A stretch of 64,000 bases of DNA from Alphaproteobacteria bacterium (lineage in GTDB: Bacteria > Pseudomonadota > Alphaproteobacteria > Micavibrionales > UBA2020): positions 38,986 to 102,985 of the forward strand of contig DAOMYX010000001.1 of NCBI GenBank assembly GCA_035437825.1, in the 5' to 3' direction. The notes beneath the pieces were generated by a model that worked only from the letters and a program-made list of their open reading frames with translations, was not told the origin of the DNA and did no database searches. How positions within the stretch are numbered: the first letter of the stretch is position 1; each line of letters begins with the position of its first letter. The translations under genes were made by a program, and so were the position numbers. Shown here piece by piece: positions 1 to 64,000 of this stretch.

Positions 1-377
1 AAATTGTGGTGAATACGGGTTTGGGTATCGTGGCCTTTTTCCTGCCCCATGACAACGACGCTCTGCCCGCGGAAACGGCCAAGGCCGCCCAAAAGCGCAG
101 CATCTTCGCCGAAATAGCGGTCACCCGCCAGCGGGGTAAAATCCTGAATAAGGCGTTTGGTGTAATCAAGGAAGTGCGGACGACTGGGGTGGCGGGCCAC
201 TTGCACTTTCTGGTCGGGCGCCAGTTTGGAATAGGTCTGGATAAGAATGCGCTCGGACTTCTCGCGCATGCGGGTGATTTCTTCCTGCATATCGCCGCTG
301 TTGGACAGCTGCCCCAGTTCGGCAATTTTTGCTTCCAGTTCAACGATGGGTTTTTCAAATTCCAGATGATAGACCAT
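1..377 (-). CDS. accA: acetyl-CoA carboxylase carboxyltransferase alpha subunit, N-terminal part (gene runs off the left edge)
   Basis: Reverse translation from ATG at 377 reads MVYHLEFEKPIVELEAKIAELGQLS...ARHPSRPHFLDYTKRLIQDFTPLAGDRYFGED...VMGQEKG, the conserved AccA N-terminus. It is absent from the ORF track because no stop lies inside the window. Confidence 0.85.
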   Translation of the reverse strand, partial: MVYHLEFEKPIVELEAKIAELGQLSNSGDMQEEITRMREKSERILIQTYSKLAPDQKVQVARHPSRPHFLDYTKRLIQDFTPLAGDRYFGEDAALLGGLGRFRGQSVVVMGQEKGHDTQTRIHHN

Positions 378-598
378 GAGTGCTTTCCGTTGTGTCATAG
401 GCGGCGCGGCAAGACAGCGCCAGAAAGGCCGCAGTATAGCGAAATATGCCTTATATTCAAGGAAACACCGCAAACCCCTGTTTACATAGACTTTGGGGTG
501 AGGCATAGAAAAAGGACGCTTTCGGTTGGGAAAGCGTCCTTCTTCAATTTTATTCACATACATGCCCCGGAACAGGCAGCGGTATGCAAATGGGGTGG

Positions 599-1582
599 TT
601 AGCCGTTCGCTTTCTGCGCGAGCGGATGCTTCTCAGCAGCTTCTTTGGCCTGATCGCCGACGACCTGCGTGTAGATTTGGGTCGTTGCGATGTCTGCATG
701 GCCAAGCATTTTCTGCACCGAACGCAGATCCGCACCGTGCTTGAGCAGGTGGGTTGCGAAGGCATGGCGCAGAACGTGCGGGCTGACGCGCTCCGGATCA
801 ATACCGGCATTGCGGGACAGCTCTTTCAGCAGCTGGGCGAAACGCTGGCGGGTCAGGTGGCCGGATTCCGACGTACGCGACGGGAACAGCCACTTGCTTT
901 GCGATTCGGCGCGATCCGGCATCAGGAATTTCGTGCGAATTTCCATGTATGCGCGCATCGCTTTCTGAGCCGGCTCGGAGAGGGGCGCCATGCGTTCACG
1001 GCCACCTTTGCCTTCGACAGTCAGGTAACGGCTGTCGGGGCCGATGGCGGTGAGGGGCAGACCAACGAGTTCGGAAACGCGCAGGCCTGTCGCATAGAGA
1101 ATCTCGAGCAGGGCAACAAGGCGGATGCTTTCCGGGCCGCCTTGCTTCTGAGCGGTGTTGATGAGTACGGTGACTTCATCTTCGCTCAAAATTTTCGGAA
1201 GAGTACGGGTTTGCTTCGGGCTTTCGATGGTGGACGTCGGGTCTTCCGGACGTTTGCCTTCGGAAACCAGGAAGCCGAAGAACTGGCGCAGCGCAGAGAT
1301 GCGGCGAGCGATGGTACGAACGGCCGTTTTGCCGCCGCCCTTGCTTTTCGCATTTTCGCGATCGCTGAGTTCGTTCAGATATTCTTTGAGATCAGCCGTG
1401 GTCGCGCTGTCGATGTCTTTGCCGCTCTTTTTCAGAAAAGCGCAGACGTCAGCGAGGTCACGTTCGTAGGCGTGGCGGGTGTTCAGCGCAGCGCCGCGTT
1501 CGGCGATGAGCATATCGAGAAAGCCCTCGACGCTCCCGGGCAGGGGGGCTTTAGGCATTCTGGGACGACCTGGACGAGCCAT
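599..1582 (-). CDS. xerD: site-specific tyrosine recombinase XerD
   Basis: ORF 599..1615. I prefer ATG 1582 (MARPGRP), preceded by AGGAG. Catalytic signature is present: ATGLRVSELVGL, HVLRHAFATHLL, LGHADIATTQIYTQV. Confidence 0.85.
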   Translation of the reverse strand: MARPGRPRMPKAPLPGSVEGFLDMLIAERGAALNTRHAYERDLADVCAFLKKSGKDIDSATTADLKEYLNELSDRENAKSKGGGKTAVRTIARRISALRQFFGFLVSEGKRPEDPTSTIESPKQTRTLPKILSEDEVTVLINTAQKQGGPESIRLVALLEILYATGLRVSELVGLPLTAIGPDSRYLTVEGKGGRERMAPLSEPAQKAMRAYMEIRTKFLMPDRAESQSKWLFPSRTSESGHLTRQRFAQLLKELSRNAGIDPERVSPHVLRHAFATHLLKHGADLRSVQKMLGHADIATTQIYTQVVGDQAKEAAEKHPLAQKANG

Positions 1583-1968
1583 AGTGTGTTTCTCCTTTGT
1601 AAAGTTTCTGAGCACAACTCAATTGCCTTTGATTTATTGGCTTATTTTGAGCTGTACACCTCCGTAACAAGTGAACTTTAAGACATAAAGCCGTATCCCC
1701 GAGGGAATTGCAAGAGGGAATATGTGAAAATTTATTTTTAGTATTCACTGAACTTAAGGTCAAAAATCAAGAATTTGCCTAAAGCCATGAAATTTTCACG
1801 ATTTTCCGTCATATCCCGTATAAGGCCGTCTGTCCGCCCCCCTGTACCCGAAAACGACTGTTTTTGAGTACCTTAGGGCGATGATACCGCCTTGGTGCCC
1901 GCGGAATCGTTCTTGTCAGAATGATTCGCCGAAGGGCGTTATGTCAGGAAACCTGGAAAATGCGGAGG

Positions 1969-2118
1969 TCAGATGTTCCGGTTCAGGAACGCACTGCTGT
2001 CCAGCGTCTTTTCCACGGTCGTCTGGGCAACGGGAACATCCCAGACTGCCAGAACCGCAAAGCCGCCGGCGGCAAAAACAAACGCGAGAAAAACAAGGGA
2101 GGTCAGGAGTTTTGACAT
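1969..2118 (-). CDS. small (49 aa) single-pass membrane protein, unannotated in ORF track
   Basis: Reverse-strand ATG 2118 to TGA 1969 gives MSKLLTSLVFLAFVFAAGGFAVLAVWDVPVAQTTVEKTLDSSAFLNRNI. It has one clear hydrophobic helix, an AAGAAGG purine tract upstream, and GC-rich third codon positions. Confidence 0.4.
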   Translation of the reverse strand: MSKLLTSLVFLAFVFAAGGFAVLAVWDVPVAQTTVEKTLDSSAFLNRNI

Positions 2119-2417
2119 GTGTGCCTTCTTTTTCTTTTACCGCGCGTTGTTGTCGTTTTGAATATGCCTCAAACGTGTTTGCGTTTTCAACATATTTGGC
2201 GGTTTTTGGCTCCGGTTTTCCTTTTTCGCGCCTTGCCCGTTTATTCTCAAAACGAGTTTAAGCGCCCGACCAAGGTTAAATACCATAAAGCTGCATAATG
2301 TTTTACGCTGGCGCATACCATAAGTCAATATATTTTTTCATAAGTGCAAAATATGGCGCTTGGCTTGATTTCAACGCCGGAAACAGGCAGATTAAAGCAC
2401 TGGAATAACGGGAAAAA

Positions 2418-3008
2418 ATGCCAAAAACCTTGCCAATAATCGTACTTGTGGGGCTGATGGGCGCGGGCAAAAGCCGCGTCGGCCGCGAATTGGCGCGCCT
2501 GATGGGGGTGCCGTTTGTGGATGCCGACCATGAAATCGAAAAATCGGCGGGCATGACCATTCCGGATATTTTTGCAGAATTCGGCGAAGCGGAGTTTCGC
2601 AAAGGCGAGCTGAAAGTCATGCAGCGGTTATTGCAAGGTGCGCCGATTGTGCTGGCCTCCGGCGGCGGGGCGTTTATACAGCCCGCCGTGCGCGCCGCTA
2701 TTAAAAAGCACGCTGTGTCTGTCTGGTTGAAAGCGGATTTGGAAACGCTGGTCGCGCGCACCCGCCGCACGGCGCACCGTCCGCTGCTGCAGGGCGTTGA
2801 CCGCGCGCAAAAACTGCGCGAGCTGATGGATGCGCGCTATCCCGTTTATGCCGAAGCGGACATTACGCTGCTCACAGACCAGCAATCGCCGCAAACCATG
2901 GCGCGGCGCATCCGGCGTGAATTGGCGCAGCAGGGCCTGCTGCCCGCCGGAGACATGCCACGCGGCACATCGGTGCGCACGGCGGATAAACGCGGAGAAA
3001 ACACATGA
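2418..3008 (+). CDS. aroK: shikimate kinase
   Basis: Walker A GLMGAGKSRVGRELA, the DADHEIE motif, and an ATGA overlap with the following aroB. Confidence 0.9.
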   Translation: MPKTLPIIVLVGLMGAGKSRVGRELARLMGVPFVDADHEIEKSAGMTIPDIFAEFGEAEFRKGELKVMQRLLQGAPIVLASGGGAFIQPAVRAAIKKHAVSVWLKADLETLVARTRRTAHRPLLQGVDRAQKLRELMDARYPVYAEADITLLTDQQSPQTMARRIRRELAQQGLLPAGDMPRGTSVRTADKRGENT

Positions 3009-4123
3009 CAGGGGCGGATATGCAAACGGTGGCGGTCTCCCTCGGCGGCGGACGCGATTACAATATATATATTGGCGCGGGTACGCTTGCGGCGGCAGGC
3101 GCAAGCCTGCGCGGGGTTTTGCGCGCAAAGAAAATTTGCATCGTAACGGACAGCCATATCGCCGCACTGCCTTACCTGCCTGCGCTGGTAGCTGGGCTTG
3201 AAGCGGCGGGGTTTGAGGTTGTGGCGCCTGTCGTCCTGCCGGCGGGCGAGGGCAGCAAGAATTTCACACAGCTCGAGCATATTCTCTCAAGCGCGCTTGC
3301 TGCGGGTGTTGACCGCAAATCCGCATTTGTAGCACTGGGCGGCGGTGTTGTCGGCGATATCACGGGCTTTGCCGCGGCTGTTTTGATGCGCGGGATTGAT
3401 TTTGTGCAAATCCCGACCACGCTTCTGGCGCAGGTTGATAGCTCTGTCGGCGGCAAGACGGGCATTAACCTGCCGCTTGGCAAAAACCTTGTCGGCGCGT
3501 TTTGCCAGCCGCGCGCGGTGTTTATTGATACGGACGTGCTGGGCACACTGCCGCCGCGCGAAATGCGCGCGGGTTATGCGGAGGTTTTGAAATACGCGCT
3601 GATTAACCAGCCGGATTTTTTTGAATGGCTGGAGCAAAACGGCGCCGCGCTGCTGTCGGGCGATGCGGCGGTTCAGCGCGAGGCGATAGCCGTCAGCTGC
3701 CGCACCAAGGCCGACATCGTGGCCGAAGATGAACGCGAGGAAAAAGACATCCGCGCGCTTTTGAATCTGGGCCATACCTTCGGCCACGCGCTGGAGAAAA
3801 TCGGCGGATATGACGGCCGCTTGCTGCATGGCGAGGCGGTGGCGATTGGTTGCCTGTGGGCGGCGAAATTTTCGGTGCGGCGCGGGCTTTGCGCCGAGGG
3901 CGTGCCCGTGCGCATTGAAAACCATCTGAAAGCCGCGGGCATGATGACACATCCGCCTTTCGAGGTGGATGCGGATGATGTACTGGCCGCCATGCGCGGG
4001 GACAAAAAAAACGACGGCGGGCGCATCACACTTATCTTGATGCGCGGCATTGGCGGGGCTTTTGTGTCGCGCGATACCGACGAAGCGGACTTGCACGCAT
4101 TCCTTAAACAAAAAACGGGCTGA
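3005..4123 (+). CDS. aroB: 3-dehydroquinate synthase
   Basis: GGGVVGDITGFAAAVLMRGIDFVQIPTTLLAQVDSSVGGKTGIN and LNLGHTFGHALE motifs. The start could also be ATG 3020. Confidence 0.9.
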   Translation: MTGADMQTVAVSLGGGRDYNIYIGAGTLAAAGASLRGVLRAKKICIVTDSHIAALPYLPALVAGLEAAGFEVVAPVVLPAGEGSKNFTQLEHILSSALAAGVDRKSAFVALGGGVVGDITGFAAAVLMRGIDFVQIPTTLLAQVDSSVGGKTGINLPLGKNLVGAFCQPRAVFIDTDVLGTLPPREMRAGYAEVLKYALINQPDFFEWLEQNGAALLSGDAAVQREAIAVSCRTKADIVAEDEREEKDIRALLNLGHTFGHALEKIGGYDGRLLHGEAVAIGCLWAAKFSVRRGLCAEGVPVRIENHLKAAGMMTHPPFEVDADDVLAAMRGDKKNDGGRITLILMRGIGGAFVSRDTDEADLHAFLKQKTG

Positions 4124-4130
4124 CAACGCA

Positions 4131-5453
4131 ATGGGTGATTTTATTACTGAATTGGTGCTTTTCTTTGTTCTGCTGGTTTTGTCCGCGTTCTTTTCAGGTT
4201 CGGAAACCGCGCTGACGGCGGCGTCGCGCGCGCGCATGCACCGCATGGAAATAGACGGCAGCCGCCGCGCGGCCATGGTGAATAAACTGCGCGAGCATAA
4301 AGAGCGTTTGATTGGCGGGCTTTTGCTCGGCAATAACCTAGTGAATATTTCCGCATCCGCGCTTGCGACGTCGGTTTTGATAAAAACGGTAGGCGAGGCG
4401 GGCGTTGCCTACGCCACTATCGGCGTGACGTTTCTGGTGCTGATTTTCGCGGAGGTGATGCCCAAGACCTACGCGCTTTTGCATCCGGACCGCCTTGCGC
4501 TGGCCGTCGCGCCCGTGGTGTCGGCCATCGTTCTTGTTTTCTCGCCGGTCACGCGGGAAATTTCGCGTGTGGTGAATGTTGTGTTCCGCTTGTGCGGTGT
4601 CAGCCGCGAATCCCTCGATCATGCGGAGGCGCAGCAGGAAGAGCTGCGCGGTGCCATCGATCTTCTGGGCGGAGGCGAGCAGCAGGATGACGACGGCGAG
4701 GGGCAGGAAACCCGCGCGATGTTGAAATCCATCCTTGACCTTGCCGATGTGAATGTCGAAAAAGTCATGGTGCACCGTAAAAACGTGCGCATGATTAATG
4801 CCGACCAGCCCATCGACAGGATTGTGGACGAAGTGATGCACAGCTCCTTCACCCGTTTGCCGGTCTGGCGCGAAAGTCCGGACAATATCATCGGTGTGAT
4901 ACACTCCAAACTGATGTTGCAGGAACTGCGCCATTGCGGGGGCGATGTGTCAAAACTCGACCTGACGCGCGCGATGATGGAGCCGTGGTTTATCCCCGAA
5001 TCCGCAACGCTGTTCGAACAGCTGCAGGCCTTCCGCCGCCGCCGTGAACATTTCGCCATCATGGTGGATGAATACGGCGCCCTGATGGGGGTGATTACAC
5101 TTGAGGATATTCTGGAGGAAATCGTCGGCCAGATTGACGACGAACATGATATCGCCGTCACCGGTGTGCGCCCGCAGACGGATGGCAGCTTTATTGTGGA
5201 CGGCAAAGTCACCTTGCGCGACCTGAGCCGTGATATGGGCTGGAACATGCCGGATGACGATTATTCAACCGTCGCGGGGCTGCTTTTGTATGAAAGCCAG
5301 CGCATCCCCAGTGTCGGCCAGTCCTTTACCTTCCACGGTTTTCGCTTTGACGTGCTTAAAAAGCAGCGCAACCAGATTACCCTTGTCAAGATGACCCCGC
5401 TGCCCCCCGAAACGGCGGCCGAGGGCGACCGTATGCGGGAGGTTGGCGGCTGA
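4131..5453 (+). CDS. CNNM/DUF21 membrane protein with CBS pair and CorC_HlyC domain (TlyC/hemolysin-like)
   Basis: ORF 4050..5453. ATG 4131 lies just after the aroB stop. N-terminal TM helices, then a CBS region and the C-terminal pattern FIVDGKVTLRDL...GFRFDVLKKQRNQI. Confidence 0.8.
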   Translation: MGDFITELVLFFVLLVLSAFFSGSETALTAASRARMHRMEIDGSRRAAMVNKLREHKERLIGGLLLGNNLVNISASALATSVLIKTVGEAGVAYATIGVTFLVLIFAEVMPKTYALLHPDRLALAVAPVVSAIVLVFSPVTREISRVVNVVFRLCGVSRESLDHAEAQQEELRGAIDLLGGGEQQDDDGEGQETRAMLKSILDLADVNVEKVMVHRKNVRMINADQPIDRIVDEVMHSSFTRLPVWRESPDNIIGVIHSKLMLQELRHCGGDVSKLDLTRAMMEPWFIPESATLFEQLQAFRRRREHFAIMVDEYGALMGVITLEDILEEIVGQIDDEHDIAVTGVRPQTDGSFIVDGKVTLRDLSRDMGWNMPDDDYSTVAGLLLYESQRIPSVGQSFTFHGFRFDVLKKQRNQITLVKMTPLPPETAAEGDRMREVGG

Positions 5454-5516
5454 GTTGTTATAGTGTAGTATGCTTGCGCGACGAAACGCCACGGTACCGG
5501 GGATACAGGGGATATA

Positions 5517-7430
5517 ATGGCAGGCATAGCGGGTTATTTCGGTCAGGCACAGACGCCGGAAACCCTTCAGGGAATGGTGCGCAAGCTGCTTCACCGTGGC
5601 CGCGGGGGCGAGGCGTTCTACCATGCGAATCCCGTGTTCATGGGGGTGCGCACAACGGCTGCCGAAGGGGCGGCACAGCCCGCCTATAGCCGCGACGACA
5701 GCATCGCTGTTTTGTTTTCCGGCGAAATTTCCAATTATGCCGCGCTGCGCGCAGACCTTGAACGCAAGGGTATCCATTGCCGCAACGACAGCACGGCCGA
5801 GCTTGTGCTGCATTTGTACGAGGCTTATGGCCTGAACCTGGCCACGCATTTGCGCGGGCGGTTCGTTTTTGCCGTGCATGATACGCTTAAAGATTTCGTG
5901 GTCATTACCCGCGACCGCATGGGACAAGAGCCGCTTTACTATACGACCACCCAATCGGGCGATTTCGTGTTCGCGTCCGAACTGAAGGCGTTGCTGGAAC
6001 ATCCGGGCGTGCGTCCCGTGCCCGAATTGCGTGCCATAGATGCCTTTTTGTCTTTCGGCTATAGCCCGGGCCCCGGCACGTTTCTGAAGGGCGTGCATAA
6101 ACTGCCCGCCGGCCACCGCCTGATATGGAACCCCGGCCTGCATGTGATGGTCGAGCCTTACTGGCAGTGGGAAACCTATATGCGCCCGGATGCGGCGCTG
6201 AAAACCGATGCGGATTTTCAGGCGCGTTTCGATACGCTGCTCGAAGATGCCATCGCGCAGTCTGCCGCCGGGCTGCACAAACCGGCCATCGCGCTTTCCG
6301 GCGCGGCCGAGGAAACGGCTATCGCCGCGTTTTTGATGAAAGACGCGCCGCCGCACGGGCTGGATACTTTTACCGTCGGCTATGACGGTGACGAAGAAGC
6401 GCTTTTGCCGTCGCGGGAAATCGCACGGCGTCTGGGCACGCGTCACAACGAAATCATCTGCACACCGCCGGACATGGAGAAGTTGCCCGAAATCGTCTGG
6501 GCGCTTGACGAACCGCTGGGCGACCCGTCGGTCGTTTCGTCCTATATGCTGTCGCAGCAAGCGGGGCAGGGCACGGACGGCATCATCCGCGGCGTCGGTG
6601 CCGATGACATGATGTGCGGACTTTTGCAGCAGGAAGCGTTCTTGCGCATGAGCCGCATGCCGCCGCTATTCTCCGCATTCTATCGCGCGGGTGTAAATCT
6701 GCTGCCCCAATCGTGGATGGACAGCCAGTTCGACTGCAATGGCCGCATCGGTGATAAATGCCGCCAGCGTATTTTGATGGTGCTGTCCGAATTGGGCAAT
6801 AGACGCAGCAGCCTGATGCGCCGTTATGCCATGATGACGGCAGTTTTTACGGCGCGTGACAAAGCTGCGCTCTATACCGGCACGATGTCGCCTGTGATGG
6901 AAAGTTTCATGGACAGCGGCCGCGAAAATGCCTTGGCATGGCCGACGCCGATATCATCGCTGCTGGCACTTCAAAAAGATTATGTGCTGCAAGACAGTAC
7001 GCTGCTGCGCGCGGATAAAATCGCCGGACTGACATCGACCACGCTGCGCCTGCCGTATATGGACAACGCGCTGGTCGAATTCATCCTCTCCGCGCCCGAC
7101 CACCTGAAATATCAGGGCGGCAAGGGCAAGGTGATGATACGCAATTATGTGGAGAAGGTGGCGCCGGGCTTACCCGAAATTTCGCGCCGTCATGCAAACC
7201 TGCCGATGCAGCGTTTCCTTTCAGCCCGCCTGATGCGCGATTTGATGGAAACCTGCCTGTCTGAAAAAGCTGTGCTTGCGCGCGGGCTTTTCAATCCGGA
7301 TGTTGTGCGCCACATTGTCGGCCGCGTGCGTGACGGGGATATGATTGAAATGCGCCAGGGCTTCGCGCTTTTGATGCTGGAGCTGTGGTTCCGCGTCTAT
7401 ATCGACGGCGACAAAAGCTGGCCGCGCTAA
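5517..7430 (+). CDS. asparagine synthetase B family homolog with degenerate active sites
   Basis: Overall AsnB pattern: HRGxxG, FSGEISNY, RDRMGQEPLYY, FASELKAL. The N-terminus is MAGIAG (not MCG) and the PP-loop position reads LSGAAEET (not SGGxDS). Confidence 0.75.
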   Translation: MAGIAGYFGQAQTPETLQGMVRKLLHRGRGGEAFYHANPVFMGVRTTAAEGAAQPAYSRDDSIAVLFSGEISNYAALRADLERKGIHCRNDSTAELVLHLYEAYGLNLATHLRGRFVFAVHDTLKDFVVITRDRMGQEPLYYTTTQSGDFVFASELKALLEHPGVRPVPELRAIDAFLSFGYSPGPGTFLKGVHKLPAGHRLIWNPGLHVMVEPYWQWETYMRPDAALKTDADFQARFDTLLEDAIAQSAAGLHKPAIALSGAAEETAIAAFLMKDAPPHGLDTFTVGYDGDEEALLPSREIARRLGTRHNEIICTPPDMEKLPEIVWALDEPLGDPSVVSSYMLSQQAGQGTDGIIRGVGADDMMCGLLQQEAFLRMSRMPPLFSAFYRAGVNLLPQSWMDSQFDCNGRIGDKCRQRILMVLSELGNRRSSLMRRYAMMTAVFTARDKAALYTGTMSPVMESFMDSGRENALAWPTPISSLLALQKDYVLQDSTLLRADKIAGLTSTTLRLPYMDNALVEFILSAPDHLKYQGGKGKVMIRNYVEKVAPGLPEISRRHANLPMQRFLSARLMRDLMETCLSEKAVLARGLFNPDVVRHIVGRVRDGDMIEMRQGFALLMLELWFRVYIDGDKSWPR

Positions 7431-7468
7431 ATCCCCCCATGCATCTGCGCGGGATTGCGGATTTATTT

Positions 7469-8686
7469 TTATAAAGCTTCCGCGATTTCCGATACAAGGC
7501 GGCGGGCGACGTCCTGTTTGCTCATGTGCGGCCAGCTATCGGCGCTGATGTCCTTGCCGCTGTTTTTAAGGACGGTCACGGTATTGTCGGCCTGACCGAA
7601 TACTTTGCCGCCCGCAACATCGTTCAGCACCAGCCAGTCGCAGCCTTTGCGCGCGAGCTTCTTTTTGGCATCCTCAATCCCCGCGTCGGTTTCGGCGGCG
7701 AAGCCGACGACAAGCGCGGGGCGATGGTTGCCTGTGGCCACCGTGCGCAGAATATCGGGGTTCTGCACAAGGGCGAGGGATATGCCGTCATCGCCGGATT
7801 TTTTGATTTTATGCGCGGCGGCTTCTGCGGGGCGATAATCCGCGACGGCTGCCGTGAAAATTGCGATGTCTGCCGGAAGTGATTTCAGCGTCGCTTCCAG
7901 CATTTGCTGGGCGGTCGTGATGCGCACGACATGGATGCCGGCAGGCGGCGGCTCCTGCACGGGGCCGGAGATAAGGGTGACATCCGCACCCGCGCCGGCC
8001 AGTGCGGCGGCAATCGCATGACCTTGGCGGCCGGATGAAATATTGCCGATGAAACGCACAGGGTCGATGCTTTCGTGCGTGGGGCCGCTGGTGACAATTG
8101 CGCGGCGGCCGCGCAGCGGGCCGTTCACGGCAAAAAAGTCTGATACCGCAGCGACAATCTCCGGCACATCGGGCAGGCGGCCGGTGCCATGTTCGCCGCA
8201 GGCCATATCGCCGACGGCGGGCTCGACAAAGCGGATACCGCGGCGTTTCAGCGTTGCGATGTTTTCTTGCGTCGCTGCGTTTGCCCACATGGCAGGGTTC
8301 ATGGCGGGGCACATCATCACGGGTTTATCGGTGGCCAGCAAAACGGTGGAGGCCAAATCATCCGCCAGCCCCTGCGCCGCGCGCGCCATGATATTCGCGC
8401 TGGCGGGCGTGACCAGTACAAGGTCGCAATCGCGCGCAAGGCGGATATGCCCCATTTCCTGTTCGTCGGTCAGGGAGAAGAGGTTGGTATAAACTTTGTT
8501 TTCCGACAGCGCGCCCACAGACAGCGGCGTGATGAACTGCGCCCCGCCCGATGTCAGGATGCAGCGCACGTCCGCCCCGCGTTCCCGCAGGCGGCGGATA
8601 AGGTCGAGGCTTTTATATGCGGCAATCCCGCCCGAAATAATCAGCAGGATACGGCGGTGAACCAGATTTTGCGCGATAACTGTCAT
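7469..8686 (-). CDS. coaBC: bifunctional phosphopantothenoylcysteine decarboxylase / phosphopantothenate-cysteine ligase
   Basis: ILLIISGGIAAYKSLDLIRRL flavoprotein N-half and GPTHESIDPVRFIGNISSGRQG ligase C-half. Confidence 0.9.
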   Translation of the reverse strand: MTVIAQNLVHRRILLIISGGIAAYKSLDLIRRLRERGADVRCILTSGGAQFITPLSVGALSENKVYTNLFSLTDEQEMGHIRLARDCDLVLVTPASANIMARAAQGLADDLASTVLLATDKPVMMCPAMNPAMWANAATQENIATLKRRGIRFVEPAVGDMACGEHGTGRLPDVPEIVAAVSDFFAVNGPLRGRRAIVTSGPTHESIDPVRFIGNISSGRQGHAIAAALAGAGADVTLISGPVQEPPPAGIHVVRITTAQQMLEATLKSLPADIAIFTAAVADYRPAEAAAHKIKKSGDDGISLALVQNPDILRTVATGNHRPALVVGFAAETDAGIEDAKKKLARKGCDWLVLNDVAGGKVFGQADNTVTVLKNSGKDISADSWPHMSKQDVARRLVSEIAEAL

Positions 8687-8813
8687 GTCATGATTATATG
8701 TGGTTTCCTGTTGCCCTGCGACAAGTGGCGTGCAGGCATGGCATTTTTTTTAGATTGACATAAATTAAAAAGCGGTGCTATGATACCGCATATTCAGACA
8801 GCAGGAGGATTTG

Positions 8814-9110
8814 ATGAGAAAAGCTTTTTTGACCGCGCTTTTGCCCTTTGCGCTTATGACCGCAGGCTGCGACGGCATGGCCGAAGCGCCCAAAACCCCC
8901 GAACAAAAAAAGGCCGAAGCGATTGAGCAAATCAACCGCGAATTCGGCCTGCAGGTGCGCGATGTGACGCTGCCCAAGGCTTTCTATGACCTGCCCGCAG
9001 GGCAATACGAGGTCACCATCAAAGGCAAGGACGGGCAGGATAAAGACTGCATCGCCAACGTCATCCAGACCACCCATGGCCGCACCAACGTTATTTTGAA
9101 CTGCCCCTGA
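8814..9110 (+). CDS. small lipoprotein, unknown function
   Basis: AGGAGG lies 5 nt before ATG 8814. Signal peptide with lipobox: MRKAFLTALLPFALMTAGC. Confidence 0.6.
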   Translation: MRKAFLTALLPFALMTAGCDGMAEAPKTPEQKKAEAIEQINREFGLQVRDVTLPKAFYDLPAGQYEVTIKGKDGQDKDCIANVIQTTHGRTNVILNCP

Positions 9111-9246
9111 TTTTTTGTGCGCCGCACACATGCTTTATGCCCGCGTTTCGTAGCGCGAGGGTTGCCTGCGCGCGGGTATGCGGTTATGCTGCCCGCTCTC
9201 ATATCGACAGGCATCTCTTAACCGAAGCGAAAGGCAGCAGGCGGTG

Positions 9247-10242
9247 ATGAAAAGGCATGGCATTGTGGTGCGTCCCGAAGGCGATTTGGGCGCGACGTTC
9301 AACCCGGGTGCGGCAAAACATGCCGACGGGCATTTTGTGATGCTGGTGCGCTCCGTGCCCAAGGGCTATCAGAAAATCGGCAACGTCAATCAATTCGACG
9401 ATAACTACACATCGCACTTGAGCCTGTGGGAAGGCGCCGCGCCGGATAAGGATTTCAAGCTTGTCGATGCGGCGGCGCTCAAACCCGACCAGCCCTTCGA
9501 CAAATTCGGTCTGGAAGACCCGCGCATCACTAAAATCGGCGATACCTATTACATCCTTTACACATCGATTGCCAAAGGCCTGTCGCAGCCTGACGCTGAC
9601 GAAGGCATCCGTATCGCCCTTGCCAGCACCAAAGATTTCCGCACGTTTGAAAAACACGGGGTCATCGGCCCCGACCGCCGCTGCAAGGCGGGCGTTTTGT
9701 TTGAAAGCGGCGGCAAGGTGCATTTCATGTGGAAAGACGAAGCGGGGGTGGAGCGCACCATGATGTCCCCCGCGCCGGAAGATTTCACCAACCCCGCCGC
9801 ATGGCAAAAAATGTGGGCAAGCTACGACATTGAAAAAGACCAGCTGCTCGGCCCGCAGAATAACGGCTATGAAGCGCACGGTATCGAACCGGGCGCGCCG
9901 CCCGTGGAGCTGCCCGAAGGTTTGCTGCTGGTCTATTCCAGCATTTCGGACGATTTCAAATGGACGATTAGCCTGATGCTGCTCGACAAAAACGACCCGA
10001 AGAAAATTTTGGCCAAGAGCGAGGCGCCGTCGCTGCGCCCCGAAGCCGATTACGAAATTTCGGGCGATGTGAACAATGTGGTGTTTCCCTGCGGCGCGGT
10101 GGTCGATAACGGGCGGCTTTACGTTTATTATGGCGGCGCCGATACGATTTGCGCGGTAGGCAGCGAGGATTTGAACACCATCCGCACGGCGCTGAAGCCT
10201 TTCCGGAATAACCCGCTGCCCCCAAAGCCGGCGCAGCCTTAA
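9247..10242 (+). CDS. glycoside hydrolase family 130-like (DUF377 beta-propeller, glycosyl phosphorylase/hydrolase)
   Basis: ORF 9178..10242; I prefer ATG 9247 (MKRHGIVV). Pattern NPGAAKH..FVMLVRSV, GLEDPRITKIGDTYYILYTS, NVVFPCGAVVDNGRLYVYYGGADT. Confidence 0.65.
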   Translation: MKRHGIVVRPEGDLGATFNPGAAKHADGHFVMLVRSVPKGYQKIGNVNQFDDNYTSHLSLWEGAAPDKDFKLVDAAALKPDQPFDKFGLEDPRITKIGDTYYILYTSIAKGLSQPDADEGIRIALASTKDFRTFEKHGVIGPDRRCKAGVLFESGGKVHFMWKDEAGVERTMMSPAPEDFTNPAAWQKMWASYDIEKDQLLGPQNNGYEAHGIEPGAPPVELPEGLLLVYSSISDDFKWTISLMLLDKNDPKKILAKSEAPSLRPEADYEISGDVNNVVFPCGAVVDNGRLYVYYGGADTICAVGSEDLNTIRTALKPFRNNPLPPKPAQP

Positions 10243-10286
10243 CATCTGTTTGTTTAGTAACACTTTTTTTGCACGGCGGCGCGGCG

Positions 10287-10326
10287 TTGACTTTTCATGC
10301 CTGCGGCATAGATGATTATTATCATC
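10287..10326 (+). promoter_or_regulatory. promoter-like TTGACT plus 16-bp AT-rich palindrome GATGATTATTATCATC overlapping the -10 position
   Basis: TTGACT at 10287-10292. Perfect inverted repeat GATGAT-TATT-ATCATC at 10311-10326, about 50 nt upstream of the micro-ORF start. Confidence 0.35.
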
Positions 10327-10375
10327 AAATACCGCGATGATTTTACGCATGAACACTTCAACGAAGGAGGAACTC

Positions 10376-10513
10376 ATGACCAACCAAGAACAAGCCCAGA
10401 AAGACGATAGCGGCTGCTGTGCGACCGAAGCTGCCAAAAAGCAGGCTGAAGCCGCCAAGACCGAGAAAAAAGAAGAAGGCAGCTGCTCCACCGGCGGCTG
10501 CGGTTGCGGTTAA
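10376..10513 (+). CDS. 45-aa cysteine-rich peptide (metallothionein-like or precursor peptide), not in ORF track
   Basis: GAAGGAGG SD lies 5-6 nt before ATG 10376. Product: MTNQEQAQKDDSGCCATEAAKKQAEAAKTEKKEEGSCSTGGCGCG. TAA at 10511, with a terminator 24 nt downstream. Confidence 0.55.
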   Translation: MTNQEQAQKDDSGCCATEAAKKQAEAAKTEKKEEGSCSTGGCGCG

Positions 10514-10536
10514 GCCGTAACGTCGCTTCGTACAAG

Positions 10537-10568
10537 AAAGGCCGGATATCCTCCGGCCTTTTCTTTTT
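10537..10568 (+). terminator. rho-independent terminator
   Basis: AAAGGCCGGA-TATCC-TCCGGCCTTT (10-bp stem) followed by TCTTTTT. Confidence 0.75.
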
Positions 10569-10622
10569 ACAGCGCACGCCTTTTTTGGTTATGCTTTGTT
10601 TTGCAAAACAAGGGAGCCTGTC

Positions 10623-11204
10623 ATGAGCCAGACACCGGAAGGTACGAGCGAAGAGGGCGTGAGTGTCGCGGCCATTGTGGAAATGCTGTCGCTGTTTTCC
10701 ATGCTTTGCGGTCTTTTTCTTATGCTGGCGTCAGCTTATTTTTATATTGATGTCACGCGCTCTGTGCATGGCGCGGTCCTTCCGGCTTTCAGTGACATCG
10801 GCAAGGCCATATCCGGCGCGGCAGGCGGCGGGCTTACCGACGAAGACCGCGCGGAATTCCAGGATATAGCCGAGGAATCTGCAAGGTTGCAGGAAGACTT
10901 GCGCGAAGCGATTGCGGACGGCGATAAAAATAACATCGAATACCTCCGGCAGGAACAAAACGAACTGGCCGAGCGGGAACGTGAACTGGTCGAAAACATC
11001 CACTCCCGCGGCGATGACGATATGGCACCCGTCAAGGAACAGGTCGATGCGGTGGGTGAGGCGCTTGAAAAAGAAACCGGCAACCTGCGCGAGCAGATGG
11101 AAGTTGCCTATACGCTGTGCCTGTTCGGCGCGCCGATGTTTTTTCTGGGGGGCGCGGCTTATCGCATTACGCGCAGCCTGCGACGGGAAAAGGAACGGGG
11201 ATAG
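10623..11204 (+). CDS. membrane protein with two TM helices flanking an acidic coiled-coil region
   Basis: ORF 10596..11204; I prefer ATG 10623. TM1 IVEMLSLFSMLCGLFLMLASAYFYI, TM2 VAYTLCLFGAPMFFLGGAAY. The central region is heptad-like and E/D/R-rich. Confidence 0.6.
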   Translation: MSQTPEGTSEEGVSVAAIVEMLSLFSMLCGLFLMLASAYFYIDVTRSVHGAVLPAFSDIGKAISGAAGGGLTDEDRAEFQDIAEESARLQEDLREAIADGDKNNIEYLRQEQNELAERERELVENIHSRGDDDMAPVKEQVDAVGEALEKETGNLREQMEVAYTLCLFGAPMFFLGGAAYRITRSLRREKERG

Positions 11205-11210
11205 TTTTTT

Positions 11211-12095
11211 TTAAGATGCTTTTGGCGCGCAAAGTTTGGGCGCAAGGGGCTGCCAGTTTTCTGTTTCCGCAGCCAGGCGGTGCAGGACGATATCCGCTAT
11301 GCGCGCATCGCGAGTCAGCGACAGGTGACCTGCATTGACGGGAATGTTTTCAGTATTTGGTGCCGCGTAATTCAGGCTGGCGCGCCAGTTTACCATGCGG
11401 TCTTGCATGCCCACGATGGATGTGGTGGGGACGGGCAGCGGGCTGCGCGTGTCGCCCGCGCTTTCCTGTTCGTCATTGAGCGGCGGGTTGAAGGCGTTAT
11501 AGGCACGGCGCATGATGGGGTCGAGCTCGCCTTTTTTATCCGTCATTGAAAACGGCGCGCCGAGGGTAATCACCTGCGATACCTTGTCCGGAAACTGCCG
11601 CGCCAGTTCGCGCGCGTAAACGCCGCCAAGGCTGAAGCCGACCAGCGCGATTTTCTGCCCCGGATGTTTTTGCGCAATCTCGTTCAGCTTTGTGCCCATG
11701 CCCAGCACGACGTCTTCGCTGATACCTGTATTGACGCCTTGTCCCCAGCCATAGACCGTATAGCCATGCGCACCGAGTTTGCCCGTCAGACGGCTCATGG
11801 TCATCTCGCCGCCCATAAATCCGGGTACAACCATCACGGGCTGGCCGTTGCCGCGCGGGGCGGCGGGCAGGGGCGCATCCGACAGAAGCATTTCCGTGCA
11901 ATCGCGCGTCGGCAAATGATAGGCCTTGGCGGCGCGGGGATGGACATAGGGGCTGTCCGGTGTGGTCACATGCCATGCCGCGATGCCGCCGCCAGCTGCC
12001 GCGGCAGTGAAAGCGGCCAGCAATGCACCGCGCAGCCACGGGCGGCGCGGCGACTCTTTACCTTGGAGATTTTGCGGGCGTTCGGGCTTGGACAA
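11211..12095 (-). CDS. alpha/beta-hydrolase (lipase/esterase-like), N-terminal anchor or Tat-like signal
   Basis: Nucleophile elbow GFSLGG in IALVGFSLGGVYARELA. N-terminus SPRRPWLRGALLAAFTAAAAGG. Confidence 0.7.
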   Translation of the reverse strand: MSKPERPQNLQGKESPRRPWLRGALLAAFTAAAAGGGIAAWHVTTPDSPYVHPRAAKAYHLPTRDCTEMLLSDAPLPAAPRGNGQPVMVVPGFMGGEMTMSRLTGKLGAHGYTVYGWGQGVNTGISEDVVLGMGTKLNEIAQKHPGQKIALVGFSLGGVYARELARQFPDKVSQVITLGAPFSMTDKKGELDPIMRRAYNAFNPPLNDEQESAGDTRSPLPVPTTSIVGMQDRMVNWRASLNYAAPNTENIPVNAGHLSLTRDARIADIVLHRLAAETENWQPLAPKLCAPKAS

Positions 12096-12302
12096 AGGGC
12101 ACCTTTAAATAAGTTATGTGAATATACCGCAGCTGCGGGCAGGGTCAAGCGGCCTCGTTTTTTCGTAATGTTATAATAGACATACATTCTTTCGGGTTTT
12201 GTCCGGATTTCGCCTTTGCTGCACCGCCCCGCGCTTTACCCGAATCCGTTGAGTTGCTAGGGTCGCGCCACACACCCGAATATCTATCAAGGAGAGGCGC
12301 GT

Positions 12303-13556
12303 ATGCAGCAGGCACACGATGTCGTCGAAAAAGTTCTCAAGCCGTGGCTGGAGAAACATCACCCCAATGCGGATTTGGTCATCATGGCGGGCTCTTTCGG
12401 CCGCGCGATGAAAAACGGCGGATACCAGCCCATCGCGTCTTCGGACGTGGATATGGTCATTATTTACCGCGACCTTGAAAACGGCGGTTTTAAAGCGGCC
12501 ACGCAAATCTTCACCATGGAAGAAGTCGGCACCAAGCTGGGCGAAGAAAAACCCCGCACCATGATGATTGACACCAACATCCTCGATTTCGCATCGCTGT
12601 ACTATCACGACCAGGTCGTGCGCGAAAACAAGTCGGTGGCCTTCATCAACGTCATGCTGGACGAAGGTTATGTGCTGAAAGACACGCTCGGCATCGGCCC
12701 CATCGTGCAGCAGAAGGCGAAGGATTTTCTGGCCGCAGGGCCGCTCGCGCTGTCCAAGGCGAAATGGGAAGATGAAATTTCCATGATGGAAACCTTCCTG
12801 AAGGATATTCGGGCCGCAGGCTCGGCTGAGGAAAAACAATTCCTCGGCGCGATGGCGCTGATACATGTGGCCGATTACGGCCTGCACCTGCAGGAATTCT
12901 GGCCGCGATTCAATCAGGCCTACCGCAGCTATGACCAGTATTTCCCCGGCGAGGGGACGAAACTGACCGAAGCTTTCTCTCCGCTCGTGCGCGAGGGGGA
13001 GAGCCTCAAGGTTGAAATCCTTCTGGAAGAATACATCGCCCGCGGCCGTGAAAAGATGAAAACCGCGCCGGAAAAAGCGCCGGATGTTCTCTTCCCTGTA
13101 CAATCCAACGTGCCCGAAGAGGAAAGAAAGGCGATTAACAAGACCTATTTCAAATTCGCGCTTGAACATTATTGCGAAGCGCTCGAGCCGAGTGCGCGCC
13201 GCGGCGAGCTGGCGCAGCTTTTGAACCTGTCGGCAACCTTGCTGACGCTGAAATCGGCGCAGGGCGCGAATGACGACGCCAAGCCGGGTATCGGCGCGGC
13301 CGCCATGCATTTCTTCAACGACCGCGTGCCGAACGCGCTGCCCGCCACGCTGGACGGTTTGCGCGAAAATAATTTCGACGGCCTGCGCAATGTTGCCGAA
13401 GACGTTCTGAAAGACGTCGGCGGCCGTCATTACAGCCGCCTTGAAAACTATTATCTCGACGACATCGCGCGCGTCAACGCGATGGCGGATAAACGCGCCA
13501 ATGAAAACAACCAGCCGGCGCAAAAACCGGCTTTCAAGCCGAACTATAAACTTTAA
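12303..13556 (+). CDS. pol-beta superfamily nucleotidyltransferase with long helical C-terminal extension
   Basis: NTase signature DLVIMAGSFGRA...SSDVDMVIIY plus a third acidic site in MMIDTNILD (KNTase/MNT-like order). The remaining roughly 280 aa are helical with no motif I recognise. Confidence 0.65.
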   Translation: MQQAHDVVEKVLKPWLEKHHPNADLVIMAGSFGRAMKNGGYQPIASSDVDMVIIYRDLENGGFKAATQIFTMEEVGTKLGEEKPRTMMIDTNILDFASLYYHDQVVRENKSVAFINVMLDEGYVLKDTLGIGPIVQQKAKDFLAAGPLALSKAKWEDEISMMETFLKDIRAAGSAEEKQFLGAMALIHVADYGLHLQEFWPRFNQAYRSYDQYFPGEGTKLTEAFSPLVREGESLKVEILLEEYIARGREKMKTAPEKAPDVLFPVQSNVPEEERKAINKTYFKFALEHYCEALEPSARRGELAQLLNLSATLLTLKSAQGANDDAKPGIGAAAMHFFNDRVPNALPATLDGLRENNFDGLRNVAEDVLKDVGGRHYSRLENYYLDDIARVNAMADKRANENNQPAQKPAFKPNYKL

Positions 13557-13582
13557 CCTGAAATCTGCTGACTGGAACCATT

Positions 13583-14224
13583 ATGTCCGAACCACGCTAT
13601 GTGCTTTACAAAAACGACCTGCCCGACGGGCTGACCTTTGGCGACACGCTGGCCGTTGACAGCGAGTTTATGGGGCTGAACGTCTGGCGCGACCGCCTGT
13701 GCCTGCTGCAAATCTACGACGGCAGCGAAGGCGGCAAGACGCACATGGTGCAGTTTGACAAGGACAATTACGATTGCCCGAACGTCAAAAAACTGATGGC
13801 CGACGCATCGAAGAAAAAACTGTTTTACTTCGCGCGCGGCGACATGCGGTGGATTGGCCATTACCTCGGCGTTATTCTTGAAAACGTCTATTGCCTGAAA
13901 ATTGCGTCGCGCATCGCGCGCACCTATACGCAGGCGCATGACCTTGAAGACGTCGCCAAACATGTTCTGGGCGTCAAAATCTCCAAGGAACAGCAATGCA
14001 CCAACTGGGGCGCGCCGGAGCTGACGCATGCGCAGCTCGACTACGCCTGCAACGATGTTATCTATCTGCACGGCATTCAGGAAAAACTGGACGAGCTTTT
14101 GGCGCACGAAGGCCGCACGCACATTGCCGACGGCCTGTTCAAGGCACTGCCCGCCGTGGTGCGCGCCGACCTTGCCGGCTGGTCGCACGAAGATATTTTC
14201 GCCTATCACGTTCCCAAGCCGTAA
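13583..14224 (+). CDS. DEDDy 3'-5' exonuclease domain protein (short RNase D-like)
   Basis: Exo motifs LAVDSEFMGL, FARGDMRW and LDYACNDVIYLH. At 213 aa it is the exonuclease core only, without HRDC. Confidence 0.75.
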   Translation: MSEPRYVLYKNDLPDGLTFGDTLAVDSEFMGLNVWRDRLCLLQIYDGSEGGKTHMVQFDKDNYDCPNVKKLMADASKKKLFYFARGDMRWIGHYLGVILENVYCLKIASRIARTYTQAHDLEDVAKHVLGVKISKEQQCTNWGAPELTHAQLDYACNDVIYLHGIQEKLDELLAHEGRTHIADGLFKALPAVVRADLAGWSHEDIFAYHVPKP

Positions 14225-14392
14225 GCGCGGGGCAGGGGAGAATCTGAAAACGCCGCAGGCCTGTGGCGTGTAGCATGAAGGGTAATTTTATTACCTTTAA
14301 CCTTTGGAATACTTTTCACTCCATGCGCGGCCATGCAGGGGGCGATTCCTGAGGATAAGAGATATAAACTATTGAAAATAAAAAGAATAATC

Positions 14393-14406
14393 GCGTTTGC
14401 AAACGC
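14393..14406. promoter_or_regulatory. perfect 14-bp palindrome GCGTTTGCAAACGC in AT-rich spacer
   Basis: Read directly from the sequence. It lies about 60 bp upstream of the promoter-like element of the TelA-like gene. Confidence 0.3.
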
Positions 14407-14462
14407 CGGAAATATTGGATAATGTGTCACCGTAATCGTTAAAAAATTATTGACATCCGCGC

Positions 14463-14491
14463 TTGACATTATGTCATCGCTTTTGTAATTT
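14463..14491 (+). promoter_or_regulatory. sigma70-like promoter candidate with overlapping palindrome
   Basis: TTGACA (14463-14468), 17 bp, then TAATTT (14486-14491). A second TTGACA sits at 14450. Palindrome TGACA-TTA-TGTCA at 14464-14476 overlaps the -35. Confidence 0.4.
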
Positions 14492-14570
14492 TGTCGCGAT
14501 TAAGAAAAATAACCAGTCACGCAACCCCCATCGTTGGTGTACCCATAGATTCACCGAGGAGCCTTTCCAG

Positions 14571-15977
14571 ATGATGAATAAACAGCACAGCGCCGAAGCA
14601 GATTTTAACCGCAATGCGGAAGACGGCGGCGAACCGAAAGACAGCCAGCGTATGAAGCGCGCGCGCGGCGGCGTGATTTACTTCGAAGATGCGGAAGAAG
14701 ACCTGCGCAAAGAAATGCTGCGCATCATGGACCCCATCGACAAAGCGCCCAACAGCTTCGAAGCTGTCATCAGCTACGGTAACGCGCCGCTCGACAAGCT
14801 CGGCAAAGTCGCGAACGAGATGATACGCGTCCAGACCAAATTCAACACCGAAGTCAACGTGATGGCTTCCGCTTTCGACAAACTCGAAAACGGCATCAAA
14901 GACATGAACCTTGACACCTTCGGCGAAGCGACCCGCAAAGCGCTGCAAGGCATGGCCGGCGCGGCCGGTTCGGGCGTGAAGGGCGTAGGCAAATTCATGC
15001 GCGGCATGTGGGACAGCGTTTCCGGTGCCAAAGCAAAACGCACCGAAGACGAAAAAGTCGTCAAAGAAATGCAAGAAGCGCTGCCGCAGATGCTCGAAGA
15101 CCTGCTGAAAATGGTCAAGAACATCGAAAGCACGGAAAAAGGCATTATCGAAGTGACGCGCGAAGCTGAAAAGCTCGGCAAGGCGCGTACCGAAGCCACC
15201 CGCGAAATCTCCATCTACCTCGGCGCCGGCAAAGAAGTTCTGCGCCGTTTCGATGAAGACTACATCAAAGAAGCAAAAGAAGTATTCGAAGAGACGGGTG
15301 ACCCCGAAGATGAAATCTTCATGAAAGAAGTCATCAAGCGCCGCGAAGATTTCGAAGACCGCCTGATGGTTCTCGAAGGCTCCCGCGCGCAGTCCGTCAT
15401 CGCCGCCCAGCAGCTGATGCAGATGATTGAGACGATGGAAGACCAGCGCAAGAAAATCCAGGACATCCTGCGCAACGGCCAGAACGAGTGGAAAGCAATG
15501 CTCGTCGCCGCCGGTATCGCCGGTTCGTCCCTCAAAGTCGCGCAGACCATCAAGAAAGCCGACGAAATGGGCGACCGCATGCACGACCAGACCCAGCACA
15601 TGATCGAGCAAGCGCACGAACTGACCCAGAACTCCAAGGCGCGCGGCACCATTGACCCGCAGAAACTTATCGAAGCGGCGCAGCGTCTTGAGCGTCTGCT
15701 CGAAAGCGAAGCGGAAAACCGTGAAAAACGCCGCGTTCAAATCGAAGCAACGTCGAAAGCTCTGCGCGGTGCGACCGACAAGCTTATCGAAGCCGCTGAA
15801 AGCAGCAACAAAGCCCGCCAGATTGAAGCGGTGCGTGTTGCCGAAGAAAACGCCGAAAAAGCGCGCAAAGAGCGTGAAGACTCTGCCGAGGCAAACGACA
15901 ACAGCGAAGGCGTTGCAACGCCCGCTGCTGCCGACAAGCCGGCACCGCGTCGCCGCTCTCCGCGCGGTCCGAAGTGA
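14571..15977 (+). CDS. TelA / toxic anion resistance family protein (YaaN/KlaB-like) with charged C-terminal extension
   Basis: ORF 14463..15977; I prefer ATG 14571, which has GAGGAG 9 nt upstream. MDPIDKAPNSFEAVISYGNAPLDKLGKVANEMI matches the family IDPxD..aIISYGaxaQ block. ISIYLGAGKEVL and LEGSRAQSVIAAQQLMQMIE blocks are also family-like. Confidence 0.7.
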   Translation: MMNKQHSAEADFNRNAEDGGEPKDSQRMKRARGGVIYFEDAEEDLRKEMLRIMDPIDKAPNSFEAVISYGNAPLDKLGKVANEMIRVQTKFNTEVNVMASAFDKLENGIKDMNLDTFGEATRKALQGMAGAAGSGVKGVGKFMRGMWDSVSGAKAKRTEDEKVVKEMQEALPQMLEDLLKMVKNIESTEKGIIEVTREAEKLGKARTEATREISIYLGAGKEVLRRFDEDYIKEAKEVFEETGDPEDEIFMKEVIKRREDFEDRLMVLEGSRAQSVIAAQQLMQMIETMEDQRKKIQDILRNGQNEWKAMLVAAGIAGSSLKVAQTIKKADEMGDRMHDQTQHMIEQAHELTQNSKARGTIDPQKLIEAAQRLERLLESEAENREKRRVQIEATSKALRGATDKLIEAAESSNKARQIEAVRVAEENAEKARKEREDSAEANDNSEGVATPAAADKPAPRRRSPRGPK

Positions 15978-15984
15978 TAAAGAC

Positions 15985-16025
15985 AAGGCTGGCGTGCTGC
16001 ATTTGCGGCCGCCAGCCTTTCTTTC
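15985..16025 (+). terminator. hairpin with T-rich tail between TelA-like gene and next gene (partial terminator or attenuator candidate)
   Basis: AAGGCTGGCG ... CGCCAGCCTT (10-bp stem, 15-nt loop) followed by TCTTTC. Confidence 0.4.
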
Positions 16026-16089
16026 AACTTCGGCACGTTTTATGAATAAGTGATAAAGAACGGCCAAAAGAATATAAAGAGGTGTGACG

Positions 16090-17505
16090 ATGAATTGGTT
16101 CACGGGCAAAAAAGAAGAAAAAGCACCGGCTCCCGCACGCGAAAAAGACGCTGAATCCTGGAACGACGGTATCAACGCCGCCATGCCCGCGAAGGCGCAA
16201 TTCTTCGACGCTATGCGCACCGACGCCTATCAGAACCTGAACCTTGTCGAAAACCACGTTGAATTCTGGGCGGCGCTGCGCGTTGACCCTGCCGAAGACA
16301 AATGGCGCGTCATGCACTACATGGTCTTCGCACTTGACCGTGACGACGGTAAATTCGTATCCGAAGTGCATGTCAAAGACGGCAGCGGCAAACCCCGCGA
16401 TGTCAGCTTCGCCGAAGCTGTCAGTCAACTAGCGCGCGCCGATTTCGTCGCCAGCAACCTGAGCATGCGCGCCATCGAAGATTTCGATGACAAATATCCG
16501 GCTGAACAATATCCAGAGATTAAGGCGCATTACCACGACCTCGAACACTACAAAGGCGTTGCGAATATCGAAGGTATCGCGTTCAACCAGAACAACGAAC
16601 CGTACCGCCGTATCGAAGGCAAGATTTTCACCGACGGCACGTTCGAGCGCAGCGAAGTTAACAAATCCATTCTGGCCGTTGACGGCGCGCGCGAAGTGCC
16701 GCAGGTGAAAGCGAAAATCGAAGGCGGCATTCTGTCGGATATTTTCAGCTCCCACGCTGACAAAAATGCATCGCTCGACCAGCTGCTGAACATCGGTAAA
16801 GTTCTTATCGTCATGGACCAGTTCGCCGTGCAAGTCGGTGCCGCTTATCTGGCTGCGCAGGTCGCCGCGGGTAAGGATGACGGCTTTGACCGTATCGAAG
16901 GTTTGAATGCTGCGGATAAAAAGAAAATCCTCGAACAGGCGCGCAACGCACTGCCGACGCTCAAGGAAGATACGGCGGCTAAAAAGGCGCTGTCCGCGAT
17001 TATTCCGGAGATGAACGAAAAACTGGAAGAAGCCGAAGCGCTTGGCGTTTATGTCGAGCCGTTCCAGAAATTCTCGGCCGAGATGGAGCTGTACTTCAAC
17101 CTTGTCAACGCATCCAAAAACCGCAGCAAGCTGATGAGCGATGTTCTCTCGCCGTCCAACGCCGATGGCAACATGGTGACAGACATCGTACGTTCGGTCG
17201 AACAGGCGCAGCGCAAGTTTTATGACCTCGGCGGTTCGCAAGAGCAGATGGACAAGCTGAAGGCATGGGTTGTCAGCCCGAACAAAGAGCAAATCCCCGG
17301 CTGGATTCCCGGCTTCCTGACGCGCTATTACACGTCGCGCGGCAAAGTCATGGAAAAAGTCCAGCAGCGCCGTGCCGGTGCGACGCAGGTGAAAGTCATG
17401 CCTGCCGAGGTTAAGCCGCCGGTCAGCGATGCCTATAACGAAGGCAATCTGCGTTCCCAGCAGGAAAAACCCGCCAAGAAATCGTCGCAAGGCCCGAACC
17501 CCTGA
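16090..17505 (+). CDS. uncharacterised soluble acidic protein (471 aa), operon partner 2
   Basis: ORF 16084..17505; ATG 16090 follows AAAGAGG. No TM helix, signal peptide or recognisable catalytic motif. GC-rich third positions support this strand over the antisense ORF 16429..17634. Confidence 0.65.
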   Translation: MNWFTGKKEEKAPAPAREKDAESWNDGINAAMPAKAQFFDAMRTDAYQNLNLVENHVEFWAALRVDPAEDKWRVMHYMVFALDRDDGKFVSEVHVKDGSGKPRDVSFAEAVSQLARADFVASNLSMRAIEDFDDKYPAEQYPEIKAHYHDLEHYKGVANIEGIAFNQNNEPYRRIEGKIFTDGTFERSEVNKSILAVDGAREVPQVKAKIEGGILSDIFSSHADKNASLDQLLNIGKVLIVMDQFAVQVGAAYLAAQVAAGKDDGFDRIEGLNAADKKKILEQARNALPTLKEDTAAKKALSAIIPEMNEKLEEAEALGVYVEPFQKFSAEMELYFNLVNASKNRSKLMSDVLSPSNADGNMVTDIVRSVEQAQRKFYDLGGSQEQMDKLKAWVVSPNKEQIPGWIPGFLTRYYTSRGKVMEKVQQRRAGATQVKVMPAEVKPPVSDAYNEGNLRSQQEKPAKKSSQGPNP

Positions 17506-17527
17506 TTCCTGAAAGGGGTTAACGGAT

Positions 17528-18667
17528 ATGCTGAGACGTTTTTTTGAATGGGTAAGCGGCAAGCCGCAGGAGTGGCTGGCCAAGCCGCGTCTGGTGCCCC
17601 CGCAATACCGCGAAGAGCCTGAGGACAGCGCCAACTGGGTGATGTCGCAGGAATATGCCGATTCCGATTACCGCAACCGCCGTTATTATCTGGCTGCCGT
17701 CAAAGACAGTCCGGATGATGATTACTGGCGCATGACGCTTGTTTCGCGCGACCTGAAACACGGTGATGAATATTACGAACTAAGCCGCCGCCAGATTGCG
17801 GATGACCCGTCCGAAGTCATTCACTATATGCAGCGTTTCGAAGAAAGCTGCCGCGAAAAAGATTTCATCGCGCTGCCGCAGTCGCGTGCGACCTACCGCA
17901 AATTTGCCAATAACTTTGGCCAGCATTTTGACGGCGAGGGGGAAAACTTCACCGTCGATACGGCAGAGCCAATTGCGCGCGAAGTTTTCATGACGCGCGA
18001 GAGCCTTGATAAGGTATTCCACAACGAAGCGGCCAAAAAGCCGGTGCTGGACAGCTGGGAAGCGATTTACGATTACATCGTCAACGGCCGCCCCGTAAAA
18101 ACCATAGATGTCGAAGAATTGTCGAAAGACAAGGCTTGGCCTGTTTTCGCGGGCGAGCTTGAAGACATGTCGGCCAAACTGCAAAAACTGCCGGATTATC
18201 TTGCCAGCGAAAGCCTTTCGCAGACGCAAAAAGAAAAAACCCTGCGCAATATGCTGGAATACGTTATTGCCGACCCCACACGTTTTGAAACCAGCGACAA
18301 AATGCGCCTTGCACAACATCTGGCGGATGCCAGTGTTCTGGTGGGTCTGCTGCGTGCGGGCGCGCGTTTGTATGACGAACAGTTCAGCGGCGGCGACCTA
18401 TCGCCGCAAAAACTGGCTTTCGTCGGCGCGGTTGGCAAGGTCTGTGCCGATTTCGCGGAATACCGTTTCGGCCTGAGCGAAGCGGAAGCAAAGCCGATTG
18501 CCAACGTTATCGCCAAGGGCGCTGACCCGAACGGGACGCAGTTGCCCGTCGAAAAAATCGTCGCGCAGTTTCCGGCCATGCCTGAAGCTTTGAAAAAAGC
18601 GGCTGAAATGGGCCGCCTGCCCGAAAGCCCGCCGAAAAAAGAGAAAAAAGATTCCCCCAAGCCTTAA
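17528..18667 (+). CDS. uncharacterised soluble acidic protein (379 aa), operon partner 3
   Basis: Starts 22 nt after the previous stop, with AAAGGGG upstream. No TM helix, signal peptide or known motif. Followed by a strong terminator. Confidence 0.65.
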   Translation: MLRRFFEWVSGKPQEWLAKPRLVPPQYREEPEDSANWVMSQEYADSDYRNRRYYLAAVKDSPDDDYWRMTLVSRDLKHGDEYYELSRRQIADDPSEVIHYMQRFEESCREKDFIALPQSRATYRKFANNFGQHFDGEGENFTVDTAEPIAREVFMTRESLDKVFHNEAAKKPVLDSWEAIYDYIVNGRPVKTIDVEELSKDKAWPVFAGELEDMSAKLQKLPDYLASESLSQTQKEKTLRNMLEYVIADPTRFETSDKMRLAQHLADASVLVGLLRAGARLYDEQFSGGDLSPQKLAFVGAVGKVCADFAEYRFGLSEAEAKPIANVIAKGADPNGTQLPVEKIVAQFPAMPEALKKAAEMGRLPESPPKKEKKDSPKP

Positions 18668-18686
18668 AGAAGGGCGATGAGGAAAT

Positions 18687-18722
18687 AAAAAATCCCGCCG
18701 GAGTATGGCGGGATTTTTTTTA
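18687..18722. terminator. bidirectional rho-independent terminator between convergent genes
   Basis: AAAAAATCCCGCC-GGAGTAT-GGCGGGATTTTTT, with an A-run on one side and a T-run on the other. Confidence 0.8.
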
Positions 18723-18748
18723 TGCCTTGTGAGATGCGCAAGGGGGGC

Positions 18749-21175
18749 TTAGTAAGCCTTACCGCCGCCTTCGCCTTCGCCGTAGGGAACCCAGACGTTT
18801 TTAATCTCGGTCGCGTAGCGCAGGAATTCCTCGCCCTCAGCCTGCGCACGGTCGAACCAGTCGCGGCGTTTGCCGTTGTTGACCCAGGTGCGCTTCAGGT
18901 TGCCGACCGAAGATTTTTCCACAAGCGCGCTGCCCGTGGTGTCGGAACCGAAATACCACAGCGCATCGACGTCGTCGTGCTCTGCCAGCGTTTTGGTCAG
19001 CTCCGCACGGTGGCCGGTCACGATGTTAATCGCGCCTGCGGGCACGTCCGACGTATCAAAAATCTGGTACAGGTCGGTCGCCAGCAGCGGGTATTTTTCC
19101 GACGGCACGATAACGCTGCGGCAGCCCATCGCCATGGCGGGGGCAAACAGCGATACGAAGCCGAGCAGCGGGTTTTCATCCGGGCAAACAATGCCCAGCG
19201 TGCCCACGGGCTCTTTCATCGCGACGGCGACGAAGCGGGCGGGCGGGTAGTGCACGTCGCCATCATATTTGTCGGCCCATGCGCCGTAGGTAAACAGGCG
19301 GCGGATGCTTTCGTCGACTTCCTTTTTCGCCTGCGCGGGCGTTGCGCCAGTCAGGTCAATCAGACGTTTTTTGAATTCGTCCGCGCGCGCCGACAGGTTT
19401 TCGGCGATGTAGTAAAGGATTTGCGCGCGCAGGTGATGCGCGGCTTTGCCCCAGCCTTCGGCTTTTTTGGCGGCTTCGACGGCGTTTCGGATATCCTTGC
19501 GGTTACCTTCGCCGACTTGTCCGGCCAGCTTGCCCTTGGCGTTCAGCACCGACAGGCTATAGGCGCCGTCAGGGCGTGCCTGTTTGCCGCCGATATACAG
19601 CTTCGCCGTGCGGTCGATGGCGTCGAGCCCTTCGATAGCTGCGACATGTTTCGCGGCGGAAAGGCCGGACTTGCTGTCTTTGTACACGGGCAGGTCTTCG
19701 GTGAAGGCGGGCTTCAGATAGGCATACATGCCTTCGCGGCCGCCTTCGCGGCCGAAGCCGGATTCGCGGTAGCCGCCGAAGCCGCAAGCGGCGTCGAACA
19801 TGTTGGTGGAGTTAATCCAGACCACGCCCGCTTTAATTTTTGGCGCGATGTCGAGGGCGAGGTTGATATTCTCGCTCCAGATGCTCGCGGCAAGGCCGTA
19901 GCGGGTGTTATTGGCCAGCTGCACGGCTTCTTCGGGCGTGCGGAAGGTCATGACGGTCACAACGGGGCCGAAGATTTCAACTTCGGCAACTGTCGAGGCT
20001 GTCTGTACATTGAGCAGCATAGTCGGCGGGTAGAAACAACCTTTGGTCGGGCAGGCGTCTTTTCCGGGCTGCACCAGCTCCGCGCCTTCCTTCACGCCCT
20101 GTTTCACAAGGCGGGTGATTTTCTGCAGCTGTTCGTCACTGGCAAGTGCGCCCATGTCGATAGCCTTGTCGAGCGGCGAGCCGACGCGCAGCTGCGCCAT
20201 GCGGCGTTTCAGCTTTTTAATCATTTTATCGGCGATGCCTTCCTGCAAAAGCAGGCGGGAACCGGCGCAGCAAACTTCGCCCTGATTAAGCCAGATGCCA
20301 TCGACCACGCCTTCAACCGCGCTGTCGAGGTCGGCGTTTTCAAAAACGATGGTTGGCGATTTGCCGCCCAGCTCCAGCGTCAGCGCCTTCGCGCTGCCCG
20401 CCGTCGATTGGCGGATGATGCGGCCCACGTCGGTCGAACCGGTGAAGGCGATTTTGGCGATGTCCGGATGCTTGGTGATTTCCGCACCCGTGGAGCCATC
20501 GCCCTGCACGATATTGATAACACCCGCAGGAATGCCCGCTTCAAGGCAGAGGTCGGCAAACAGCGCCGCCGTCAGCGGCGTGAATTCAGCCGGCTTCAGA
20601 ACGACGGTATTGCCAGCGGCCAGCGCAGGCGCAATTTTCCACGCCAGCATCAGGAAGGGGAAATTCCACGGAATAACCTGACCGACCACGCCATGTGCGG
20701 TATAGCCGGGGAATTCGGTATCAAGAATTTGTGCCCAGCCCGCATGGTGATAGAAATGACGCGCGGCGAGGCTGACGTCGATATCGCGGGTTTCACGAAT
20801 GGGCTTGCCGTTGTCCAGCGTTTCCAGCACCGCCAGCAGGCGCGAATTTTTCTGCACAAGACGGGCGAGGGCATAAAGGCATTTGGCGCGGCCGTGGCCG
20901 TCCATCGCCTGCCATTTTTTCAGCGCCGTCTTGGCGGCTTTCACCGCGGCATCCACATCGGTCTTGGTGCCGCAGGCGATTTTTGCCAGCTTGTCGCCGG
21001 TGGCGGGGTTCACGCTGTCGAACCATTTGGATTTGGACGGCACAGCCCATTTGCCATTGATGAAATGGCCGATGGTATTGTCTTTCTGCGCCAGCCATTC
21101 AAGGGCGGTCTTCTCGGTTTCGGGCGCGGGGCCGTATTCCATGCTGTCGAAAATTTCTGCAACTTTTGCGGACAT
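18749..21175 (-). CDS. aldehyde dehydrogenase fused to a second, truncated ALDH-like domain (808 aa)
   Basis: The first about 500 aa carry VIPWNFP, ELGGKSP, NQGEVCCAGSR and EIFGPV. The last about 300 aa repeat an ALDH N-half pattern (GTLGIVCPDENPLL...) without ELGGK or the catalytic Cys. Confidence 0.8.
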   Translation of the reverse strand: MSAKVAEIFDSMEYGPAPETEKTALEWLAQKDNTIGHFINGKWAVPSKSKWFDSVNPATGDKLAKIACGTKTDVDAAVKAAKTALKKWQAMDGHGRAKCLYALARLVQKNSRLLAVLETLDNGKPIRETRDIDVSLAARHFYHHAGWAQILDTEFPGYTAHGVVGQVIPWNFPFLMLAWKIAPALAAGNTVVLKPAEFTPLTAALFADLCLEAGIPAGVINIVQGDGSTGAEITKHPDIAKIAFTGSTDVGRIIRQSTAGSAKALTLELGGKSPTIVFENADLDSAVEGVVDGIWLNQGEVCCAGSRLLLQEGIADKMIKKLKRRMAQLRVGSPLDKAIDMGALASDEQLQKITRLVKQGVKEGAELVQPGKDACPTKGCFYPPTMLLNVQTASTVAEVEIFGPVVTVMTFRTPEEAVQLANNTRYGLAASIWSENINLALDIAPKIKAGVVWINSTNMFDAACGFGGYRESGFGREGGREGMYAYLKPAFTEDLPVYKDSKSGLSAAKHVAAIEGLDAIDRTAKLYIGGKQARPDGAYSLSVLNAKGKLAGQVGEGNRKDIRNAVEAAKKAEGWGKAAHHLRAQILYYIAENLSARADEFKKRLIDLTGATPAQAKKEVDESIRRLFTYGAWADKYDGDVHYPPARFVAVAMKEPVGTLGIVCPDENPLLGFVSLFAPAMAMGCRSVIVPSEKYPLLATDLYQIFDTSDVPAGAINIVTGHRAELTKTLAEHDDVDALWYFGSDTTGSALVEKSSVGNLKRTWVNNGKRRDWFDRAQAEGEEFLRYATEIKNVWVPYGEGEGGGKAY

Positions 21176-21187
21176 GTGTATAGCTCC

Positions 21188-22234
21188 TTAACCCATCGGG
21201 TGGCGGTTGTTGGCGGAATAGCGGCCGGTGACGTAATGTTCCAGCTGGCGTTCGATATCGCCGAGCAGGGACGAGGCGCCGACGCGGAACAGGTCAGGCT
21301 CCAGCCATGCGTTGCCAAGCTCTTCCTTCATCAGGAACTGGTAATTCATGATGTCCTTGGCGGTCGAAATGCCACCGGCGGGTTTGTAGGCGATTTTGTA
21401 TCCGGTCTGCTCTTCAAACTCGCGTATCATGCGTATCATGATGAGCGAAACGTTGAGGTTCGCGTTCACGTTTTCCTTGCCGGTGGAGGTCTTGATAAAG
21501 TCGGAGCCTGCCATCATGGCGACCAGCGACGCTTTGGCAACGTTGCGCAGCGTAGCCAGCTCCCCCGTTGCCAGAATGGATTTCAAACGTGCATCGCCGC
21601 AGGCTTCGCGCATTTGTTTGACTTCGTCGTAAAGCGCCTGCCAGTTGCCCGTCAGCACATGGCCGCGGGTGATGACGATGTCGATTTCCTTCGCGCCCGC
21701 CGCGACGGAAGCGCGGATTTCAGCGAGGCGCTGTTTCAGCGGCGACATGCCATGCGGAAAGCCTGCCGATACGGCGGCGACGGGAACGCCGGAGCCTTCC
21801 AGTTCGCGCACGGCGGTTTCGACCATTTCGTGATACACGCAAACCGCGCCCGTCGTCAGGTGGCGGTCAGCCACGCCGAGGGATTCGGCGATGTCGTCGC
21901 GCAGGGGCTTTTTGGCCTTGGCGCACAAACGCTTGACGCGGCCCGGCGTGTCGTCGCCGTTCAGGGTCGTAAGGTCGATGCAGGTGAGGGCCTTGAGCAG
22001 CCAGGCGGCCTGCCACTGCTTTTTGACCGTACGGCGGCCGAGCAGGGTGGCGGTGCGGCGCTCCACGGCGCTGAAGTTTACCTCGACGCCCTCCAGCCAC
22101 TCCAGATTAAGCTCAAAGCCCGGATTGCGGGCATGGCCTGCGCCTTTATTGGCGGGGGCGGGCAATTTAACAGGCAGGTTGCTGACTGGCGCAGCCGTAT
22201 CGGCTGCGGTCATGTGCGGGCGGGCTTTCGCCAT
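21188..22234 (-). CDS. deoC: deoxyribose-phosphate aldolase (long form)
   Basis: ORF 21188..22327; I prefer ATG 22234 (MAKARPH). CIDLTTLNGDDT, GAVCVYH, DFIKTSTGK and KPAGGIS motifs. Confidence 0.8.
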   Translation of the reverse strand: MAKARPHMTAADTAAPVSNLPVKLPAPANKGAGHARNPGFELNLEWLEGVEVNFSAVERRTATLLGRRTVKKQWQAAWLLKALTCIDLTTLNGDDTPGRVKRLCAKAKKPLRDDIAESLGVADRHLTTGAVCVYHEMVETAVRELEGSGVPVAAVSAGFPHGMSPLKQRLAEIRASVAAGAKEIDIVITRGHVLTGNWQALYDEVKQMREACGDARLKSILATGELATLRNVAKASLVAMMAGSDFIKTSTGKENVNANLNVSLIMIRMIREFEEQTGYKIAYKPAGGISTAKDIMNYQFLMKEELGNAWLEPDLFRVGASSLLGDIERQLEHYVTGRYSANNRHPMG

Positions 22235-22350
22235 GGGATACCTCGTCCTCATAAATATGAAATTATGCTTTAAATTACATTGAAAACAGCGTATGAGCAA
22301 TGAGCGATAAGCATAAGAAACACGCACAATAAAGACAAAACCGCAATATT

Positions 22351-23652
22351 ATGGAATTTAAAGATCTCGGACTGAGCGAAGGCATCCTGAAAGCTGTGGA
22401 AGAAATCGGCTATAAAGAGCCGACTCCCATTCAGGCGCAAGCTATCCCCGCCATTCAAATGTGCCGCGACGTTCTCGGTCTCGCACAGACAGGGACGGGT
22501 AAGACCGCCGCGTTCACCATTCCGATGATTGACGCGCTGGCCGGTGGCCGCGCGAAGGCGCGCATGCCGCGCTCGCTCATCCTCAGCCCCACGCGCGAAC
22601 TGGCGGCACAGATTTCCGAGAACTTCGTCAAGTACGGCAAATATCACTCGCAGCTCAGCATGGCGCTTATCGTCGGCGGTACGTCGATGGACGAACAGGT
22701 GCGCAATCTGGAGCGCGGCGTGGACGTTTTGATTGCAACGCCCGGCCGTTTGCTTGACCTGTTCGAGCGCGGCAAAATTTTGCTCGCCGATATCAAAATT
22801 CTTGTGATTGACGAAGCCGACCGCATGATGGATATGGGCTTCATTCCCGACCTTGAAAAAATCGTGTCGCTGCTGCCGCCTATGCGCCAGACGCTGTTTT
22901 TCTCCGCGACCATGCCAGGGCCGATTAAAAAGCTGGCGGATAAATACCTCAGCAACCCCAAGACAATCACGGTATCGCCGCCGTCTTCGACCTCTGCGAA
23001 TGTTGAACAATATCTGGTCAACGTCACGCACCCGCGCGCAAAAACCGCGACGTTTATAAAATTGTATGAACAGGAAGACGTCAAAAACGCTTTCGTGTTT
23101 TGCAACCGCAAGCGCGACATCGATGAAGTATGCCGCTTTATCAAATCGCGCCATATTTCCTGTGCCGCGCTGCATGGCGATATGGAGCAGGATGAACGCA
23201 CCGCCGCGCTCAACAAATTCAAGGCCGCCGAAGTGCAAGTGCTGGTATGCAGCGACGTTGCCGCGCGCGGTCTGGATATTCAGGGCATGTCGCACGTCTT
23301 TAACTGGGACGTCCCGTTCAATTCCGAAGATTACGTTCACCGCATCGGCCGCACCGGCCGCGCGGGGGCGAAAGGCCGCGCTTTCACCATGGTGCTGCCC
23401 AGCGATGAAAAAGCGCTCGGCAATATCCACAAGCTGATTGGCAAGAAAATCGACGTGCTGGAAACGGCAGGGGCGACGCCCACCGAAGCGCCCGTACCGG
23501 CGCCGTCTGTGCAGCAAAAGGCGCGGCACCATAACCGCGACCAGAAGCAGAACCATCGTCACCGCCGCGCACCCGAAGACCTCGACGACCAGGTCGATGT
23601 GAACAACGGCAGCTTCGGCAACGATATTCCGTCATTTTTGCAGAAAAAATAA
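22351..23652 (+). CDS. rhlE: DEAD-box ATP-dependent RNA helicase
   Basis: AQTGTGKT, PTRELA, VIDEADRM, SAT, HRIGRTGRAG. Confidence 0.9.
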   Translation: MEFKDLGLSEGILKAVEEIGYKEPTPIQAQAIPAIQMCRDVLGLAQTGTGKTAAFTIPMIDALAGGRAKARMPRSLILSPTRELAAQISENFVKYGKYHSQLSMALIVGGTSMDEQVRNLERGVDVLIATPGRLLDLFERGKILLADIKILVIDEADRMMDMGFIPDLEKIVSLLPPMRQTLFFSATMPGPIKKLADKYLSNPKTITVSPPSSTSANVEQYLVNVTHPRAKTATFIKLYEQEDVKNAFVFCNRKRDIDEVCRFIKSRHISCAALHGDMEQDERTAALNKFKAAEVQVLVCSDVAARGLDIQGMSHVFNWDVPFNSEDYVHRIGRTGRAGAKGRAFTMVLPSDEKALGNIHKLIGKKIDVLETAGATPTEAPVPAPSVQQKARHHNRDQKQNHRHRRAPEDLDDQVDVNNGSFGNDIPSFLQKK

Positions 23653-23783
23653 GCATCCGCGTGCTTTGTGCCCGCCTTGCGTCTTTTGTCGCAAAGACAT
23701 GGCGCAAGCGTTGACATGTATCTGATTTTTCTCAATAATCATAAAAACATTCGTTCACGCCTTCATCGCGGGATTCCATCTGG

Positions 23784-26045
23784 GTGACATTTTGGCAGGC
23801 ACATAAAAAACGGCAGCACGCGCGCACATCTGGGCGGGCGCTGGCCATGACGTTTGCCCTGCTGCTGCTGTCGGGCACGGCGCTTTGTTTTGCGCCCGAG
23901 GCGGCATTCGCGCGCCCGCTGGATTTCAACGACGACCAGCCCGTCAACATCGCGGCCAAAGAATTGACGCACGACGAAACCGGCCAGACCGTCACCGCCA
24001 CTGGCGATGTGGAACTGGTGCAGGGCGGAAAAATTCTGCGCGCGGATAAAATTGTTTATAACCTTTCGACGGATGTGGTCTCGGCGCTCGGCAATGTCGC
24101 GCTGCTGGATGAAAACGGCGACGTGCATTCTGCCGAATATGTCGAGCTGTCGGGCGATTTGAAACAGGGCTATGTGCAGGGGCTTTTGTCCATGCTGTCC
24201 GATGGTTCGCGCTTTGCCGCTGTCGAAGCGCGGCGCGAAGACGGCCGCCGCACGACCATGACCGAAGGAAGCTATACGCCCTGCAAAGTCTGCGAAGAAA
24301 AGCCGAACCCCGTCTGGCAAATCAAGGCCGACAAAATAGAACACGACCAGGAAAACAAAAGCGTCAAATATAAAAACGCGCGCCTTGAAATACTCGGCGT
24401 GCCGCTGGCTTTTGCGCCGATTTTCTCGCATGCAGACCCGTCAGTCGAGCGCAAAAGCGGATTTCTGCGCCCTGATTACGGCTGGAGCAACGACGTCGGT
24501 ACCTTTGTCGAAGGCGGCTATTATTTTGGCGATATTTCGCCCGACATCGACGCGACGCTGCGTGTGCGGCCGACGACACGCGCCGGCATCCTGACGATGG
24601 GGCAGTGGCGCCAGCGTTTTGAATCCGGCAAGTTGCAAATCGACGGCAGCGGCGTCGTATCGGACCGCCGCGAAGAAGACGGGCGCGTGGAAGAAGACCG
24701 CAAGCGCGGCCATATTTTCGCCACCGGACTTTACGACATCGACGACAAATGGCGCGCGGGTTTGAATATCGAGCGCGCGTCAGACAAAGGCTATCTGCGC
24801 CTCTATGACATCTCGCGCGAGAACGTGCTTGAGAACGAAGTCTATGCGGAGCGTTTCGCCGGCCGCAACTATACGCGCGTGAGTGCTATGAATTTTCAGG
24901 ACGTGCGCCTTGGCATCCGTCCCGACCAGCCAGATATTTTGCCGATGGCCGAACACCGCATGTACGGGGAGCCGTCAAGCTCCCTCGGCGGACGCTGGAC
25001 GGCGGGCGTGTCGGCGTTGGCGCTGCACCGTGACGATGACGGGCAGAATATGCAGCGTGCCTCCGCCGATATCGGCTGGCAGCGCCGCGATGTGATGCCG
25101 GTCGGCCTTGTGTTGCAAACGGACTTGTCCGCGCGCGGTGATTTTTACGCGCTGCAGGACCGCGATGCGGCGGTGTTGAACCCGGGACTGGATCCCGATT
25201 CAAACCGTGGCCGCGCCATGGCGGTTGCGGGTGTGACGGCCAGCTATCCGCTGGTCAAACGCTTTGAAAAATCGCAAGTGGTGATTGAACCGATTTTCGG
25301 CGCCAGCCTCAGCCCGCAGGTTGATGATGATGACGATGGGATTGCGAACGAAGACAGCATTGACATCCAGCTCGATACCAGCAACCTTTTTGCACATAAC
25401 CGCTTCCCCGGCATTGACGGACAGGAAGACGGCGCGCGCATGAACTACGGCCTGCGCACGGGCGTTTACGGCGACAATGGCCGCTATGCCAAAGTGTTTG
25501 TCGGGCAGAGTTACCGTTTCGACGACGACGATATTTTCCCGCAAGGGTCGGGACTTGAAGACAATTCATCCGACGTCGTCGGCCAAATCAACCTTGGTCT
25601 GTCGCGTTATCTGCGCGCGGATTACCGTTTCCAGCTCGACAACCGCCACCTGACGATGCGCCGTCATGAACTGCTGGCCAATGGCGGCAACGACAAATTC
25701 AGCATGCACGCCGGTTATATCTATTTCGACGGCGTTGCGGGCACGGGCTTTACTGAATCGCGGGAACAATTGCAGCTGGAAGGCGTTTATCACCTGACCG
25801 AATTCTGGTCGGTCAATGCCTATACCCTGACTGACCTTGGCGAAGAGCCGGGCTTGCGCAAGGCTTCCGCCGGTGTCACATACGAAGACGAATGCTTTAC
25901 GTTTTCGCTGCAAGGCTCGCGCAACCTCATCAACGAGGCATCGGGCGAAAACGGCACGGTGCTGATGGCACGCATCGGCTTTAAAAATATCGGGGAAGTC
26001 AGCAGCCCCAAAATCCAGCTGCACAGCGCGGAAGAAAACCAATGA
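23784..26045 (+). CDS. lptD: LPS-assembly outer-membrane protein LptD
   Basis: OstA-like N-domain (ITADELTHDE-type region, VELVQGGKILRADKIVYN) and a long beta-barrel. The start may be ATG 23848 (MTFALLLLSGTALCFAPEAAFA). Confidence 0.8.
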   Translation: MTFWQAHKKRQHARTSGRALAMTFALLLLSGTALCFAPEAAFARPLDFNDDQPVNIAAKELTHDETGQTVTATGDVELVQGGKILRADKIVYNLSTDVVSALGNVALLDENGDVHSAEYVELSGDLKQGYVQGLLSMLSDGSRFAAVEARREDGRRTTMTEGSYTPCKVCEEKPNPVWQIKADKIEHDQENKSVKYKNARLEILGVPLAFAPIFSHADPSVERKSGFLRPDYGWSNDVGTFVEGGYYFGDISPDIDATLRVRPTTRAGILTMGQWRQRFESGKLQIDGSGVVSDRREEDGRVEEDRKRGHIFATGLYDIDDKWRAGLNIERASDKGYLRLYDISRENVLENEVYAERFAGRNYTRVSAMNFQDVRLGIRPDQPDILPMAEHRMYGEPSSSLGGRWTAGVSALALHRDDDGQNMQRASADIGWQRRDVMPVGLVLQTDLSARGDFYALQDRDAAVLNPGLDPDSNRGRAMAVAGVTASYPLVKRFEKSQVVIEPIFGASLSPQVDDDDDGIANEDSIDIQLDTSNLFAHNRFPGIDGQEDGARMNYGLRTGVYGDNGRYAKVFVGQSYRFDDDDIFPQGSGLEDNSSDVVGQINLGLSRYLRADYRFQLDNRHLTMRRHELLANGGNDKFSMHAGYIYFDGVAGTGFTESREQLQLEGVYHLTEFWSVNAYTLTDLGEEPGLRKASAGVTYEDECFTFSLQGSRNLINEASGENGTVLMARIGFKNIGEVSSPKIQLHSAEENQ

Positions 26046-26078
26046 AAACCGGCTGTTTGAAAATACAGGAGACCCGTC

Positions 26079-26810
26079 ATGACGTTTAACATGTATGGAA
26101 GCGGCGGCGTCGGCCGCCATCGCCGCCAACAGCAAAAAGCACGCCGCAAGGCGATGATGGTTGTGATATTCCTTGTCGCGTTGGCGGGGGCGTCGTTTTG
26201 GTGGGGGGCGGAAACCGAACGCACCAGCCAGCAGGCGTTCAAGGAAAAAGCGCGCGAGCTGGAAAAACAGCGCGCGGGGCTTGAAAGCATGATAACCAAC
26301 CTGCGCTCCGAAGTGCAATCGACGCAGGTGCGTTACCAACAGCTGGAAACGAAATACCAGCAGGAAGTGCCGCAGGGCGAGTTTAAAAACCTGACCGACC
26401 TTGTACGCAAACAGCTGGGCGCGGGTATCAAGCCGGAGCGTCTGGCATTTGTTATCGAAGCCGCGCGTCCGCCGAAAAATTGCAGCGAGCCCTCGGTCAA
26501 ACGCTTCGTGGTCAAAACGCCCGTTTATAACGGCCCGCATGGCACCGTCAGCTTCGGCAACGGCGTTGTGACCGTCACGGGCGAGGGCGAAGCCGCAACC
26601 AATTCCAACAGCATGCCCGAAGCATGGTACGACCCGGGCAAGCCGGTCAAAATTGTATTCATCGAAATCGGCGGCAAACGCACGGTGAAAGAAGGTCTTC
26701 TCCCTGTGCAGCATTCGCTGGTTATCGGCAACAAGGAATACCGCTTCACGGTGGCGGCGGGCGACCGCTCCTTTATCAGCGTCACGTCAGACAACTGCGA
26801 TTATCCCTGA
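26079..26810 (+). CDS. membrane-anchored protein with coiled coil and beta-rich C-terminal domain, unknown function
   Basis: AGGAG before the ATG. TM helix MMVVIFLVALAGASFWW, a heptad region, and two Cys near the C-terminal domain. Confidence 0.55.
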   Translation: MTFNMYGSGGVGRHRRQQQKARRKAMMVVIFLVALAGASFWWGAETERTSQQAFKEKARELEKQRAGLESMITNLRSEVQSTQVRYQQLETKYQQEVPQGEFKNLTDLVRKQLGAGIKPERLAFVIEAARPPKNCSEPSVKRFVVKTPVYNGPHGTVSFGNGVVTVTGEGEAATNSNSMPEAWYDPGKPVKIVFIEIGGKRTVKEGLLPVQHSLVIGNKEYRFTVAAGDRSFISVTSDNCDYP

Positions 26811-26934
26811 AAAACAGCGGGTTTTAGGTATTCATGCACCGCGCTGTACTTGGCGGCGGGTTGACGTGCGCCTTTTGGTTATGGCAAAATTCAGCATCAT
26901 TTGAATTTGTTTTTAAAAAGCGCGGGGAGCCGTC

Positions 26935-27387
26935 ATGATACGTCCGCAAGACCACGATAATTTGCTTTCGATGTTGCAGCATTTGCACCGCCGCGAACAG
27001 CACAGTGCTGCTGCGATGGGGCGCGAGGCGCTTGATTTCTCCGCGCAGGCAGAAAGTCTTGCGCGTGTGGCGGAAGCGGTGGAGAGCAAAAATCAGTGGG
27101 TGCTGAAAGACACGGACGCCAGCGCGCTTGCCTTTGCCTATAACCGTCTTATCCACGTTTTCGGCGTCAAGCCGCAGGAAGAATTCATGCAAGCGGCGCG
27201 CGAGTCATTCAAGCGTGTCGAAGATGCCATCTGGCCGTCCGGCCTGCGCCGCCCCGCCGATATGCAGCGATTGCTGAATGACGGGCTGGAGCCTGCGCCT
27301 GTACCAAGCCTTAGTGCTGGGTCTCAATCGCCTCGCGTATCACGTCAGGGTTATCCGCAAACACGCCATCGACCCCCCAGCGCATAA
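26935..27387 (+). CDS. hypothetical protein (150 aa)
   Basis: GGGGAG lies 5 nt before the ATG, and the body has protein-like composition. The last 77 nt overlap the convergent ugpQ 3' end, so the true extent is uncertain. Confidence 0.35.
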   Translation: MIRPQDHDNLLSMLQHLHRREQHSAAAMGREALDFSAQAESLARVAEAVESKNQWVLKDTDASALAFAYNRLIHVFGVKPQEEFMQAARESFKRVEDAIWPSGLRRPADMQRLLNDGLEPAPVPSLSAGSQSPRVSRQGYPQTRHRPPSA

Positions 27388-28060
27388 GTTCCCGCGCCAG
27401 TTCGGTATCGTTGATGGTGTAGGCGAGGAGGGGCTTTTGCAGCTCGATATAATCCTCGACCTCTTCACGCGTCGCGGTATTGCCGTTGATGTTTAGCGTG
27501 GCAATGTCCAGATATTCGGCAATCTCGCGCCAGTTTTCGTGGTGTTCGTCCAGCAGCAGCGCGCGCGGCCATTCGGGTATCATATCCATCGTGGTTTCAA
27601 GGCTGACGTGCTGGAAGCTGGAAATCAGCGGTTGCGGCCCGTCTTCGCTCCAGATACGCGAGGCGATGTCGAGCGCGATTTCCGCGGTTTCTTTTTCGCG
27701 CCCGGCGCAGGGCTTAAGCTCCAAGTTGAGGCCGAGCCCGCGTTCGATAACGACGTTGAGCGCATCTTCGAGCGAGGGAATTTTCTCCCCGATAAAGCTG
27801 TCGCCGTACCATGAACCGGCGTCCAGTTCCTGCACGTCTTTCCAGTCCATATCCTTGATAAGCGCATCGACGCCCGCGCAGCGCAGCAGGCTTTCGTCGT
27901 GGAAAATCACGGCGGTGCCATCGCGCGTCAGCTTCACGTCCAGCTCCACCCATTCGATGCCGAGGTCGGCGGCGGCGTGGATGGACGACAGCGTGTTCTC
28001 GGGCGCGTAAGCAGCGGCGCCGCGGTGGCCGATGACTTTGGGGATGAGCAGGGAAGACAT
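27311..28060 (-). CDS. ugpQ: glycerophosphodiester phosphodiesterase
   Basis: VIGHRGAAAYAPENT, IEWVELDVKLTRDG, FHDE motifs. Confidence 0.85.
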   Translation of the reverse strand: MSSLLIPKVIGHRGAAAYAPENTLSSIHAAADLGIEWVELDVKLTRDGTAVIFHDESLLRCAGVDALIKDMDWKDVQELDAGSWYGDSFIGEKIPSLEDALNVVIERGLGLNLELKPCAGREKETAEIALDIASRIWSEDGPQPLISSFQHVSLETTMDMIPEWPRALLLDEHHENWREIAEYLDIATLNINGNTATREEVEDYIELQKPLLAYTINDTELARELMRWGVDGVFADNPDVIREAIETQH

Positions 28061-28094
28061 GCGTTTATCCTTGTGTAGCGGGGGCGTGAGGCGG

Positions 28095-28130
28095 AAACAA
28101 AAAGCGCGGGTGGATATTCACCCGCGCCTT
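28095..28130 (-). terminator. rho-independent terminator after pnp
   Basis: GCGCGGGTG-GATATT-CACCCGCGC (9-bp stem). On the minus strand it is followed by CTTTTTGTTT. Confidence 0.7.
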
Positions 28131-28152
28131 TGTTGTTGTCAATTCGGCAGGC

Positions 28153-30270
28153 TTAGACAGCTTCTTTTTTCTCAGGAGCTTCCTGCAGTGCCTTGATGGA
28201 CAGCTTGATTTTGCCGCGCTCATCCAGACCGATGCATTTGACTTTTACCTTGTCGCCTTCTTTCAGGACTTCGTCGACCGTCTTGACGCGGCGGTGGGCG
28301 AGTTCGGAGATGTGCACAAGGCCGTCCGTCTTCGGCATGATGTTCACGAAAGCGCCGAATTCGACGACTTTAACGACGGTACCGTCGTAAACCGCGCCGA
28401 TTTCCGGCTCGGCCGTGATGCCTTTAATCCAGTCGATGGCTTTCTTGATGGAATCCGCGTTGACGGCGGCAACCTGCACGGTGCCATCGTCTTCGATGTC
28501 GATTTTCGCGCCGGTCTGCGCAACGATTTCGCGGATGACAGAACCGCCGGAGCCGATAACTTCGCGGATTTTGTCTTTCGGGATTTTAATCGTCACGATT
28601 TGCGGTGCGTTGGACGACAGGTTTTCACGCGCGCCCGTCAGTGCCTTGGCCATTTCGCCAAGGATGTGCTGGCGGCCGTCGTGTGCCTGGTTCAGCGCAA
28701 TCTTCATGATTTCTTCGGTAATCGAAGTAATCTTGATGTCCATCTGCAGTGCGGTAATGCCTTCGGACGTGCCGGCGACTTTGAAGTCCATGTCGCCAAG
28801 GTGGTCTTCGTCACCGAGGATGTCGGACAGAACGGCGAATTTCGCGCCTTCCTTGATAAGACCCATCGCGATACCCGCAACCGGCTTTTTCAGCGGAACG
28901 CCCGCGTCCATGAGGGCGAGGGAAGAACCGCACACCGTTGCCATGGAGGAAGAACCGTTAGATTCGGTAATTTCCGACACAAGGCGGAGGGTGTAGGGGA
29001 ACTGCTCTTTCGCCGGCAGCATCGGGTGTACGGCGCGCCATGCCAGTTTGCCGTGGCCGATTTCGCGGCGGCCCGGGCCGCCCATGCGGCCGGTTTCACC
29101 GACGGAGTAGGGAGGGAAGTTGTAGTGCAGCATGAAGGTTTCTTTGTATTCGCCTTCGAGGCTGTCGATGATTTGCTCATCATCGCCGGTACCCAGCGTC
29201 GCCACAACCAGCGCCTGCGTTTCACCACGGGTGAACAGCGCGGAGCCGTGTACGCGCGGCAGAACGCCGACTTCGGACAGGATGCTGCGGATTTTCTTGG
29301 TGTCGCGGCCATCGATACGCAGGCCGGTATCCAGGATGCCGCCGCGAACGATGTCGGCTTCGGCTTCCTTGCAGAGGTTTTTCACCAGCTGTTCGGTAAT
29401 CGGGCTGCCTTCTTCGCCGGTGACGAGGGCTTCAACAGCCTTTTTGCGGGCAGCGTCCAGTTTGGATACGCGTTCCTGTTTCAGCTGGGTTGCGTAGGCT
29501 GCTTTGAAATCCGCGCCGACGAGGTCGATGATCTGCTTTTTAACAGCGTCGTGGTCGTAGGCGGGCTTGGCCAGTTCCCACGGCTCTTTCGCGCATTGTT
29601 CAGCGAAATCGATGATGGTGTTAATCAGCGGCTGGAAGCCTTTCCAGCCGAACATGACAGCTTCGAGCATCAGTTCTTCGGACAGTTCCTGCGCTTCGGA
29701 TTCAACCATCAGAACGCCTTCTTGCGTACCCGCAACGACGAGGTCGAGCGTGCTGGTTTTCATCTGTTCGGACGTGGGGTTCAGCACCAGCTGGCCATCA
29801 ACGTAGCCAACGCGCGCCGCGCCAACGGGGCCCATGAAGGGAACGCCCGAAATGGTTAGTGCGGCAGACGACGCCACCAGCGCTACGATGTCTGCATCGT
29901 TTTGCAGGTCAACGGACAGAACGGTCGCCAGAACTTGCGTTTCGTTCAGGAATCCTTTGGGGAACAGCGGGCGGATGGGGCGGTCGATGAGGCGGGAAAC
30001 CAGCGTTTCCTTTTCGGTCGGACGGCCTTCGCGCTTGAAGAAGCCACCGGGGATTTTACCGGCTGCGAAAGTTTTTTCCTGATAGTGAACAGTCAGGGGG
30101 AAGAAATCCTGGCCGGGCTTTGCCGTTTTCGCGGCGACAGCAGTTGCAAGAACCGTGGTCTCGCCATAGGTCGCCATGACGGCGCCATCAGCCTGGCGGG
30201 CAACTTTGCCGGTTTCGAGAACCAGCTTTTTGCCGGCCCATTCGATTTCTTTGCGGGTAATATTAAACAT
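28153..30270 (-). CDS. pnp: polyribonucleotide nucleotidyltransferase (PNPase)
   Basis: ORF 28153..30309; I prefer ATG 30270 ([11 protein letters not shown]). Two RNase PH domains, then KH and S1 ([20 protein letters not shown]). Confidence 0.92.
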
Positions 30271-30518
30271 TAGTCTCTTTTCCTTTTTACAAAGTTCCGC
30301 CTCGGTCAAATCACAAACAATAAGGGGCGGCGGAACGCTTTCTTTTTCACCTTATTTTTCACCGTGATACATGCCATTTACGCGCGTCAAAGTCAAGAAT
30401 TTATCCAATATTCTGGCAAATGTAACCGCTTTTCCGGTTGAAAATGATATGGCAAAGCCATAGGCTATCAAAAGCCCGTAAAAACAATTAAAATCAGGGC
30501 CGCACGAGGGAGTGAGCA

Positions 30519-32054
30519 ATGCCGAAAAAACCGCTGGTTCTGTGTATTCTCGACGGCTGGGGGCTCAGCGACAAGGCTGAGTACAACGCGATTGCGCAAG
30601 GGCGCACCCCCAACTACGACCGCCTGTGGCAAACCTGCCCCCATACCACGCTGCGCACCGATGGCCTTGCCGTCGGCCTGCCGGAGGGGCAATTCGGCAA
30701 TTCCGAAGTCGGCCATACCAATATCGGCGCAGGGCGCATTGTTATGCAGGATTTGCCGCGCATCACGCTGGCGGCTGAAGACGGCAGCCTTGCTGTCAAT
30801 CCGGCACTGCGCGATTTTATGGCTGGGTTGAAGCAATCGGGCGGCGCGGCGCATCTGATGGGGCTGGTATCCGACGGCGGCGTGCATGCACATCAAAACC
30901 ATATCGCCGCGCTGGCAAAAATTCTGGACGCGAACGGCGTCAAAACTTTTGTGCATATTTTTACCGATGGCCGCGACACGCCGCCCAACAGCGCGGCGGG
31001 ATATGTTGAAAAATTCATCCGTGATTTGCCGCCGTCTGCGGTTATTGCCACGGTGACAGGGCGTTTCTACGCCATGGACCGCGATAACCGGTGGGAGCGT
31101 GTATCGCAGGCCTTCGATGCCCTCGCGCATGGCAAAGGCATTGCGCAAGCAGATGCGCTGGCCGCGATTCAGGCCGGATATGCGGCGGGGGAGACGGACG
31201 AGTTTATCAAGCCCTGCGTCATCGGCGGCTATGCGGGCATGAAGCCGGAAGACGGTATCCTGAGCGCCAATTTCCGCTCCGACCGTATCCGCGAGATTTT
31301 GCAGGCATTGATTTTTACCGACTTCGACAAGTTTGACCGCGGCGGATATGTGCCCGTCAAAAACACGGCGACCATGACGGTCTATGCCGATTATTTTGCG
31401 CCCTATGTGAAGGTTCTGTTCGCGCCGCAATCCATGGATGATATTTTCGGCGAAGTTGTCGCACGCGCCGGACTGACGCAGCTGCGCGCGGCGGAGACGG
31501 AAAAATACCCGCACGTCACGTTTTTTTTCAACGGCGGGCGCGAACAGCCGTTTGACGGCGAAGACCGCCTGCTTGTCGCATCGCCCAAGGTGGCGACGTA
31601 TGATTTGCAGCCAGAAATGTCGGCGTACGAGCTGACCGAAAAGCTGCTGGAAAAACTGCCGCAGCAGGATGTGGTGATTTTGAACTTCGCCAATCCCGAC
31701 ATGGTCGGCCACACGGGCAGCCTGCCTGCTGCCATCAAAGCCGTGGAGGCGGTGGATACCTGCCTTGGCCGCGTGGCGGATGCTGTTGAAAAGCTCGGCG
31801 GCGTTTTGATTGTCATTGCCGACCACGGCAATGCGGAGCAGATGTTCGACGAAAAAACCGGACAGCCGCATACCGCGCATACGACCAACCCCGTGCCGTG
31901 CATTTTGTTCGGCTACCGCGGCAATCTGGCGCTGCGTCATGGCGGCGTTCTGGCCGATGTCGCACCGACGATGCTGAATATCCTCGGCATCCAGCAACCC
32001 GCCGCGATGGGCGGGCGCAGCTTGCTGGACGTCAAAGATGCGCATGCCGCGTAG
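30519..32054 (+). CDS. gpmI: 2,3-bisphosphoglycerate-independent phosphoglycerate mutase
   Basis: LCILDGWG, NSEVGHTNIGAGR, ADHGNAEQM. Confidence 0.9.
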   Translation: MPKKPLVLCILDGWGLSDKAEYNAIAQGRTPNYDRLWQTCPHTTLRTDGLAVGLPEGQFGNSEVGHTNIGAGRIVMQDLPRITLAAEDGSLAVNPALRDFMAGLKQSGGAAHLMGLVSDGGVHAHQNHIAALAKILDANGVKTFVHIFTDGRDTPPNSAAGYVEKFIRDLPPSAVIATVTGRFYAMDRDNRWERVSQAFDALAHGKGIAQADALAAIQAGYAAGETDEFIKPCVIGGYAGMKPEDGILSANFRSDRIREILQALIFTDFDKFDRGGYVPVKNTATMTVYADYFAPYVKVLFAPQSMDDIFGEVVARAGLTQLRAAETEKYPHVTFFFNGGREQPFDGEDRLLVASPKVATYDLQPEMSAYELTEKLLEKLPQQDVVILNFANPDMVGHTGSLPAAIKAVEAVDTCLGRVADAVEKLGGVLIVIADHGNAEQMFDEKTGQPHTAHTTNPVPCILFGYRGNLALRHGGVLADVAPTMLNILGIQQPAAMGGRSLLDVKDAHAA

Positions 32055-32091
32055 CTGAATTTGAAAACGAATATAAAAGAAAGAAAACAGA

Positions 32092-32799
32092 ATGAAAAAA
32101 GGTACCCTCGTCATCTTCCGTCACGGACAGACGGACTATAACAAAAACCATCTGATGACGGGGCAAACCGACGTGCCGCTGACAGCGCTGGGCGAGGAGC
32201 AGGCGCGCGAAGCCGGACGCCTTATCGAAGGGCTGCGTTTCGACCATGCCTACAGCTCCACATTGTCGCGCGCGTTCAATACCGCCGCGCTGGCACTGTC
32301 GCAAACGACGTCGAACGCGCATCTGAAAAAGCCGGACGGCGCGTGGCATATCGTGCAGGATGCTGACATCATCGAATCCCACACGGGCGATTTTACGGGG
32401 CGCAGCTATCGGCATGACCCCGAAATCCTCGCGTTCCAGCGTGCCTACGACAAGCCGTTGCCGGGCGGCGAAAGCCAGAAACAGGTGGTGGAGCGTGTAG
32501 GGCGTTTCTTTGAGAACGAAGTGTTGCCCAAGCTGGAGCGGGGCGAGAATGTGCTGGTCGTTTGCCACGCGGGTATTGTGCGCGCGTTTGACTTTGTGCT
32601 GGGCACCGAGCATATTCCCGCAGACGGCGGCACCAATCCCAACAAAAAACGCATTCCCAATGCGACGCCGAGCGTCTATGAATATGAAGACGGAAAACTG
32701 ACACGGTTTTTCCAGCTGGACAACCCGAAGGAAAACGATGCGGCCAATCAAAACAAACCTGCTGCGCCCGCGCTGCGCCCGCCCAAAACAGGCGGCTGA
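32092..32799 (+). CDS. histidine phosphatase family protein (dPGM-like)
   Basis: LVIFRHGQTDYN catalytic RHG motif and a later VVCHAGIVRA. Confidence 0.75.
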   Translation: MKKGTLVIFRHGQTDYNKNHLMTGQTDVPLTALGEEQAREAGRLIEGLRFDHAYSSTLSRAFNTAALALSQTTSNAHLKKPDGAWHIVQDADIIESHTGDFTGRSYRHDPEILAFQRAYDKPLPGGESQKQVVERVGRFFENEVLPKLERGENVLVVCHAGIVRAFDFVLGTEHIPADGGTNPNKKRIPNATPSVYEYEDGKLTRFFQLDNPKENDAANQNKPAAPALRPPKTGG

Positions 32800-33658
32800 T
32801 ACGCTGCGTCTTACGCTGGCCGTTCTCACGTTTGTGTTTGCCGTTTTTACGGCCGGGGCGCAGGCGCATGCCGCCGCGCCTGAAAACGTGCGCCATGAAT
32901 TCGTGGCGGGGCGCAATATAATCCTGCCCGCTTTGCCGGGGTACGAAGAAGTCCTTGGCCGCAGCGCCGAATTTGACCAGTTGATGTCTAAATTCGTGCT
33001 GCCGGATAACCGCATGCTGGGCTTTTATATCTCGGATGCCGATATGGCGCGCATGGCCGAGGGCACGGGCGAGGGGTTCCGGCGTTATCTTATCGTGCAG
33101 ACGGTCAAGCAGGCGGTGTTTCTGGACGGCGGCGCGGATTTTGAAAAAATCAAAGCCGCCTTCCGCGAAGAAATGAAAAACATCCAGCCGCAGGAGCTGA
33201 GCGAAGTCGGCGAAGTGATGCGCGAGGCGACGAAATACATCGGCTCCACCTACAACACCGACATGAAAATGAATGTGGGGGAGAACAGCAACCAAGGCGT
33301 TTTTGCGGAGGGGGCGGATTACATCGGCTTCCTGAACCTTTCGCGCCTTGCGATTGAAACAGTGCAGGGTAAAAAGGATTATCCCGCCGCCGTGGCCATG
33401 ATGGCCGTCAATGTGCGCGGGCGGCTGATTTTGGTTTACAGCTATCACAGCAATTACGAACTTTTGTCCGACCTCGACCTCGTTAAAAAAACGGCGCAGG
33501 TCTATGCAGATTTGCTTTTGCAGAAAAACGCGGGCGCAGACAGCAATGCCGTTATCCGGAACATTTTGCTGATTTGTCTGTTGGTTGCGGCGGCGCTGGT
33601 GGCGGGCTGGCTGATTTTGAACCGCCTGCAGGCACGCAAACAGGACAAAGCGGTATGA
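32738..33658 (+). CDS. secreted or membrane-anchored hypothetical protein
   Basis: AAGGAA before ATG 32738. Signal-like LTLAVLTFVFAVFTAGAQAHA and C-terminal TM ILLICLLVAAALVAGWLIL. Overlaps the upstream gene by 62 nt. Confidence 0.5.
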   Translation: MRPIKTNLLRPRCARPKQAADTLRLTLAVLTFVFAVFTAGAQAHAAAPENVRHEFVAGRNIILPALPGYEEVLGRSAEFDQLMSKFVLPDNRMLGFYISDADMARMAEGTGEGFRRYLIVQTVKQAVFLDGGADFEKIKAAFREEMKNIQPQELSEVGEVMREATKYIGSTYNTDMKMNVGENSNQGVFAEGADYIGFLNLSRLAIETVQGKKDYPAAVAMMAVNVRGRLILVYSYHSNYELLSDLDLVKKTAQVYADLLLQKNAGADSNAVIRNILLICLLVAAALVAGWLILNRLQARKQDKAV

Positions 33659-34068
33659 AATTTAAATTTTTCATAGCAATTTTGGCGGCGGCTGCGTTGC
33701 AGGCCTGCACGGCTGCCCCCAAAAAGGCGGAAGACTCGTCACGCCATTACCAGCAGATTAGTGTTATGACGCCCGGTGTGACGGGCGCGCATTGCTTTTT
33801 ACAATCCGGTGATATGACATATACGGCGCGCGCGAATAGCCCCGTTGTCGTGCGCCGTGCGCCGGATGACATGGCGGTGTCCTGTTTCAAGGGCCCCCAC
33901 ATGGCGGGGCATGTTTCGGTGAAGCCGACCGTCGCACCGGTTGAGGCCGCGCGCGTTTTTGCAGACAGGCAGGATTGCGAAAGCTGCACCTATCCCGAAA
34001 GCATCAGTGTCGTGCTGGCGCTGCGCCCGCAGTCGGTCGAAAAAAACAATATCCGCATTATGCAGTAA
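33655..34068 (+). CDS. lipoprotein, unknown function
   Basis: ATGA overlap with the previous stop. MKFKFFIAILAAAALQAC lipobox. Confidence 0.55.
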   Translation: MKFKFFIAILAAAALQACTAAPKKAEDSSRHYQQISVMTPGVTGAHCFLQSGDMTYTARANSPVVVRRAPDDMAVSCFKGPHMAGHVSVKPTVAPVEAARVFADRQDCESCTYPESISVVLALRPQSVEKNNIRIMQ

Positions 34069-34116
34069 AGCCAGTCGTTTGATGGCGGCGGCTCAACCGT
34101 TTTCTGCGCAAGCCTG

Positions 34117-34809
34117 TCAGAGGACGGGTGGCGTGCGGCTTTGCGCAGGTTTTGGCGGTATTAATTTCTTTAGAAAATCAGATAATTCCGTATGATTTTT
34201 AAACCGATGCTTCGGCGGATGCTGGGCGAGAGCCTCTTCCGCTGGCGGCTTGGTTTCAATCAGGATTCCGGTGCAGCCTGCATTCTCCGCTGTTATCATG
34301 TCCGTGAGGCTGTCGCCGATAAAAAGAATGTTTTTTGAGGGGGTTATGTTTGCAGGTTCGAGCGCAAATTGAACGGCAGCGGCGTGCGGTTTATCGGCAG
34401 GGGCATCGCCTGCGCCGACCAAGCGTTTGAAAAAACCGTCCAGCCCCAGCTGCGCCGCTTCGGCACGCAGAAGGGGGCCGCGTTTTGTGCTGACAACCGC
34501 CAGCGGCACGCCCGCAGCGGCCAGCGCCGCCAGCGTTTCGCGTGCGCCATCATGCACGCGGATATGTTCCGATATATTGGCCTGATAGGCGTTGATGTAG
34601 ATTTTGTCCGCTTCCTGCCATTTGTCTTCGCCGAACAACCCGCTGAACAAAACGCGGGCGGGCGGGCCGATGCGTTTGCGCGCCTCGTCTTCGCTCCACG
34701 GTGCATGGCCGAAATGGGCGAGGGTTTCGTTGATGGCCGTGCGTACAACATGCCATGTATCGACGATGGTATCGTCCCAATCGAAAATGACGGCGTCGGG
34801 TTTTTGCAT
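34117..34809 (-). CDS. HAD-IA hydrolase (phosphoglycolate phosphatase-like)
   Basis: ORF 34117..34854; I prefer ATG 34809 (MQKPDAVIFDWDDTIVDT). DxDxT motif, VVSTKR, GDSLTD. Confidence 0.75.
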   Translation of the reverse strand: MQKPDAVIFDWDDTIVDTWHVVRTAINETLAHFGHAPWSEDEARKRIGPPARVLFSGLFGEDKWQEADKIYINAYQANISEHIRVHDGARETLAALAAAGVPLAVVSTKRGPLLRAEAAQLGLDGFFKRLVGAGDAPADKPHAAAVQFALEPANITPSKNILFIGDSLTDMITAENAGCTGILIETKPPAEEALAQHPPKHRFKNHTELSDFLKKLIPPKPAQSRTPPVL

Positions 34810-34864
34810 GCTGGCGTCTCCTTGTCTCTTATTCTGCCGCAAGCGGGGCGGCATTCAAGCAAAG

Positions 34865-34896
34865 AAAAAACCCGCTGTGATAACAGCGGGTTTTTC
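34865..34896 (-). terminator. rho-independent terminator after rpsO
   Basis: ACCCGCTGT-GATA-ACAGCGGGT. On the minus strand it is followed by TTTTTTCTTT. Confidence 0.75.
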
Positions 34897-34916
34897 CGAT
34901 TTCCTGACCTGAAAAA

Positions 34917-35186
34917 TTAGCGACGCAGGCCGAGGCTTTCGATGAGAGCCTCATAGCGGCGGACGTCAACGTTTTTCAGATAGTTCAGCTGGCGGCGGCG
35001 CTGGGAAACCAGCAGCAGCAGACCGCGACGGCTGCCCATGTCATGTTTGTGTTGCTTCATGTGCTCGGTCAGCGCGTTGATGCGCGTGGTGAGCAGGGCG
35101 ACCTGAACTTCGGGCGAGCCCGTGTCTTTTGCGGTGGTCGCGTATTTTTTGATGATTTCAGATTTTTGGTTCTTAGCAATCGACAT
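34917..35186 (-). CDS. rpsO: 30S ribosomal protein S15
   Basis: [16 protein letters not shown]...[11 protein letters not shown]...[12 protein letters not shown]. Confidence 0.92.
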
Positions 35187-35201
35187 CGGATACTCCATAA
35201 G

Positions 35202-36134
35202 TCAGAGGTTGAACACTTTAATCGGATGAAGTTCGATACCCTGTTTTTCAAGGATAGCGAGGGGTTTGTTGCCCCCCACGGCCAGCACCAAATCTGTCGC
35301 GTCATCGACGCCGGCCACCATAAGGCGGTCATAATCGGGACGGGAAATGAACTTGAGCGTTTGGCCCTGTCTTATCCGGCTGACCTCTGCGTCTGTCATG
35401 GCCAGAGCCGGGATGTCGTCCAGCACGGTCTCCACAGGCAGCAGAACCTGATCAGCGGGCGCAGATTGCACCATTTTCTCGAATACGTCCAGAGAAATCG
35501 CGTTTTCTTCAGTAAAACCGCCCACGGCAAGGCGGCGCAGGGCGGTCACATGGCCGTAGCAGCCTAAAATCTGCCCCATATCACGCGCGATGGCGCGGAC
35601 ATAGGTGCCCTTGCTGCATTCCATCTCGAAAATCGCTTCTTTTTCAGTGGTTTCGGTGATTTCAAGGCTATAGACCGTCACGGGGCGGGGCTTGATGTCC
35701 ACGGCCTGTCCGGCGCGGGCGAGGTCGTAGGCGCGCTCCCCGTCCAGTTTAATGGCCGAAAATTGCGGCGGAGTTTGCAATATGTCGCCGGTGAACTGCG
35801 GCAGCAGCGCCTCGATATCCGCCCGTGCGGGGCGTTTGTCGGATGTGGCGATAACCTCGCCTTCCTTGTCGTCGGTATTGGTCGCGGCGCCCCATTGCAC
35901 GGTAAAGCGGTACACCTTGTCGGCGTCCTGTGCGTAGGGGATGGTCTTGGTGGCCTCCCCGAGCGCAATCGGCAGGATACCTGTCGCCAGCGGGTCAAGC
36001 GTCCCGGCATGGCCGAGTTTCTGCGCATTGGTCAGGCGGCGCACACGGCCAATCGCCTGCGTCGATGTCAGGCCAAGCGGTTTATCGAGGTTCAGCCACC
36101 CGTGGACGGGAACGCCTTTTTTATTACGAGCCAT
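35202..36134 (-). CDS. truB: tRNA pseudouridine(55) synthase
   Basis: GHAGTLDPLATGILPIALGEATK motif. Confidence 0.9.
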   Translation of the reverse strand: MARNKKGVPVHGWLNLDKPLGLTSTQAIGRVRRLTNAQKLGHAGTLDPLATGILPIALGEATKTIPYAQDADKVYRFTVQWGAATNTDDKEGEVIATSDKRPARADIEALLPQFTGDILQTPPQFSAIKLDGERAYDLARAGQAVDIKPRPVTVYSLEITETTEKEAIFEMECSKGTYVRAIARDMGQILGCYGHVTALRRLAVGGFTEENAISLDVFEKMVQSAPADQVLLPVETVLDDIPALAMTDAEVSRIRQGQTLKFISRPDYDRLMVAGVDDATDLVLAVGGNKPLAILEKQGIELHPIKVFNL

Positions 36135-36170
36135 TTTTGTTTTTCTTTTTATAGGGCGGGGCGCGGGTTT

Positions 36171-36668
36171 TTAGTCGTTATCTGCGCTGTCCAAATCGCC
36201 GTCGTTATCGTCTTGCTTATCGACGTCCTTGCGGATTTCGTAGCGGCCGAGGAGTTTGTCGATATGCGCGGCCTCGTCGAAGCTGCGGTCGATTTTGAAC
36301 GACAGCTTCGGCGTGTAGCGCAGGTCAAGCTCCCGCGCCATTTCGCTGCGGAAATAGCCGGAGGCACGGTTGAGAGCCTCCACAATCTCATCGGAATTAT
36401 TACCGCCCAGCGGCATGACAAAGACGGCCGCATGCTGCAAATCGGGGCCGATATCGACGGCCGTCACAGTAATCATGCCGGTATTTTGCAGGGCGGGGTC
36501 GCGCAGGCCGCCGCGGCGCATGATATCCGACAGAATATGGCGGATACGCTCGCCCACGCGCAGCTGGCGCTGGCCCGGCGCGACATGCGCGCCTGATTTT
36601 TTGTCAGGGCCGGAACGGCCCGGCGGTTGCACGCCGGCGTTTTTACCTGATTTGGAACGGCTTCTCAT
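36171..36668 (-). CDS. rbfA: ribosome-binding factor A
   Basis: RVGERIRHILSDIM..., ITVTAVDIGPDLQHAAVFV, and its position between infB and truB. Confidence 0.85.
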   Translation of the reverse strand: MRSRSKSGKNAGVQPPGRSGPDKKSGAHVAPGQRQLRVGERIRHILSDIMRRGGLRDPALQNTGMITVTAVDIGPDLQHAAVFVMPLGGNNSDEIVEALNRASGYFRSEMARELDLRYTPKLSFKIDRSFDEAAHIDKLLGRYEIRKDVDKQDDNDGDLDSADND

Positions 36669-36689
36669 CGTCGGATGGTATCGGCGGGC

Positions 36690-39320
36690 TTACGCTGCGC
36701 CGCCCTCCAGCGTACGGGCAGAGGATTCAATCTCGAATGCCTCGATAACGTCGCCTTCCTTGATGTCTTCGTAGTTGTCGAAGGCCATACCGCATTCATA
36801 ACCCTTCTGCACTTCTTTGACTTCATCCTTGAAGCGGCGGAGGGTTTTGAGCGTGCCTTCGTGGATAACCACGTTGTCGCGCAGCAGACGCACTTTGGCG
36901 CCGCGTTTGACGAGACCTTCGGTAACGAAGCAGCCGGCGATTTTGCCGTATTTCGTGACGTTGAAAACCTGACGGATTTCCGCGTAGCCGATGAACTTCT
37001 CTTTCAGCTCCGGCGACAGCAAACCCGTGAGCAGGGCTTTCACTTCGTCGATGACTTCGTAGATGATGGAGTAGTAGCGGATTTCGACGCCGTCACGCTT
37101 CGCCAGGTCGCGTGCCTGCGGGTTGGCGCGGACGTTGAAGCCGATGATAAGCGCGCCCGAAGCATTCGCCAGTGTGATATCGGATTCGGTAATAGCGCCG
37201 ACACCGGAGTGCATAACGCTGACTTTAACTTCGTTGTTTTCCTCGGTCAGCTTGTTCAGTGCGCCTGCGATAGCTTCGATAGAGCCATGCACGTCGCCCT
37301 TGATGATAACGGGCAGGGATTTCGCCGTGCCGGACTGGATGTCCTGAATCATCTGGTCAATCGCGCGGCCTTTGGATTTCGCGGCATGCAGCGCACGTTT
37401 GCGACGCAGGCGGAATTCCGAAATTTCGCGGGCTTTGGCTTCGTCCGTGACCACGACGAAATCGTCACCGGCGTCCGGCGTGCCGTTGAGGCCGAGGACT
37501 TCGATAGGCTGACCGGGCTGCGCGGCTTTGACGTGTTGCCCGCGGTCATTGTAAAGCGCGCGGACGCGGCCCCATTCGGTGCCGGTCACGAATACATCGC
37601 CCTGTTTCAAGGTGCCTTTTTGCACCAGAACCGTGGCGACGGAGCCTTTGCCCTGTTCCATGCGCGCTTCGATAACCGCACCGATACCGGTACGTTTCGG
37701 GTTGGCGCGCAGGTTGAGAACTTCTGCCTGCAGCAGAATGGACTCTTCGAGGGCGTCGAGGCCTTTTTTGGTTTTTGCGGATACTTCAACGTACTGCGTG
37801 TCGCCGCCCATATCTTCGGTCACGACTTCGTATTGCAGAAGCTCGGTGCGGACTTTTTGCGGGTTGGCGGTGGGCAGGTCGCATTTGTTGATGGCGACAA
37901 TCATCGGCTTGCCGGCAGCTTTGGCGTGGCTGATAGCTTCGACCGTTTGCGGCATCACGCTGTCGTCGGCCGCAACGACCAGAACGACGATGTCGGTGAC
38001 GTCCGCGCCGCGCGCGCGCATTTCAGTAAAGGCGGCGTGACCGGGGGTGTCGATGAAGGTGATTTTCTTGCTGGTGTTCGTCGTAATCTGGTACGCACCG
38101 ATGTGCTGGGTAATCCCGCCCGATTCATGCGCGGCGACATCTGCCTGACGGATAGCGTCAAGCAGAGAGGTTTTACCGTGGTCAACGTGACCCATGATGG
38201 TCACGACCGGCGGACGGTGAATGAGTTCGGCATCGCTGTCTTCTTCGCCGAGGATGTCGGATTCAACGTCGGATTCCGAAACGCGTTTCAGCGAATGGCC
38301 GAATTCATGCACGATAAGCTCGGCGGTGTCGGCGTCGATGGTCTGGGTGGCGGTCGCCATGATGCCCATGCCCATCAGCTTTTTCACGACATCGCCCACG
38401 CGCTCGGTCATACGGTTTGCAAGTTCCGAAACCGTGATAACTTCGGGGATGATGACTTCGCGGTATTGTTTGCTCTGCTGCTGCTGCGATTGCATTTTCA
38501 TGCGCATGCGTTCGCGCGCGCGGCGCTGCGCGGCGAGGGACGGGCTCTTGGAATCGCGGTCTTCGAAACCGTCGTTGAGAACCTGCGAAACCGTCATTTT
38601 GGCGGTCGAGCGGCGGCGTTCCTGACCGTAACGCGACAGGGCGCCGCGCTTGCGGTTGATTTCTTCGGCAATCGACGGGGCATTTTCGCGTCCGTCGCCA
38701 CGGCCGTGGCCGTCGAACTTGCCGCGACCCGCACCGCGGCTTTCAGCGGCTTGTGCATCGGCGGGCGAGGCGACGCTCGGACGTGCGGAAGAAGCATTGG
38801 AGGCGGCGGATTTGCGCGCATCCGCGTCGCGTTTGCGGCGGTCTTGTTCTTCCTGTTCGTTGATTTTGCGCAGTTTGGCCAATTCCTGTTCGCGTGCCTG
38901 TTCGGCGGGCGATTTGGCGGGGGTTGCGGGCGCGGCGGCTTCGTCTGCCTTGGGCGCTTCTTCCTCTACCGGTTTGGATTTGACCACGACCTGCGTCTGG
39001 TATTGCGTTGCGGGCGTGTTGTCCTTGGGCGCGTGCTGCGCTTGTTGCAGCGCGCGCGTGCGGGCTTCGCGTTCCGCATCCGTCAGGTGCAGGTCTTGAT
39101 GTTCGTCCTGCTGGCGTGCCTGTTCGGCTTCGCGGCCGCGGCGTTTTTTCACCTCGACGGCAACCGGCTTGGCCGAACGGCCGACCGCGACGTTCTGGCG
39201 CGCGGCGCCCGTCGAAACCGGAGCCTTCAGGCTGAGCGTACCCTTGCCGGCGCCCAGCGTCAGTTTGCCGGATTCCTTGGGTTGCTCTTTCTTGGGCTCT
39301 TTTTTGTCTTGTTCAGCCAT
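36690..39320 (-). CDS. infB: translation initiation factor IF-2
   Basis: [28 protein letters not shown]-domain motifs. Confidence 0.95.
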
Positions 39321-39382
39321 TGTCGTGTGTTGCCTTCCTGATGGATGTCAAAGTGTTGGGGCGCGCCGGTTACATGGCGGCG

Positions 39383-40915
39383 TTACCCGTTGGCGGCTTC
39401 CGCAGCGGCTTGTTCTTCCTCTTCGGTGAACCAGCCGGCGCGTGCCGTCATGATGATGTTGTTGGCCTGGCTTTCGGTCAGGTTGTCCTGGCCGACGATG
39501 TCGCGCAGCTCGTCGCCTGCGAGGTCGCCGAGGTCGTCCAGCGTCTTGACGCCGTTGTTGCCAAGCGCAAGAACCATGTCCTGCGTCAGGCCGGCAACGC
39601 CGGTCAGCTCGCTGCTGATGCCCAGTTCCTTGGCCGTTTTTTCGAATTCGATTTTCTTGGCGGCAAGGAAGTTGGCGGCGCGGTTGTTCAGCTCGGCGGC
39701 GACGTCGCCGTCGAAGCCTTCGATACGCGCCAGTTCGTCAATCGAGGTTTCAACGATGTCTTCGATGGACGTGAAGCCTTCGACAACCAGCAGGTGGGCG
39801 ATAACTTCATCCACGTCCAGTGCTTCCATGAACAGCGAAGAGCGGGTCTTGAATTCGCTCTGGCGGCGTTCGCTTTCCTCGGCTTCGGTCATGATGTCGA
39901 TGTTCCAGCCGGACAGCTGGGTGGCAAGGCGCACGTTCTGGCCGCGGCGGCCGATGGCCAGGCTGAGCTGGTCGTCGGGCACGACAACGTCAAGGCGGTT
40001 GCTGTCTTCGTCAAGAACGACCTTGGTGACTTCAGCCGGGGCGAGGGCGTTGACCACGAAGGTCGCGACGTCCTGTGTCCAGGGAATGATGTCGATTTTC
40101 TCGCCTTGCAGTTCGCCAACGACGGCCTGCACGCGGCTGCCGCGCATACCAACGCAGGCGCCAACGGGGTCGATGGAGCTGTCGCGGGAAATAACGGCGA
40201 TTTTGGCGCGCGAACCGGGGTCGCGGGCAACGGCTTTAATCTCGATAACGCCGTCGTAGATTTCCGGCACTTCCTGCTTGAACAGTTTGGCGAGGAAGTC
40301 GGGATGCGTGCGGCTGATGAAAATCTGCGGGCCGCGCTGTTCGCGGCGTACATCGAAGATGTAGGCGCGGACGCGGTCGCCGGTTTTGAAATGTTCGCGC
40401 GGCAGGGCATCCTGACGGCGCATGTAGCCTTCGCCGCGGCCAAGGTCGATGGTCACGTTGCCGTATTCGACACGTTTGACAACGCCGGAAACGATTTCGC
40501 CCACGCGGTCTTGGTATTCTTCGAACATGCGCTCGCGCTCGGCGTCACGCACTTTCTGGAAGATAACCTGTTTCGCGGTCTGCGCAGCGATACGGCCGAA
40601 ATCGAGCGGCGGCAGTTTATCGACGATGAAACCGCCCAGTTCGATGTCTTTCTGGATTTTCTTCGCGTCCTTGACGAGGATGCATTTGGCTTCGGATTCC
40701 GGATTTTCCGGGTCGAAGGCTTCGACAACTTCGCGGTAGCGGAACAGGGAGATATCGCCCGACTTGCGGTCGATGACGGCACGGATATCGTGGTCATAGC
40801 CGTATTTGGAGCGGCCTGCTTTTTGAATGGCTTCTTCCATTGCCTGAATGACGACATCTTTGTCGATGTTTTTCTCGCGGGCAACTGCATCGGCTACTTG
40901 AAGGAGTTCTTGCAT
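39383..40915 (-). CDS. nusA: transcription termination/antitermination factor NusA
   Basis: S1 and KH domains ([35 protein letters not shown]) and C-terminal acidic repeats. Confidence 0.93.
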
Positions 40916-40971
40916 CGTCGTGTTCCTGTTTTTTGTCCTGTTACTCTGTTGTTTTCAACTTTGGCGGCGGG

Positions 40972-41673
40972 TTATTTGCTGCCTGTTTTCTTTTTGTTTT
41001 TCAGTTTGTTTTTCGGGTTTCGTTTCGGGTCGGGCGTTTTGTGTTTTGGCGCCTTGCCTTGCGGTTTGGCTTTTTTTGCCGGGGCGTCTTCGCTATCTTC
41101 GCTGTCGTCTTCTTCGAGGTCGAAGTCTTCATCCAGCTCTTCGCCCGCATCGAGGCGTTTTTTCTTGGAGTCTTTTTCCGCCTTCATCGCCGCGCGGATA
41201 AGCTCGTCCGTCAGAACCAGTTTCGCCTTGTCGAGGTCGGCGAAGGGCAGGCGCGCCATTTCGCCGCTTTCTTCTTCAAGAAGGACCGTCTCGCCTTCAA
41301 TGCCGCGCAGGATACCTTTGAACTTGCGCTGGCCGTTGATGGCGGCGTGCATTTCAATGCGCGCCTCGAAATCCGCATAGCGGTCGAAATCTTTCAGGCG
41401 CGTCAGCGGGCGGTCGATACCGGGGGAGCTGACTTCGAGGTTATAAGCCTCTTCAATCAAATTCTCGACGTCGAGCAGGGCGGACACCGCCTGGCTCAGG
41501 CGCGAGCAATCGTCAATCAGCATCGTGCCGTCGGGGCGCTCCGCCATAATCTGCAACGTCGGGCGGGAGGAGCCGGCGCCAATCATCAAAACGCGCACGA
41601 GTTCATACCCCATGCTTTGTGCCGTGGGGGCGATGGTGCGTTCGATTTTTTTAATCAGTGTGCCGTGTTCCAT
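40972..41673 (-). CDS. rimP: ribosome maturation factor RimP with acidic/lysine-rich C-terminal tail
   Basis: ORF 40972..41724; I prefer ATG 41673 (MEHGTLIKKIE). YELVRV, LEVSSPGIDRPL. Tail: EDDSEDSEDAPAKKAKPQGKAPKHK... Confidence 0.85.
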   Translation of the reverse strand: MEHGTLIKKIERTIAPTAQSMGYELVRVLMIGAGSSRPTLQIMAERPDGTMLIDDCSRLSQAVSALLDVENLIEEAYNLEVSSPGIDRPLTRLKDFDRYADFEARIEMHAAINGQRKFKGILRGIEGETVLLEEESGEMARLPFADLDKAKLVLTDELIRAAMKAEKDSKKKRLDAGEELDEDFDLEEDDSEDSEDAPAKKAKPQGKAPKHKTPDPKRNPKNKLKNKKKTGSK

Positions 41674-41842
41674 GTTCTCTTCCGTCTTGGCCCTAAGCAA
41701 AAGGGCGGGCTCTTTCGAGCCCACCCTTTTTATAATGCTTGGGATTTAGCAGTGTTATATGCCCGAAAGCCCCGTTTCGCAAGCGGTTTTTGGCCAAAAA
41801 CGGGCTAAAATCCGAAAAATAAAGCCAAAAAATGCCTGATTT

Positions 41843-42307
41843 TTAAGGTTTCAGCCATTTATACATCAGCGGCTGGCCTGCGCTGCCCGTCATGCCCGGC
41901 CATTCCTGGTATCCGAGTCTTTCGTAAAAGCGGGAGGCGGGGTTGTCGCGGCGGGTTTCGTCTTCAAGGCTGATATAGGCCTTTTTGCCGTCCAGCCATT
42001 CGCGCTGCATGAAATCTTCGGCGTGGCGCATAAGTTCCTGGCCGATGCCTGCGCCGCGCGCGGATTTATCGACGGCCAACAGGCTGACGGACAGGCTGTT
42101 CATGAATTTGTGGCAACGGACGAGGCCAAGCAGCTGGCCATCGCGGGCGGCGGCGAAAATTTGCGTCAACCCGCCATGTTGTTCTTTCAGCTCCTGCCTG
42201 TTGCGGGCGGCAGGCACGTTGAACGCTTCGCACAGCAGATGCGCAGCCGCTTCCAGCTGGTGGTCTTTTATGGGCTCTATAAGCAGCGGGGTTGGGCTGT
42301 TTTTCAT
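41843..42307 (-). CDS. GNAT family N-acetyltransferase (copy A)
   Basis: LLAVDKSARGAGIGQELMRHAE acetyl-CoA binding motif. ATGA overlap with copy B. Confidence 0.8.
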   Translation of the reverse strand: MKNSPTPLLIEPIKDHQLEAAAHLLCEAFNVPAARNRQELKEQHGGLTQIFAAARDGQLLGLVRCHKFMNSLSVSLLAVDKSARGAGIGQELMRHAEDFMQREWLDGKKAYISLEDETRRDNPASRFYERLGYQEWPGMTGSAGQPLMYKWLKP

Positions 42308-42786
42308 GGTGCGGGCGGCTGCGGTTTCAGGGTTTTATAGAGCAGGGGCATGCCGCTTTGGCTCATGCCGAACCATTCCTTGTAGCCCATGTTTTCGTAG
42401 TAGCGGGACATGTTGTTGCCGCGCTTGGTCAGGTCTTCGATAAGCACGTCTTTTTCTTTGCCGTCCAGCCAGTGGCGCTGCATGAATTTTTCGGTGTGTC
42501 GCATCAGGCTGGCACCGACGCCGTGTTTGCGGTGTTCCTGCTCGACGGCCAGAAGCTCGATGGTCAGGGTGCTGGCGGTGGCGGGGCCTTTGCGCTCGCA
42601 TATCGCAACGCCGATAACGGCATCTTTGCGCGTGGCGACGAAGGCCTGCATCAGATGCCCCTTGGCGGGGATATCTGCCAGCTGCTGTTCAGTATGAAAG
42701 GCAGACGAATTGAACGCGCGCGCCAGTACCAGCGCGGCGGCGGGAATATCCTTTTCAGTCATCGGTCTGATGAACAGCGGTTCCAT
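42304..42786 (-). CDS. GNAT family N-acetyltransferase (copy B, tandem paralog)
   Basis: LLAVEQEHRKHGVGASLMRHTE. The C-terminal halves of A and B align residue for residue (FMQR.WLDGK...Y..GY.EW.GM...G.PL.YK.LKP). Confidence 0.8.
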   Translation of the reverse strand: MEPLFIRPMTEKDIPAAALVLARAFNSSAFHTEQQLADIPAKGHLMQAFVATRKDAVIGVAICERKGPATASTLTIELLAVEQEHRKHGVGASLMRHTEKFMQRHWLDGKEKDVLIEDLTKRGNNMSRYYENMGYKEWFGMSQSGMPLLYKTLKPQPPAP

Positions 42787-42841
42787 ATCTGCCTTGTTTT
42801 TATTGGGGTTTTTATTTTATACCCAAAAAAGACAGGTTATG

Positions 42842-43546
42842 TCAACCCTTGCGGGTAAAGTTCAGGAACACAGTGGGGCGTCCGGCCTTTAAACCCTTGT
42901 TTTGAAACTTGGTTTCCGGCAGGTCGGCGGGGCGGGTCTGCCAGTCGGCGGCGCATTTGGCCTGCCATTCAAACCCGGGATGCGCACATGTTTTTTCAAC
43001 CAGCCATTCGGCAAGGTCGGGGTGGTCTGTCGCCATGCGGAATTCGGCACCGGGTTTCAAAAGCGCATGCAGCTTGTCCAGCATCTCGGTCTGGATAAAG
43101 CGCCGTTTGTGGTGGCGTTTTTTCGGCCACGGGTCTGCGTTGATGATGAAAAGCCTGTCCAGCGATTGCGCAGGCAGGCGCGAGAGCAGCAGCCGCGCAT
43201 CATCCGGCCAGATGCGCACGTTCTTGAGGCCATGTTCGCCGATTTGCATGCACAGTGCGGCGATGCCGTTGATGAAGGGCTCGCAGCCGATAAAGCCGAC
43301 ATCCGGATTGTTTTTTGCATGCCATGCCAGATGTTCGCCATGGCCGAAGCCGATTTCCATCCAGACCTGTTTGACTGGCGCATCGAAAAAAGACGCAGGC
43401 TCAACCGGCGCATCGCCTGCGGGCAGGGCAAGCGTGACCGCAGGCAGGATGCCTTCGTAGGCACCCTGCTGCTGCGTACGCAATTTCTTGCCCTTGCGCC
43501 GGCCATAAAACTGGCGCTTCTGGGCGGGCTTTGCGGCGTCGGTCAT
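42842..43546 (-). CDS. trmB: tRNA (guanine-N7)-methyltransferase
   Basis: EIGFGHGEHLA, NADPWPKKRHHKRR motifs. Confidence 0.88.
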   Translation of the reverse strand: MTDAAKPAQKRQFYGRRKGKKLRTQQQGAYEGILPAVTLALPAGDAPVEPASFFDAPVKQVWMEIGFGHGEHLAWHAKNNPDVGFIGCEPFINGIAALCMQIGEHGLKNVRIWPDDARLLLSRLPAQSLDRLFIINADPWPKKRHHKRRFIQTEMLDKLHALLKPGAEFRMATDHPDLAEWLVEKTCAHPGFEWQAKCAADWQTRPADLPETKFQNKGLKAGRPTVFLNFTRKG

Positions 43547-43571
43547 GATAACGGCGTATCCGCGGAAGTGA

Positions 43572-44801
43572 TTAGCGTTTGAAATCGGCCACGCGGACGT
43601 TGTCGCTCAGCTCCGCGTCTTTGTATTTCTTGGAGCTGATTTCGTTTTTCAACGCTTCAACGAGGTCGAGTTTTTCCCATGTGAAGCCGCCGTCTGCTTC
43701 CGCTGCGCGGCCGAAGTGGCCGTAGGCGGCAGTGCGGGCATAGATGGGCTTGTTGAGGTTCAGACGCTCGCGGATGGCGCGGGGACGGAAATCCGCCGTT
43801 GCCTGCAGGGCAAGAGACAGCGCCGCGTCGTCATAGCGGCCCGTGCCATGCGTGTTCACGAAAATCGAAATCGGGTGCGATACGCCGATGGCATAGGACA
43901 GCTGGATGGTGCAGCGGTCGGCAAGGCCTGCGGCCACGATGTTTTTCGCGGCATGACGCGCGGCATAAGCGGCCGAGCGGTCAACCTTCGTCGGGTCTTT
44001 GCCGGAGAAAGCGCCGCCACCGTGCGGGGCTGCGCCGCCGTAGGTATCGACGATGATTTTACGGCCGGTCAGGCCGCAGTCGCCATCGGGGCCGCCGATG
44101 ACAAAACGACCCGTCGGGTTGACGTAGAACTGGCTTTCATCGCACATCCAGCCTTCGGGCAGGATGTTGGTGACGTGGGGGCGTACCATTTCGCGAACCT
44201 CTTCGGTCGAAAGGCTGGCGTCGTGCTGCGTCGAGACAACAACAGACGTTGCGCGCACAGGTTTGCCGTTCACATACTCAAGGCTGACCTGGCTTTTCGC
44301 ATCGGGCCCGAGTTTGTAAAGCGCGCCGCTGTGGCGGGCTTCGGCCAGCGATTTCAGGATAGCGTGCGAATAGTGGATGGCGGCCGGCATAAACTGGTCG
44401 GTTTCGCGGCAGGCGTAGCCGAACATGATGCCCTGGTCGCCGGCGCCTTCGTCCTTGTCGCCTGCGGCGTCAACGCCCTGTGCGATGTCGGCGGATTGCG
44501 CATGTAGGCGCACATCGACCTTGATTTTTTCCCAATGGAATTCTTCCTGCTTGTAGCCGATATCGCGCACCGCGTGGCGGGCGATGGTTTCAATCACGTC
44601 CGGCGTGATGGAAGCGGGGCCGCGCGTTTCACCGGCGATGCACAGGAAACCCGTGGTGGCCAGACATTCAGCAGCGACGCGCGCGTGGGGGTCTGCATTC
44701 AGATAGGCATCGACGATTGCGTCGGAAACGCGGTCGCAGACTTTATCCGGATGTCCCTCGCCAACGGATTCACTGGTGAAGATATATTTTTGGTCAGCCA
44801 T
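43572..44801 (-). CDS. metK: S-adenosylmethionine synthase
   Basis: ORF 43572..44831; I prefer ATG 44801 ([20 protein letters not shown]). [28 protein letters not shown]. Confidence 0.95.
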
Positions 44802-45000
44802 GGTTTTTTCCTGCTTATTTATGTTTGTCATACTTGTTCTTTTTATACGTCACGCTTTTACCCCCCTCAATCGTTAAATCCTGCGGCGCAAAAAAAGGCG
44901 GGGGCGGGGCGAAAGAAGATTTCAAAAATCAGCGGCGGCGCCAATTTTTGTTTAACGTAACTTTTCTTGAACGGTTTTTCGTATCATATTCACATTGACG

Positions 45001-45014
45001 CATACGAATGTATG
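45001..45014. promoter_or_regulatory. palindromic motif CATAC-GAAT-GTATG upstream of adhesin gene
   Basis: Read directly, 60-79 nt upstream of the adhesin start. A near-identical copy lies at 48114-48126. Extra GTAT/ATAC half-sites occur at 44980-45030. Confidence 0.35.
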
Positions 45015-45073
45015 GACGTAGTATGGAGCTAAGTGATTTAAATACCGCACTTTTTTAGTGCCATAAGGTTTTT

Positions 45074-47584
45074 TTGACGATGCCTGCAGATGACAGTGCC
45101 ATAAAAACAGCCCGCCGGTTTCTATCGGCTGTGGCGCTATGTGCATTGTCTGTGTTTTTTTCCTACTCCGCCAAAGCGTCCGAGCCGTTCAAGCCGCGCC
45201 TTGAAACAAACTGGCGTCACGGGACGGAACGTTCGATTGTGATGACCGAAGCTTGGGTACCTCTCGCGCAGGATACCGACCGGCTTTTTTACGGCGATGT
45301 GCGCCTGATGGGCGATGATGGCAATAACCGTGAATGGAACGCGGGCATCGGCTACCGGCAGCTTTCTCCTGCCGGCGACAGCGTTTTCGGTTTGCATGGC
45401 TGGTTTGACCGTCGCCGCACCACGCGCGGCTCCGTTTTCTATCAGGGGACGGCGGGCGCGGAATATCTGACGGATGATTTGGATATACGCGTCAATGCCT
45501 ATGTGCCCGCCAGCCAGAAAGAGCGTTATGCCATCGGTGCCTCGACGGCACCCTATCTTGCGGACACTGGTATTTATTACGACACGGCGGGCTTGCTGGT
45601 CGAAAAACCGCTACATGGTTTCGATGTGGAATTTGCCGTACCCGTCAAGCCGCTGCAGGGGCCGATGGAATCCTTTCGCGTTGCGGCGGGCGGCTTTGTG
45701 TTCAGCGGTGATGACGCGCAGACGCTGCGCGGCGTCCGCCTGCGCGCCATGGCGGATGTGACCAGCGATATACAACTGGGCGCGCGGTTTGAAACGGATA
45801 ATTTGCGCGGCGCGCAAGGGTTTGTGGAGGCGACGCTGCGCTTTCCTTTCGGCTCCAAGGCCTCGGCCAAAACGCTGGGGCTGCGCAGCCGCATGGATGA
45901 AAGCCCCGAGCGTGATATCGACGTGATTACCGCCGCGCGCGTGGCAAAAGAGCCGGAGACGGGGCAAGCCGTTCTCAATGCCTTTGACAACATGAACCAG
46001 CGGGTTTTCCATGTGGACAATACCGCGGCCGTAGGGGGCGACGGCACCGTCGAAACGCCTTTCAACACCTTGGCTGCGGCAGGCGCGGCGGCAGACCGCG
46101 AGGGGGATATTGTTTATGTTCACCGCGGTGACGGCAGCAGCACCGGCATGCAAAACGGTGTTGTCCTGTCGCAGGCTTATCAGTCGCTCATCGGCTCCGG
46201 CACGAATTTCGTTTATGATGACGGGCGTTTCACCACGGCGGACGGCAAAGATTTTGACGGGCGCGTCATCATGGCGGCATCAACCGCGCCTGTGATTGGC
46301 AATACGGCGGGCAATGGTGTGACTGTGTCTGCTATGGATGCGACGGTCGCCGGGCTGACCATCGACGGCGCGACGGGGCACGGCATCTATGCGCTGGCGT
46401 CCGGCGGGGCGGATTTGGGCACGCTGTCCATCCGCAATGTCACGGTATCGAACAGCACGCTTGACGGGCTTTATGCCGAAGCGACCGGCGCGGGCAGCAG
46501 CATCGATGTCGAGGTGGATAACTTGCGCGCCGATAACAACCGCAATGGCATGCGTTTTTATGCGCAGCAGAATGCTGCGGGTGTAACGGGCAGCGTGGAA
46601 TCGTCGCGCGCGACGGGCAATGCGGGCTATGGCATTATTCTTTATGACGACAGCACGGCGGGCAGCGTCGATGTCGATATGGGCGGCGGCGGGCGCTCGG
46701 ACGGGCGCAACAGCCTGTATGACAATACGCGCGAAGATTTGGCCGTGGATATCGACGGTGCAACATTGATGGCGCGCGGCAACTGGTGGGGGCAGGCTAC
46801 GGGCGTCTATCAGCAGGCGCCTGCGGGCGGGCAGTCGCCGCAAATCTATTACGGCGCGCCGCTGGATAACGGCTTGCTTATCCACTGGACGTTTGACAGT
46901 GAATGGACATCGGGCACCACGGCTTATGACCGCTCCGGCAACGGATATAACGGCGTGCTGACGGGCGGCGTGACGGCAGCCGCGCTGACAACAGGTGCGA
47001 ACAGGCAGGCCTTGGCGCTCAGCGGCAGCGGTCAATATGTGCGCGCCACGGGCATTGCGGGTACTTATAGCCAATATACCGTGCTGGCCTCTGTCGCGCC
47101 GGATATTACCAGCGGCCCTGTGGGCGATTACGCGACTTGGGGCTATACGGTTGTGTCCGACGGTGCTGCGCAGGGGGCTTCGGCCTATCCATTGTGGGTG
47201 ACGGTGCGCGGCGGCGAGGTTGTAGCGCGTACATATAACCAATCAAATACGGGCACCGTTACCACGGGCGCAGCTATCGGCAACGGGGAGTGGAGCCAGA
47301 TTGCCCTCAGCGCCCAGCGCATGGGGCAAAGCAATATCTATGTCGATGGCAACCTGATGAATACCTATAACAATCCGGCCGGCGGCACGGCCTCTGGCAC
47401 ATGGAACAACGGCAATTTCTATGTCGGCGAGCTGCGCGCGGGACGCGGAATTTATTATGACGGACTGGTTGACGAAGTGCGTGTTTACAGCCGCATTCTC
47501 ACTGCCGCCGAAATCTCGGAAATTTCGCGTATGAACACATCCAGCGTGGTCAATACCGGCGGGTATCTGACGTCTGCGCCCTGA
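45074..47584 (+). CDS. inverse autotransporter (intimin/invasin-type beta-barrel) with parallel beta-helix and LamG passenger domains
   Basis: Signal peptide RRFLSAVALCALSVFFSYSAKA. LFYGDVRLMGDDGNNREWNAGIGYRQL...GTAGAEYLTDDLDIRVNAYVP matches the intimin beta-domain pattern (LFSQ..NLGIGWR...GVGAEYW...ANGY). Beta-helix repeats (GHGIYALASGG..., NRNGMRFYAQQN). C-terminal Laminin_G_3 pattern (YNGVLTGG...LVDEVRVYSRILTAAEI). Confidence 0.75.
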   Translation: MTMPADDSAIKTARRFLSAVALCALSVFFSYSAKASEPFKPRLETNWRHGTERSIVMTEAWVPLAQDTDRLFYGDVRLMGDDGNNREWNAGIGYRQLSPAGDSVFGLHGWFDRRRTTRGSVFYQGTAGAEYLTDDLDIRVNAYVPASQKERYAIGASTAPYLADTGIYYDTAGLLVEKPLHGFDVEFAVPVKPLQGPMESFRVAAGGFVFSGDDAQTLRGVRLRAMADVTSDIQLGARFETDNLRGAQGFVEATLRFPFGSKASAKTLGLRSRMDESPERDIDVITAARVAKEPETGQAVLNAFDNMNQRVFHVDNTAAVGGDGTVETPFNTLAAAGAAADREGDIVYVHRGDGSSTGMQNGVVLSQAYQSLIGSGTNFVYDDGRFTTADGKDFDGRVIMAASTAPVIGNTAGNGVTVSAMDATVAGLTIDGATGHGIYALASGGADLGTLSIRNVTVSNSTLDGLYAEATGAGSSIDVEVDNLRADNNRNGMRFYAQQNAAGVTGSVESSRATGNAGYGIILYDDSTAGSVDVDMGGGGRSDGRNSLYDNTREDLAVDIDGATLMARGNWWGQATGVYQQAPAGGQSPQIYYGAPLDNGLLIHWTFDSEWTSGTTAYDRSGNGYNGVLTGGVTAAALTTGANRQALALSGSGQYVRATGIAGTYSQYTVLASVAPDITSGPVGDYATWGYTVVSDGAAQGASAYPLWVTVRGGEVVARTYNQSNTGTVTTGAAIGNGEWSQIALSAQRMGQSNIYVDGNLMNTYNNPAGGTASGTWNNGNFYVGELRAGRGIYYDGLVDEVRVYSRILTAAEISEISRMNTSSVVNTGGYLTSAP

Positions 47585-47599
47585 TAAAATAAACGGAAA

Positions 47600-48046
47600 T
47601 TATTCGCCGGCTTTCGCCATTGCCTTGGCCATCTCCAGCAGCTGTTTTTTCAGCTGCGGGGTGGAGATTTGCTCATACGCGCGTATCAGTTCCAGCACAT
47701 CGCGTTTGGTCATGGGGTCGGGCTCCAGCGTGGCTTGCGGCGTATCGGATACGCCCTTCATCGCCGGTTTGCGCGCGCCGCCGCTGCCGTTCATCAAAAC
47801 ATTCGCGCAGCCTTCGAGGAAATAATCCACGGGCACTTTCAGCGCGCGGCTGATGTCTGTCAGTCGGCTGACGCTGATGCGGTTGCTGCCGCGCTCATAC
47901 TTCTGGACTTGCTGGAAGGTCAGGCCGATGGATTTGGCCAGTTCTTCCTGGCTGAGGCCGAGCATCAAACGCCGCGATTTGACTTTGGTCCCGACATGGA
48001 TATCGACAGGGTGGGGGCCTTCATCATCCATACGGGTGCGTGGCAT
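47600..48046 (-). CDS. XRE-family helix-turn-helix transcriptional regulator
   Basis: RRLMLGLSQEELAKSIGLTFQQVQKYERGSNRISVSRL. Its position next to lnt is common in Alphaproteobacteria. Confidence 0.85.
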   Translation of the reverse strand: MPRTRMDDEGPHPVDIHVGTKVKSRRLMLGLSQEELAKSIGLTFQQVQKYERGSNRISVSRLTDISRALKVPVDYFLEGCANVLMNGSGGARKPAMKGVSDTPQATLEPDPMTKRDVLELIRAYEQISTPQLKKQLLEMAKAMAKAGE

Positions 48047-48113
48047 TGGGCGACCTTTTTTATAAAAAACGACTGTATTTCCATTATATAGGAATACAAC
48101 TGTTCATTGTCAA

Positions 48114-48126
48114 CATACGGATGTAT
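48114..48126. promoter_or_regulatory. motif CATACGGATGTAT in XRE regulator upstream region
   Basis: Read directly, 68-80 nt upstream of the XRE start codon. Further TGTAT/ATACA half-sites at 48074, 48094 and 48134. Confidence 0.35.
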
Positions 48127-48172
48127 TCAACCCTGTATTGTACATAACATGCGCGGGGTTTCGGGCGCGTTA

Positions 48173-49726
48173 TCAAGCCTTTGGACGGCGAAAGGGCTGG
48201 AAAAAATAGCTCAGCAGCAAAAGCGTGAGGCTCAGGCAGCCCGCGAATATCAGAAGAACGCCATCGCCCGTGGCCGCATAAAGCGTCGGCTTCTGGGCAG
48301 GATTCGGCAAGGGTGCATCAATGATGCCCGCGCGGTCAAGGCCGAGGCTATGCAGCACGCGTCCTTGCGGGTCAATAATCGCGGAGATGCCGCTGTTCGC
48401 CGCGCGTACAATCGGGATGCCTTCTTCAATGGCGCGCACACGCGCAAAACCGAAATGCTGCGCAGGCCCCGGCGAGCCCATCGACCACGCATCATTCGTG
48501 ATGAACAGCAGAAAATCCGGCTTGCCGCGCGTGATGTCTTTCATGCGTCCGGCAAAGGTTGCTTCGAAACAGATAATGGGGCTGAAAGACGGCAGGTATT
48601 GCCCCAGCCGCAACGTCGAGGGGCCGGGCCCCGGCGTCAGCGATTGCACGGCGGCGACATATTTGCCAAACGGAGTCTTGGCCAGCAGCTGCGCATAAGG
48701 CACATATTCCCCCCACGGGGCGAGGATGAATTTATCATGCTGTGCCACAGGCCGCTGGCTGCGCTGGTGCAGCACAATCAGGCTGTTGCGGATGCTGGGT
48801 GTCGGGGCGGATACCCTGCGGTTGACGCCGATAAGCCCGAAAGCCTGCGCGGGCAACGACAGCGCGACGCGGTCGGCGTTTTTGCGGTCTTCGGGCGTGA
48901 AAATATCAATCGCCGTTTCCGGCCAGACGACGAAAAGGATTTTATCGTCGTGTGGCGTTTCTGTGGCGCTGAGCTTTAGATGGCGCTGGAAAATATCGTC
49001 CTTGTTGCGGACGTCTTCTTTTTCCGCCTGTGTGATATTCGGCTGGACGATACGCACCAGATGCGGCGTTTCAACCGTCGGGTTTTTCTGCAAATGCAAA
49101 ATGCCAAAGCCGAGAATGAAAAAGAAACTGGCCAGCACAAAACCCGCCGCACGGCGCGACATAACGGGCGCGGCCGCCCAAAGCAGCGTCATCAAGGTCA
49201 AGCCGTAAATGCCGAACCATCCCGCAGATTGCAAAACAGGCAAAACGTGATGCCACGCATAACCGATATGGTTCCACGGGAAATTGGTGATGAAATGCCC
49301 GCGCAGATATTCAGCCCAGAAAAGGATAACAGCGAAAACAAACGCGAAATGCGTCGCCGCACGCCGGAACGGCCACGCTAGCAGCGCCGCTGCGCCGTAG
49401 TAAAGCGCGATATAAACCGGAATGCCGATAACCGATACCGGCAGCAACCACATCGCATGGCTGAAAAACGCCTTGAACGCGATGCCGAGCCAGTAAAGCC
49501 CGACAATGAAATATCCGCAGCCGAAAACCCAGCCCGCCAGAAACGCACGCGGCGCCGTTTGCGCCGATGCGACCAGCCAGAACAGGACGGGGATGGAAAT
49601 AAACACGGCAGGGAAAAAGCCGAAGGGCGGCATGGCCGATACCATTGCCGCGCCCGCTGCGAAAGCGGCCGCATAACGGCGCCAGCCGGAGAGGGCGGAA
49701 ATACGCTCTTTGATACCGTTTGTCAT
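48173..49726 (-). CDS. lnt: apolipoprotein N-acyltransferase (copy 1, distal)
   Basis: Multi-TM N-domain plus CN-hydrolase domain with VVWPETA (Glu), HDKFILAPWGEYVP (Lys) and SPIICFEATF (Cys). Confidence 0.85.
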   Translation of the reverse strand: MTNGIKERISALSGWRRYAAAFAAGAAMVSAMPPFGFFPAVFISIPVLFWLVASAQTAPRAFLAGWVFGCGYFIVGLYWLGIAFKAFFSHAMWLLPVSVIGIPVYIALYYGAAALLAWPFRRAATHFAFVFAVILFWAEYLRGHFITNFPWNHIGYAWHHVLPVLQSAGWFGIYGLTLMTLLWAAAPVMSRRAAGFVLASFFFILGFGILHLQKNPTVETPHLVRIVQPNITQAEKEDVRNKDDIFQRHLKLSATETPHDDKILFVVWPETAIDIFTPEDRKNADRVALSLPAQAFGLIGVNRRVSAPTPSIRNSLIVLHQRSQRPVAQHDKFILAPWGEYVPYAQLLAKTPFGKYVAAVQSLTPGPGPSTLRLGQYLPSFSPIICFEATFAGRMKDITRGKPDFLLFITNDAWSMGSPGPAQHFGFARVRAIEEGIPIVRAANSGISAIIDPQGRVLHSLGLDRAGIIDAPLPNPAQKPTLYAATGDGVLLIFAGCLSLTLLLLSYFFQPFRRPKA

Positions 49727-51258
49727 GCGGGTTTCTTTCGCGTGGTAACAACAGCCGCGATGCCAAAGACCAGCAGCAGGCCAAAGAAAATACTATCGCC
49801 AAATCGCGCATAGAGCGTGGGGGGCAGGGGCGCGGGCAGAATGCTGTCGAGCTGCCCTTTGTCGCCAAGCCCCAGACGTGCCACGGTGCGCCCCACAGGG
49901 TCGATAACGGCGGAAATGCCTGTATTCGCCGCGCGTGCCATAGGCAGGCCTTCTTCGATGGCGCGGATGCGGCTGATGGCCAGATGCTGGAAGGGCCCTG
50001 CGCTCATGCCATACCAGCCGTCGTTGGTGACGTTGACCAGCCATGCGGGGCGGTTTGTTTTATCCACGGCGGCGGCGGGGAAAATCGCCTCGTAGCAAAT
50101 CAGCGGGCTGAAGGCGGGGAAGCCTTCGGCTTGCAATGTGCGCGGCCCCGCGCCCGGTGTGAAATCGCCAATGCCGGAGAGGGCGAGCGCCAGCGGCTCG
50201 AACGTCACATATTTACGAAAGGGCAGGTATTCGCCAAAAGGGACAAGATGATGTTTGTCGTAGGTTGCCAGCACTTCGCCTTTGCGGCCAAGGGCGGTCA
50301 GGCTGTTGTGATAGGCCGTTGGGGCTTGTGTCTGGTCGAGCGTCACGCGGATATTGCCAATCACGCCGATGCTGCCGCGCGGCAGGCGCTGGCCGATGTA
50401 TCCGCCGATTTCGGGGAAGTGGCCGAAATCGTGGCGGGAGGCACTTTCCGGCCAGATAACAATGCGCGGCGGCGGGTTTTCTTCACGCTCTTTTGAGGCG
50501 GAAAGCTCGACATGACGCTCCAGATTACGCCAATCTTCGTCGGGGTCCCATTTCATGGTCTGGGGGATATTCGCCTGCACAATGCGCAATTCGTAGGCGC
50601 CGTTCTGCACCGTCGGGGTTTGCAAAATGCGCCAGCTGCCAAAACCCAGCAACAGGGCGAAGCTGAAAATAGCCGCAGCGAAAATGCGGGGCGATGCGCG
50701 ATGGAAAAGGGGGGCAGCTGCCCAGAAAACGGTCAGCAGCGTCAGGGTATAAATACCGCCGAGCGATACGGTTTGCAGCAGCGGCAAGGCATGTTCCCAC
50801 GCTTGGCCTGCCAAATTCCACGGGAAGCCCGTCAGTAAATGCCCGCGCGCGTATTCGACCAAGCCCCAAGCCGCAATGAAAGCGAGGGCATGTGCAGCAG
50901 GATGCGCGCGCCAGCGGTGCGCGGCGAGGGGAATAAGCCCGTAGTAAAGTGCCAATACCGTCGGCCCGACGATGAGCGAGAAGGGCATGACCCAGCCCCA
51001 CGCCTTGATATCGACAAACAGCGCGGCGCTGACCCAGTAAAGCCCGACAATGAAATATCCCGCGCCAAACGCCCAGCCGCCCAGAAAACTTTTGAATTTC
51101 GACGGCGCGTTTTGCGACAAAAGGATGAAGGCGGGGATGGATACAAAAAGCGCGGGGAAAAAACCAATCGGCGGCAGCGATAACACCGCGAACGCGCCGA
51201 AGCAGAACAGCGCGGCGTATTTTTTGAATCCCGTCAATTTTTCCAATGCCTGTTGCAT
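49723..51258 (-). CDS. lnt: apolipoprotein N-acyltransferase (copy 2, proximal)
   Basis: ORF 49723..51264 starts at a TTG; I prefer ATG 51258. VIWPESA, YDKHHLVPFGEYLP, SPLICYEAIF. ATGA overlap with copy 1. Confidence 0.88.
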   Translation of the reverse strand: MQQALEKLTGFKKYAALFCFGAFAVLSLPPIGFFPALFVSIPAFILLSQNAPSKFKSFLGGWAFGAGYFIVGLYWVSAALFVDIKAWGWVMPFSLIVGPTVLALYYGLIPLAAHRWRAHPAAHALAFIAAWGLVEYARGHLLTGFPWNLAGQAWEHALPLLQTVSLGGIYTLTLLTVFWAAAPLFHRASPRIFAAAIFSFALLLGFGSWRILQTPTVQNGAYELRIVQANIPQTMKWDPDEDWRNLERHVELSASKEREENPPPRIVIWPESASRHDFGHFPEIGGYIGQRLPRGSIGVIGNIRVTLDQTQAPTAYHNSLTALGRKGEVLATYDKHHLVPFGEYLPFRKYVTFEPLALALSGIGDFTPGAGPRTLQAEGFPAFSPLICYEAIFPAAAVDKTNRPAWLVNVTNDGWYGMSAGPFQHLAISRIRAIEEGLPMARAANTGISAVIDPVGRTVARLGLGDKGQLDSILPAPLPPTLYARFGDSIFFGLLLVFGIAAVVTTRKKPA

Positions 51259-51298
51259 GCGCAAAATCTAGCGCATTTTATGCGCAAAATCTAGCGCA
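51257..51298. repeat. tandem direct repeat, 2 x 19 bp ATGCGCAAAATCTAGCGCA separated by TTTT
   Basis: Copies at 51257-51275 and 51280-51298. Each contains TGCGC-N8-GCGCA inverted arms. Copy 1 includes the lnt copy 2 start codon (reverse strand). Confidence 0.85.
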
Positions 51299-51331
51299 CA
51301 TCGGGCATAAAAACCAGAGCGGAGAAGGCGA

Positions 51332-52348
51332 TTACTCGGCCGCCGACTGCTTTTGCGGCAGGTTGCGCACGCGCAGGCGCATGATGCGGCGGGGGTCTGC
51401 GTCGATGACCTCGAATTCAAGGCCGCTGGCGTGTTTGATAAGCTCCCCGCGCGCGGGCACGCGGCCGGCGATGTAGGACACAAGGCCGCCGAGGGTGTCG
51501 TTTTCCTCGTGTTCCTCGTCTTCGGTGAAAAGCTTGCCGTATTTTGCCTCGAAATCGGTCAGCGGCATGCGCGCATCCACGATGGCAGAGCCGTCGGGGC
51601 GTTCAATCATCTGCGGGGCGATGTCGAAATCAAGTTCGTCCTCGACCTCGCCGACAATCGCGGAAATCAGGTCGTTGATGGTGATAAGCCCGTCGATGCC
51701 GCCGAATTCGTCCACGACGAAGGCGATATGCACACGCGACTGGCGCATTTGCAAAAGCAAATCCATGACGCGCATGGCGGGGGATACGACCAGCACGTCG
51801 CGCATGATGTCGCGAATTTCAAAGTCACGTCCCTGCACGAGTGCGGAGACGAGGTCTTTCATGTGCATGACGCCGACGATGTTGTCGAGGTCGTCCTTGT
51901 AAACCGGAATGCGGCTGTGCGGTTTTTGTTGCAGCAGACTGTAGAGGTCTTCCTTGGTGGCGCTGCCGTTGATGGCCACGATATCCGCGCGCGGCACCAT
52001 GACGTCGATAACGGGCAGGTCGCGCAGCTGCAGAATGTTGGAAATCAGCATGCGTTCATGCGCGGCGACCGAAGACTGCGGCGCGCTGTCTTCTTCTTCA
52101 ATCAGCTCCTCGATAGCTTCGCGGAGCATGTCGTCGCTGTTTTGCTGACGTGCGGGCAGAAGGTTTTTGACCCAGCCCAGAATACGGCCATCGCCGTCTT
52201 TGGTGTTTTGCTGCGGGGCAGGGACGGTTTCAGCCTGCCCGCTGCCTATCGGGGGTTCGTCGGATTCTGCATCCGTCTTTTTCAAAGAGTCTTCCATCGG
52301 GCGACTATTTGCGTTCATTTTTCGTGCGGCGTTTGTTTGGTTTGTCAT
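51332..52348 (-). CDS. corC: CBS-pair / CorC_HlyC transporter-associated protein
   Basis: RDLPVIDVMVPRADI, a CBS pair, and C-terminal EFEVIDADPRRIMRLRV. The start is uncertain (52348, 52318 or 52297); the longest form overlaps ybeY by 44 nt. Confidence 0.85.
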   Translation of the reverse strand: MTNQTNAARKMNANSRPMEDSLKKTDAESDEPPIGSGQAETVPAPQQNTKDGDGRILGWVKNLLPARQQNSDDMLREAIEELIEEEDSAPQSSVAAHERMLISNILQLRDLPVIDVMVPRADIVAINGSATKEDLYSLLQQKPHSRIPVYKDDLDNIVGVMHMKDLVSALVQGRDFEIRDIMRDVLVVSPAMRVMDLLLQMRQSRVHIAFVVDEFGGIDGLITINDLISAIVGEVEDELDFDIAPQMIERPDGSAIVDARMPLTDFEAKYGKLFTEDEEHEENDTLGGLVSYIAGRVPARGELIKHASGLEFEVIDADPRRIMRLRVRNLPQKQSAAE

Positions 52349-52976
52349 CTTGGGTCAATAGGTCCATGTCTTTGTACGGGTCAGGATAGCCCATTGCACG
52401 CAAAATGTCACATTCTAATTTTTCCATAATTTTAGCATCTTTGGGGCGCATGTGGTCATAGCCCAAAAGGTGCAAAACGCCATGGACAATCAGGTGAACG
52501 GTATGATTTTCCATGGTTTTTTTCTGTTCGCGCGTTTCGCGCACGATGGTCTGGAAGCCGAGAACCACATCGCCGAGGGGGATGAACATATTTTTCGGGT
52601 AAACGTCCAGTGATGACTTTTTGAAGCTTTCAAGGTCGATTTGCGGGAAGGACAGCACGTTGGTCGGCTTGTCGATTCCCCGAAAATCACGGTTCAGCAT
52701 CTTCACATGCGCATCGTCCGTCAGGGTGATGGAAATTTCAAAACGGCGGCGCGCGAAGGCGGCGGGCTTTTTGGCACCGTCAAAGGCGGCGGCTGCCGCG
52801 CGCTCTATGCGGCTGTTCATGGCATAAAACGCGCGTTTCCATTTTGGCGATACGGTATCCAGAAGCACGCTGACGGATACGGGTTTTTTGGCCGCAACTT
52901 TGAGCGAGGCAGGCTTTGCGGGCACGGGTTTTGAAGTCGCGGTTTTCGCGCGGGCGGTTTTGCGCCGGTTTTTCAT
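52305..52976 (-). CDS. ybeY: rRNA maturation endoribonuclease YbeY with basic N-terminal extension
   Basis: HLIVHGVLHLLGYDH zinc motif. ATGA overlap with the phoH stop. Confidence 0.88.
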   Translation of the reverse strand: MKNRRKTARAKTATSKPVPAKPASLKVAAKKPVSVSVLLDTVSPKWKRAFYAMNSRIERAAAAAFDGAKKPAAFARRRFEISITLTDDAHVKMLNRDFRGIDKPTNVLSFPQIDLESFKKSSLDVYPKNMFIPLGDVVLGFQTIVRETREQKKTMENHTVHLIVHGVLHLLGYDHMRPKDAKIMEKLECDILRAMGYPDPYKDMDLLTQDDKPNKRRTKNERK

Positions 52977-54019
52977 GTGCGTTTCCTGTCCGCGCTGTTG
53001 TTATTTTGCGGCTGTTCCTTGTCGCGCTTGTCGTAGGCTTCGACGATGCTTTTGACAAGGCGGCTGCGCACGACGTCCGCTTCGGCGAAGCGTATCATCG
53101 CTACGTCCTTCACATCGCGCAAAACGTCAATGGCGTCATGCAGGCCGGATTTCTGTCCGGCGGGCAGGTCGGTCTGCGACAGGTCGCCGGTGATAATCAT
53201 GCGGCTGCCCTCGCCAATACGCGTCAGCGCCATTTTCATCTGCGCAGGGGTTGTGTTCTGCGCTTCGTCAAGAATAACCACGGCGCTTGAAAGCGTGCGC
53301 CCGCGCATGAAAGCCAGCGGCGCGATTTCAATCGTGCCGTCGGCCAAGCGGCGGGCGATTTGTTCCGGCGGCAGCATGTCGTGCAGCGCGTCGTAAATCG
53401 GGCGCAGGAAGGGGTCGATTTTCTCCTGCATCGTGCCCGGCAGGAAGCCGAGGCGTTCGCCCGCCTCAACCGCGGGGCGGCAGAGGATAAGACGGTCAAT
53501 CTCGCCTGCCAGCATCATGGTGACGGCCTGCGCAACGGCAAGGAATGTTTTACCCGTACCCGCAGGGCCAAGGCCGAAGACCAGATGGTTTTTGCGGATG
53601 GCGTCCAGATATTCCGCCTGCTTGGCGCTGCGGGCGGTGATGTTCTTGTTGCGCGCCTTGACCTTGACGTGGCTTTCCTTCAGCGCGGCCATGGCGGTGT
53701 CGCGCGTGGCGGGGTCCATGGGGCTGCGGGCGACGGCGATGGCGGAGGTGACTTCTTCCGTGCCGACTTCCATGCCTTTGGTCAGGCGCTCCCACAAAAC
53801 ATCGAATACGGATTGTGCGGCGCGCAGGTTCGGCTTGCTGCCGGTGACGACAAGCTCGTTGCCGCGCGCGGTGATTTCCACGTCCAGCTCTTCTTCTATC
53901 TGGTTCAAGTGGCTGTCGTGTTCGCCGAAAAGGAAGGGGACAAGTTCGTTGTCGTCGAATTGAAGTCCGATGCGCCGGACGGTTTGTTTGCTCAAGTGTT
54001 GCTCCGCTTTCTGCCGCAA
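52973..54019 (-). CDS. phoH: PhoH/YbeZ-like ATPase (canonical copy)
   Basis: [54 protein letters not shown]. There is no ATG start. Candidates are TTG 54019 or TTG 53995, and the latter has GGAG 6 nt upstream. Confidence 0.88.
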
Positions 54020-54023
54020 ATGA

Positions 54024-54056
54024 AAAGTGGGGTTAGGAAAACCCTAACCCCACTTT
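54024..54056 (-). terminator. 14-bp-stem hairpin between the two phoH genes (terminator, attenuator or RNA-stability element)
   Basis: AAAGTGGGGTTAGG-AAAAC-CCTAACCCCACTTT. On the minus strand it is followed by TCATTTG, giving TTTTCATTT. Confidence 0.5.
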
Positions 54057-54094
54057 AGCACGAAAAGTTGAAGAATTATTAACTTCTCTGATTA

Positions 54095-55225
54095 TCAAGC
54101 GTTTTTCGGCGGTTTCGCAGCAGCGGGCGCCTTGGGCTTGTCGAGTGCCTGCGGTTCTTGCTGCGCAGCGGCAAGAGCGGCCGCAGCGGCCTTTACTTTA
54201 TCCAGTGCGCTCACGACACGCTCCACCACGGGGTGGCGGATGATGTCTTTGTTGGAGAACTGGTGCTGGCCGATGCCTTCGGTGCCTTTCAGCGCTTCTG
54301 CCGCCCATTTCAGGCCGGAGTCTTTGCTGATGTCGGTCTGTGCGGGGTCACCCGTCAGAACCATTTTGGAGCCGTTGCCGAAACGGGTCAGCGCCATTTC
54401 CGTCTGCTCTTTGGTCGCGTTCTGCGCTTCGTCAAGAATGATGAAGGCGTTTTCGAACGTGCGGCCGCGCATCAGGCCGACGGGAACGATTTCGATGACG
54501 CCGGAGCTCATCAGGCGGTCGAGTTTCTCTTTGCCCATGACCTTGGTCATTTCATCGTACAGCGGGCGCATGTAGGGGTCGAGTTTCTGTTTCTGGTCGC
54601 CGGGCAGGTAGCCGAGTTTTTCGCCGGCTTCTTGCGCAGGGCGGGCGAGCAGGATTTTCTCGACCTGTTTTTTGTTCAGCATATCGACGGCAACCGCAAC
54701 GGCAACGTGGGTTTTACCCGTACCAGCAGGGCCAAGGCCGAAGGTGATGTCGTTGCTCTCGATAAGGGATTTCAGGACGGCTTGTCCTTCGGTCTTTGCT
54801 TCAAATTTGTAAGGCGCGCGGTTTTCGAAACCCTGGCTGGCGGAATCGCCGAAGTTGCCACGGAGGTTATCATTACCGTTGCCGCGATAGCCGCCGCCAC
54901 TGCGGTTGTCGCGGTGGTCGTTGCGTTGCGATTGGCGGGATTGCTGGCCGTTACGGGTATGCGATGCCATCTGGATATCCTCCTTGGTGAGGTGTGTGTT
55001 GTTATTGACGAATTTAGTAAGAAGTTTGCTAAAACCGCTGCGCACGTTCTGTTCGTTTTGCGGTGACGTGTTGAACGTAAGCACGCCGCCTTGGTTGATG
55101 CCGAATTTGACATCGAATGCTTTTTCGAATTCCTTGCCGAGTTCCGGCTTACGCTGAAGCAGGATATAGGCGAAGTGGGTGGATCTGTCTTCCTGATTCA
55201 GTCTGAGTTGAAAGGTGTTGCTCAT
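54095..55225 (-). CDS. PhoH-like ATPase paralog with novel N-terminal domain and RGG/Gln-Asn-rich linker
   Basis: C-terminal 250 aa: [53 protein letters not shown]. The N-terminal 85 aa are unrelated to the canonical copy. The linker reads SRQSQRNDHRDNRSGGGYRGNGNDNLRGNFG. The start codon overlaps the miaB stop (ATGA). Confidence 0.8.
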   Translation of the reverse strand: MSNTFQLRLNQEDRSTHFAYILLQRKPELGKEFEKAFDVKFGINQGGVLTFNTSPQNEQNVRSGFSKLLTKFVNNNTHLTKEDIQMASHTRNGQQSRQSQRNDHRDNRSGGGYRGNGNDNLRGNFGDSASQGFENRAPYKFEAKTEGQAVLKSLIESNDITFGLGPAGTGKTHVAVAVAVDMLNKKQVEKILLARPAQEAGEKLGYLPGDQKQKLDPYMRPLYDEMTKVMGKEKLDRLMSSGVIEIVPVGLMRGRTFENAFIILDEAQNATKEQTEMALTRFGNGSKMVLTGDPAQTDISKDSGLKWAAEALKGTEGIGQHQFSNKDIIRHPVVERVVSALDKVKAAAAALAAAQQEPQALDKPKAPAAAKPPKNA

Positions 55226-56601
55226 GCTGCTTGTGCTTTCTTGTTGGAAGTGAGCGTGGTTTCAGTCGTTTCGATGCTGCCGGACATGCCGTTCTGGAAC
55301 GCTTTTTCAATGCGCACATTCACGGTCTGGCCGAAGAGTCTTTCGGGTGCGCCATCGACATAGACGGACTGCATATAGGGCGTCTTGCCGAGAAGCTGGG
55401 CATCGCCGCGGTTGCCGCGGCGGTCGAACAGCACGGGCTGGATGGTGCCGATGAAGCTGTTGTTGTAGTCGCGCTGCTGCTGCTGCAAAAGTTCCTGCAA
55501 CGCATAAAGGCGCTGGTCTTTCAAAGGCTCCGGCACCACGCCCGCCATGACGGCGCCGGGGGTGCCGGGGCGGGGGCTGTATTTAAACGAATAGCAGGAC
55601 GCATAGCCAACCTTGCGTACCAAATCCATGGTCGCTTGGTGGTCTTCGTCGGTTTCACCGGGAAATCCGACGATGAAATCGGAGCTGAAGGCCATATCCG
55701 GACGCTTGGCGCGCAGGCGCTCTATGATGTCCAGATAAAACGCAGCGGTATGTTTGCGGTTCATCAGCTCCAGCACGCGGTCGGAGCCGGATTGCACAGG
55801 CAGATGCAGGAACGGCATCAAAGCCGGAATGTCGCCATGCGCGGCAATCAGCTCATCGTCCATATCGCGCGGGTGGGACGTCATGTAGCGGATACGCTCC
55901 ACGCCGTTTACTTCGGCGACGGCCGCGACAAGACGCGCGAGGTTCCATGTGCTGCCATCCGCGCCCGCGCCGTGATAGGCATTGACGTTCTGGCCGAGCA
56001 GCATGATGTCCTTCGTGCCCATATCGGCCTGACGTTTTACTTCGTCGAGGATTTGCTGCACGCCGCGCGAATATTCCGCGCCGCGGGTATAGGGCACCAC
56101 GCAGAAAGTGCAGAATTTGTCGCAGCCTTCCTGAATGGATACGAAAGCGGAGGGGCCTTGCGCTTCGGCATCGGCCGGCAATTCGTCGAATTTGGATTCA
56201 GGCGGGAAATCGGTATTCACCACGCGTTGGCCGCCGGTGGCCTGCAAAATCATTTCGGGCAGTTTGTGATAGACCTGCGGGCCGAAAACCATGTCGACAT
56301 ACTTGGCGCGGTCGATGATGACGTCGCCTTCGGCCTGCGCGACACAGCCTGCGACGGCGATAAGCGCCTTTTCGCCTTTTTCTTCTTTGGCTTCTTTGTG
56401 ACTGCGCAGGCGGCCGAGGTCTGAAAAGACCTTCTCGGTCGCTTTTTCGCGGATGTGGCAGGTGTTGAGTATCATCAGGTCGGCATCGTCGGGCTCTTCG
56501 ACGGGGCGATAGCCGAGGGAGGCCAGAATATCGGCCATCTTTTTGCTGTCATAGACGTTCATCTGACAGCCCCAGGTTTTGATGTAGAGCTTTTTGTTCA
56601 T
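55222..56601 (-). CDS. miaB: tRNA-2-methylthio-N6-dimethylallyladenosine synthase
   Basis: ORF 55222..56688; I prefer ATG 56601 (MNKKLYIKTWGCQMNVYDS). Radical-SAM motif CDKFCTFCVVP, then a TRAM domain. Confidence 0.92.
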   Translation of the reverse strand: MNKKLYIKTWGCQMNVYDSKKMADILASLGYRPVEEPDDADLMILNTCHIREKATEKVFSDLGRLRSHKEAKEEKGEKALIAVAGCVAQAEGDVIIDRAKYVDMVFGPQVYHKLPEMILQATGGQRVVNTDFPPESKFDELPADAEAQGPSAFVSIQEGCDKFCTFCVVPYTRGAEYSRGVQQILDEVKRQADMGTKDIMLLGQNVNAYHGAGADGSTWNLARLVAAVAEVNGVERIRYMTSHPRDMDDELIAAHGDIPALMPFLHLPVQSGSDRVLELMNRKHTAAFYLDIIERLRAKRPDMAFSSDFIVGFPGETDEDHQATMDLVRKVGYASCYSFKYSPRPGTPGAVMAGVVPEPLKDQRLYALQELLQQQQRDYNNSFIGTIQPVLFDRRGNRGDAQLLGKTPYMQSVYVDGAPERLFGQTVNVRIEKAFQNGMSGSIETTETTLTSNKKAQAA

Positions 56602-56717
56602 CGCATTCCCTGAGATGCAATCTCGTGTTATTTTCTGTATCAAGTGGTGCAGACTATTAACCATATATTGCGCCATAGAGTCCAGCAAAAACTATCCATA
56701 ACAATGGGAAATTTATC

Positions 56718-57656
56718 ATGCGCCAAAAAATTCTTATGATGGGCCCCATTCCCGCGGCGCAAATGCAGTTTTTGGAAGAAAATTATGCCGTGACAAGGCT
56801 TTGGCAGGAAGCCGACCCCGAAAAGGCGCTGGGCGGGGTCAAAGACGATGTGACGGCGATTGTCAGCACCGCTTTTGGCAAGGTCAGCGCCAAGCTGATT
56901 AACGCGCTGCCCAATCTTGAAATCATCAGCCATTTCGGCGTCGGGTATGACAGTATCGATATTGCTGCGGCGCGCCAAAGGGGCGTGGTCGTGACCAATA
57001 CGCCGGATGTCCTGACGGATGATACCGCCGATATGGGCATGGCGCTGACGCTGGCCGTGTTCCGCCGGATAGTCGAGGGGGATATTTATGTGCGCAGCGG
57101 CCAGTGGGCGAAAAAGGGCGCCATGCCCCTCGGCCGTGCCCTGCGCGGGCGGCGCATGGGGATTGTCGGCCTTGGCCGCATCGGGCAGGCGGTGGCGAAA
57201 CGCGCGCAGGCTTTCGGCATCGACGTTGCCTATAGCGGGCGGCAGAAAAAAGACGGCGTGGATTTGCCGTTTTACCCCGATGCCCGCGCGCTGGCGGAGG
57301 CCAGCCAGATATTGATGGTCTGCTGCGCCTATAGCACCGAGACGCACCATTTGGTCGATATGCCGGTTTTGAAGGCTTTGGGGCGCGAGGGGGTAGTTGT
57401 TAATATTGCGCGTGGTAAAATTATAGACGAGCAGGCGTTGATTGACGCCCTGCAAAGCGGGCTGATTGCCGGCGCCGGTCTGGATGTGTTCGAGAACGAG
57501 CCGGACGTGCCAAGCAGCCTGTGCCGCCTTGATAACGTCGTTCTTCAGCCCCACCAAGGCAGCGCAACCCACGAAACCCGCGCCGCCATGGCGCAGCTGG
57601 TGGTCGATAACCTGCGTATGTACTTTGAAAAGGCTGAGGTTTTAACGCCCGTTTAA
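56718..57656 (+). CDS. D-2-hydroxyacid dehydrogenase (glyoxylate/hydroxypyruvate reductase-like)
   Basis: GIVGLGRIGQAVAKRA NAD-binding motif, NIARG, and H in PHQGSAT. Confidence 0.85.
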   Translation: MRQKILMMGPIPAAQMQFLEENYAVTRLWQEADPEKALGGVKDDVTAIVSTAFGKVSAKLINALPNLEIISHFGVGYDSIDIAAARQRGVVVTNTPDVLTDDTADMGMALTLAVFRRIVEGDIYVRSGQWAKKGAMPLGRALRGRRMGIVGLGRIGQAVAKRAQAFGIDVAYSGRQKKDGVDLPFYPDARALAEASQILMVCCAYSTETHHLVDMPVLKALGREGVVVNIARGKIIDEQALIDALQSGLIAGAGLDVFENEPDVPSSLCRLDNVVLQPHQGSATHETRAAMAQLVVDNLRMYFEKAEVLTPV

Positions 57657-57774
57657 AATCCAAGCCGTACCGTTTCAGGGGCGGTATTTGGCGTAACACT
57701 TGCCAAGAATCGTCCCCTCCTGTACAGAATACTCTCGTTTCAGGTATTTTTATGTTTAGCAGGAAGAACTTCCG

Positions 57775-58263
57775 ATGAAAAAATTGACGGCAATGCTGGC
57801 GGCTATCGCGCTTCTGGCCACGACGGCACAGGCCTCCGCCCAGTGCTATAACGAACGCCAGTTCGAGGCCGAACAGGGCCTGCGCATCCACAGCGAGCTG
57901 ATGGTCATTTCCCTGACCTGCATGAAAATGCCGATGGGCGCGGGGATGTACCAGAAATATCAGGCCTTCACCAACAAGAACAAAGTCCTGATTTCGTCTT
58001 ACGAAACCGACATGATTGATTATTTCCGTGCCAGCGGTTCGCCCGCGCCGGAAAAGCAGTTCCACAGCCTGCGCACGCAGCTGGCGAACCAGATTTCGCA
58101 GCACGCGATTAAAATGTCCACGGCCAGCTTCTGCCAGCATTTCGGCTCGCGCATCGACAGCGCGCTGAAAATGGACCAGGCAAAACTGCGCCAATGGGCA
58201 GCTCAGCCCTGGCCCAACAGCCCGACCACGCGCCCCAGCTGCGGCAAAGTCGCCCAGCGCTAA
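57775..58263 (+). CDS. secreted hypothetical protein
   Basis: AGGAAG before the ATG. Signal peptide MKKLTAMLAAIALLATTAQASA. Four Cys. Followed by a strong hairpin. Confidence 0.6.
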   Translation: MKKLTAMLAAIALLATTAQASAQCYNERQFEAEQGLRIHSELMVISLTCMKMPMGAGMYQKYQAFTNKNKVLISSYETDMIDYFRASGSPAPEKQFHSLRTQLANQISQHAIKMSTASFCQHFGSRIDSALKMDQAKLRQWAAQPWPNSPTTRPSCGKVAQR

Positions 58264-58277
58264 TCGCGCAGACGAAT

Positions 58278-58317
58278 AAAACAAAACGGCGGAGTGGTTA
58301 CTCCGCCGTTTTGTTTT
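58278..58317. terminator. 18-bp-stem bidirectional terminator hairpin
   Basis: AAAACAAAACGGCGGAGT-GGTT-ACTCCGCCGTTTTGTTTT. The right arm is identical to the 3' coding end of the AI-2E transporter gene 596 bp away. Confidence 0.75.
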
Positions 58318-58318
58318 T
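58298..58318. repeat. 21-bp direct repeat copy 1 (TTACTCCGCCGTTTTGTTTTT)
   Basis: Exact match to 58894-58914. The two copies bracket the low-GC segment. Confidence 0.9.
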
Positions 58319-58338
58319 TATTGTGATGGTGTGTCAAT

Positions 58339-58878
58339 TCATTTGCATTTGTAAGGCGGTGCAAACTCTCTGAATATGCTCGGCCAAAAAAAAACCATTT
58401 CGTGAGGTGCTCCGCTGTAGTTTACGGAAGCGTCGCACAAGTCCCCGCCACCTTTGCATAGGCAGATTGGGCGGTGAAACGCAACTCCGTAGCCCCAGAT
58501 GGCTAGTGAGTATGATAATAAATAAAAGTAAGAAAAGATAAGGATACAAATAGTTTGGAAAGTTATTTTTAAAGCCCTCTTTTTTATTTTCAGTAGGAGC
58601 GCATAGGTGCCACCGTATAGGGCAATGTGCTTGGCGTAAAAAAGAACGGTTTCAGAAAAAAACGATGCCTTTAATCCGGAGTAGTTGCTTGACATCAATA
58701 TGCCGCGGCTGCGCAGTGTAAATTCGATGAGGCCGGCAAGTGCTGCGCAAATAATGAATGTACCTGCGGCGAAATGTAGATGATATTTTCGCAGTTCTTT
58801 TTTGTAAAAGCTACAGGCCGTATAAATCAGAACACTGAGTAAAACGACTGTTGCCCAGACAAGGGATAATAGTGGCAC
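58339..58878 (-). CDS. low-GC multi-pass membrane protein with Cys-rich C-terminus (179 aa), unknown function
   Basis: GTG 58878 follows AAAGGAG (9-nt spacer). Four hydrophobic helices. C-terminus HRPICLCKGGGDLCD...YKCK. GC is about 42% by hand count per 60-nt line (range 27-60%), against 55-77% in the flanks. Confidence 0.6.
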   Translation of the reverse strand: MPLLSLVWATVVLLSVLIYTACSFYKKELRKYHLHFAAGTFIICAALAGLIEFTLRSRGILMSSNYSGLKASFFSETVLFYAKHIALYGGTYALLLKIKKRALKITFQTICILIFSYFYLLSYSLAIWGYGVAFHRPICLCKGGGDLCDASVNYSGAPHEMVFFWPSIFREFAPPYKCK

Positions 58879-58893
58879 GGTGCTTGTCTCCTT

Positions 58894-58914
58894 TTACTCC
58901 GCCGTTTTGTTTTT
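58894..58914. repeat. 21-bp direct repeat copy 2
   Basis: Identical to 58298-58318. It encodes the last residues and stop of the transporter (AKNKTAE-stop) on the minus strand. Confidence 0.9.
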
Positions 58915-60030
58915 GGCGGGTGTTTTGGTTTTTGCGGGTTTGGGGTTTTTACCGTCTTGCGCGTCGCCGTCTTCGCGCGTGCGGCTCCAGTCCATCAGCA
59001 GGGCATAGGCGAGGGCGAGCAGCGTCGGGCCGATGAAAATGCCGATGAAACCAAAAGCCAGAACACCGCCGATAACCCCCATCAGGACAAGCACAAAGGG
59101 CAGGTTGCCGCGCAGGCTGATGAAAAACGGCCTGAGCACGTTGTCGATGGTGCTGATGGCGAGTAATCCCCAAAGCCCGACGAATACCGCGCGCCATATT
59201 TCGCCTTCGCTGTAAAGCCACAGTGCGACGGGTGCCCAGATAAACGGCGGGCCATTCGGGACGAAGGACAAAAAGAACGTCATAAGGCCGAGGAACGATG
59301 CGCCCGGCACATCCGCCATCCAAAATCCAAGCGCGGCGAGCATCCCCTGCGCAAGGGCAGTACCGAGCATGCCATAGACCACGCCAATCAGCGTATTCTT
59401 GCTGACATCCAGCAGCCGCTGGCCATAGGGGCCGCCGAAGCGGTGGATAAGGTTGCGCGCCCGCACCGATACCCGCGCCCCGTGCAGAAAAAAGAAATAG
59501 GCAATCATGACACCGATGGTGAGGTCGAAAAGCCCGCGCGCGATGCTGCCGCCAAGGGCGATGAGCCCCTTGGTCATCTGGCTGCTGTATTCTTCGGCGA
59601 CGGCTTGCAGGCTTTCCTTGTCGGCGGTCGCTTCGCGCCAGTAGGTGGCCATGGTTTCGCCTGCGTAGGGAATTTTCGCGATGTCATCGGCGAGTTTGGA
59701 GAGGTCTTGCTGGAGAGATTTTTGCGCAATCTCCGATATCTTGCCGAAATTCTCCGCGCTGCTGGTGCCGATAATCACAAGGGGCACGATAAAGCAAAGC
59801 GCCAGCGCAACGGTCATTAAAAACGCAGCATGCGCCGTGCGCCCGCCCAGCCTCTGGTTCAGCCACATAAAGGCTGGCCACGCCGAGAGCGACAAAATGG
59901 TTGCCAGCAAAATCGCAGGGAAGAAAGGGGTCAGGATAATCAGGCAACCGATTAAAATCAGCGCCACGGCCGAAATACCGGCTATCAGCTGGTAGAGCTG
60001 GTGCTTGTTGACCTTGTCGATTTTCAGCAT
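58894..60030 (-). CDS. AI-2E family transporter (PerM/YdiK-like)
   Basis: ORF 58894..60069; the start is probably ATG 60030 (MLKIDKVNK). Eight or so TM helices and the family pattern FVPNGPPFIWAPVALWL...IDNVLRP. Confidence 0.8.
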   Translation of the reverse strand: MLKIDKVNKHQLYQLIAGISAVALILIGCLIILTPFFPAILLATILSLSAWPAFMWLNQRLGGRTAHAAFLMTVALALCFIVPLVIIGTSSAENFGKISEIAQKSLQQDLSKLADDIAKIPYAGETMATYWREATADKESLQAVAEEYSSQMTKGLIALGGSIARGLFDLTIGVMIAYFFFLHGARVSVRARNLIHRFGGPYGQRLLDVSKNTLIGVVYGMLGTALAQGMLAALGFWMADVPGASFLGLMTFFLSFVPNGPPFIWAPVALWLYSEGEIWRAVFVGLWGLLAISTIDNVLRPFFISLRGNLPFVLVLMGVIGGVLAFGFIGIFIGPTLLALAYALLMDWSRTREDGDAQDGKNPKPAKTKTPAKNKTAE

Positions 60031-60166
60031 AAGGGCGCCCCTGTTCAAAAAACTCCTGAATAATAACATAGTGATAGGGGCTTCCCATCCTCTTTTTGCT
60101 TGTCTATACTTCGCCCATTCCGATTTTTATTCCACACATCTGCCACGGCCTTCCGGGGGATTTTCC

Positions 60167-61699
60167 ATGTATATGCGTATTTTGATGGTCATCACGCTTT
60201 TGCTGTCGTTTGCCGCACCTGTTTATGCGGAGGCTGCGCCCGCCGCTGCCGCTTATGTGGCTGCGCCCGCGCTGACCATCGACCAGAAAATCGACAAAGC
60301 CGTGCAGCCGATTGCCGACAAGGCCATCGGTTTCATGTTCTATCCCGTGACCATCGCGGGGCAGGATGTGCCGATGATTATCATCTGGCTGATGTCCATC
60401 GGCGTTTTCACGTCTTTCTATTTCGGCTTTGCGAATTTCCGCCTGTTCCGCCTGTCGTGCCAGCTTTTGGGTGGCAAGCATCAATCGGCGGAGCGTGAAG
60501 GCCAGATTTCCAACTGGCAGGCGCTTTCGACCAGTCTTTCGGCCACGGTCGGCCTTGGCAACATCGCGGGTGTTGCTGTCGCCGTATCCATGGGCGGGCC
60601 TGGCGCGACGGTCTGGATGATTTTGATGGGCTTTTTGGGTATGAACACCAAGTTCACCGAATGCGCGCTCGGCGTTAAATACCGCCACATCGCCGAAGAT
60701 GGCGAGGTTTCGGGCGGGCCCATGTATTATATTTCCCGCGGCTTCGGCGCGCGCGGGCTGCCGCGCCTTGGCAAGCTGCTCGCGTTTATTTTCGCGCTTT
60801 GCTGCATTGGCGGCGCGGTGGGCGGGGGCAATATGTTCCAGTCCAACCAGACATACCAGATGTTTATGCGCGTCGCGGGCGAGGGCAGCTATTTCGCCGA
60901 CAAAGGCTGGCTGTTCGGCCTTGTGCTTTCTGTCATGGTCGGCGCGGCGATTATCGGCGGCATCAAAAGTATTGCGCGGGTATCTGAAAAAATCTTTCCG
61001 ACCATGGCAACGCTTTATGTGCTGATTTGCCTGATTGTGATTATCGGCAATTATCAGGCCATTCCCGCGGCGGTGGGCGACATCGTGCGCGGCGCTTTCG
61101 CGCCGGATGCGGCGGTGGGCGGCCTTTTGGGCGCGATGGTGGCGGGTGTGCGCCGTGCGGTGTTTTCGAATGAATCCGGCATCGGCTCCGCGCCGATTAC
61201 GCATTCGGCGGTCAAATCCGACTCCCACATCGCGCAGGGCATTATTTCGATGCTGAACCCCTTCATCGATACGGTGGTTATTTGCACCATGACGGCGCTG
61301 GTGATTGCCGTGACGGGCGTGTACGAGGGCGGCAAGGGCGTCGAGGGTATTGCCCTGACTGCGCGTGCGTTTGAAAGCATCGGCGGCTGGACGATTTACT
61401 GGCTCGGCCTGACGGTATTCCTGTTTGCCTATTCCACCATGATTGCGTGGTATTATCTGGGCGAAAAGGGTTTCACCTATATCGCCGGGTGCGGGCGCGG
61501 GCGCGTGATGGCGTTCAAGGTGTTTTATTGCCTGTTCGTGGTCGTGGGCGCGGCGGCGAACCTGACGCACCTTATCGACCTGACGGATGCGCTGTTTTTC
61601 GCTATGGCGATTCCCAACGTGATTGCGCTTTATGTCATGGCGCCGGAAATCAAAAAAGACCTGCGCGAATATCTTGAGAAAATCCGCGCAAGCGCCTGA
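60167..61699 (+). CDS. alanine/glycine:cation symporter (AGCS family)
   Basis: ORF 60005..61699; I prefer ATG 60167. ATVGLGNIAGVAVAVSMGGPGATVWM signature. The N-terminal 20 aa are signal-like (MYMRILMVITLLLSFAAPVYA). Confidence 0.85.
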   Translation: MYMRILMVITLLLSFAAPVYAEAAPAAAAYVAAPALTIDQKIDKAVQPIADKAIGFMFYPVTIAGQDVPMIIIWLMSIGVFTSFYFGFANFRLFRLSCQLLGGKHQSAEREGQISNWQALSTSLSATVGLGNIAGVAVAVSMGGPGATVWMILMGFLGMNTKFTECALGVKYRHIAEDGEVSGGPMYYISRGFGARGLPRLGKLLAFIFALCCIGGAVGGGNMFQSNQTYQMFMRVAGEGSYFADKGWLFGLVLSVMVGAAIIGGIKSIARVSEKIFPTMATLYVLICLIVIIGNYQAIPAAVGDIVRGAFAPDAAVGGLLGAMVAGVRRAVFSNESGIGSAPITHSAVKSDSHIAQGIISMLNPFIDTVVICTMTALVIAVTGVYEGGKGVEGIALTARAFESIGGWTIYWLGLTVFLFAYSTMIAWYYLGEKGFTYIAGCGRGRVMAFKVFYCLFVVVGAAANLTHLIDLTDALFFAMAIPNVIALYVMAPEIKKDLREYLEKIRASA

Positions 61700-61791
61700 T
61701 TTTGAACGGCTGAACCCGTACAAAAACGGTACCTTTACCCTGCGTTAACCTATTGATGCAACAATAGGAATGTTCAATGCGGGAGGATGCC

Positions 61792-62220
61792 GTGAAATTT
61801 TTTGCGCCCCTGATGTTCTGTGCCCTTTTGATGCTGCCCGCCGTATCCGCGCAGGCGGAGGAGGCGCATGACGCCAAAGAGCCCGCCGCCAGCATTGAAT
61901 ATATCGATTTAAACCCGCTTTCGGTGCCCGTTATCAACGACAACGGGATTGTGCAGCACGTCAGCCTTTCGGTCTCGCTTGAATGTGCGGCAGGCAAGCG
62001 CGATGCCGTGAATATTTTCAAGCCGCGCCTGATGGATGCCTACTTGCGCGAGCTTTACGGCGCGCTTGGCAGCGGCCGCGCGATGATGAAGGGCAACGTC
62101 GTGAATGTGGAAGAACTGAAAGCCCGCCTGACAACCGTGACGGAGCGCGTGGTCGGGCCGGAGCTTGTCACCGGCGTTCTTTTGCAATCCGTGAACCAGT
62201 ATTCCATGCGCGCGCGCTAG
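61792..62220 (+). CDS. FliL-like periplasmic protein, unknown role
   Basis: GGGAGG lies 5 nt before in-frame GTG 61792 (alternative ATG 61777). Signal peptide KFFAPLMFCALLMLPAVSAQA. YIDLNPLSVPVINDNGIVQHVSLSVSLEC...FKPRLMDAYL resembles the FliL-family pattern. Confidence 0.5.
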   Translation: MKFFAPLMFCALLMLPAVSAQAEEAHDAKEPAASIEYIDLNPLSVPVINDNGIVQHVSLSVSLECAAGKRDAVNIFKPRLMDAYLRELYGALGSGRAMMKGNVVNVEELKARLTTVTERVVGPELVTGVLLQSVNQYSMRAR

Positions 62221-62227
62221 CGTAACT

Positions 62228-64000
62228 CTATCCTGAACGCAGGTATTTAATCGCCGTATCCCGCTCGAACAAATAAAGCAGGGTGCGCAGGGCTTTGCCG
62301 CGCGCGGACAGCAAATCCGGGTCGCGCTCCAGTATCAGGCGGGCATCGTCGTGCGCCGTTGCAATCAAATCGCCGTGATGTTCGGGTGATGTAAGGCGGA
62401 AAGCGGGCAGGCCGCTTTGGCGTGTGCCCAGCATTTCGCCCGCGCCGCGCAGTTTCAAATCCTGCTCCGAAATATAAAAACCGTCTTCGCTGTCGCGGAT
62501 GGTGGCAAGGCGCTGTTTGGCGACTTCGCTGCATTTATTGCCGTTATAAAGCAGCAGGCAGGTCGATTTTTCGCTGCCGCGCCCGATGCGCCCGCGCAGC
62601 TGGTGCAGCTGGGCAAGGCCGAAACGCTCCGCATGCTCAATAATCATTACGGTGGCTTCGGGTACATCGACGCCGACCTCGATAACGGTGGTCGATACCA
62701 GTACGTCCAAATCGCCGGCTGCGAATTTTTCCATCACGGCGTCTTTGTCGGCGGGTTTCATGCGGCCATGCAAAAGACCTGTGCGCTCCCCGTAATGCTG
62801 CTGGATATGCCGGAAACGCTCTTCTGCGGCGGCAAGGTCGAGTTTTTCCGACTCTTCCACCAGCGGGCAGACCCAGTACACGCGCTCGCCCGCCGCGATT
62901 TTGCGGCCGATGCTGCCGATAACTTCGTCAATACGTTCGTTCGATACCAGTCTTGTATCAATAGGCTGGCGTCCGGCGGGTTTTTCATTCAGGCGGCTGA
63001 CGTCCATATCGCCGTAAACCGTCAGCGTCAACGTACGCGGAATGGGGGTTGCGGTCATGACCAGCACATCCGTATGCGCGCCCTTTGACGACAGCTGCAG
63101 GCGTTGGTGTACGCCGAAGCGGTGCTGTTCGTCGATGATAACAAAGCCGAGGTCGTGGAAAATAACGTCGTCTTGAAAAAGCGCATGGGTGCCGATAACG
63201 ATATGCGCGCTGCCGTCCGCGATTTGCGCCAGAATGGCGGCGCGCGCCTTGCCCTTGTCGCGGCCGGTGAGGGTGACGACGTTGAGGCCGATTTTCTCGG
63301 CCAGCGGTTTGAGTTTATGTTCATGCTGGCGCGCCAGAATTTCTGTCGGTGCCATCAGCGCGGACTGGCAACCGCTGCCCGCGGCATGAACCATGCTCAG
63401 GAACCCTACGGCGGTTTTGCCGCTGCCCACGTCCCCTTGCAAAAGCCGGTGCATGCGGTCGCCGCTTTGCAAATCCTGACGGATATCGGCAACGGCGGCG
63501 GTCTGCGCGTTTGTGAGTTTGAAGGGCAGGCTTTCAAGCGCACGGGCAAACAGCGCATCGTCGCCCGCAATCGTACGGCCTTTTTGTTTTTTCTGGCGCA
63601 GGCGTAAAAGCGACAGGGTTAACTGGTTCGCCAGCATTTCGTCATAGGCAAGGCGCATGCGCGCGGGGTGCAGCGGCGACAATCCTGTTTCATCTTGCGG
63701 GGTATGCACATCGGTGATGGCGTCGTGCCACGATGGCCAGTTTTCACGTTTCTGGTGCGCGCTGTCCAGCCATTCTTCCAGCTCCGGCGCGCGCAAAAGG
63801 GCGCCGCGGATGAATTTATAAATCAGCTTGTGCGTGATGCCCGCGGTCATGGGGTAAATGGGTTCGATATCCGGTATCTGCCCACGGTCGATGGGCGCGA
63901 CGATGAAATCCGGATGCGGCATTTGCAGGTAGCCGTTATAAAATTCCAGCCTGCCGCTGATAATCCGCTGCGTGCCCACGGGCAGCTGGTTTTGCAAATA
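62228..64000 (-). CDS. recG: ATP-dependent DNA helicase RecG (N-terminus beyond the right edge)
   Basis: LLQGDVGSGKTAV, VIIDEQHRFG, TATPIPRT, QLRGRIGRG. The ORF is still open at the window end. Confidence 0.9.
   Translation of the reverse strand, partial: YLQNQLPVGTQRIISGRLEFYNGYLQMPHPDFIVAPIDRGQIPDIEPIYPMTAGITHKLIYKFIRGALLRAPELEEWLDSAHQKRENWPSWHDAITDVHTPQDETGLSPLHPARMRLAYDEMLANQLTLSLLRLRQKKQKGRTIAGDDALFARALESLPFKLTNAQTAAVADIRQDLQSGDRMHRLLQGDVGSGKTAVGFLSMVHAAGSGCQSALMAPTEILARQHEHKLKPLAEKIGLNVVTLTGRDKGKARAAILAQIADGSAHIVIGTHALFQDDVIFHDLGFVIIDEQHRFGVHQRLQLSSKGAHTDVLVMTATPIPRTLTLTVYGDMDVSRLNEKPAGRQPIDTRLVSNERIDEVIGSIGRKIAAGERVYWVCPLVEESEKLDLAAAEERFRHIQQHYGERTGLLHGRMKPADKDAVMEKFAAGDLDVLVSTTVIEVGVDVPEATVMIIEHAERFGLAQLHQLRGRIGRGSEKSTCLLLYNGNKCSEVAKQRLATIRDSEDGFYISEQDLKLRGAGEMLGTRQSGLPAFRLTSPEHHGDLIATAHDDARLILERDPDLLSARGKALRTLLYLFERDTAIKYLRSG

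Follow-up and report, generated by a model that had tools for sequence, protein, structure and literature searches.

The small gene at positions 58339-58878 of the window, i.e. of the whole 64,000-nucleotide (64-kb) stretch of DNA that was analysed, is best understood as an old accessory gene that lies within the loop of an intrinsic terminator and that is still polymorphic for presence and absence. We consider this reading to be correct with a probability of approximately 75%. Read in this way, the locus provides a clean case of an accessory gene whose presence or absence remains polymorphic across species-level lineages although no mobile-element machinery is involved. It also provides a caution for genome scans, because a low GC content, when combined with direct repeats and with a close relative that lacks the insert, can mimic a recent horizontal gene transfer, yet the gene appears to be old.

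The terminator, the repeat and the inserted gene

The 21-mer TTACTCCGCCGTTTTGTTTTT is present in two identical copies (21/21 positions) at 58298-58318 and 58894-58914, whereas no duplicated 21-mer is expected by chance, as judged by 100 shuffles. The homology stops sharply at both ends, with 0 bases of extension on either side of the 21 nt, and no third copy is found anywhere in the 64-kb window. The sole further near-match is the complementary arm of a hairpin, at 58277-58297. This hairpin (58278-58317) consists of a perfect 18-bp stem and a 4-nt loop, with a calculated folding energy of -28.6 kcal/mol and a z-score of -6.7. It was matched, together with its T-run, by a terminator scan and combines the GC-containing stem-loop, the U-tract and the location at a 3' gene end of a putative Rho-independent terminator. 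Fold and scan together indicate a bidirectional intrinsic terminator that is common to a convergent gene and to the unit formed by an AI-2E transporter gene and the inserted ORF. A search of Rfam, performed for the locus at a relaxed threshold and for the whole window at the gathering threshold, returned only sub-threshold hairpin artefacts, and a known RNA element was rejected on these grounds.

The two copies of the repeat occupy different positions within this arrangement. Copy 1 (58298-58318) forms the hairpin arm on the transporter side and is now found behind the ORF; its sequence co-varies with that of the opposite arm in lineages that have diverged, e.g. L016. Copy 2 (58894-58914) encodes the last six codons and the stop codon of the transporter gene (...KNKTAE-stop), and where the insert is absent, it serves as the arm of the terminator. 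When the ORF is present, this upstream copy no longer has a partner to pair with, and the complete hairpin follows the ORF. Thus, no terminator is present between the transporter gene and the ORF. In line with this, the transporter-ORF junction contains no terminator-like fold and folds no better than shuffled sequence, which speaks against a regulatory structure at this position.

The insert between the two copies (58319-58893) comprises 575 bp with a GC content of 43.7%, compared to 58-59% in the neighbouring genes, and is the longest and lowest-GC stretch within the 64-kb window; its lowest 60-nt line contains 26.7% GC. Composition and codon usage of the ORF are atypical, with a GC3 of 0.46 versus 0.71-0.79 in the flanks. 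The ORF (58339-58878, minus strand) starts with GTG and encodes a 179 amino acid long protein with four predicted transmembrane helices and a Cys-containing C-terminal tail. It is preceded by a 15-nt spacer (58879-58893, minus strand) that extends from the transporter stop to the GTG and contains an AAGGAG Shine-Dalgarno sequence; this spacer is conserved in six close-clade alleles. A 3' untranslated spacer of 20 nt (58319-58338, minus strand) separates the ORF stop from the terminator arm, and its sequence in the window is unlike that of the other close-clade alleles. Most of the architecture proposed in the earlier note was therefore reproduced, including the exact repeats, the 18-bp-stem hairpin, the length and low GC content of the insert and the four-helix, Cys-tailed protein, while its estimate of about 42% GC had to be raised to 43.7% and its gap of 16 nt between the transporter stop and the GTG shortened to 15 nt.

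On the upstream side, the insert is bordered by the AI-2E family transporter gene (58894-60030, minus strand; PF01594, E 2.6e-40), which encodes 378 amino acids from MLKIDK and has orthologues in all related loci. An alternative upstream ATG at 60069 would extend the transporter to 391 amino acids. The right-hand conserved flank is formed by the convergent gene (57775-58263, plus strand), which shares the terminator and encodes a conserved protein of 162 amino acids, which probably carries a signal peptide and shows 82-100% amino acid identity across relatives and a dN/dS of 0-0.11. The genes around the site encode only RecG, a symporter, the AI-2E transporter, a dehydrogenase, a MiaB-like protein and PhoH. 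As also reported in the earlier note, neither a mobility gene nor an integrase or recombinase is present, here within approx. 5 kb of the insert; a cassette array is likewise missing in this region, and the insert ends show no inverted repeats. A second variable locus is located next door and holds Na_Ala_symp or AA_permease, depending on the relative.

The ORF product has no match in Pfam, NCBIfam, PADLOC or PHROG. A first AlphaFold2 (AF2) model, built from an input of eight sequences, was too poor for use (pLDDT 51), while a second model built from 11 sequences reached a pLDDT of 71.5 and placed helices at residues 2-24, 30-57, 74-97 and 101-134. When this fold was compared with the PDB and BFVD by Foldseek, only generic helical bundles with E values above 2 were retrieved. 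A photosystem match (E 0.016) in a profile search against PDB sequences was dismissed as spurious. The protein is predicted to reside in the inner membrane with four helices, and the positive-inside rule predicts a periplasmic C-terminal tail, in a topology that is predicted to be N-out/C-out. Invariant positions of the family include C44, R56, F164-W165 and C178. The tail spans residues 131-179 and contains four Cys residues, and a conserved pair of these, C148 and C178, probably closes it through a predicted disulfide. The protein is dispensable and evolves approximately two times faster than its neighbours; an envelope or accessory membrane function would be a weak guess.

The family to which the protein belongs is small, with about 11 protein clusters among 5.8 billion proteins, and a profile search of 1.84 billion representative proteins retrieved six clusters, every one of which is part of the same family. 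Its members are confined to contigs of the same kind, some of which are labelled Micavibrio or Alphaproteobacteria, and 0 relatives were found on the viral contigs searched; a phage origin was rejected for this reason. Within the 64-kb window, tblastn revealed no paralogue elsewhere. Two distant paralogues, P0010 and P0011, are located at other loci and have a GC3 of 0.39-0.41; neither locus contains a duplicated hairpin arm, and P0011 resides in the same MAG as the empty L002. As these two distant paralogues are equally low in GC, a low GC content is a trait of the ORF family. The locus defines a small membrane-protein family that is so far found only in Micavibrio-like predatory bacteria, and its practical importance is modest unless the protein has a role in predation or phage interaction.

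Occupied and empty alleles among relatives

On either side of the site, L022 and the window share 94.7-97.1% identity. The sole large gap in this alignment (WIN(rc) 5110-5705) is 596 bp long, which is the combined length of the insert and one repeat copy, and the junction falls precisely on the repeat. The tidy arrangement that the earlier note had predicted upon removal of one repeat and the insert is what the empty sites of L002, L022 and L023 show: the predicted sequence is found nearly verbatim in all three, with one 21-mer each. The ORF is also absent from L001, L003, L004 and L026, and distant relatives with a conserved flank or transporter (L026, L005 and L006) lack it as well. In the empty relatives, the transporter gene terminates inside the shared bidirectional terminator. 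A homologous hairpin is kept in all occupied and empty relatives, and its position between the convergent genes is conserved.

Homologues of the ORF with at least 39% identity (39-99%) were found in 10 sampled lineages and are all located between the AI-2E gene and the gene for the 162-aa protein. On a tree of the flanks, occupied and empty members are present in all three ingroup subclades. Both states even occur in conspecific pairs, namely WIN/L022 (WIN being the window strain), L007/L002 (95-99% nucleotide identity) and L015/L001 (96-98% nucleotide identity). The earlier note had stated that an insertion would be contradicted if all relatives carried the ORF at this position with the same composition; many relatives indeed do so, but the conspecific empty sites show that the occupied state is not universal.

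The sequence around the site is mosaic. The flanks of the window match L027/L031, and its ORF matches L013 from 58830 to 58480. Likewise, L007 and L002 are 97-100% identical except for approx. 300 nt and the junction, where L002 matches L013. These mosaic tracts show that homologous recombination shuffles the site, bearing in mind that the comparison loci come mostly from metagenome assemblies, in which strain-chimeric contigs could mimic recombination mosaics.

The terminator-proximal haplotype (right arm) of the empty L022 and L002 matches the occupied L031 and L027. The right arm of L023 matches L029, and L023 retains the CC loop that is seen downstream of the ORF in L013 and in the window. 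Such an occupied counterpart is not found for L001 when compared with L015, because the sequence right of the site is too different for a simple recent deletion product. The possibility that L022 and L002 represent a single old "AA-loop" allele class was dropped once L027, L029 and L031 showed the same right-hand haplotype in the occupied state. The junction sequences point to a repeat-mediated deletion, but some or all of the empty alleles could instead have spread by homologous recombination from one old empty allele. As the borders of the insert are direct repeats, a precise loss of 596 bp would be possible, and because this loss would restore the C-terminus and the stop codon of the transporter as well as the terminator, it would be scarless.

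Age of the gene and proposed history

Distances between the ORFs are correlated with the distances between their flanks (Mantel r 0.86, p 0.0008). Within the close clade, dS values of the ORF (0.22-0.45) are comparable to those of the flanks (0.13-0.66). The dN/dS of the ORF is 0.17-0.44, and the reading frame is still intact at 39-46% identity. The two repeat copies are identical in WIN, L013, L027 and L031 and almost identical in L007 and L029, whereas they have degenerated in L015, L016 and L025, which are deep lineages; such a graded decay would be expected from one old duplication. Across all lineages, the GC3 of the ORF remains at 0.32-0.52, although dS is saturated between the deep lineages. 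The persistence of this low GC3 counts against our main reading, since simple amelioration would not predict it and an extra assumption, i.e. relaxed codon selection or a family-specific constraint, is needed.

The proposed history starts in the Micavibrio-like common ancestor of the clade, where DNA with one small membrane-protein gene would have entered the loop of the bidirectional terminator. This insertion would have duplicated the transporter-proximal hairpin arm, which corresponds to the last six codons and the stop codon of the transporter gene. The ORF would then have been read from the transporter promoter, with transcription ending at the original terminator. Such a read-through is suggested by the lack of an intervening terminator in combination with the Shine-Dalgarno sequence of the ORF and the hairpin behind it; the Shine-Dalgarno sequence and its 15-nt spacing would be compatible with co-transcription and with the use of the original terminator. 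A slippage or recombination event that involves both repeat copies would remove exactly 596 bp. As the mosaic tracts show, homologous recombination via the conserved flanks transfers alleles among related strains, be they occupied, empty or equipped with a variant ORF. As an outcome, both states coexist in several species-level lineages, and the gene itself has co-diverged with its hosts. The current variation is attributed to deletion and homologous recombination, and an ancient insertion with duplication is the best account of the origin. The polarity, i.e. insertion first and not an original operon, relies on L026 as the sole empty outgroup and on the reasoning drawn from the repeat. We know of no enzyme that accounts for the origin of a 21-nt duplication.

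The earlier note had favoured a different history, in which a foreign, low-GC single-gene cassette was recently acquired and inserted into the terminator of the window strain, either with target duplication or by recombination at a 21-bp core. The empty site in the near-conspecific L022, the exact repeats and the GC content of 43.7% compared to 58% in the flanks fit such a recent import, and the mosaic structure of the window ORF with its L013-like centre might even indicate that the lineage re-acquired the gene from a relative. We nevertheless consider this explanation unlikely, because 10 lineages, with ORF identities as low as 39%, share the location of the ORF, which has diverged in step with flanks of comparable dS, while the family is found only on such contigs, none of them viral, and its paralogues share the low GC3. 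The flank-like dS, the common site, the Mantel correlation and the restricted distribution also speak against a recently arrived foreign islet. Any acquisition by the window lineage would have occurred by homologous recombination from a sister lineage and not from a foreign taxon, and a foreign source for the ORF is largely refuted.

Very unlikely, in our view, is a history without any insertion, in which the transporter gene and the ORF have formed an operon from the outset, every empty site is the product of a deletion, and the repeat goes back to a local duplication or to the convergence of sequences that resemble terminators. The occupied state in all three ingroup subclades agrees with this explanation, and the empty alleles do appear to be derived from occupied haplotypes. 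However, the ORF is missing from the most distant relatives L026, L005 and L006, its composition and codon usage differ from those of its neighbours in every lineage, and the simplest explanation for a 21-nt copy of the hairpin arm that includes the stop codon is a duplication upon entry of DNA into the loop.

The least probable alternative is an active site-specific or hairpin-targeting cassette, similar to an integron cassette or to an IS that targets REPs or terminators, which repeatedly and independently inserted into the loop, duplicated the arm and used a recombinase encoded elsewhere; the insertion point in the hairpin loop of every lineage, the exact repeats in several lineages and the interleaved presence and absence on the flank tree agree with it, but the insert ends carry no inverted repeats, no recombinase is present within approx. 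5 kb, the ORF groups track host subclades, the degenerate repeats of the deep lineages fit a single old event, P0010 and P0011 lack a duplicated hairpin arm and the 64-kb window contains no further copy of the 21-mer.

Returning to the old insertion with subsequent deletion and exchange, a far-reaching generalization can be envisioned, although we grant it little likelihood: terminator loops may serve as general gene-entry points via replication template-switching, where a captured gene is expressed by read-through, properly terminated and scarlessly removable, and the resulting polymorphism of this clade may be kept for long periods by balancing selection, e.g. if the fast-evolving periplasmic tail is a phage target or is involved in prey or self recognition by a predatory host.

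Comparison with known systems

The direct duplication of the target that flanks the inserted DNA resembles the situation found with transposons and IS elements. Their target duplications are usually 2-14 nt long, in contrast to the 21 nt observed here. Furthermore, the insert contains neither a transposase nor terminal inverted repeats, and its sole ORF matches no family library. Unlike a transposon or IS element, it is also found at one site per genome with a long history of host co-divergence, and no second copy is present in the 64-kb window or on viral contigs.

Like an integron cassette, the insert comprises an apparently promoterless single ORF of approx. 0.6 kb with a GC content below that of its host, followed by a hairpin-forming site and probably expressed by read-through from upstream. 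Different from an integron cassette, the hairpin is the perfect-stem terminator of the host and also exists in empty alleles, whereas attC sites are imperfect. In addition, there is no array and no integrase nearby, and the ORF is never found with this hairpin in other contexts.

Minimal mobile elements (MME) were described in Neisseria (Saunders & Snyder 2002; Snyder et al. 2007, as presented in PMC3787668). As in these elements, a given pair of conserved flanking genes encloses different gene content, even among the closest relatives (95-99% flank identity), and the locus carries neither mobility genes of its own nor transposon ends. Alleles move by homologous recombination in the flanks, which is represented here by mosaic tracts in metagenome-derived contigs, and a second variable locus (Na_Ala_symp or AA_permease) adjoins as well. 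In contrast to the Neisseria elements, only one gene varies here, and its borders are formed by a 21-nt direct repeat, which would additionally permit a precise deletion without a donor. The host also differs, as it is an uncultured Micavibrio-like alphaproteobacterium.

Deletions between short direct repeats reportedly occur by replication slippage or short-homology recombination and are stimulated by palindromes, according to the classical work on E. coli lacI and to later slippage studies. Related reviews and experiments on this type of deletion are available, e.g. PMC4134008. As in such deletions, the occupied allele has two repeat copies and the empty allele has one, and the junction in the latter coincides with the repeat. 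In addition, the sequence of the upstream copy complements that of the distant hairpin arm, 600 nt away, and pairing between the two could bring both repeat copies together in single-stranded DNA. In contrast to the classical cases, the deletion is deduced from sequence comparison and the repeat itself is functional, as it provides a stop codon, a C-terminus and a terminator arm. Because the same 21 nt fulfil these three functions, both the occupied and the deleted state would be fully functional.

Architecture of the occupied and empty site

The 21-mer TTACTCCGCCGTTTTGTTTTT occurs exactly on the forward strand at 58298-58318 and 58894-58914, its only two copies in the window. Chance matches are expected to be none, the sole other near-match is its own complementary hairpin arm, and the repeat cannot be extended by even one base. 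The downstream copy lies in a terminator hairpin (58278-58317) with a perfect 18-bp stem and a 4-nt loop (dG -28.6 kcal/mol, z -6.7), while the upstream copy codes for the final six codons and the stop codon of an AI-2E family transporter (58894-60030, minus strand; PF01594, E 2.6e-40). The direct repeat, the hairpin at one copy and the transporter end at the other had all been described in the earlier note, and were recovered as such. Between the copies lie 575 bp with 43.7% GC, compared with 58-59% in the adjoining genes; this insert, with 26.7% in its lowest 60-nt line, is the longest and lowest-GC stretch anywhere in the window, and the roughly 42% estimated before differs only trivially. 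A single ORF (58339-58878, minus strand; 179 aa, GTG start) fills the insert, and AAGGAG sits within the spacer behind the transporter stop, which measures 15 nt instead of the 16 nt noted previously, a trivial correction; in all other points the note's description stands.

In every occupied lineage the order, in transporter orientation, is the transporter tail (equal to the left hairpin arm including TAA), Shine-Dalgarno sequence and spacer, ORF, a short 3' UTR, the left arm again, the loop and the right arm. The upstream repeat copy has no pairing partner nearby, and RNA of the transporter-ORF junction is no more stably folded than shuffled controls (z -0.2 to -1.3). Six close-clade alleles keep the spacer with its Shine-Dalgarno sequence and the only strong hairpin lies 3' of the ORF, so that the ORF is most likely co-transcribed with the transporter and would end at the original terminator.

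A search with the transporter protein yielded six species-representative loci, and the nearest of these carry the labels Micavibrio sp. or Alphaproteobacteria MAGs. In the comparison loci L001-L004, the transporter gene adjoins the convergent 162-aa gene (57775-58263, plus strand) with no ORF between them. L002 carries a single 21-mer, and its sequence is nearly identical to the empty site that the earlier note had foreseen. A census anchored on the convergent gene added five further loci; here L023 and L026 are empty, and L024 and L025 are occupied. The empty locus L022 aligns with the window over ~4.7 kb at 94.7-97.1% identity, with a single gap of 596 bp that corresponds to one repeat plus the insert. 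The 596-bp indel and the duplication are real.

The convergent gene itself is conserved to an extreme degree (82-100% amino acid identity, dN/dS 0-0.11 across the clade). Its product is an uncharacterised secreted protein that has four conserved cysteines and probably a signal peptide, belongs to no Pfam family and gives only a sub-threshold PepSY_2 or lipoprotein-signal match. Elsewhere in the window, a low-GC stretch of ~800 bp (~1620-2420, ~0.41) separates an XerD-like tyrosine recombinase ORF (599-1615, minus strand) from a shikimate-kinase-like ORF (2418-3008, plus strand); neither a convincing ORF nor, at the gathering threshold, an Rfam match was seen in it. Three further short patches (14201-14650, 30151-30600 and 44701-45250) reach a minimum of ~0.41 in 300-nt windows.

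Age and composition of the gene

The ORF protein retrieved seven clusters (99% down to 46% identity), and in all of them the gene lies between those for the AI-2E transporter and the 162-aa protein; a profile search that exhaustively covered 1.84 billion representative proteins returned only six clusters. The family members P0008 and P0009, with 42% and 39% identity to the window's protein, occupy the same site. Across 10 occupied lineages, ORF and flank distances correlate (Mantel r 0.86, p 0.0008), the ORF evolving about twice as fast as the flanks. Within the close clade, its dS of 0.22-0.45 lies inside the flank range of 0.13-0.66, and its dN/dS is 0.17-0.44 versus 0.0-0.19 for the flanks. 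Because of this correlation, the comparable dS and the dN/dS values, the ORF is a genuine gene that experiences relaxed purifying selection, has diverged together with its neighbours and is no recent arrival. The proposed recent horizontal acquisition is not supported, in view of this co-divergence at one site in 10 lineages; of the earlier interpretation, the indel and the duplication stand and co-transcription is likely, but the gene is not recent, nor is a foreign origin demonstrable.

Low GC is a trait of the family. In every lineage the ORF has a GC3 of 0.32-0.52, versus 0.64-0.79 in the flanks. The two remotest family members, both paralogues, are found at unrelated loci: P0010 (L019:546-1160), and P0011 (L021:5001-5507, L020:942-1448) behind a polyprenyl synthase gene and ahead of a convergent aldo-keto reductase gene. 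Their GC3 is 0.39-0.41 against a locus GC of 0.53-0.555, and no duplicated hairpin arm is visible around either. P0011 lies on a different contig of the same MAG (CAZKBS01) as the empty AI-2E site of L002, and the family is therefore resident in these genomes. When recoded with flank codon usage, the window ORF would have 52.8% GC versus the 43.7% observed; amino acid composition thus accounts for about one third of its GC deficit and codon choice for about two thirds. No relatives of the protein were found on viral contigs.

Probable loss and recombination at the site

Most of the comparator loci are metagenome-assembled contigs. On a neighbour-joining tree of the two right-hand flank genes, occupied and empty loci stand together in all three ingroup subclades, and L026, the only outgroup, lacks the ORF. 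If gains alone were allowed, the site would have had to receive six or seven insertions, of ORFs whose relationships happened to mirror the host tree. Owing to the interleaving and the empty outgroup, at least five changes to the empty state must be assumed if there was one gain; few outgroups underlie the polarity of the first event.

The two repeat copies are identical in the window, L013, L027 and L031, differ by one substitution in L029 and by a 2-nt shift in L007, are nearly intact with one indel in L018, match at 18/21 in L016 and are degenerate in L015 and L025. In L016 the downstream copy co-varied with the right arm (GGGGT/ACCCC) and the upstream copy drifted. Such a gradient would be expected after a single old duplication whose copies then drifted independently. 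Terminator-proximal haplotypes of the empty alleles have occupied counterparts (L022 and L002 resemble L031/L027; L023 resembles L029), and the empty L023 still has the CC loop found behind the downstream copy in L013 and the window. These haplotypes are the product expected if recombination or slippage occurred between the two copies, from which we infer a 596-bp deletion. Perfect complementarity also exists between the upstream copy and the right arm, at a distance of 600 nt, and their pairing in single-stranded DNA could juxtapose the repeats and favour deletion. Because the duplicated stretch serves both as a terminator arm and as the end of the upstream gene with its stop codon, either allelic state is intact. 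An exception is L001, where the sequence right of the site differs strongly from L015, which suggests import of an older empty allele and no fresh deletion.

Occupancy differs in three near-conspecific pairs: the window and L022, L007 and L002 (95-99% nucleotide identity), and L015 and L001 (96-98%). Between L007 and L002 identity is 97-100% apart from the transporter gene's final ~300 nt and the junction (76-86%), where L002 matches L013 at 95-96%. Likewise, the window flanks match L027/L031 at 90-100%, whereas the ORF from ~58830 to 58480 matches L013 at 90-97% and L027/L031 at 67-84%; for the ORF tail and 3' UTR (~58480-58330) the best sampled match is poor (72-85%). Presence and absence thus appear to have been shuffled by recombination, evident as these mosaic tracts.

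The neighbourhood varies in other ways. On the far side of the transporter, the window (60167-61699, plus strand), L007, L015 and L027 carry a sodium:alanine symporter (Na_Ala_symp, PF01235), and L013 (2294-3709), L016 (1848-3263) and L029 (1-1209) an unrelated AA_permease (PF13520), in the same position and orientation, with the transporter on one side and a conserved 143-aa gene on the other. This second polymorphism among close relatives, of the replacement type, suggests a recombination hot spot. The Lys/Pro/Thr/Ala-rich C-terminal tail of the transporter (58915-58990) exists in two close-clade haplotypes (window/L022/L007 and L013/L023/L002), either of which occurs with occupied and with empty sites; it is built of degenerate AAAAC(C/A)-like units similar to the 21-mer (repeat family in L013).

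The encoded protein and related systems

The 179-aa protein belongs to an uncharacterised, clade-restricted family without a match in Pfam, NCBIfam, PADLOC, PHROGs or PDB sequences. An AlphaFold model from 11 sequences (pLDDT 71.5, pTM 0.64) contains helices 2-24, 30-57, 74-97 and 101-134 and a small C-terminal domain; Foldseek against PDB and BFVD gave nothing better than E 2. With four and five Lys/Arg residues in loops 26-32 and 97-104, respectively, the positive-inside rule predicts a periplasmic location for the N-terminus, the loop 56-73 and the C-terminal tail. C44, R56, F80-Y81, F164-W165 and C178 are invariant across the family including the paralogues, and E52 nearly so. All members have a cysteine right behind helix 4 and a C-terminal cysteine, which suggests that a disulfide bond may close the tail. 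Although dN is highest in this tail (0.21-0.29), its dN/dS stays under 0.5. Our best guess is a putative accessory membrane or envelope protein that would be dispensable. Because the paralogues sit elsewhere, the protein is unlikely to be strictly tied to the transporter in function.

Several known element types do not fit. A transposon is rejected given the single site without transposase or inverted ends, and an integron cassette because the host's own terminator supplies the hairpin and neither integrase nor array is present. A recent foreign islet is rejected as well, since the ORF co-diverges with the host and is confined to contigs of this Micavibrio-like kind. The locus rather represents tidy yet essentially ordinary accessory-gene dynamics. 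Deletion between short direct repeats is a classical process. In the minimal mobile element of Neisseria, as summarized in PMC3787668 (citing Saunders & Snyder 2002, Snyder et al. 2007), content varies between conserved flanking genes among closest relatives and is swapped by homologous recombination. The behaviour of the present locus matches this concept and combines it with short-direct-repeat deletion, the particular twist being that the duplicated sequence doubles as terminator arm and stop-bearing gene end.
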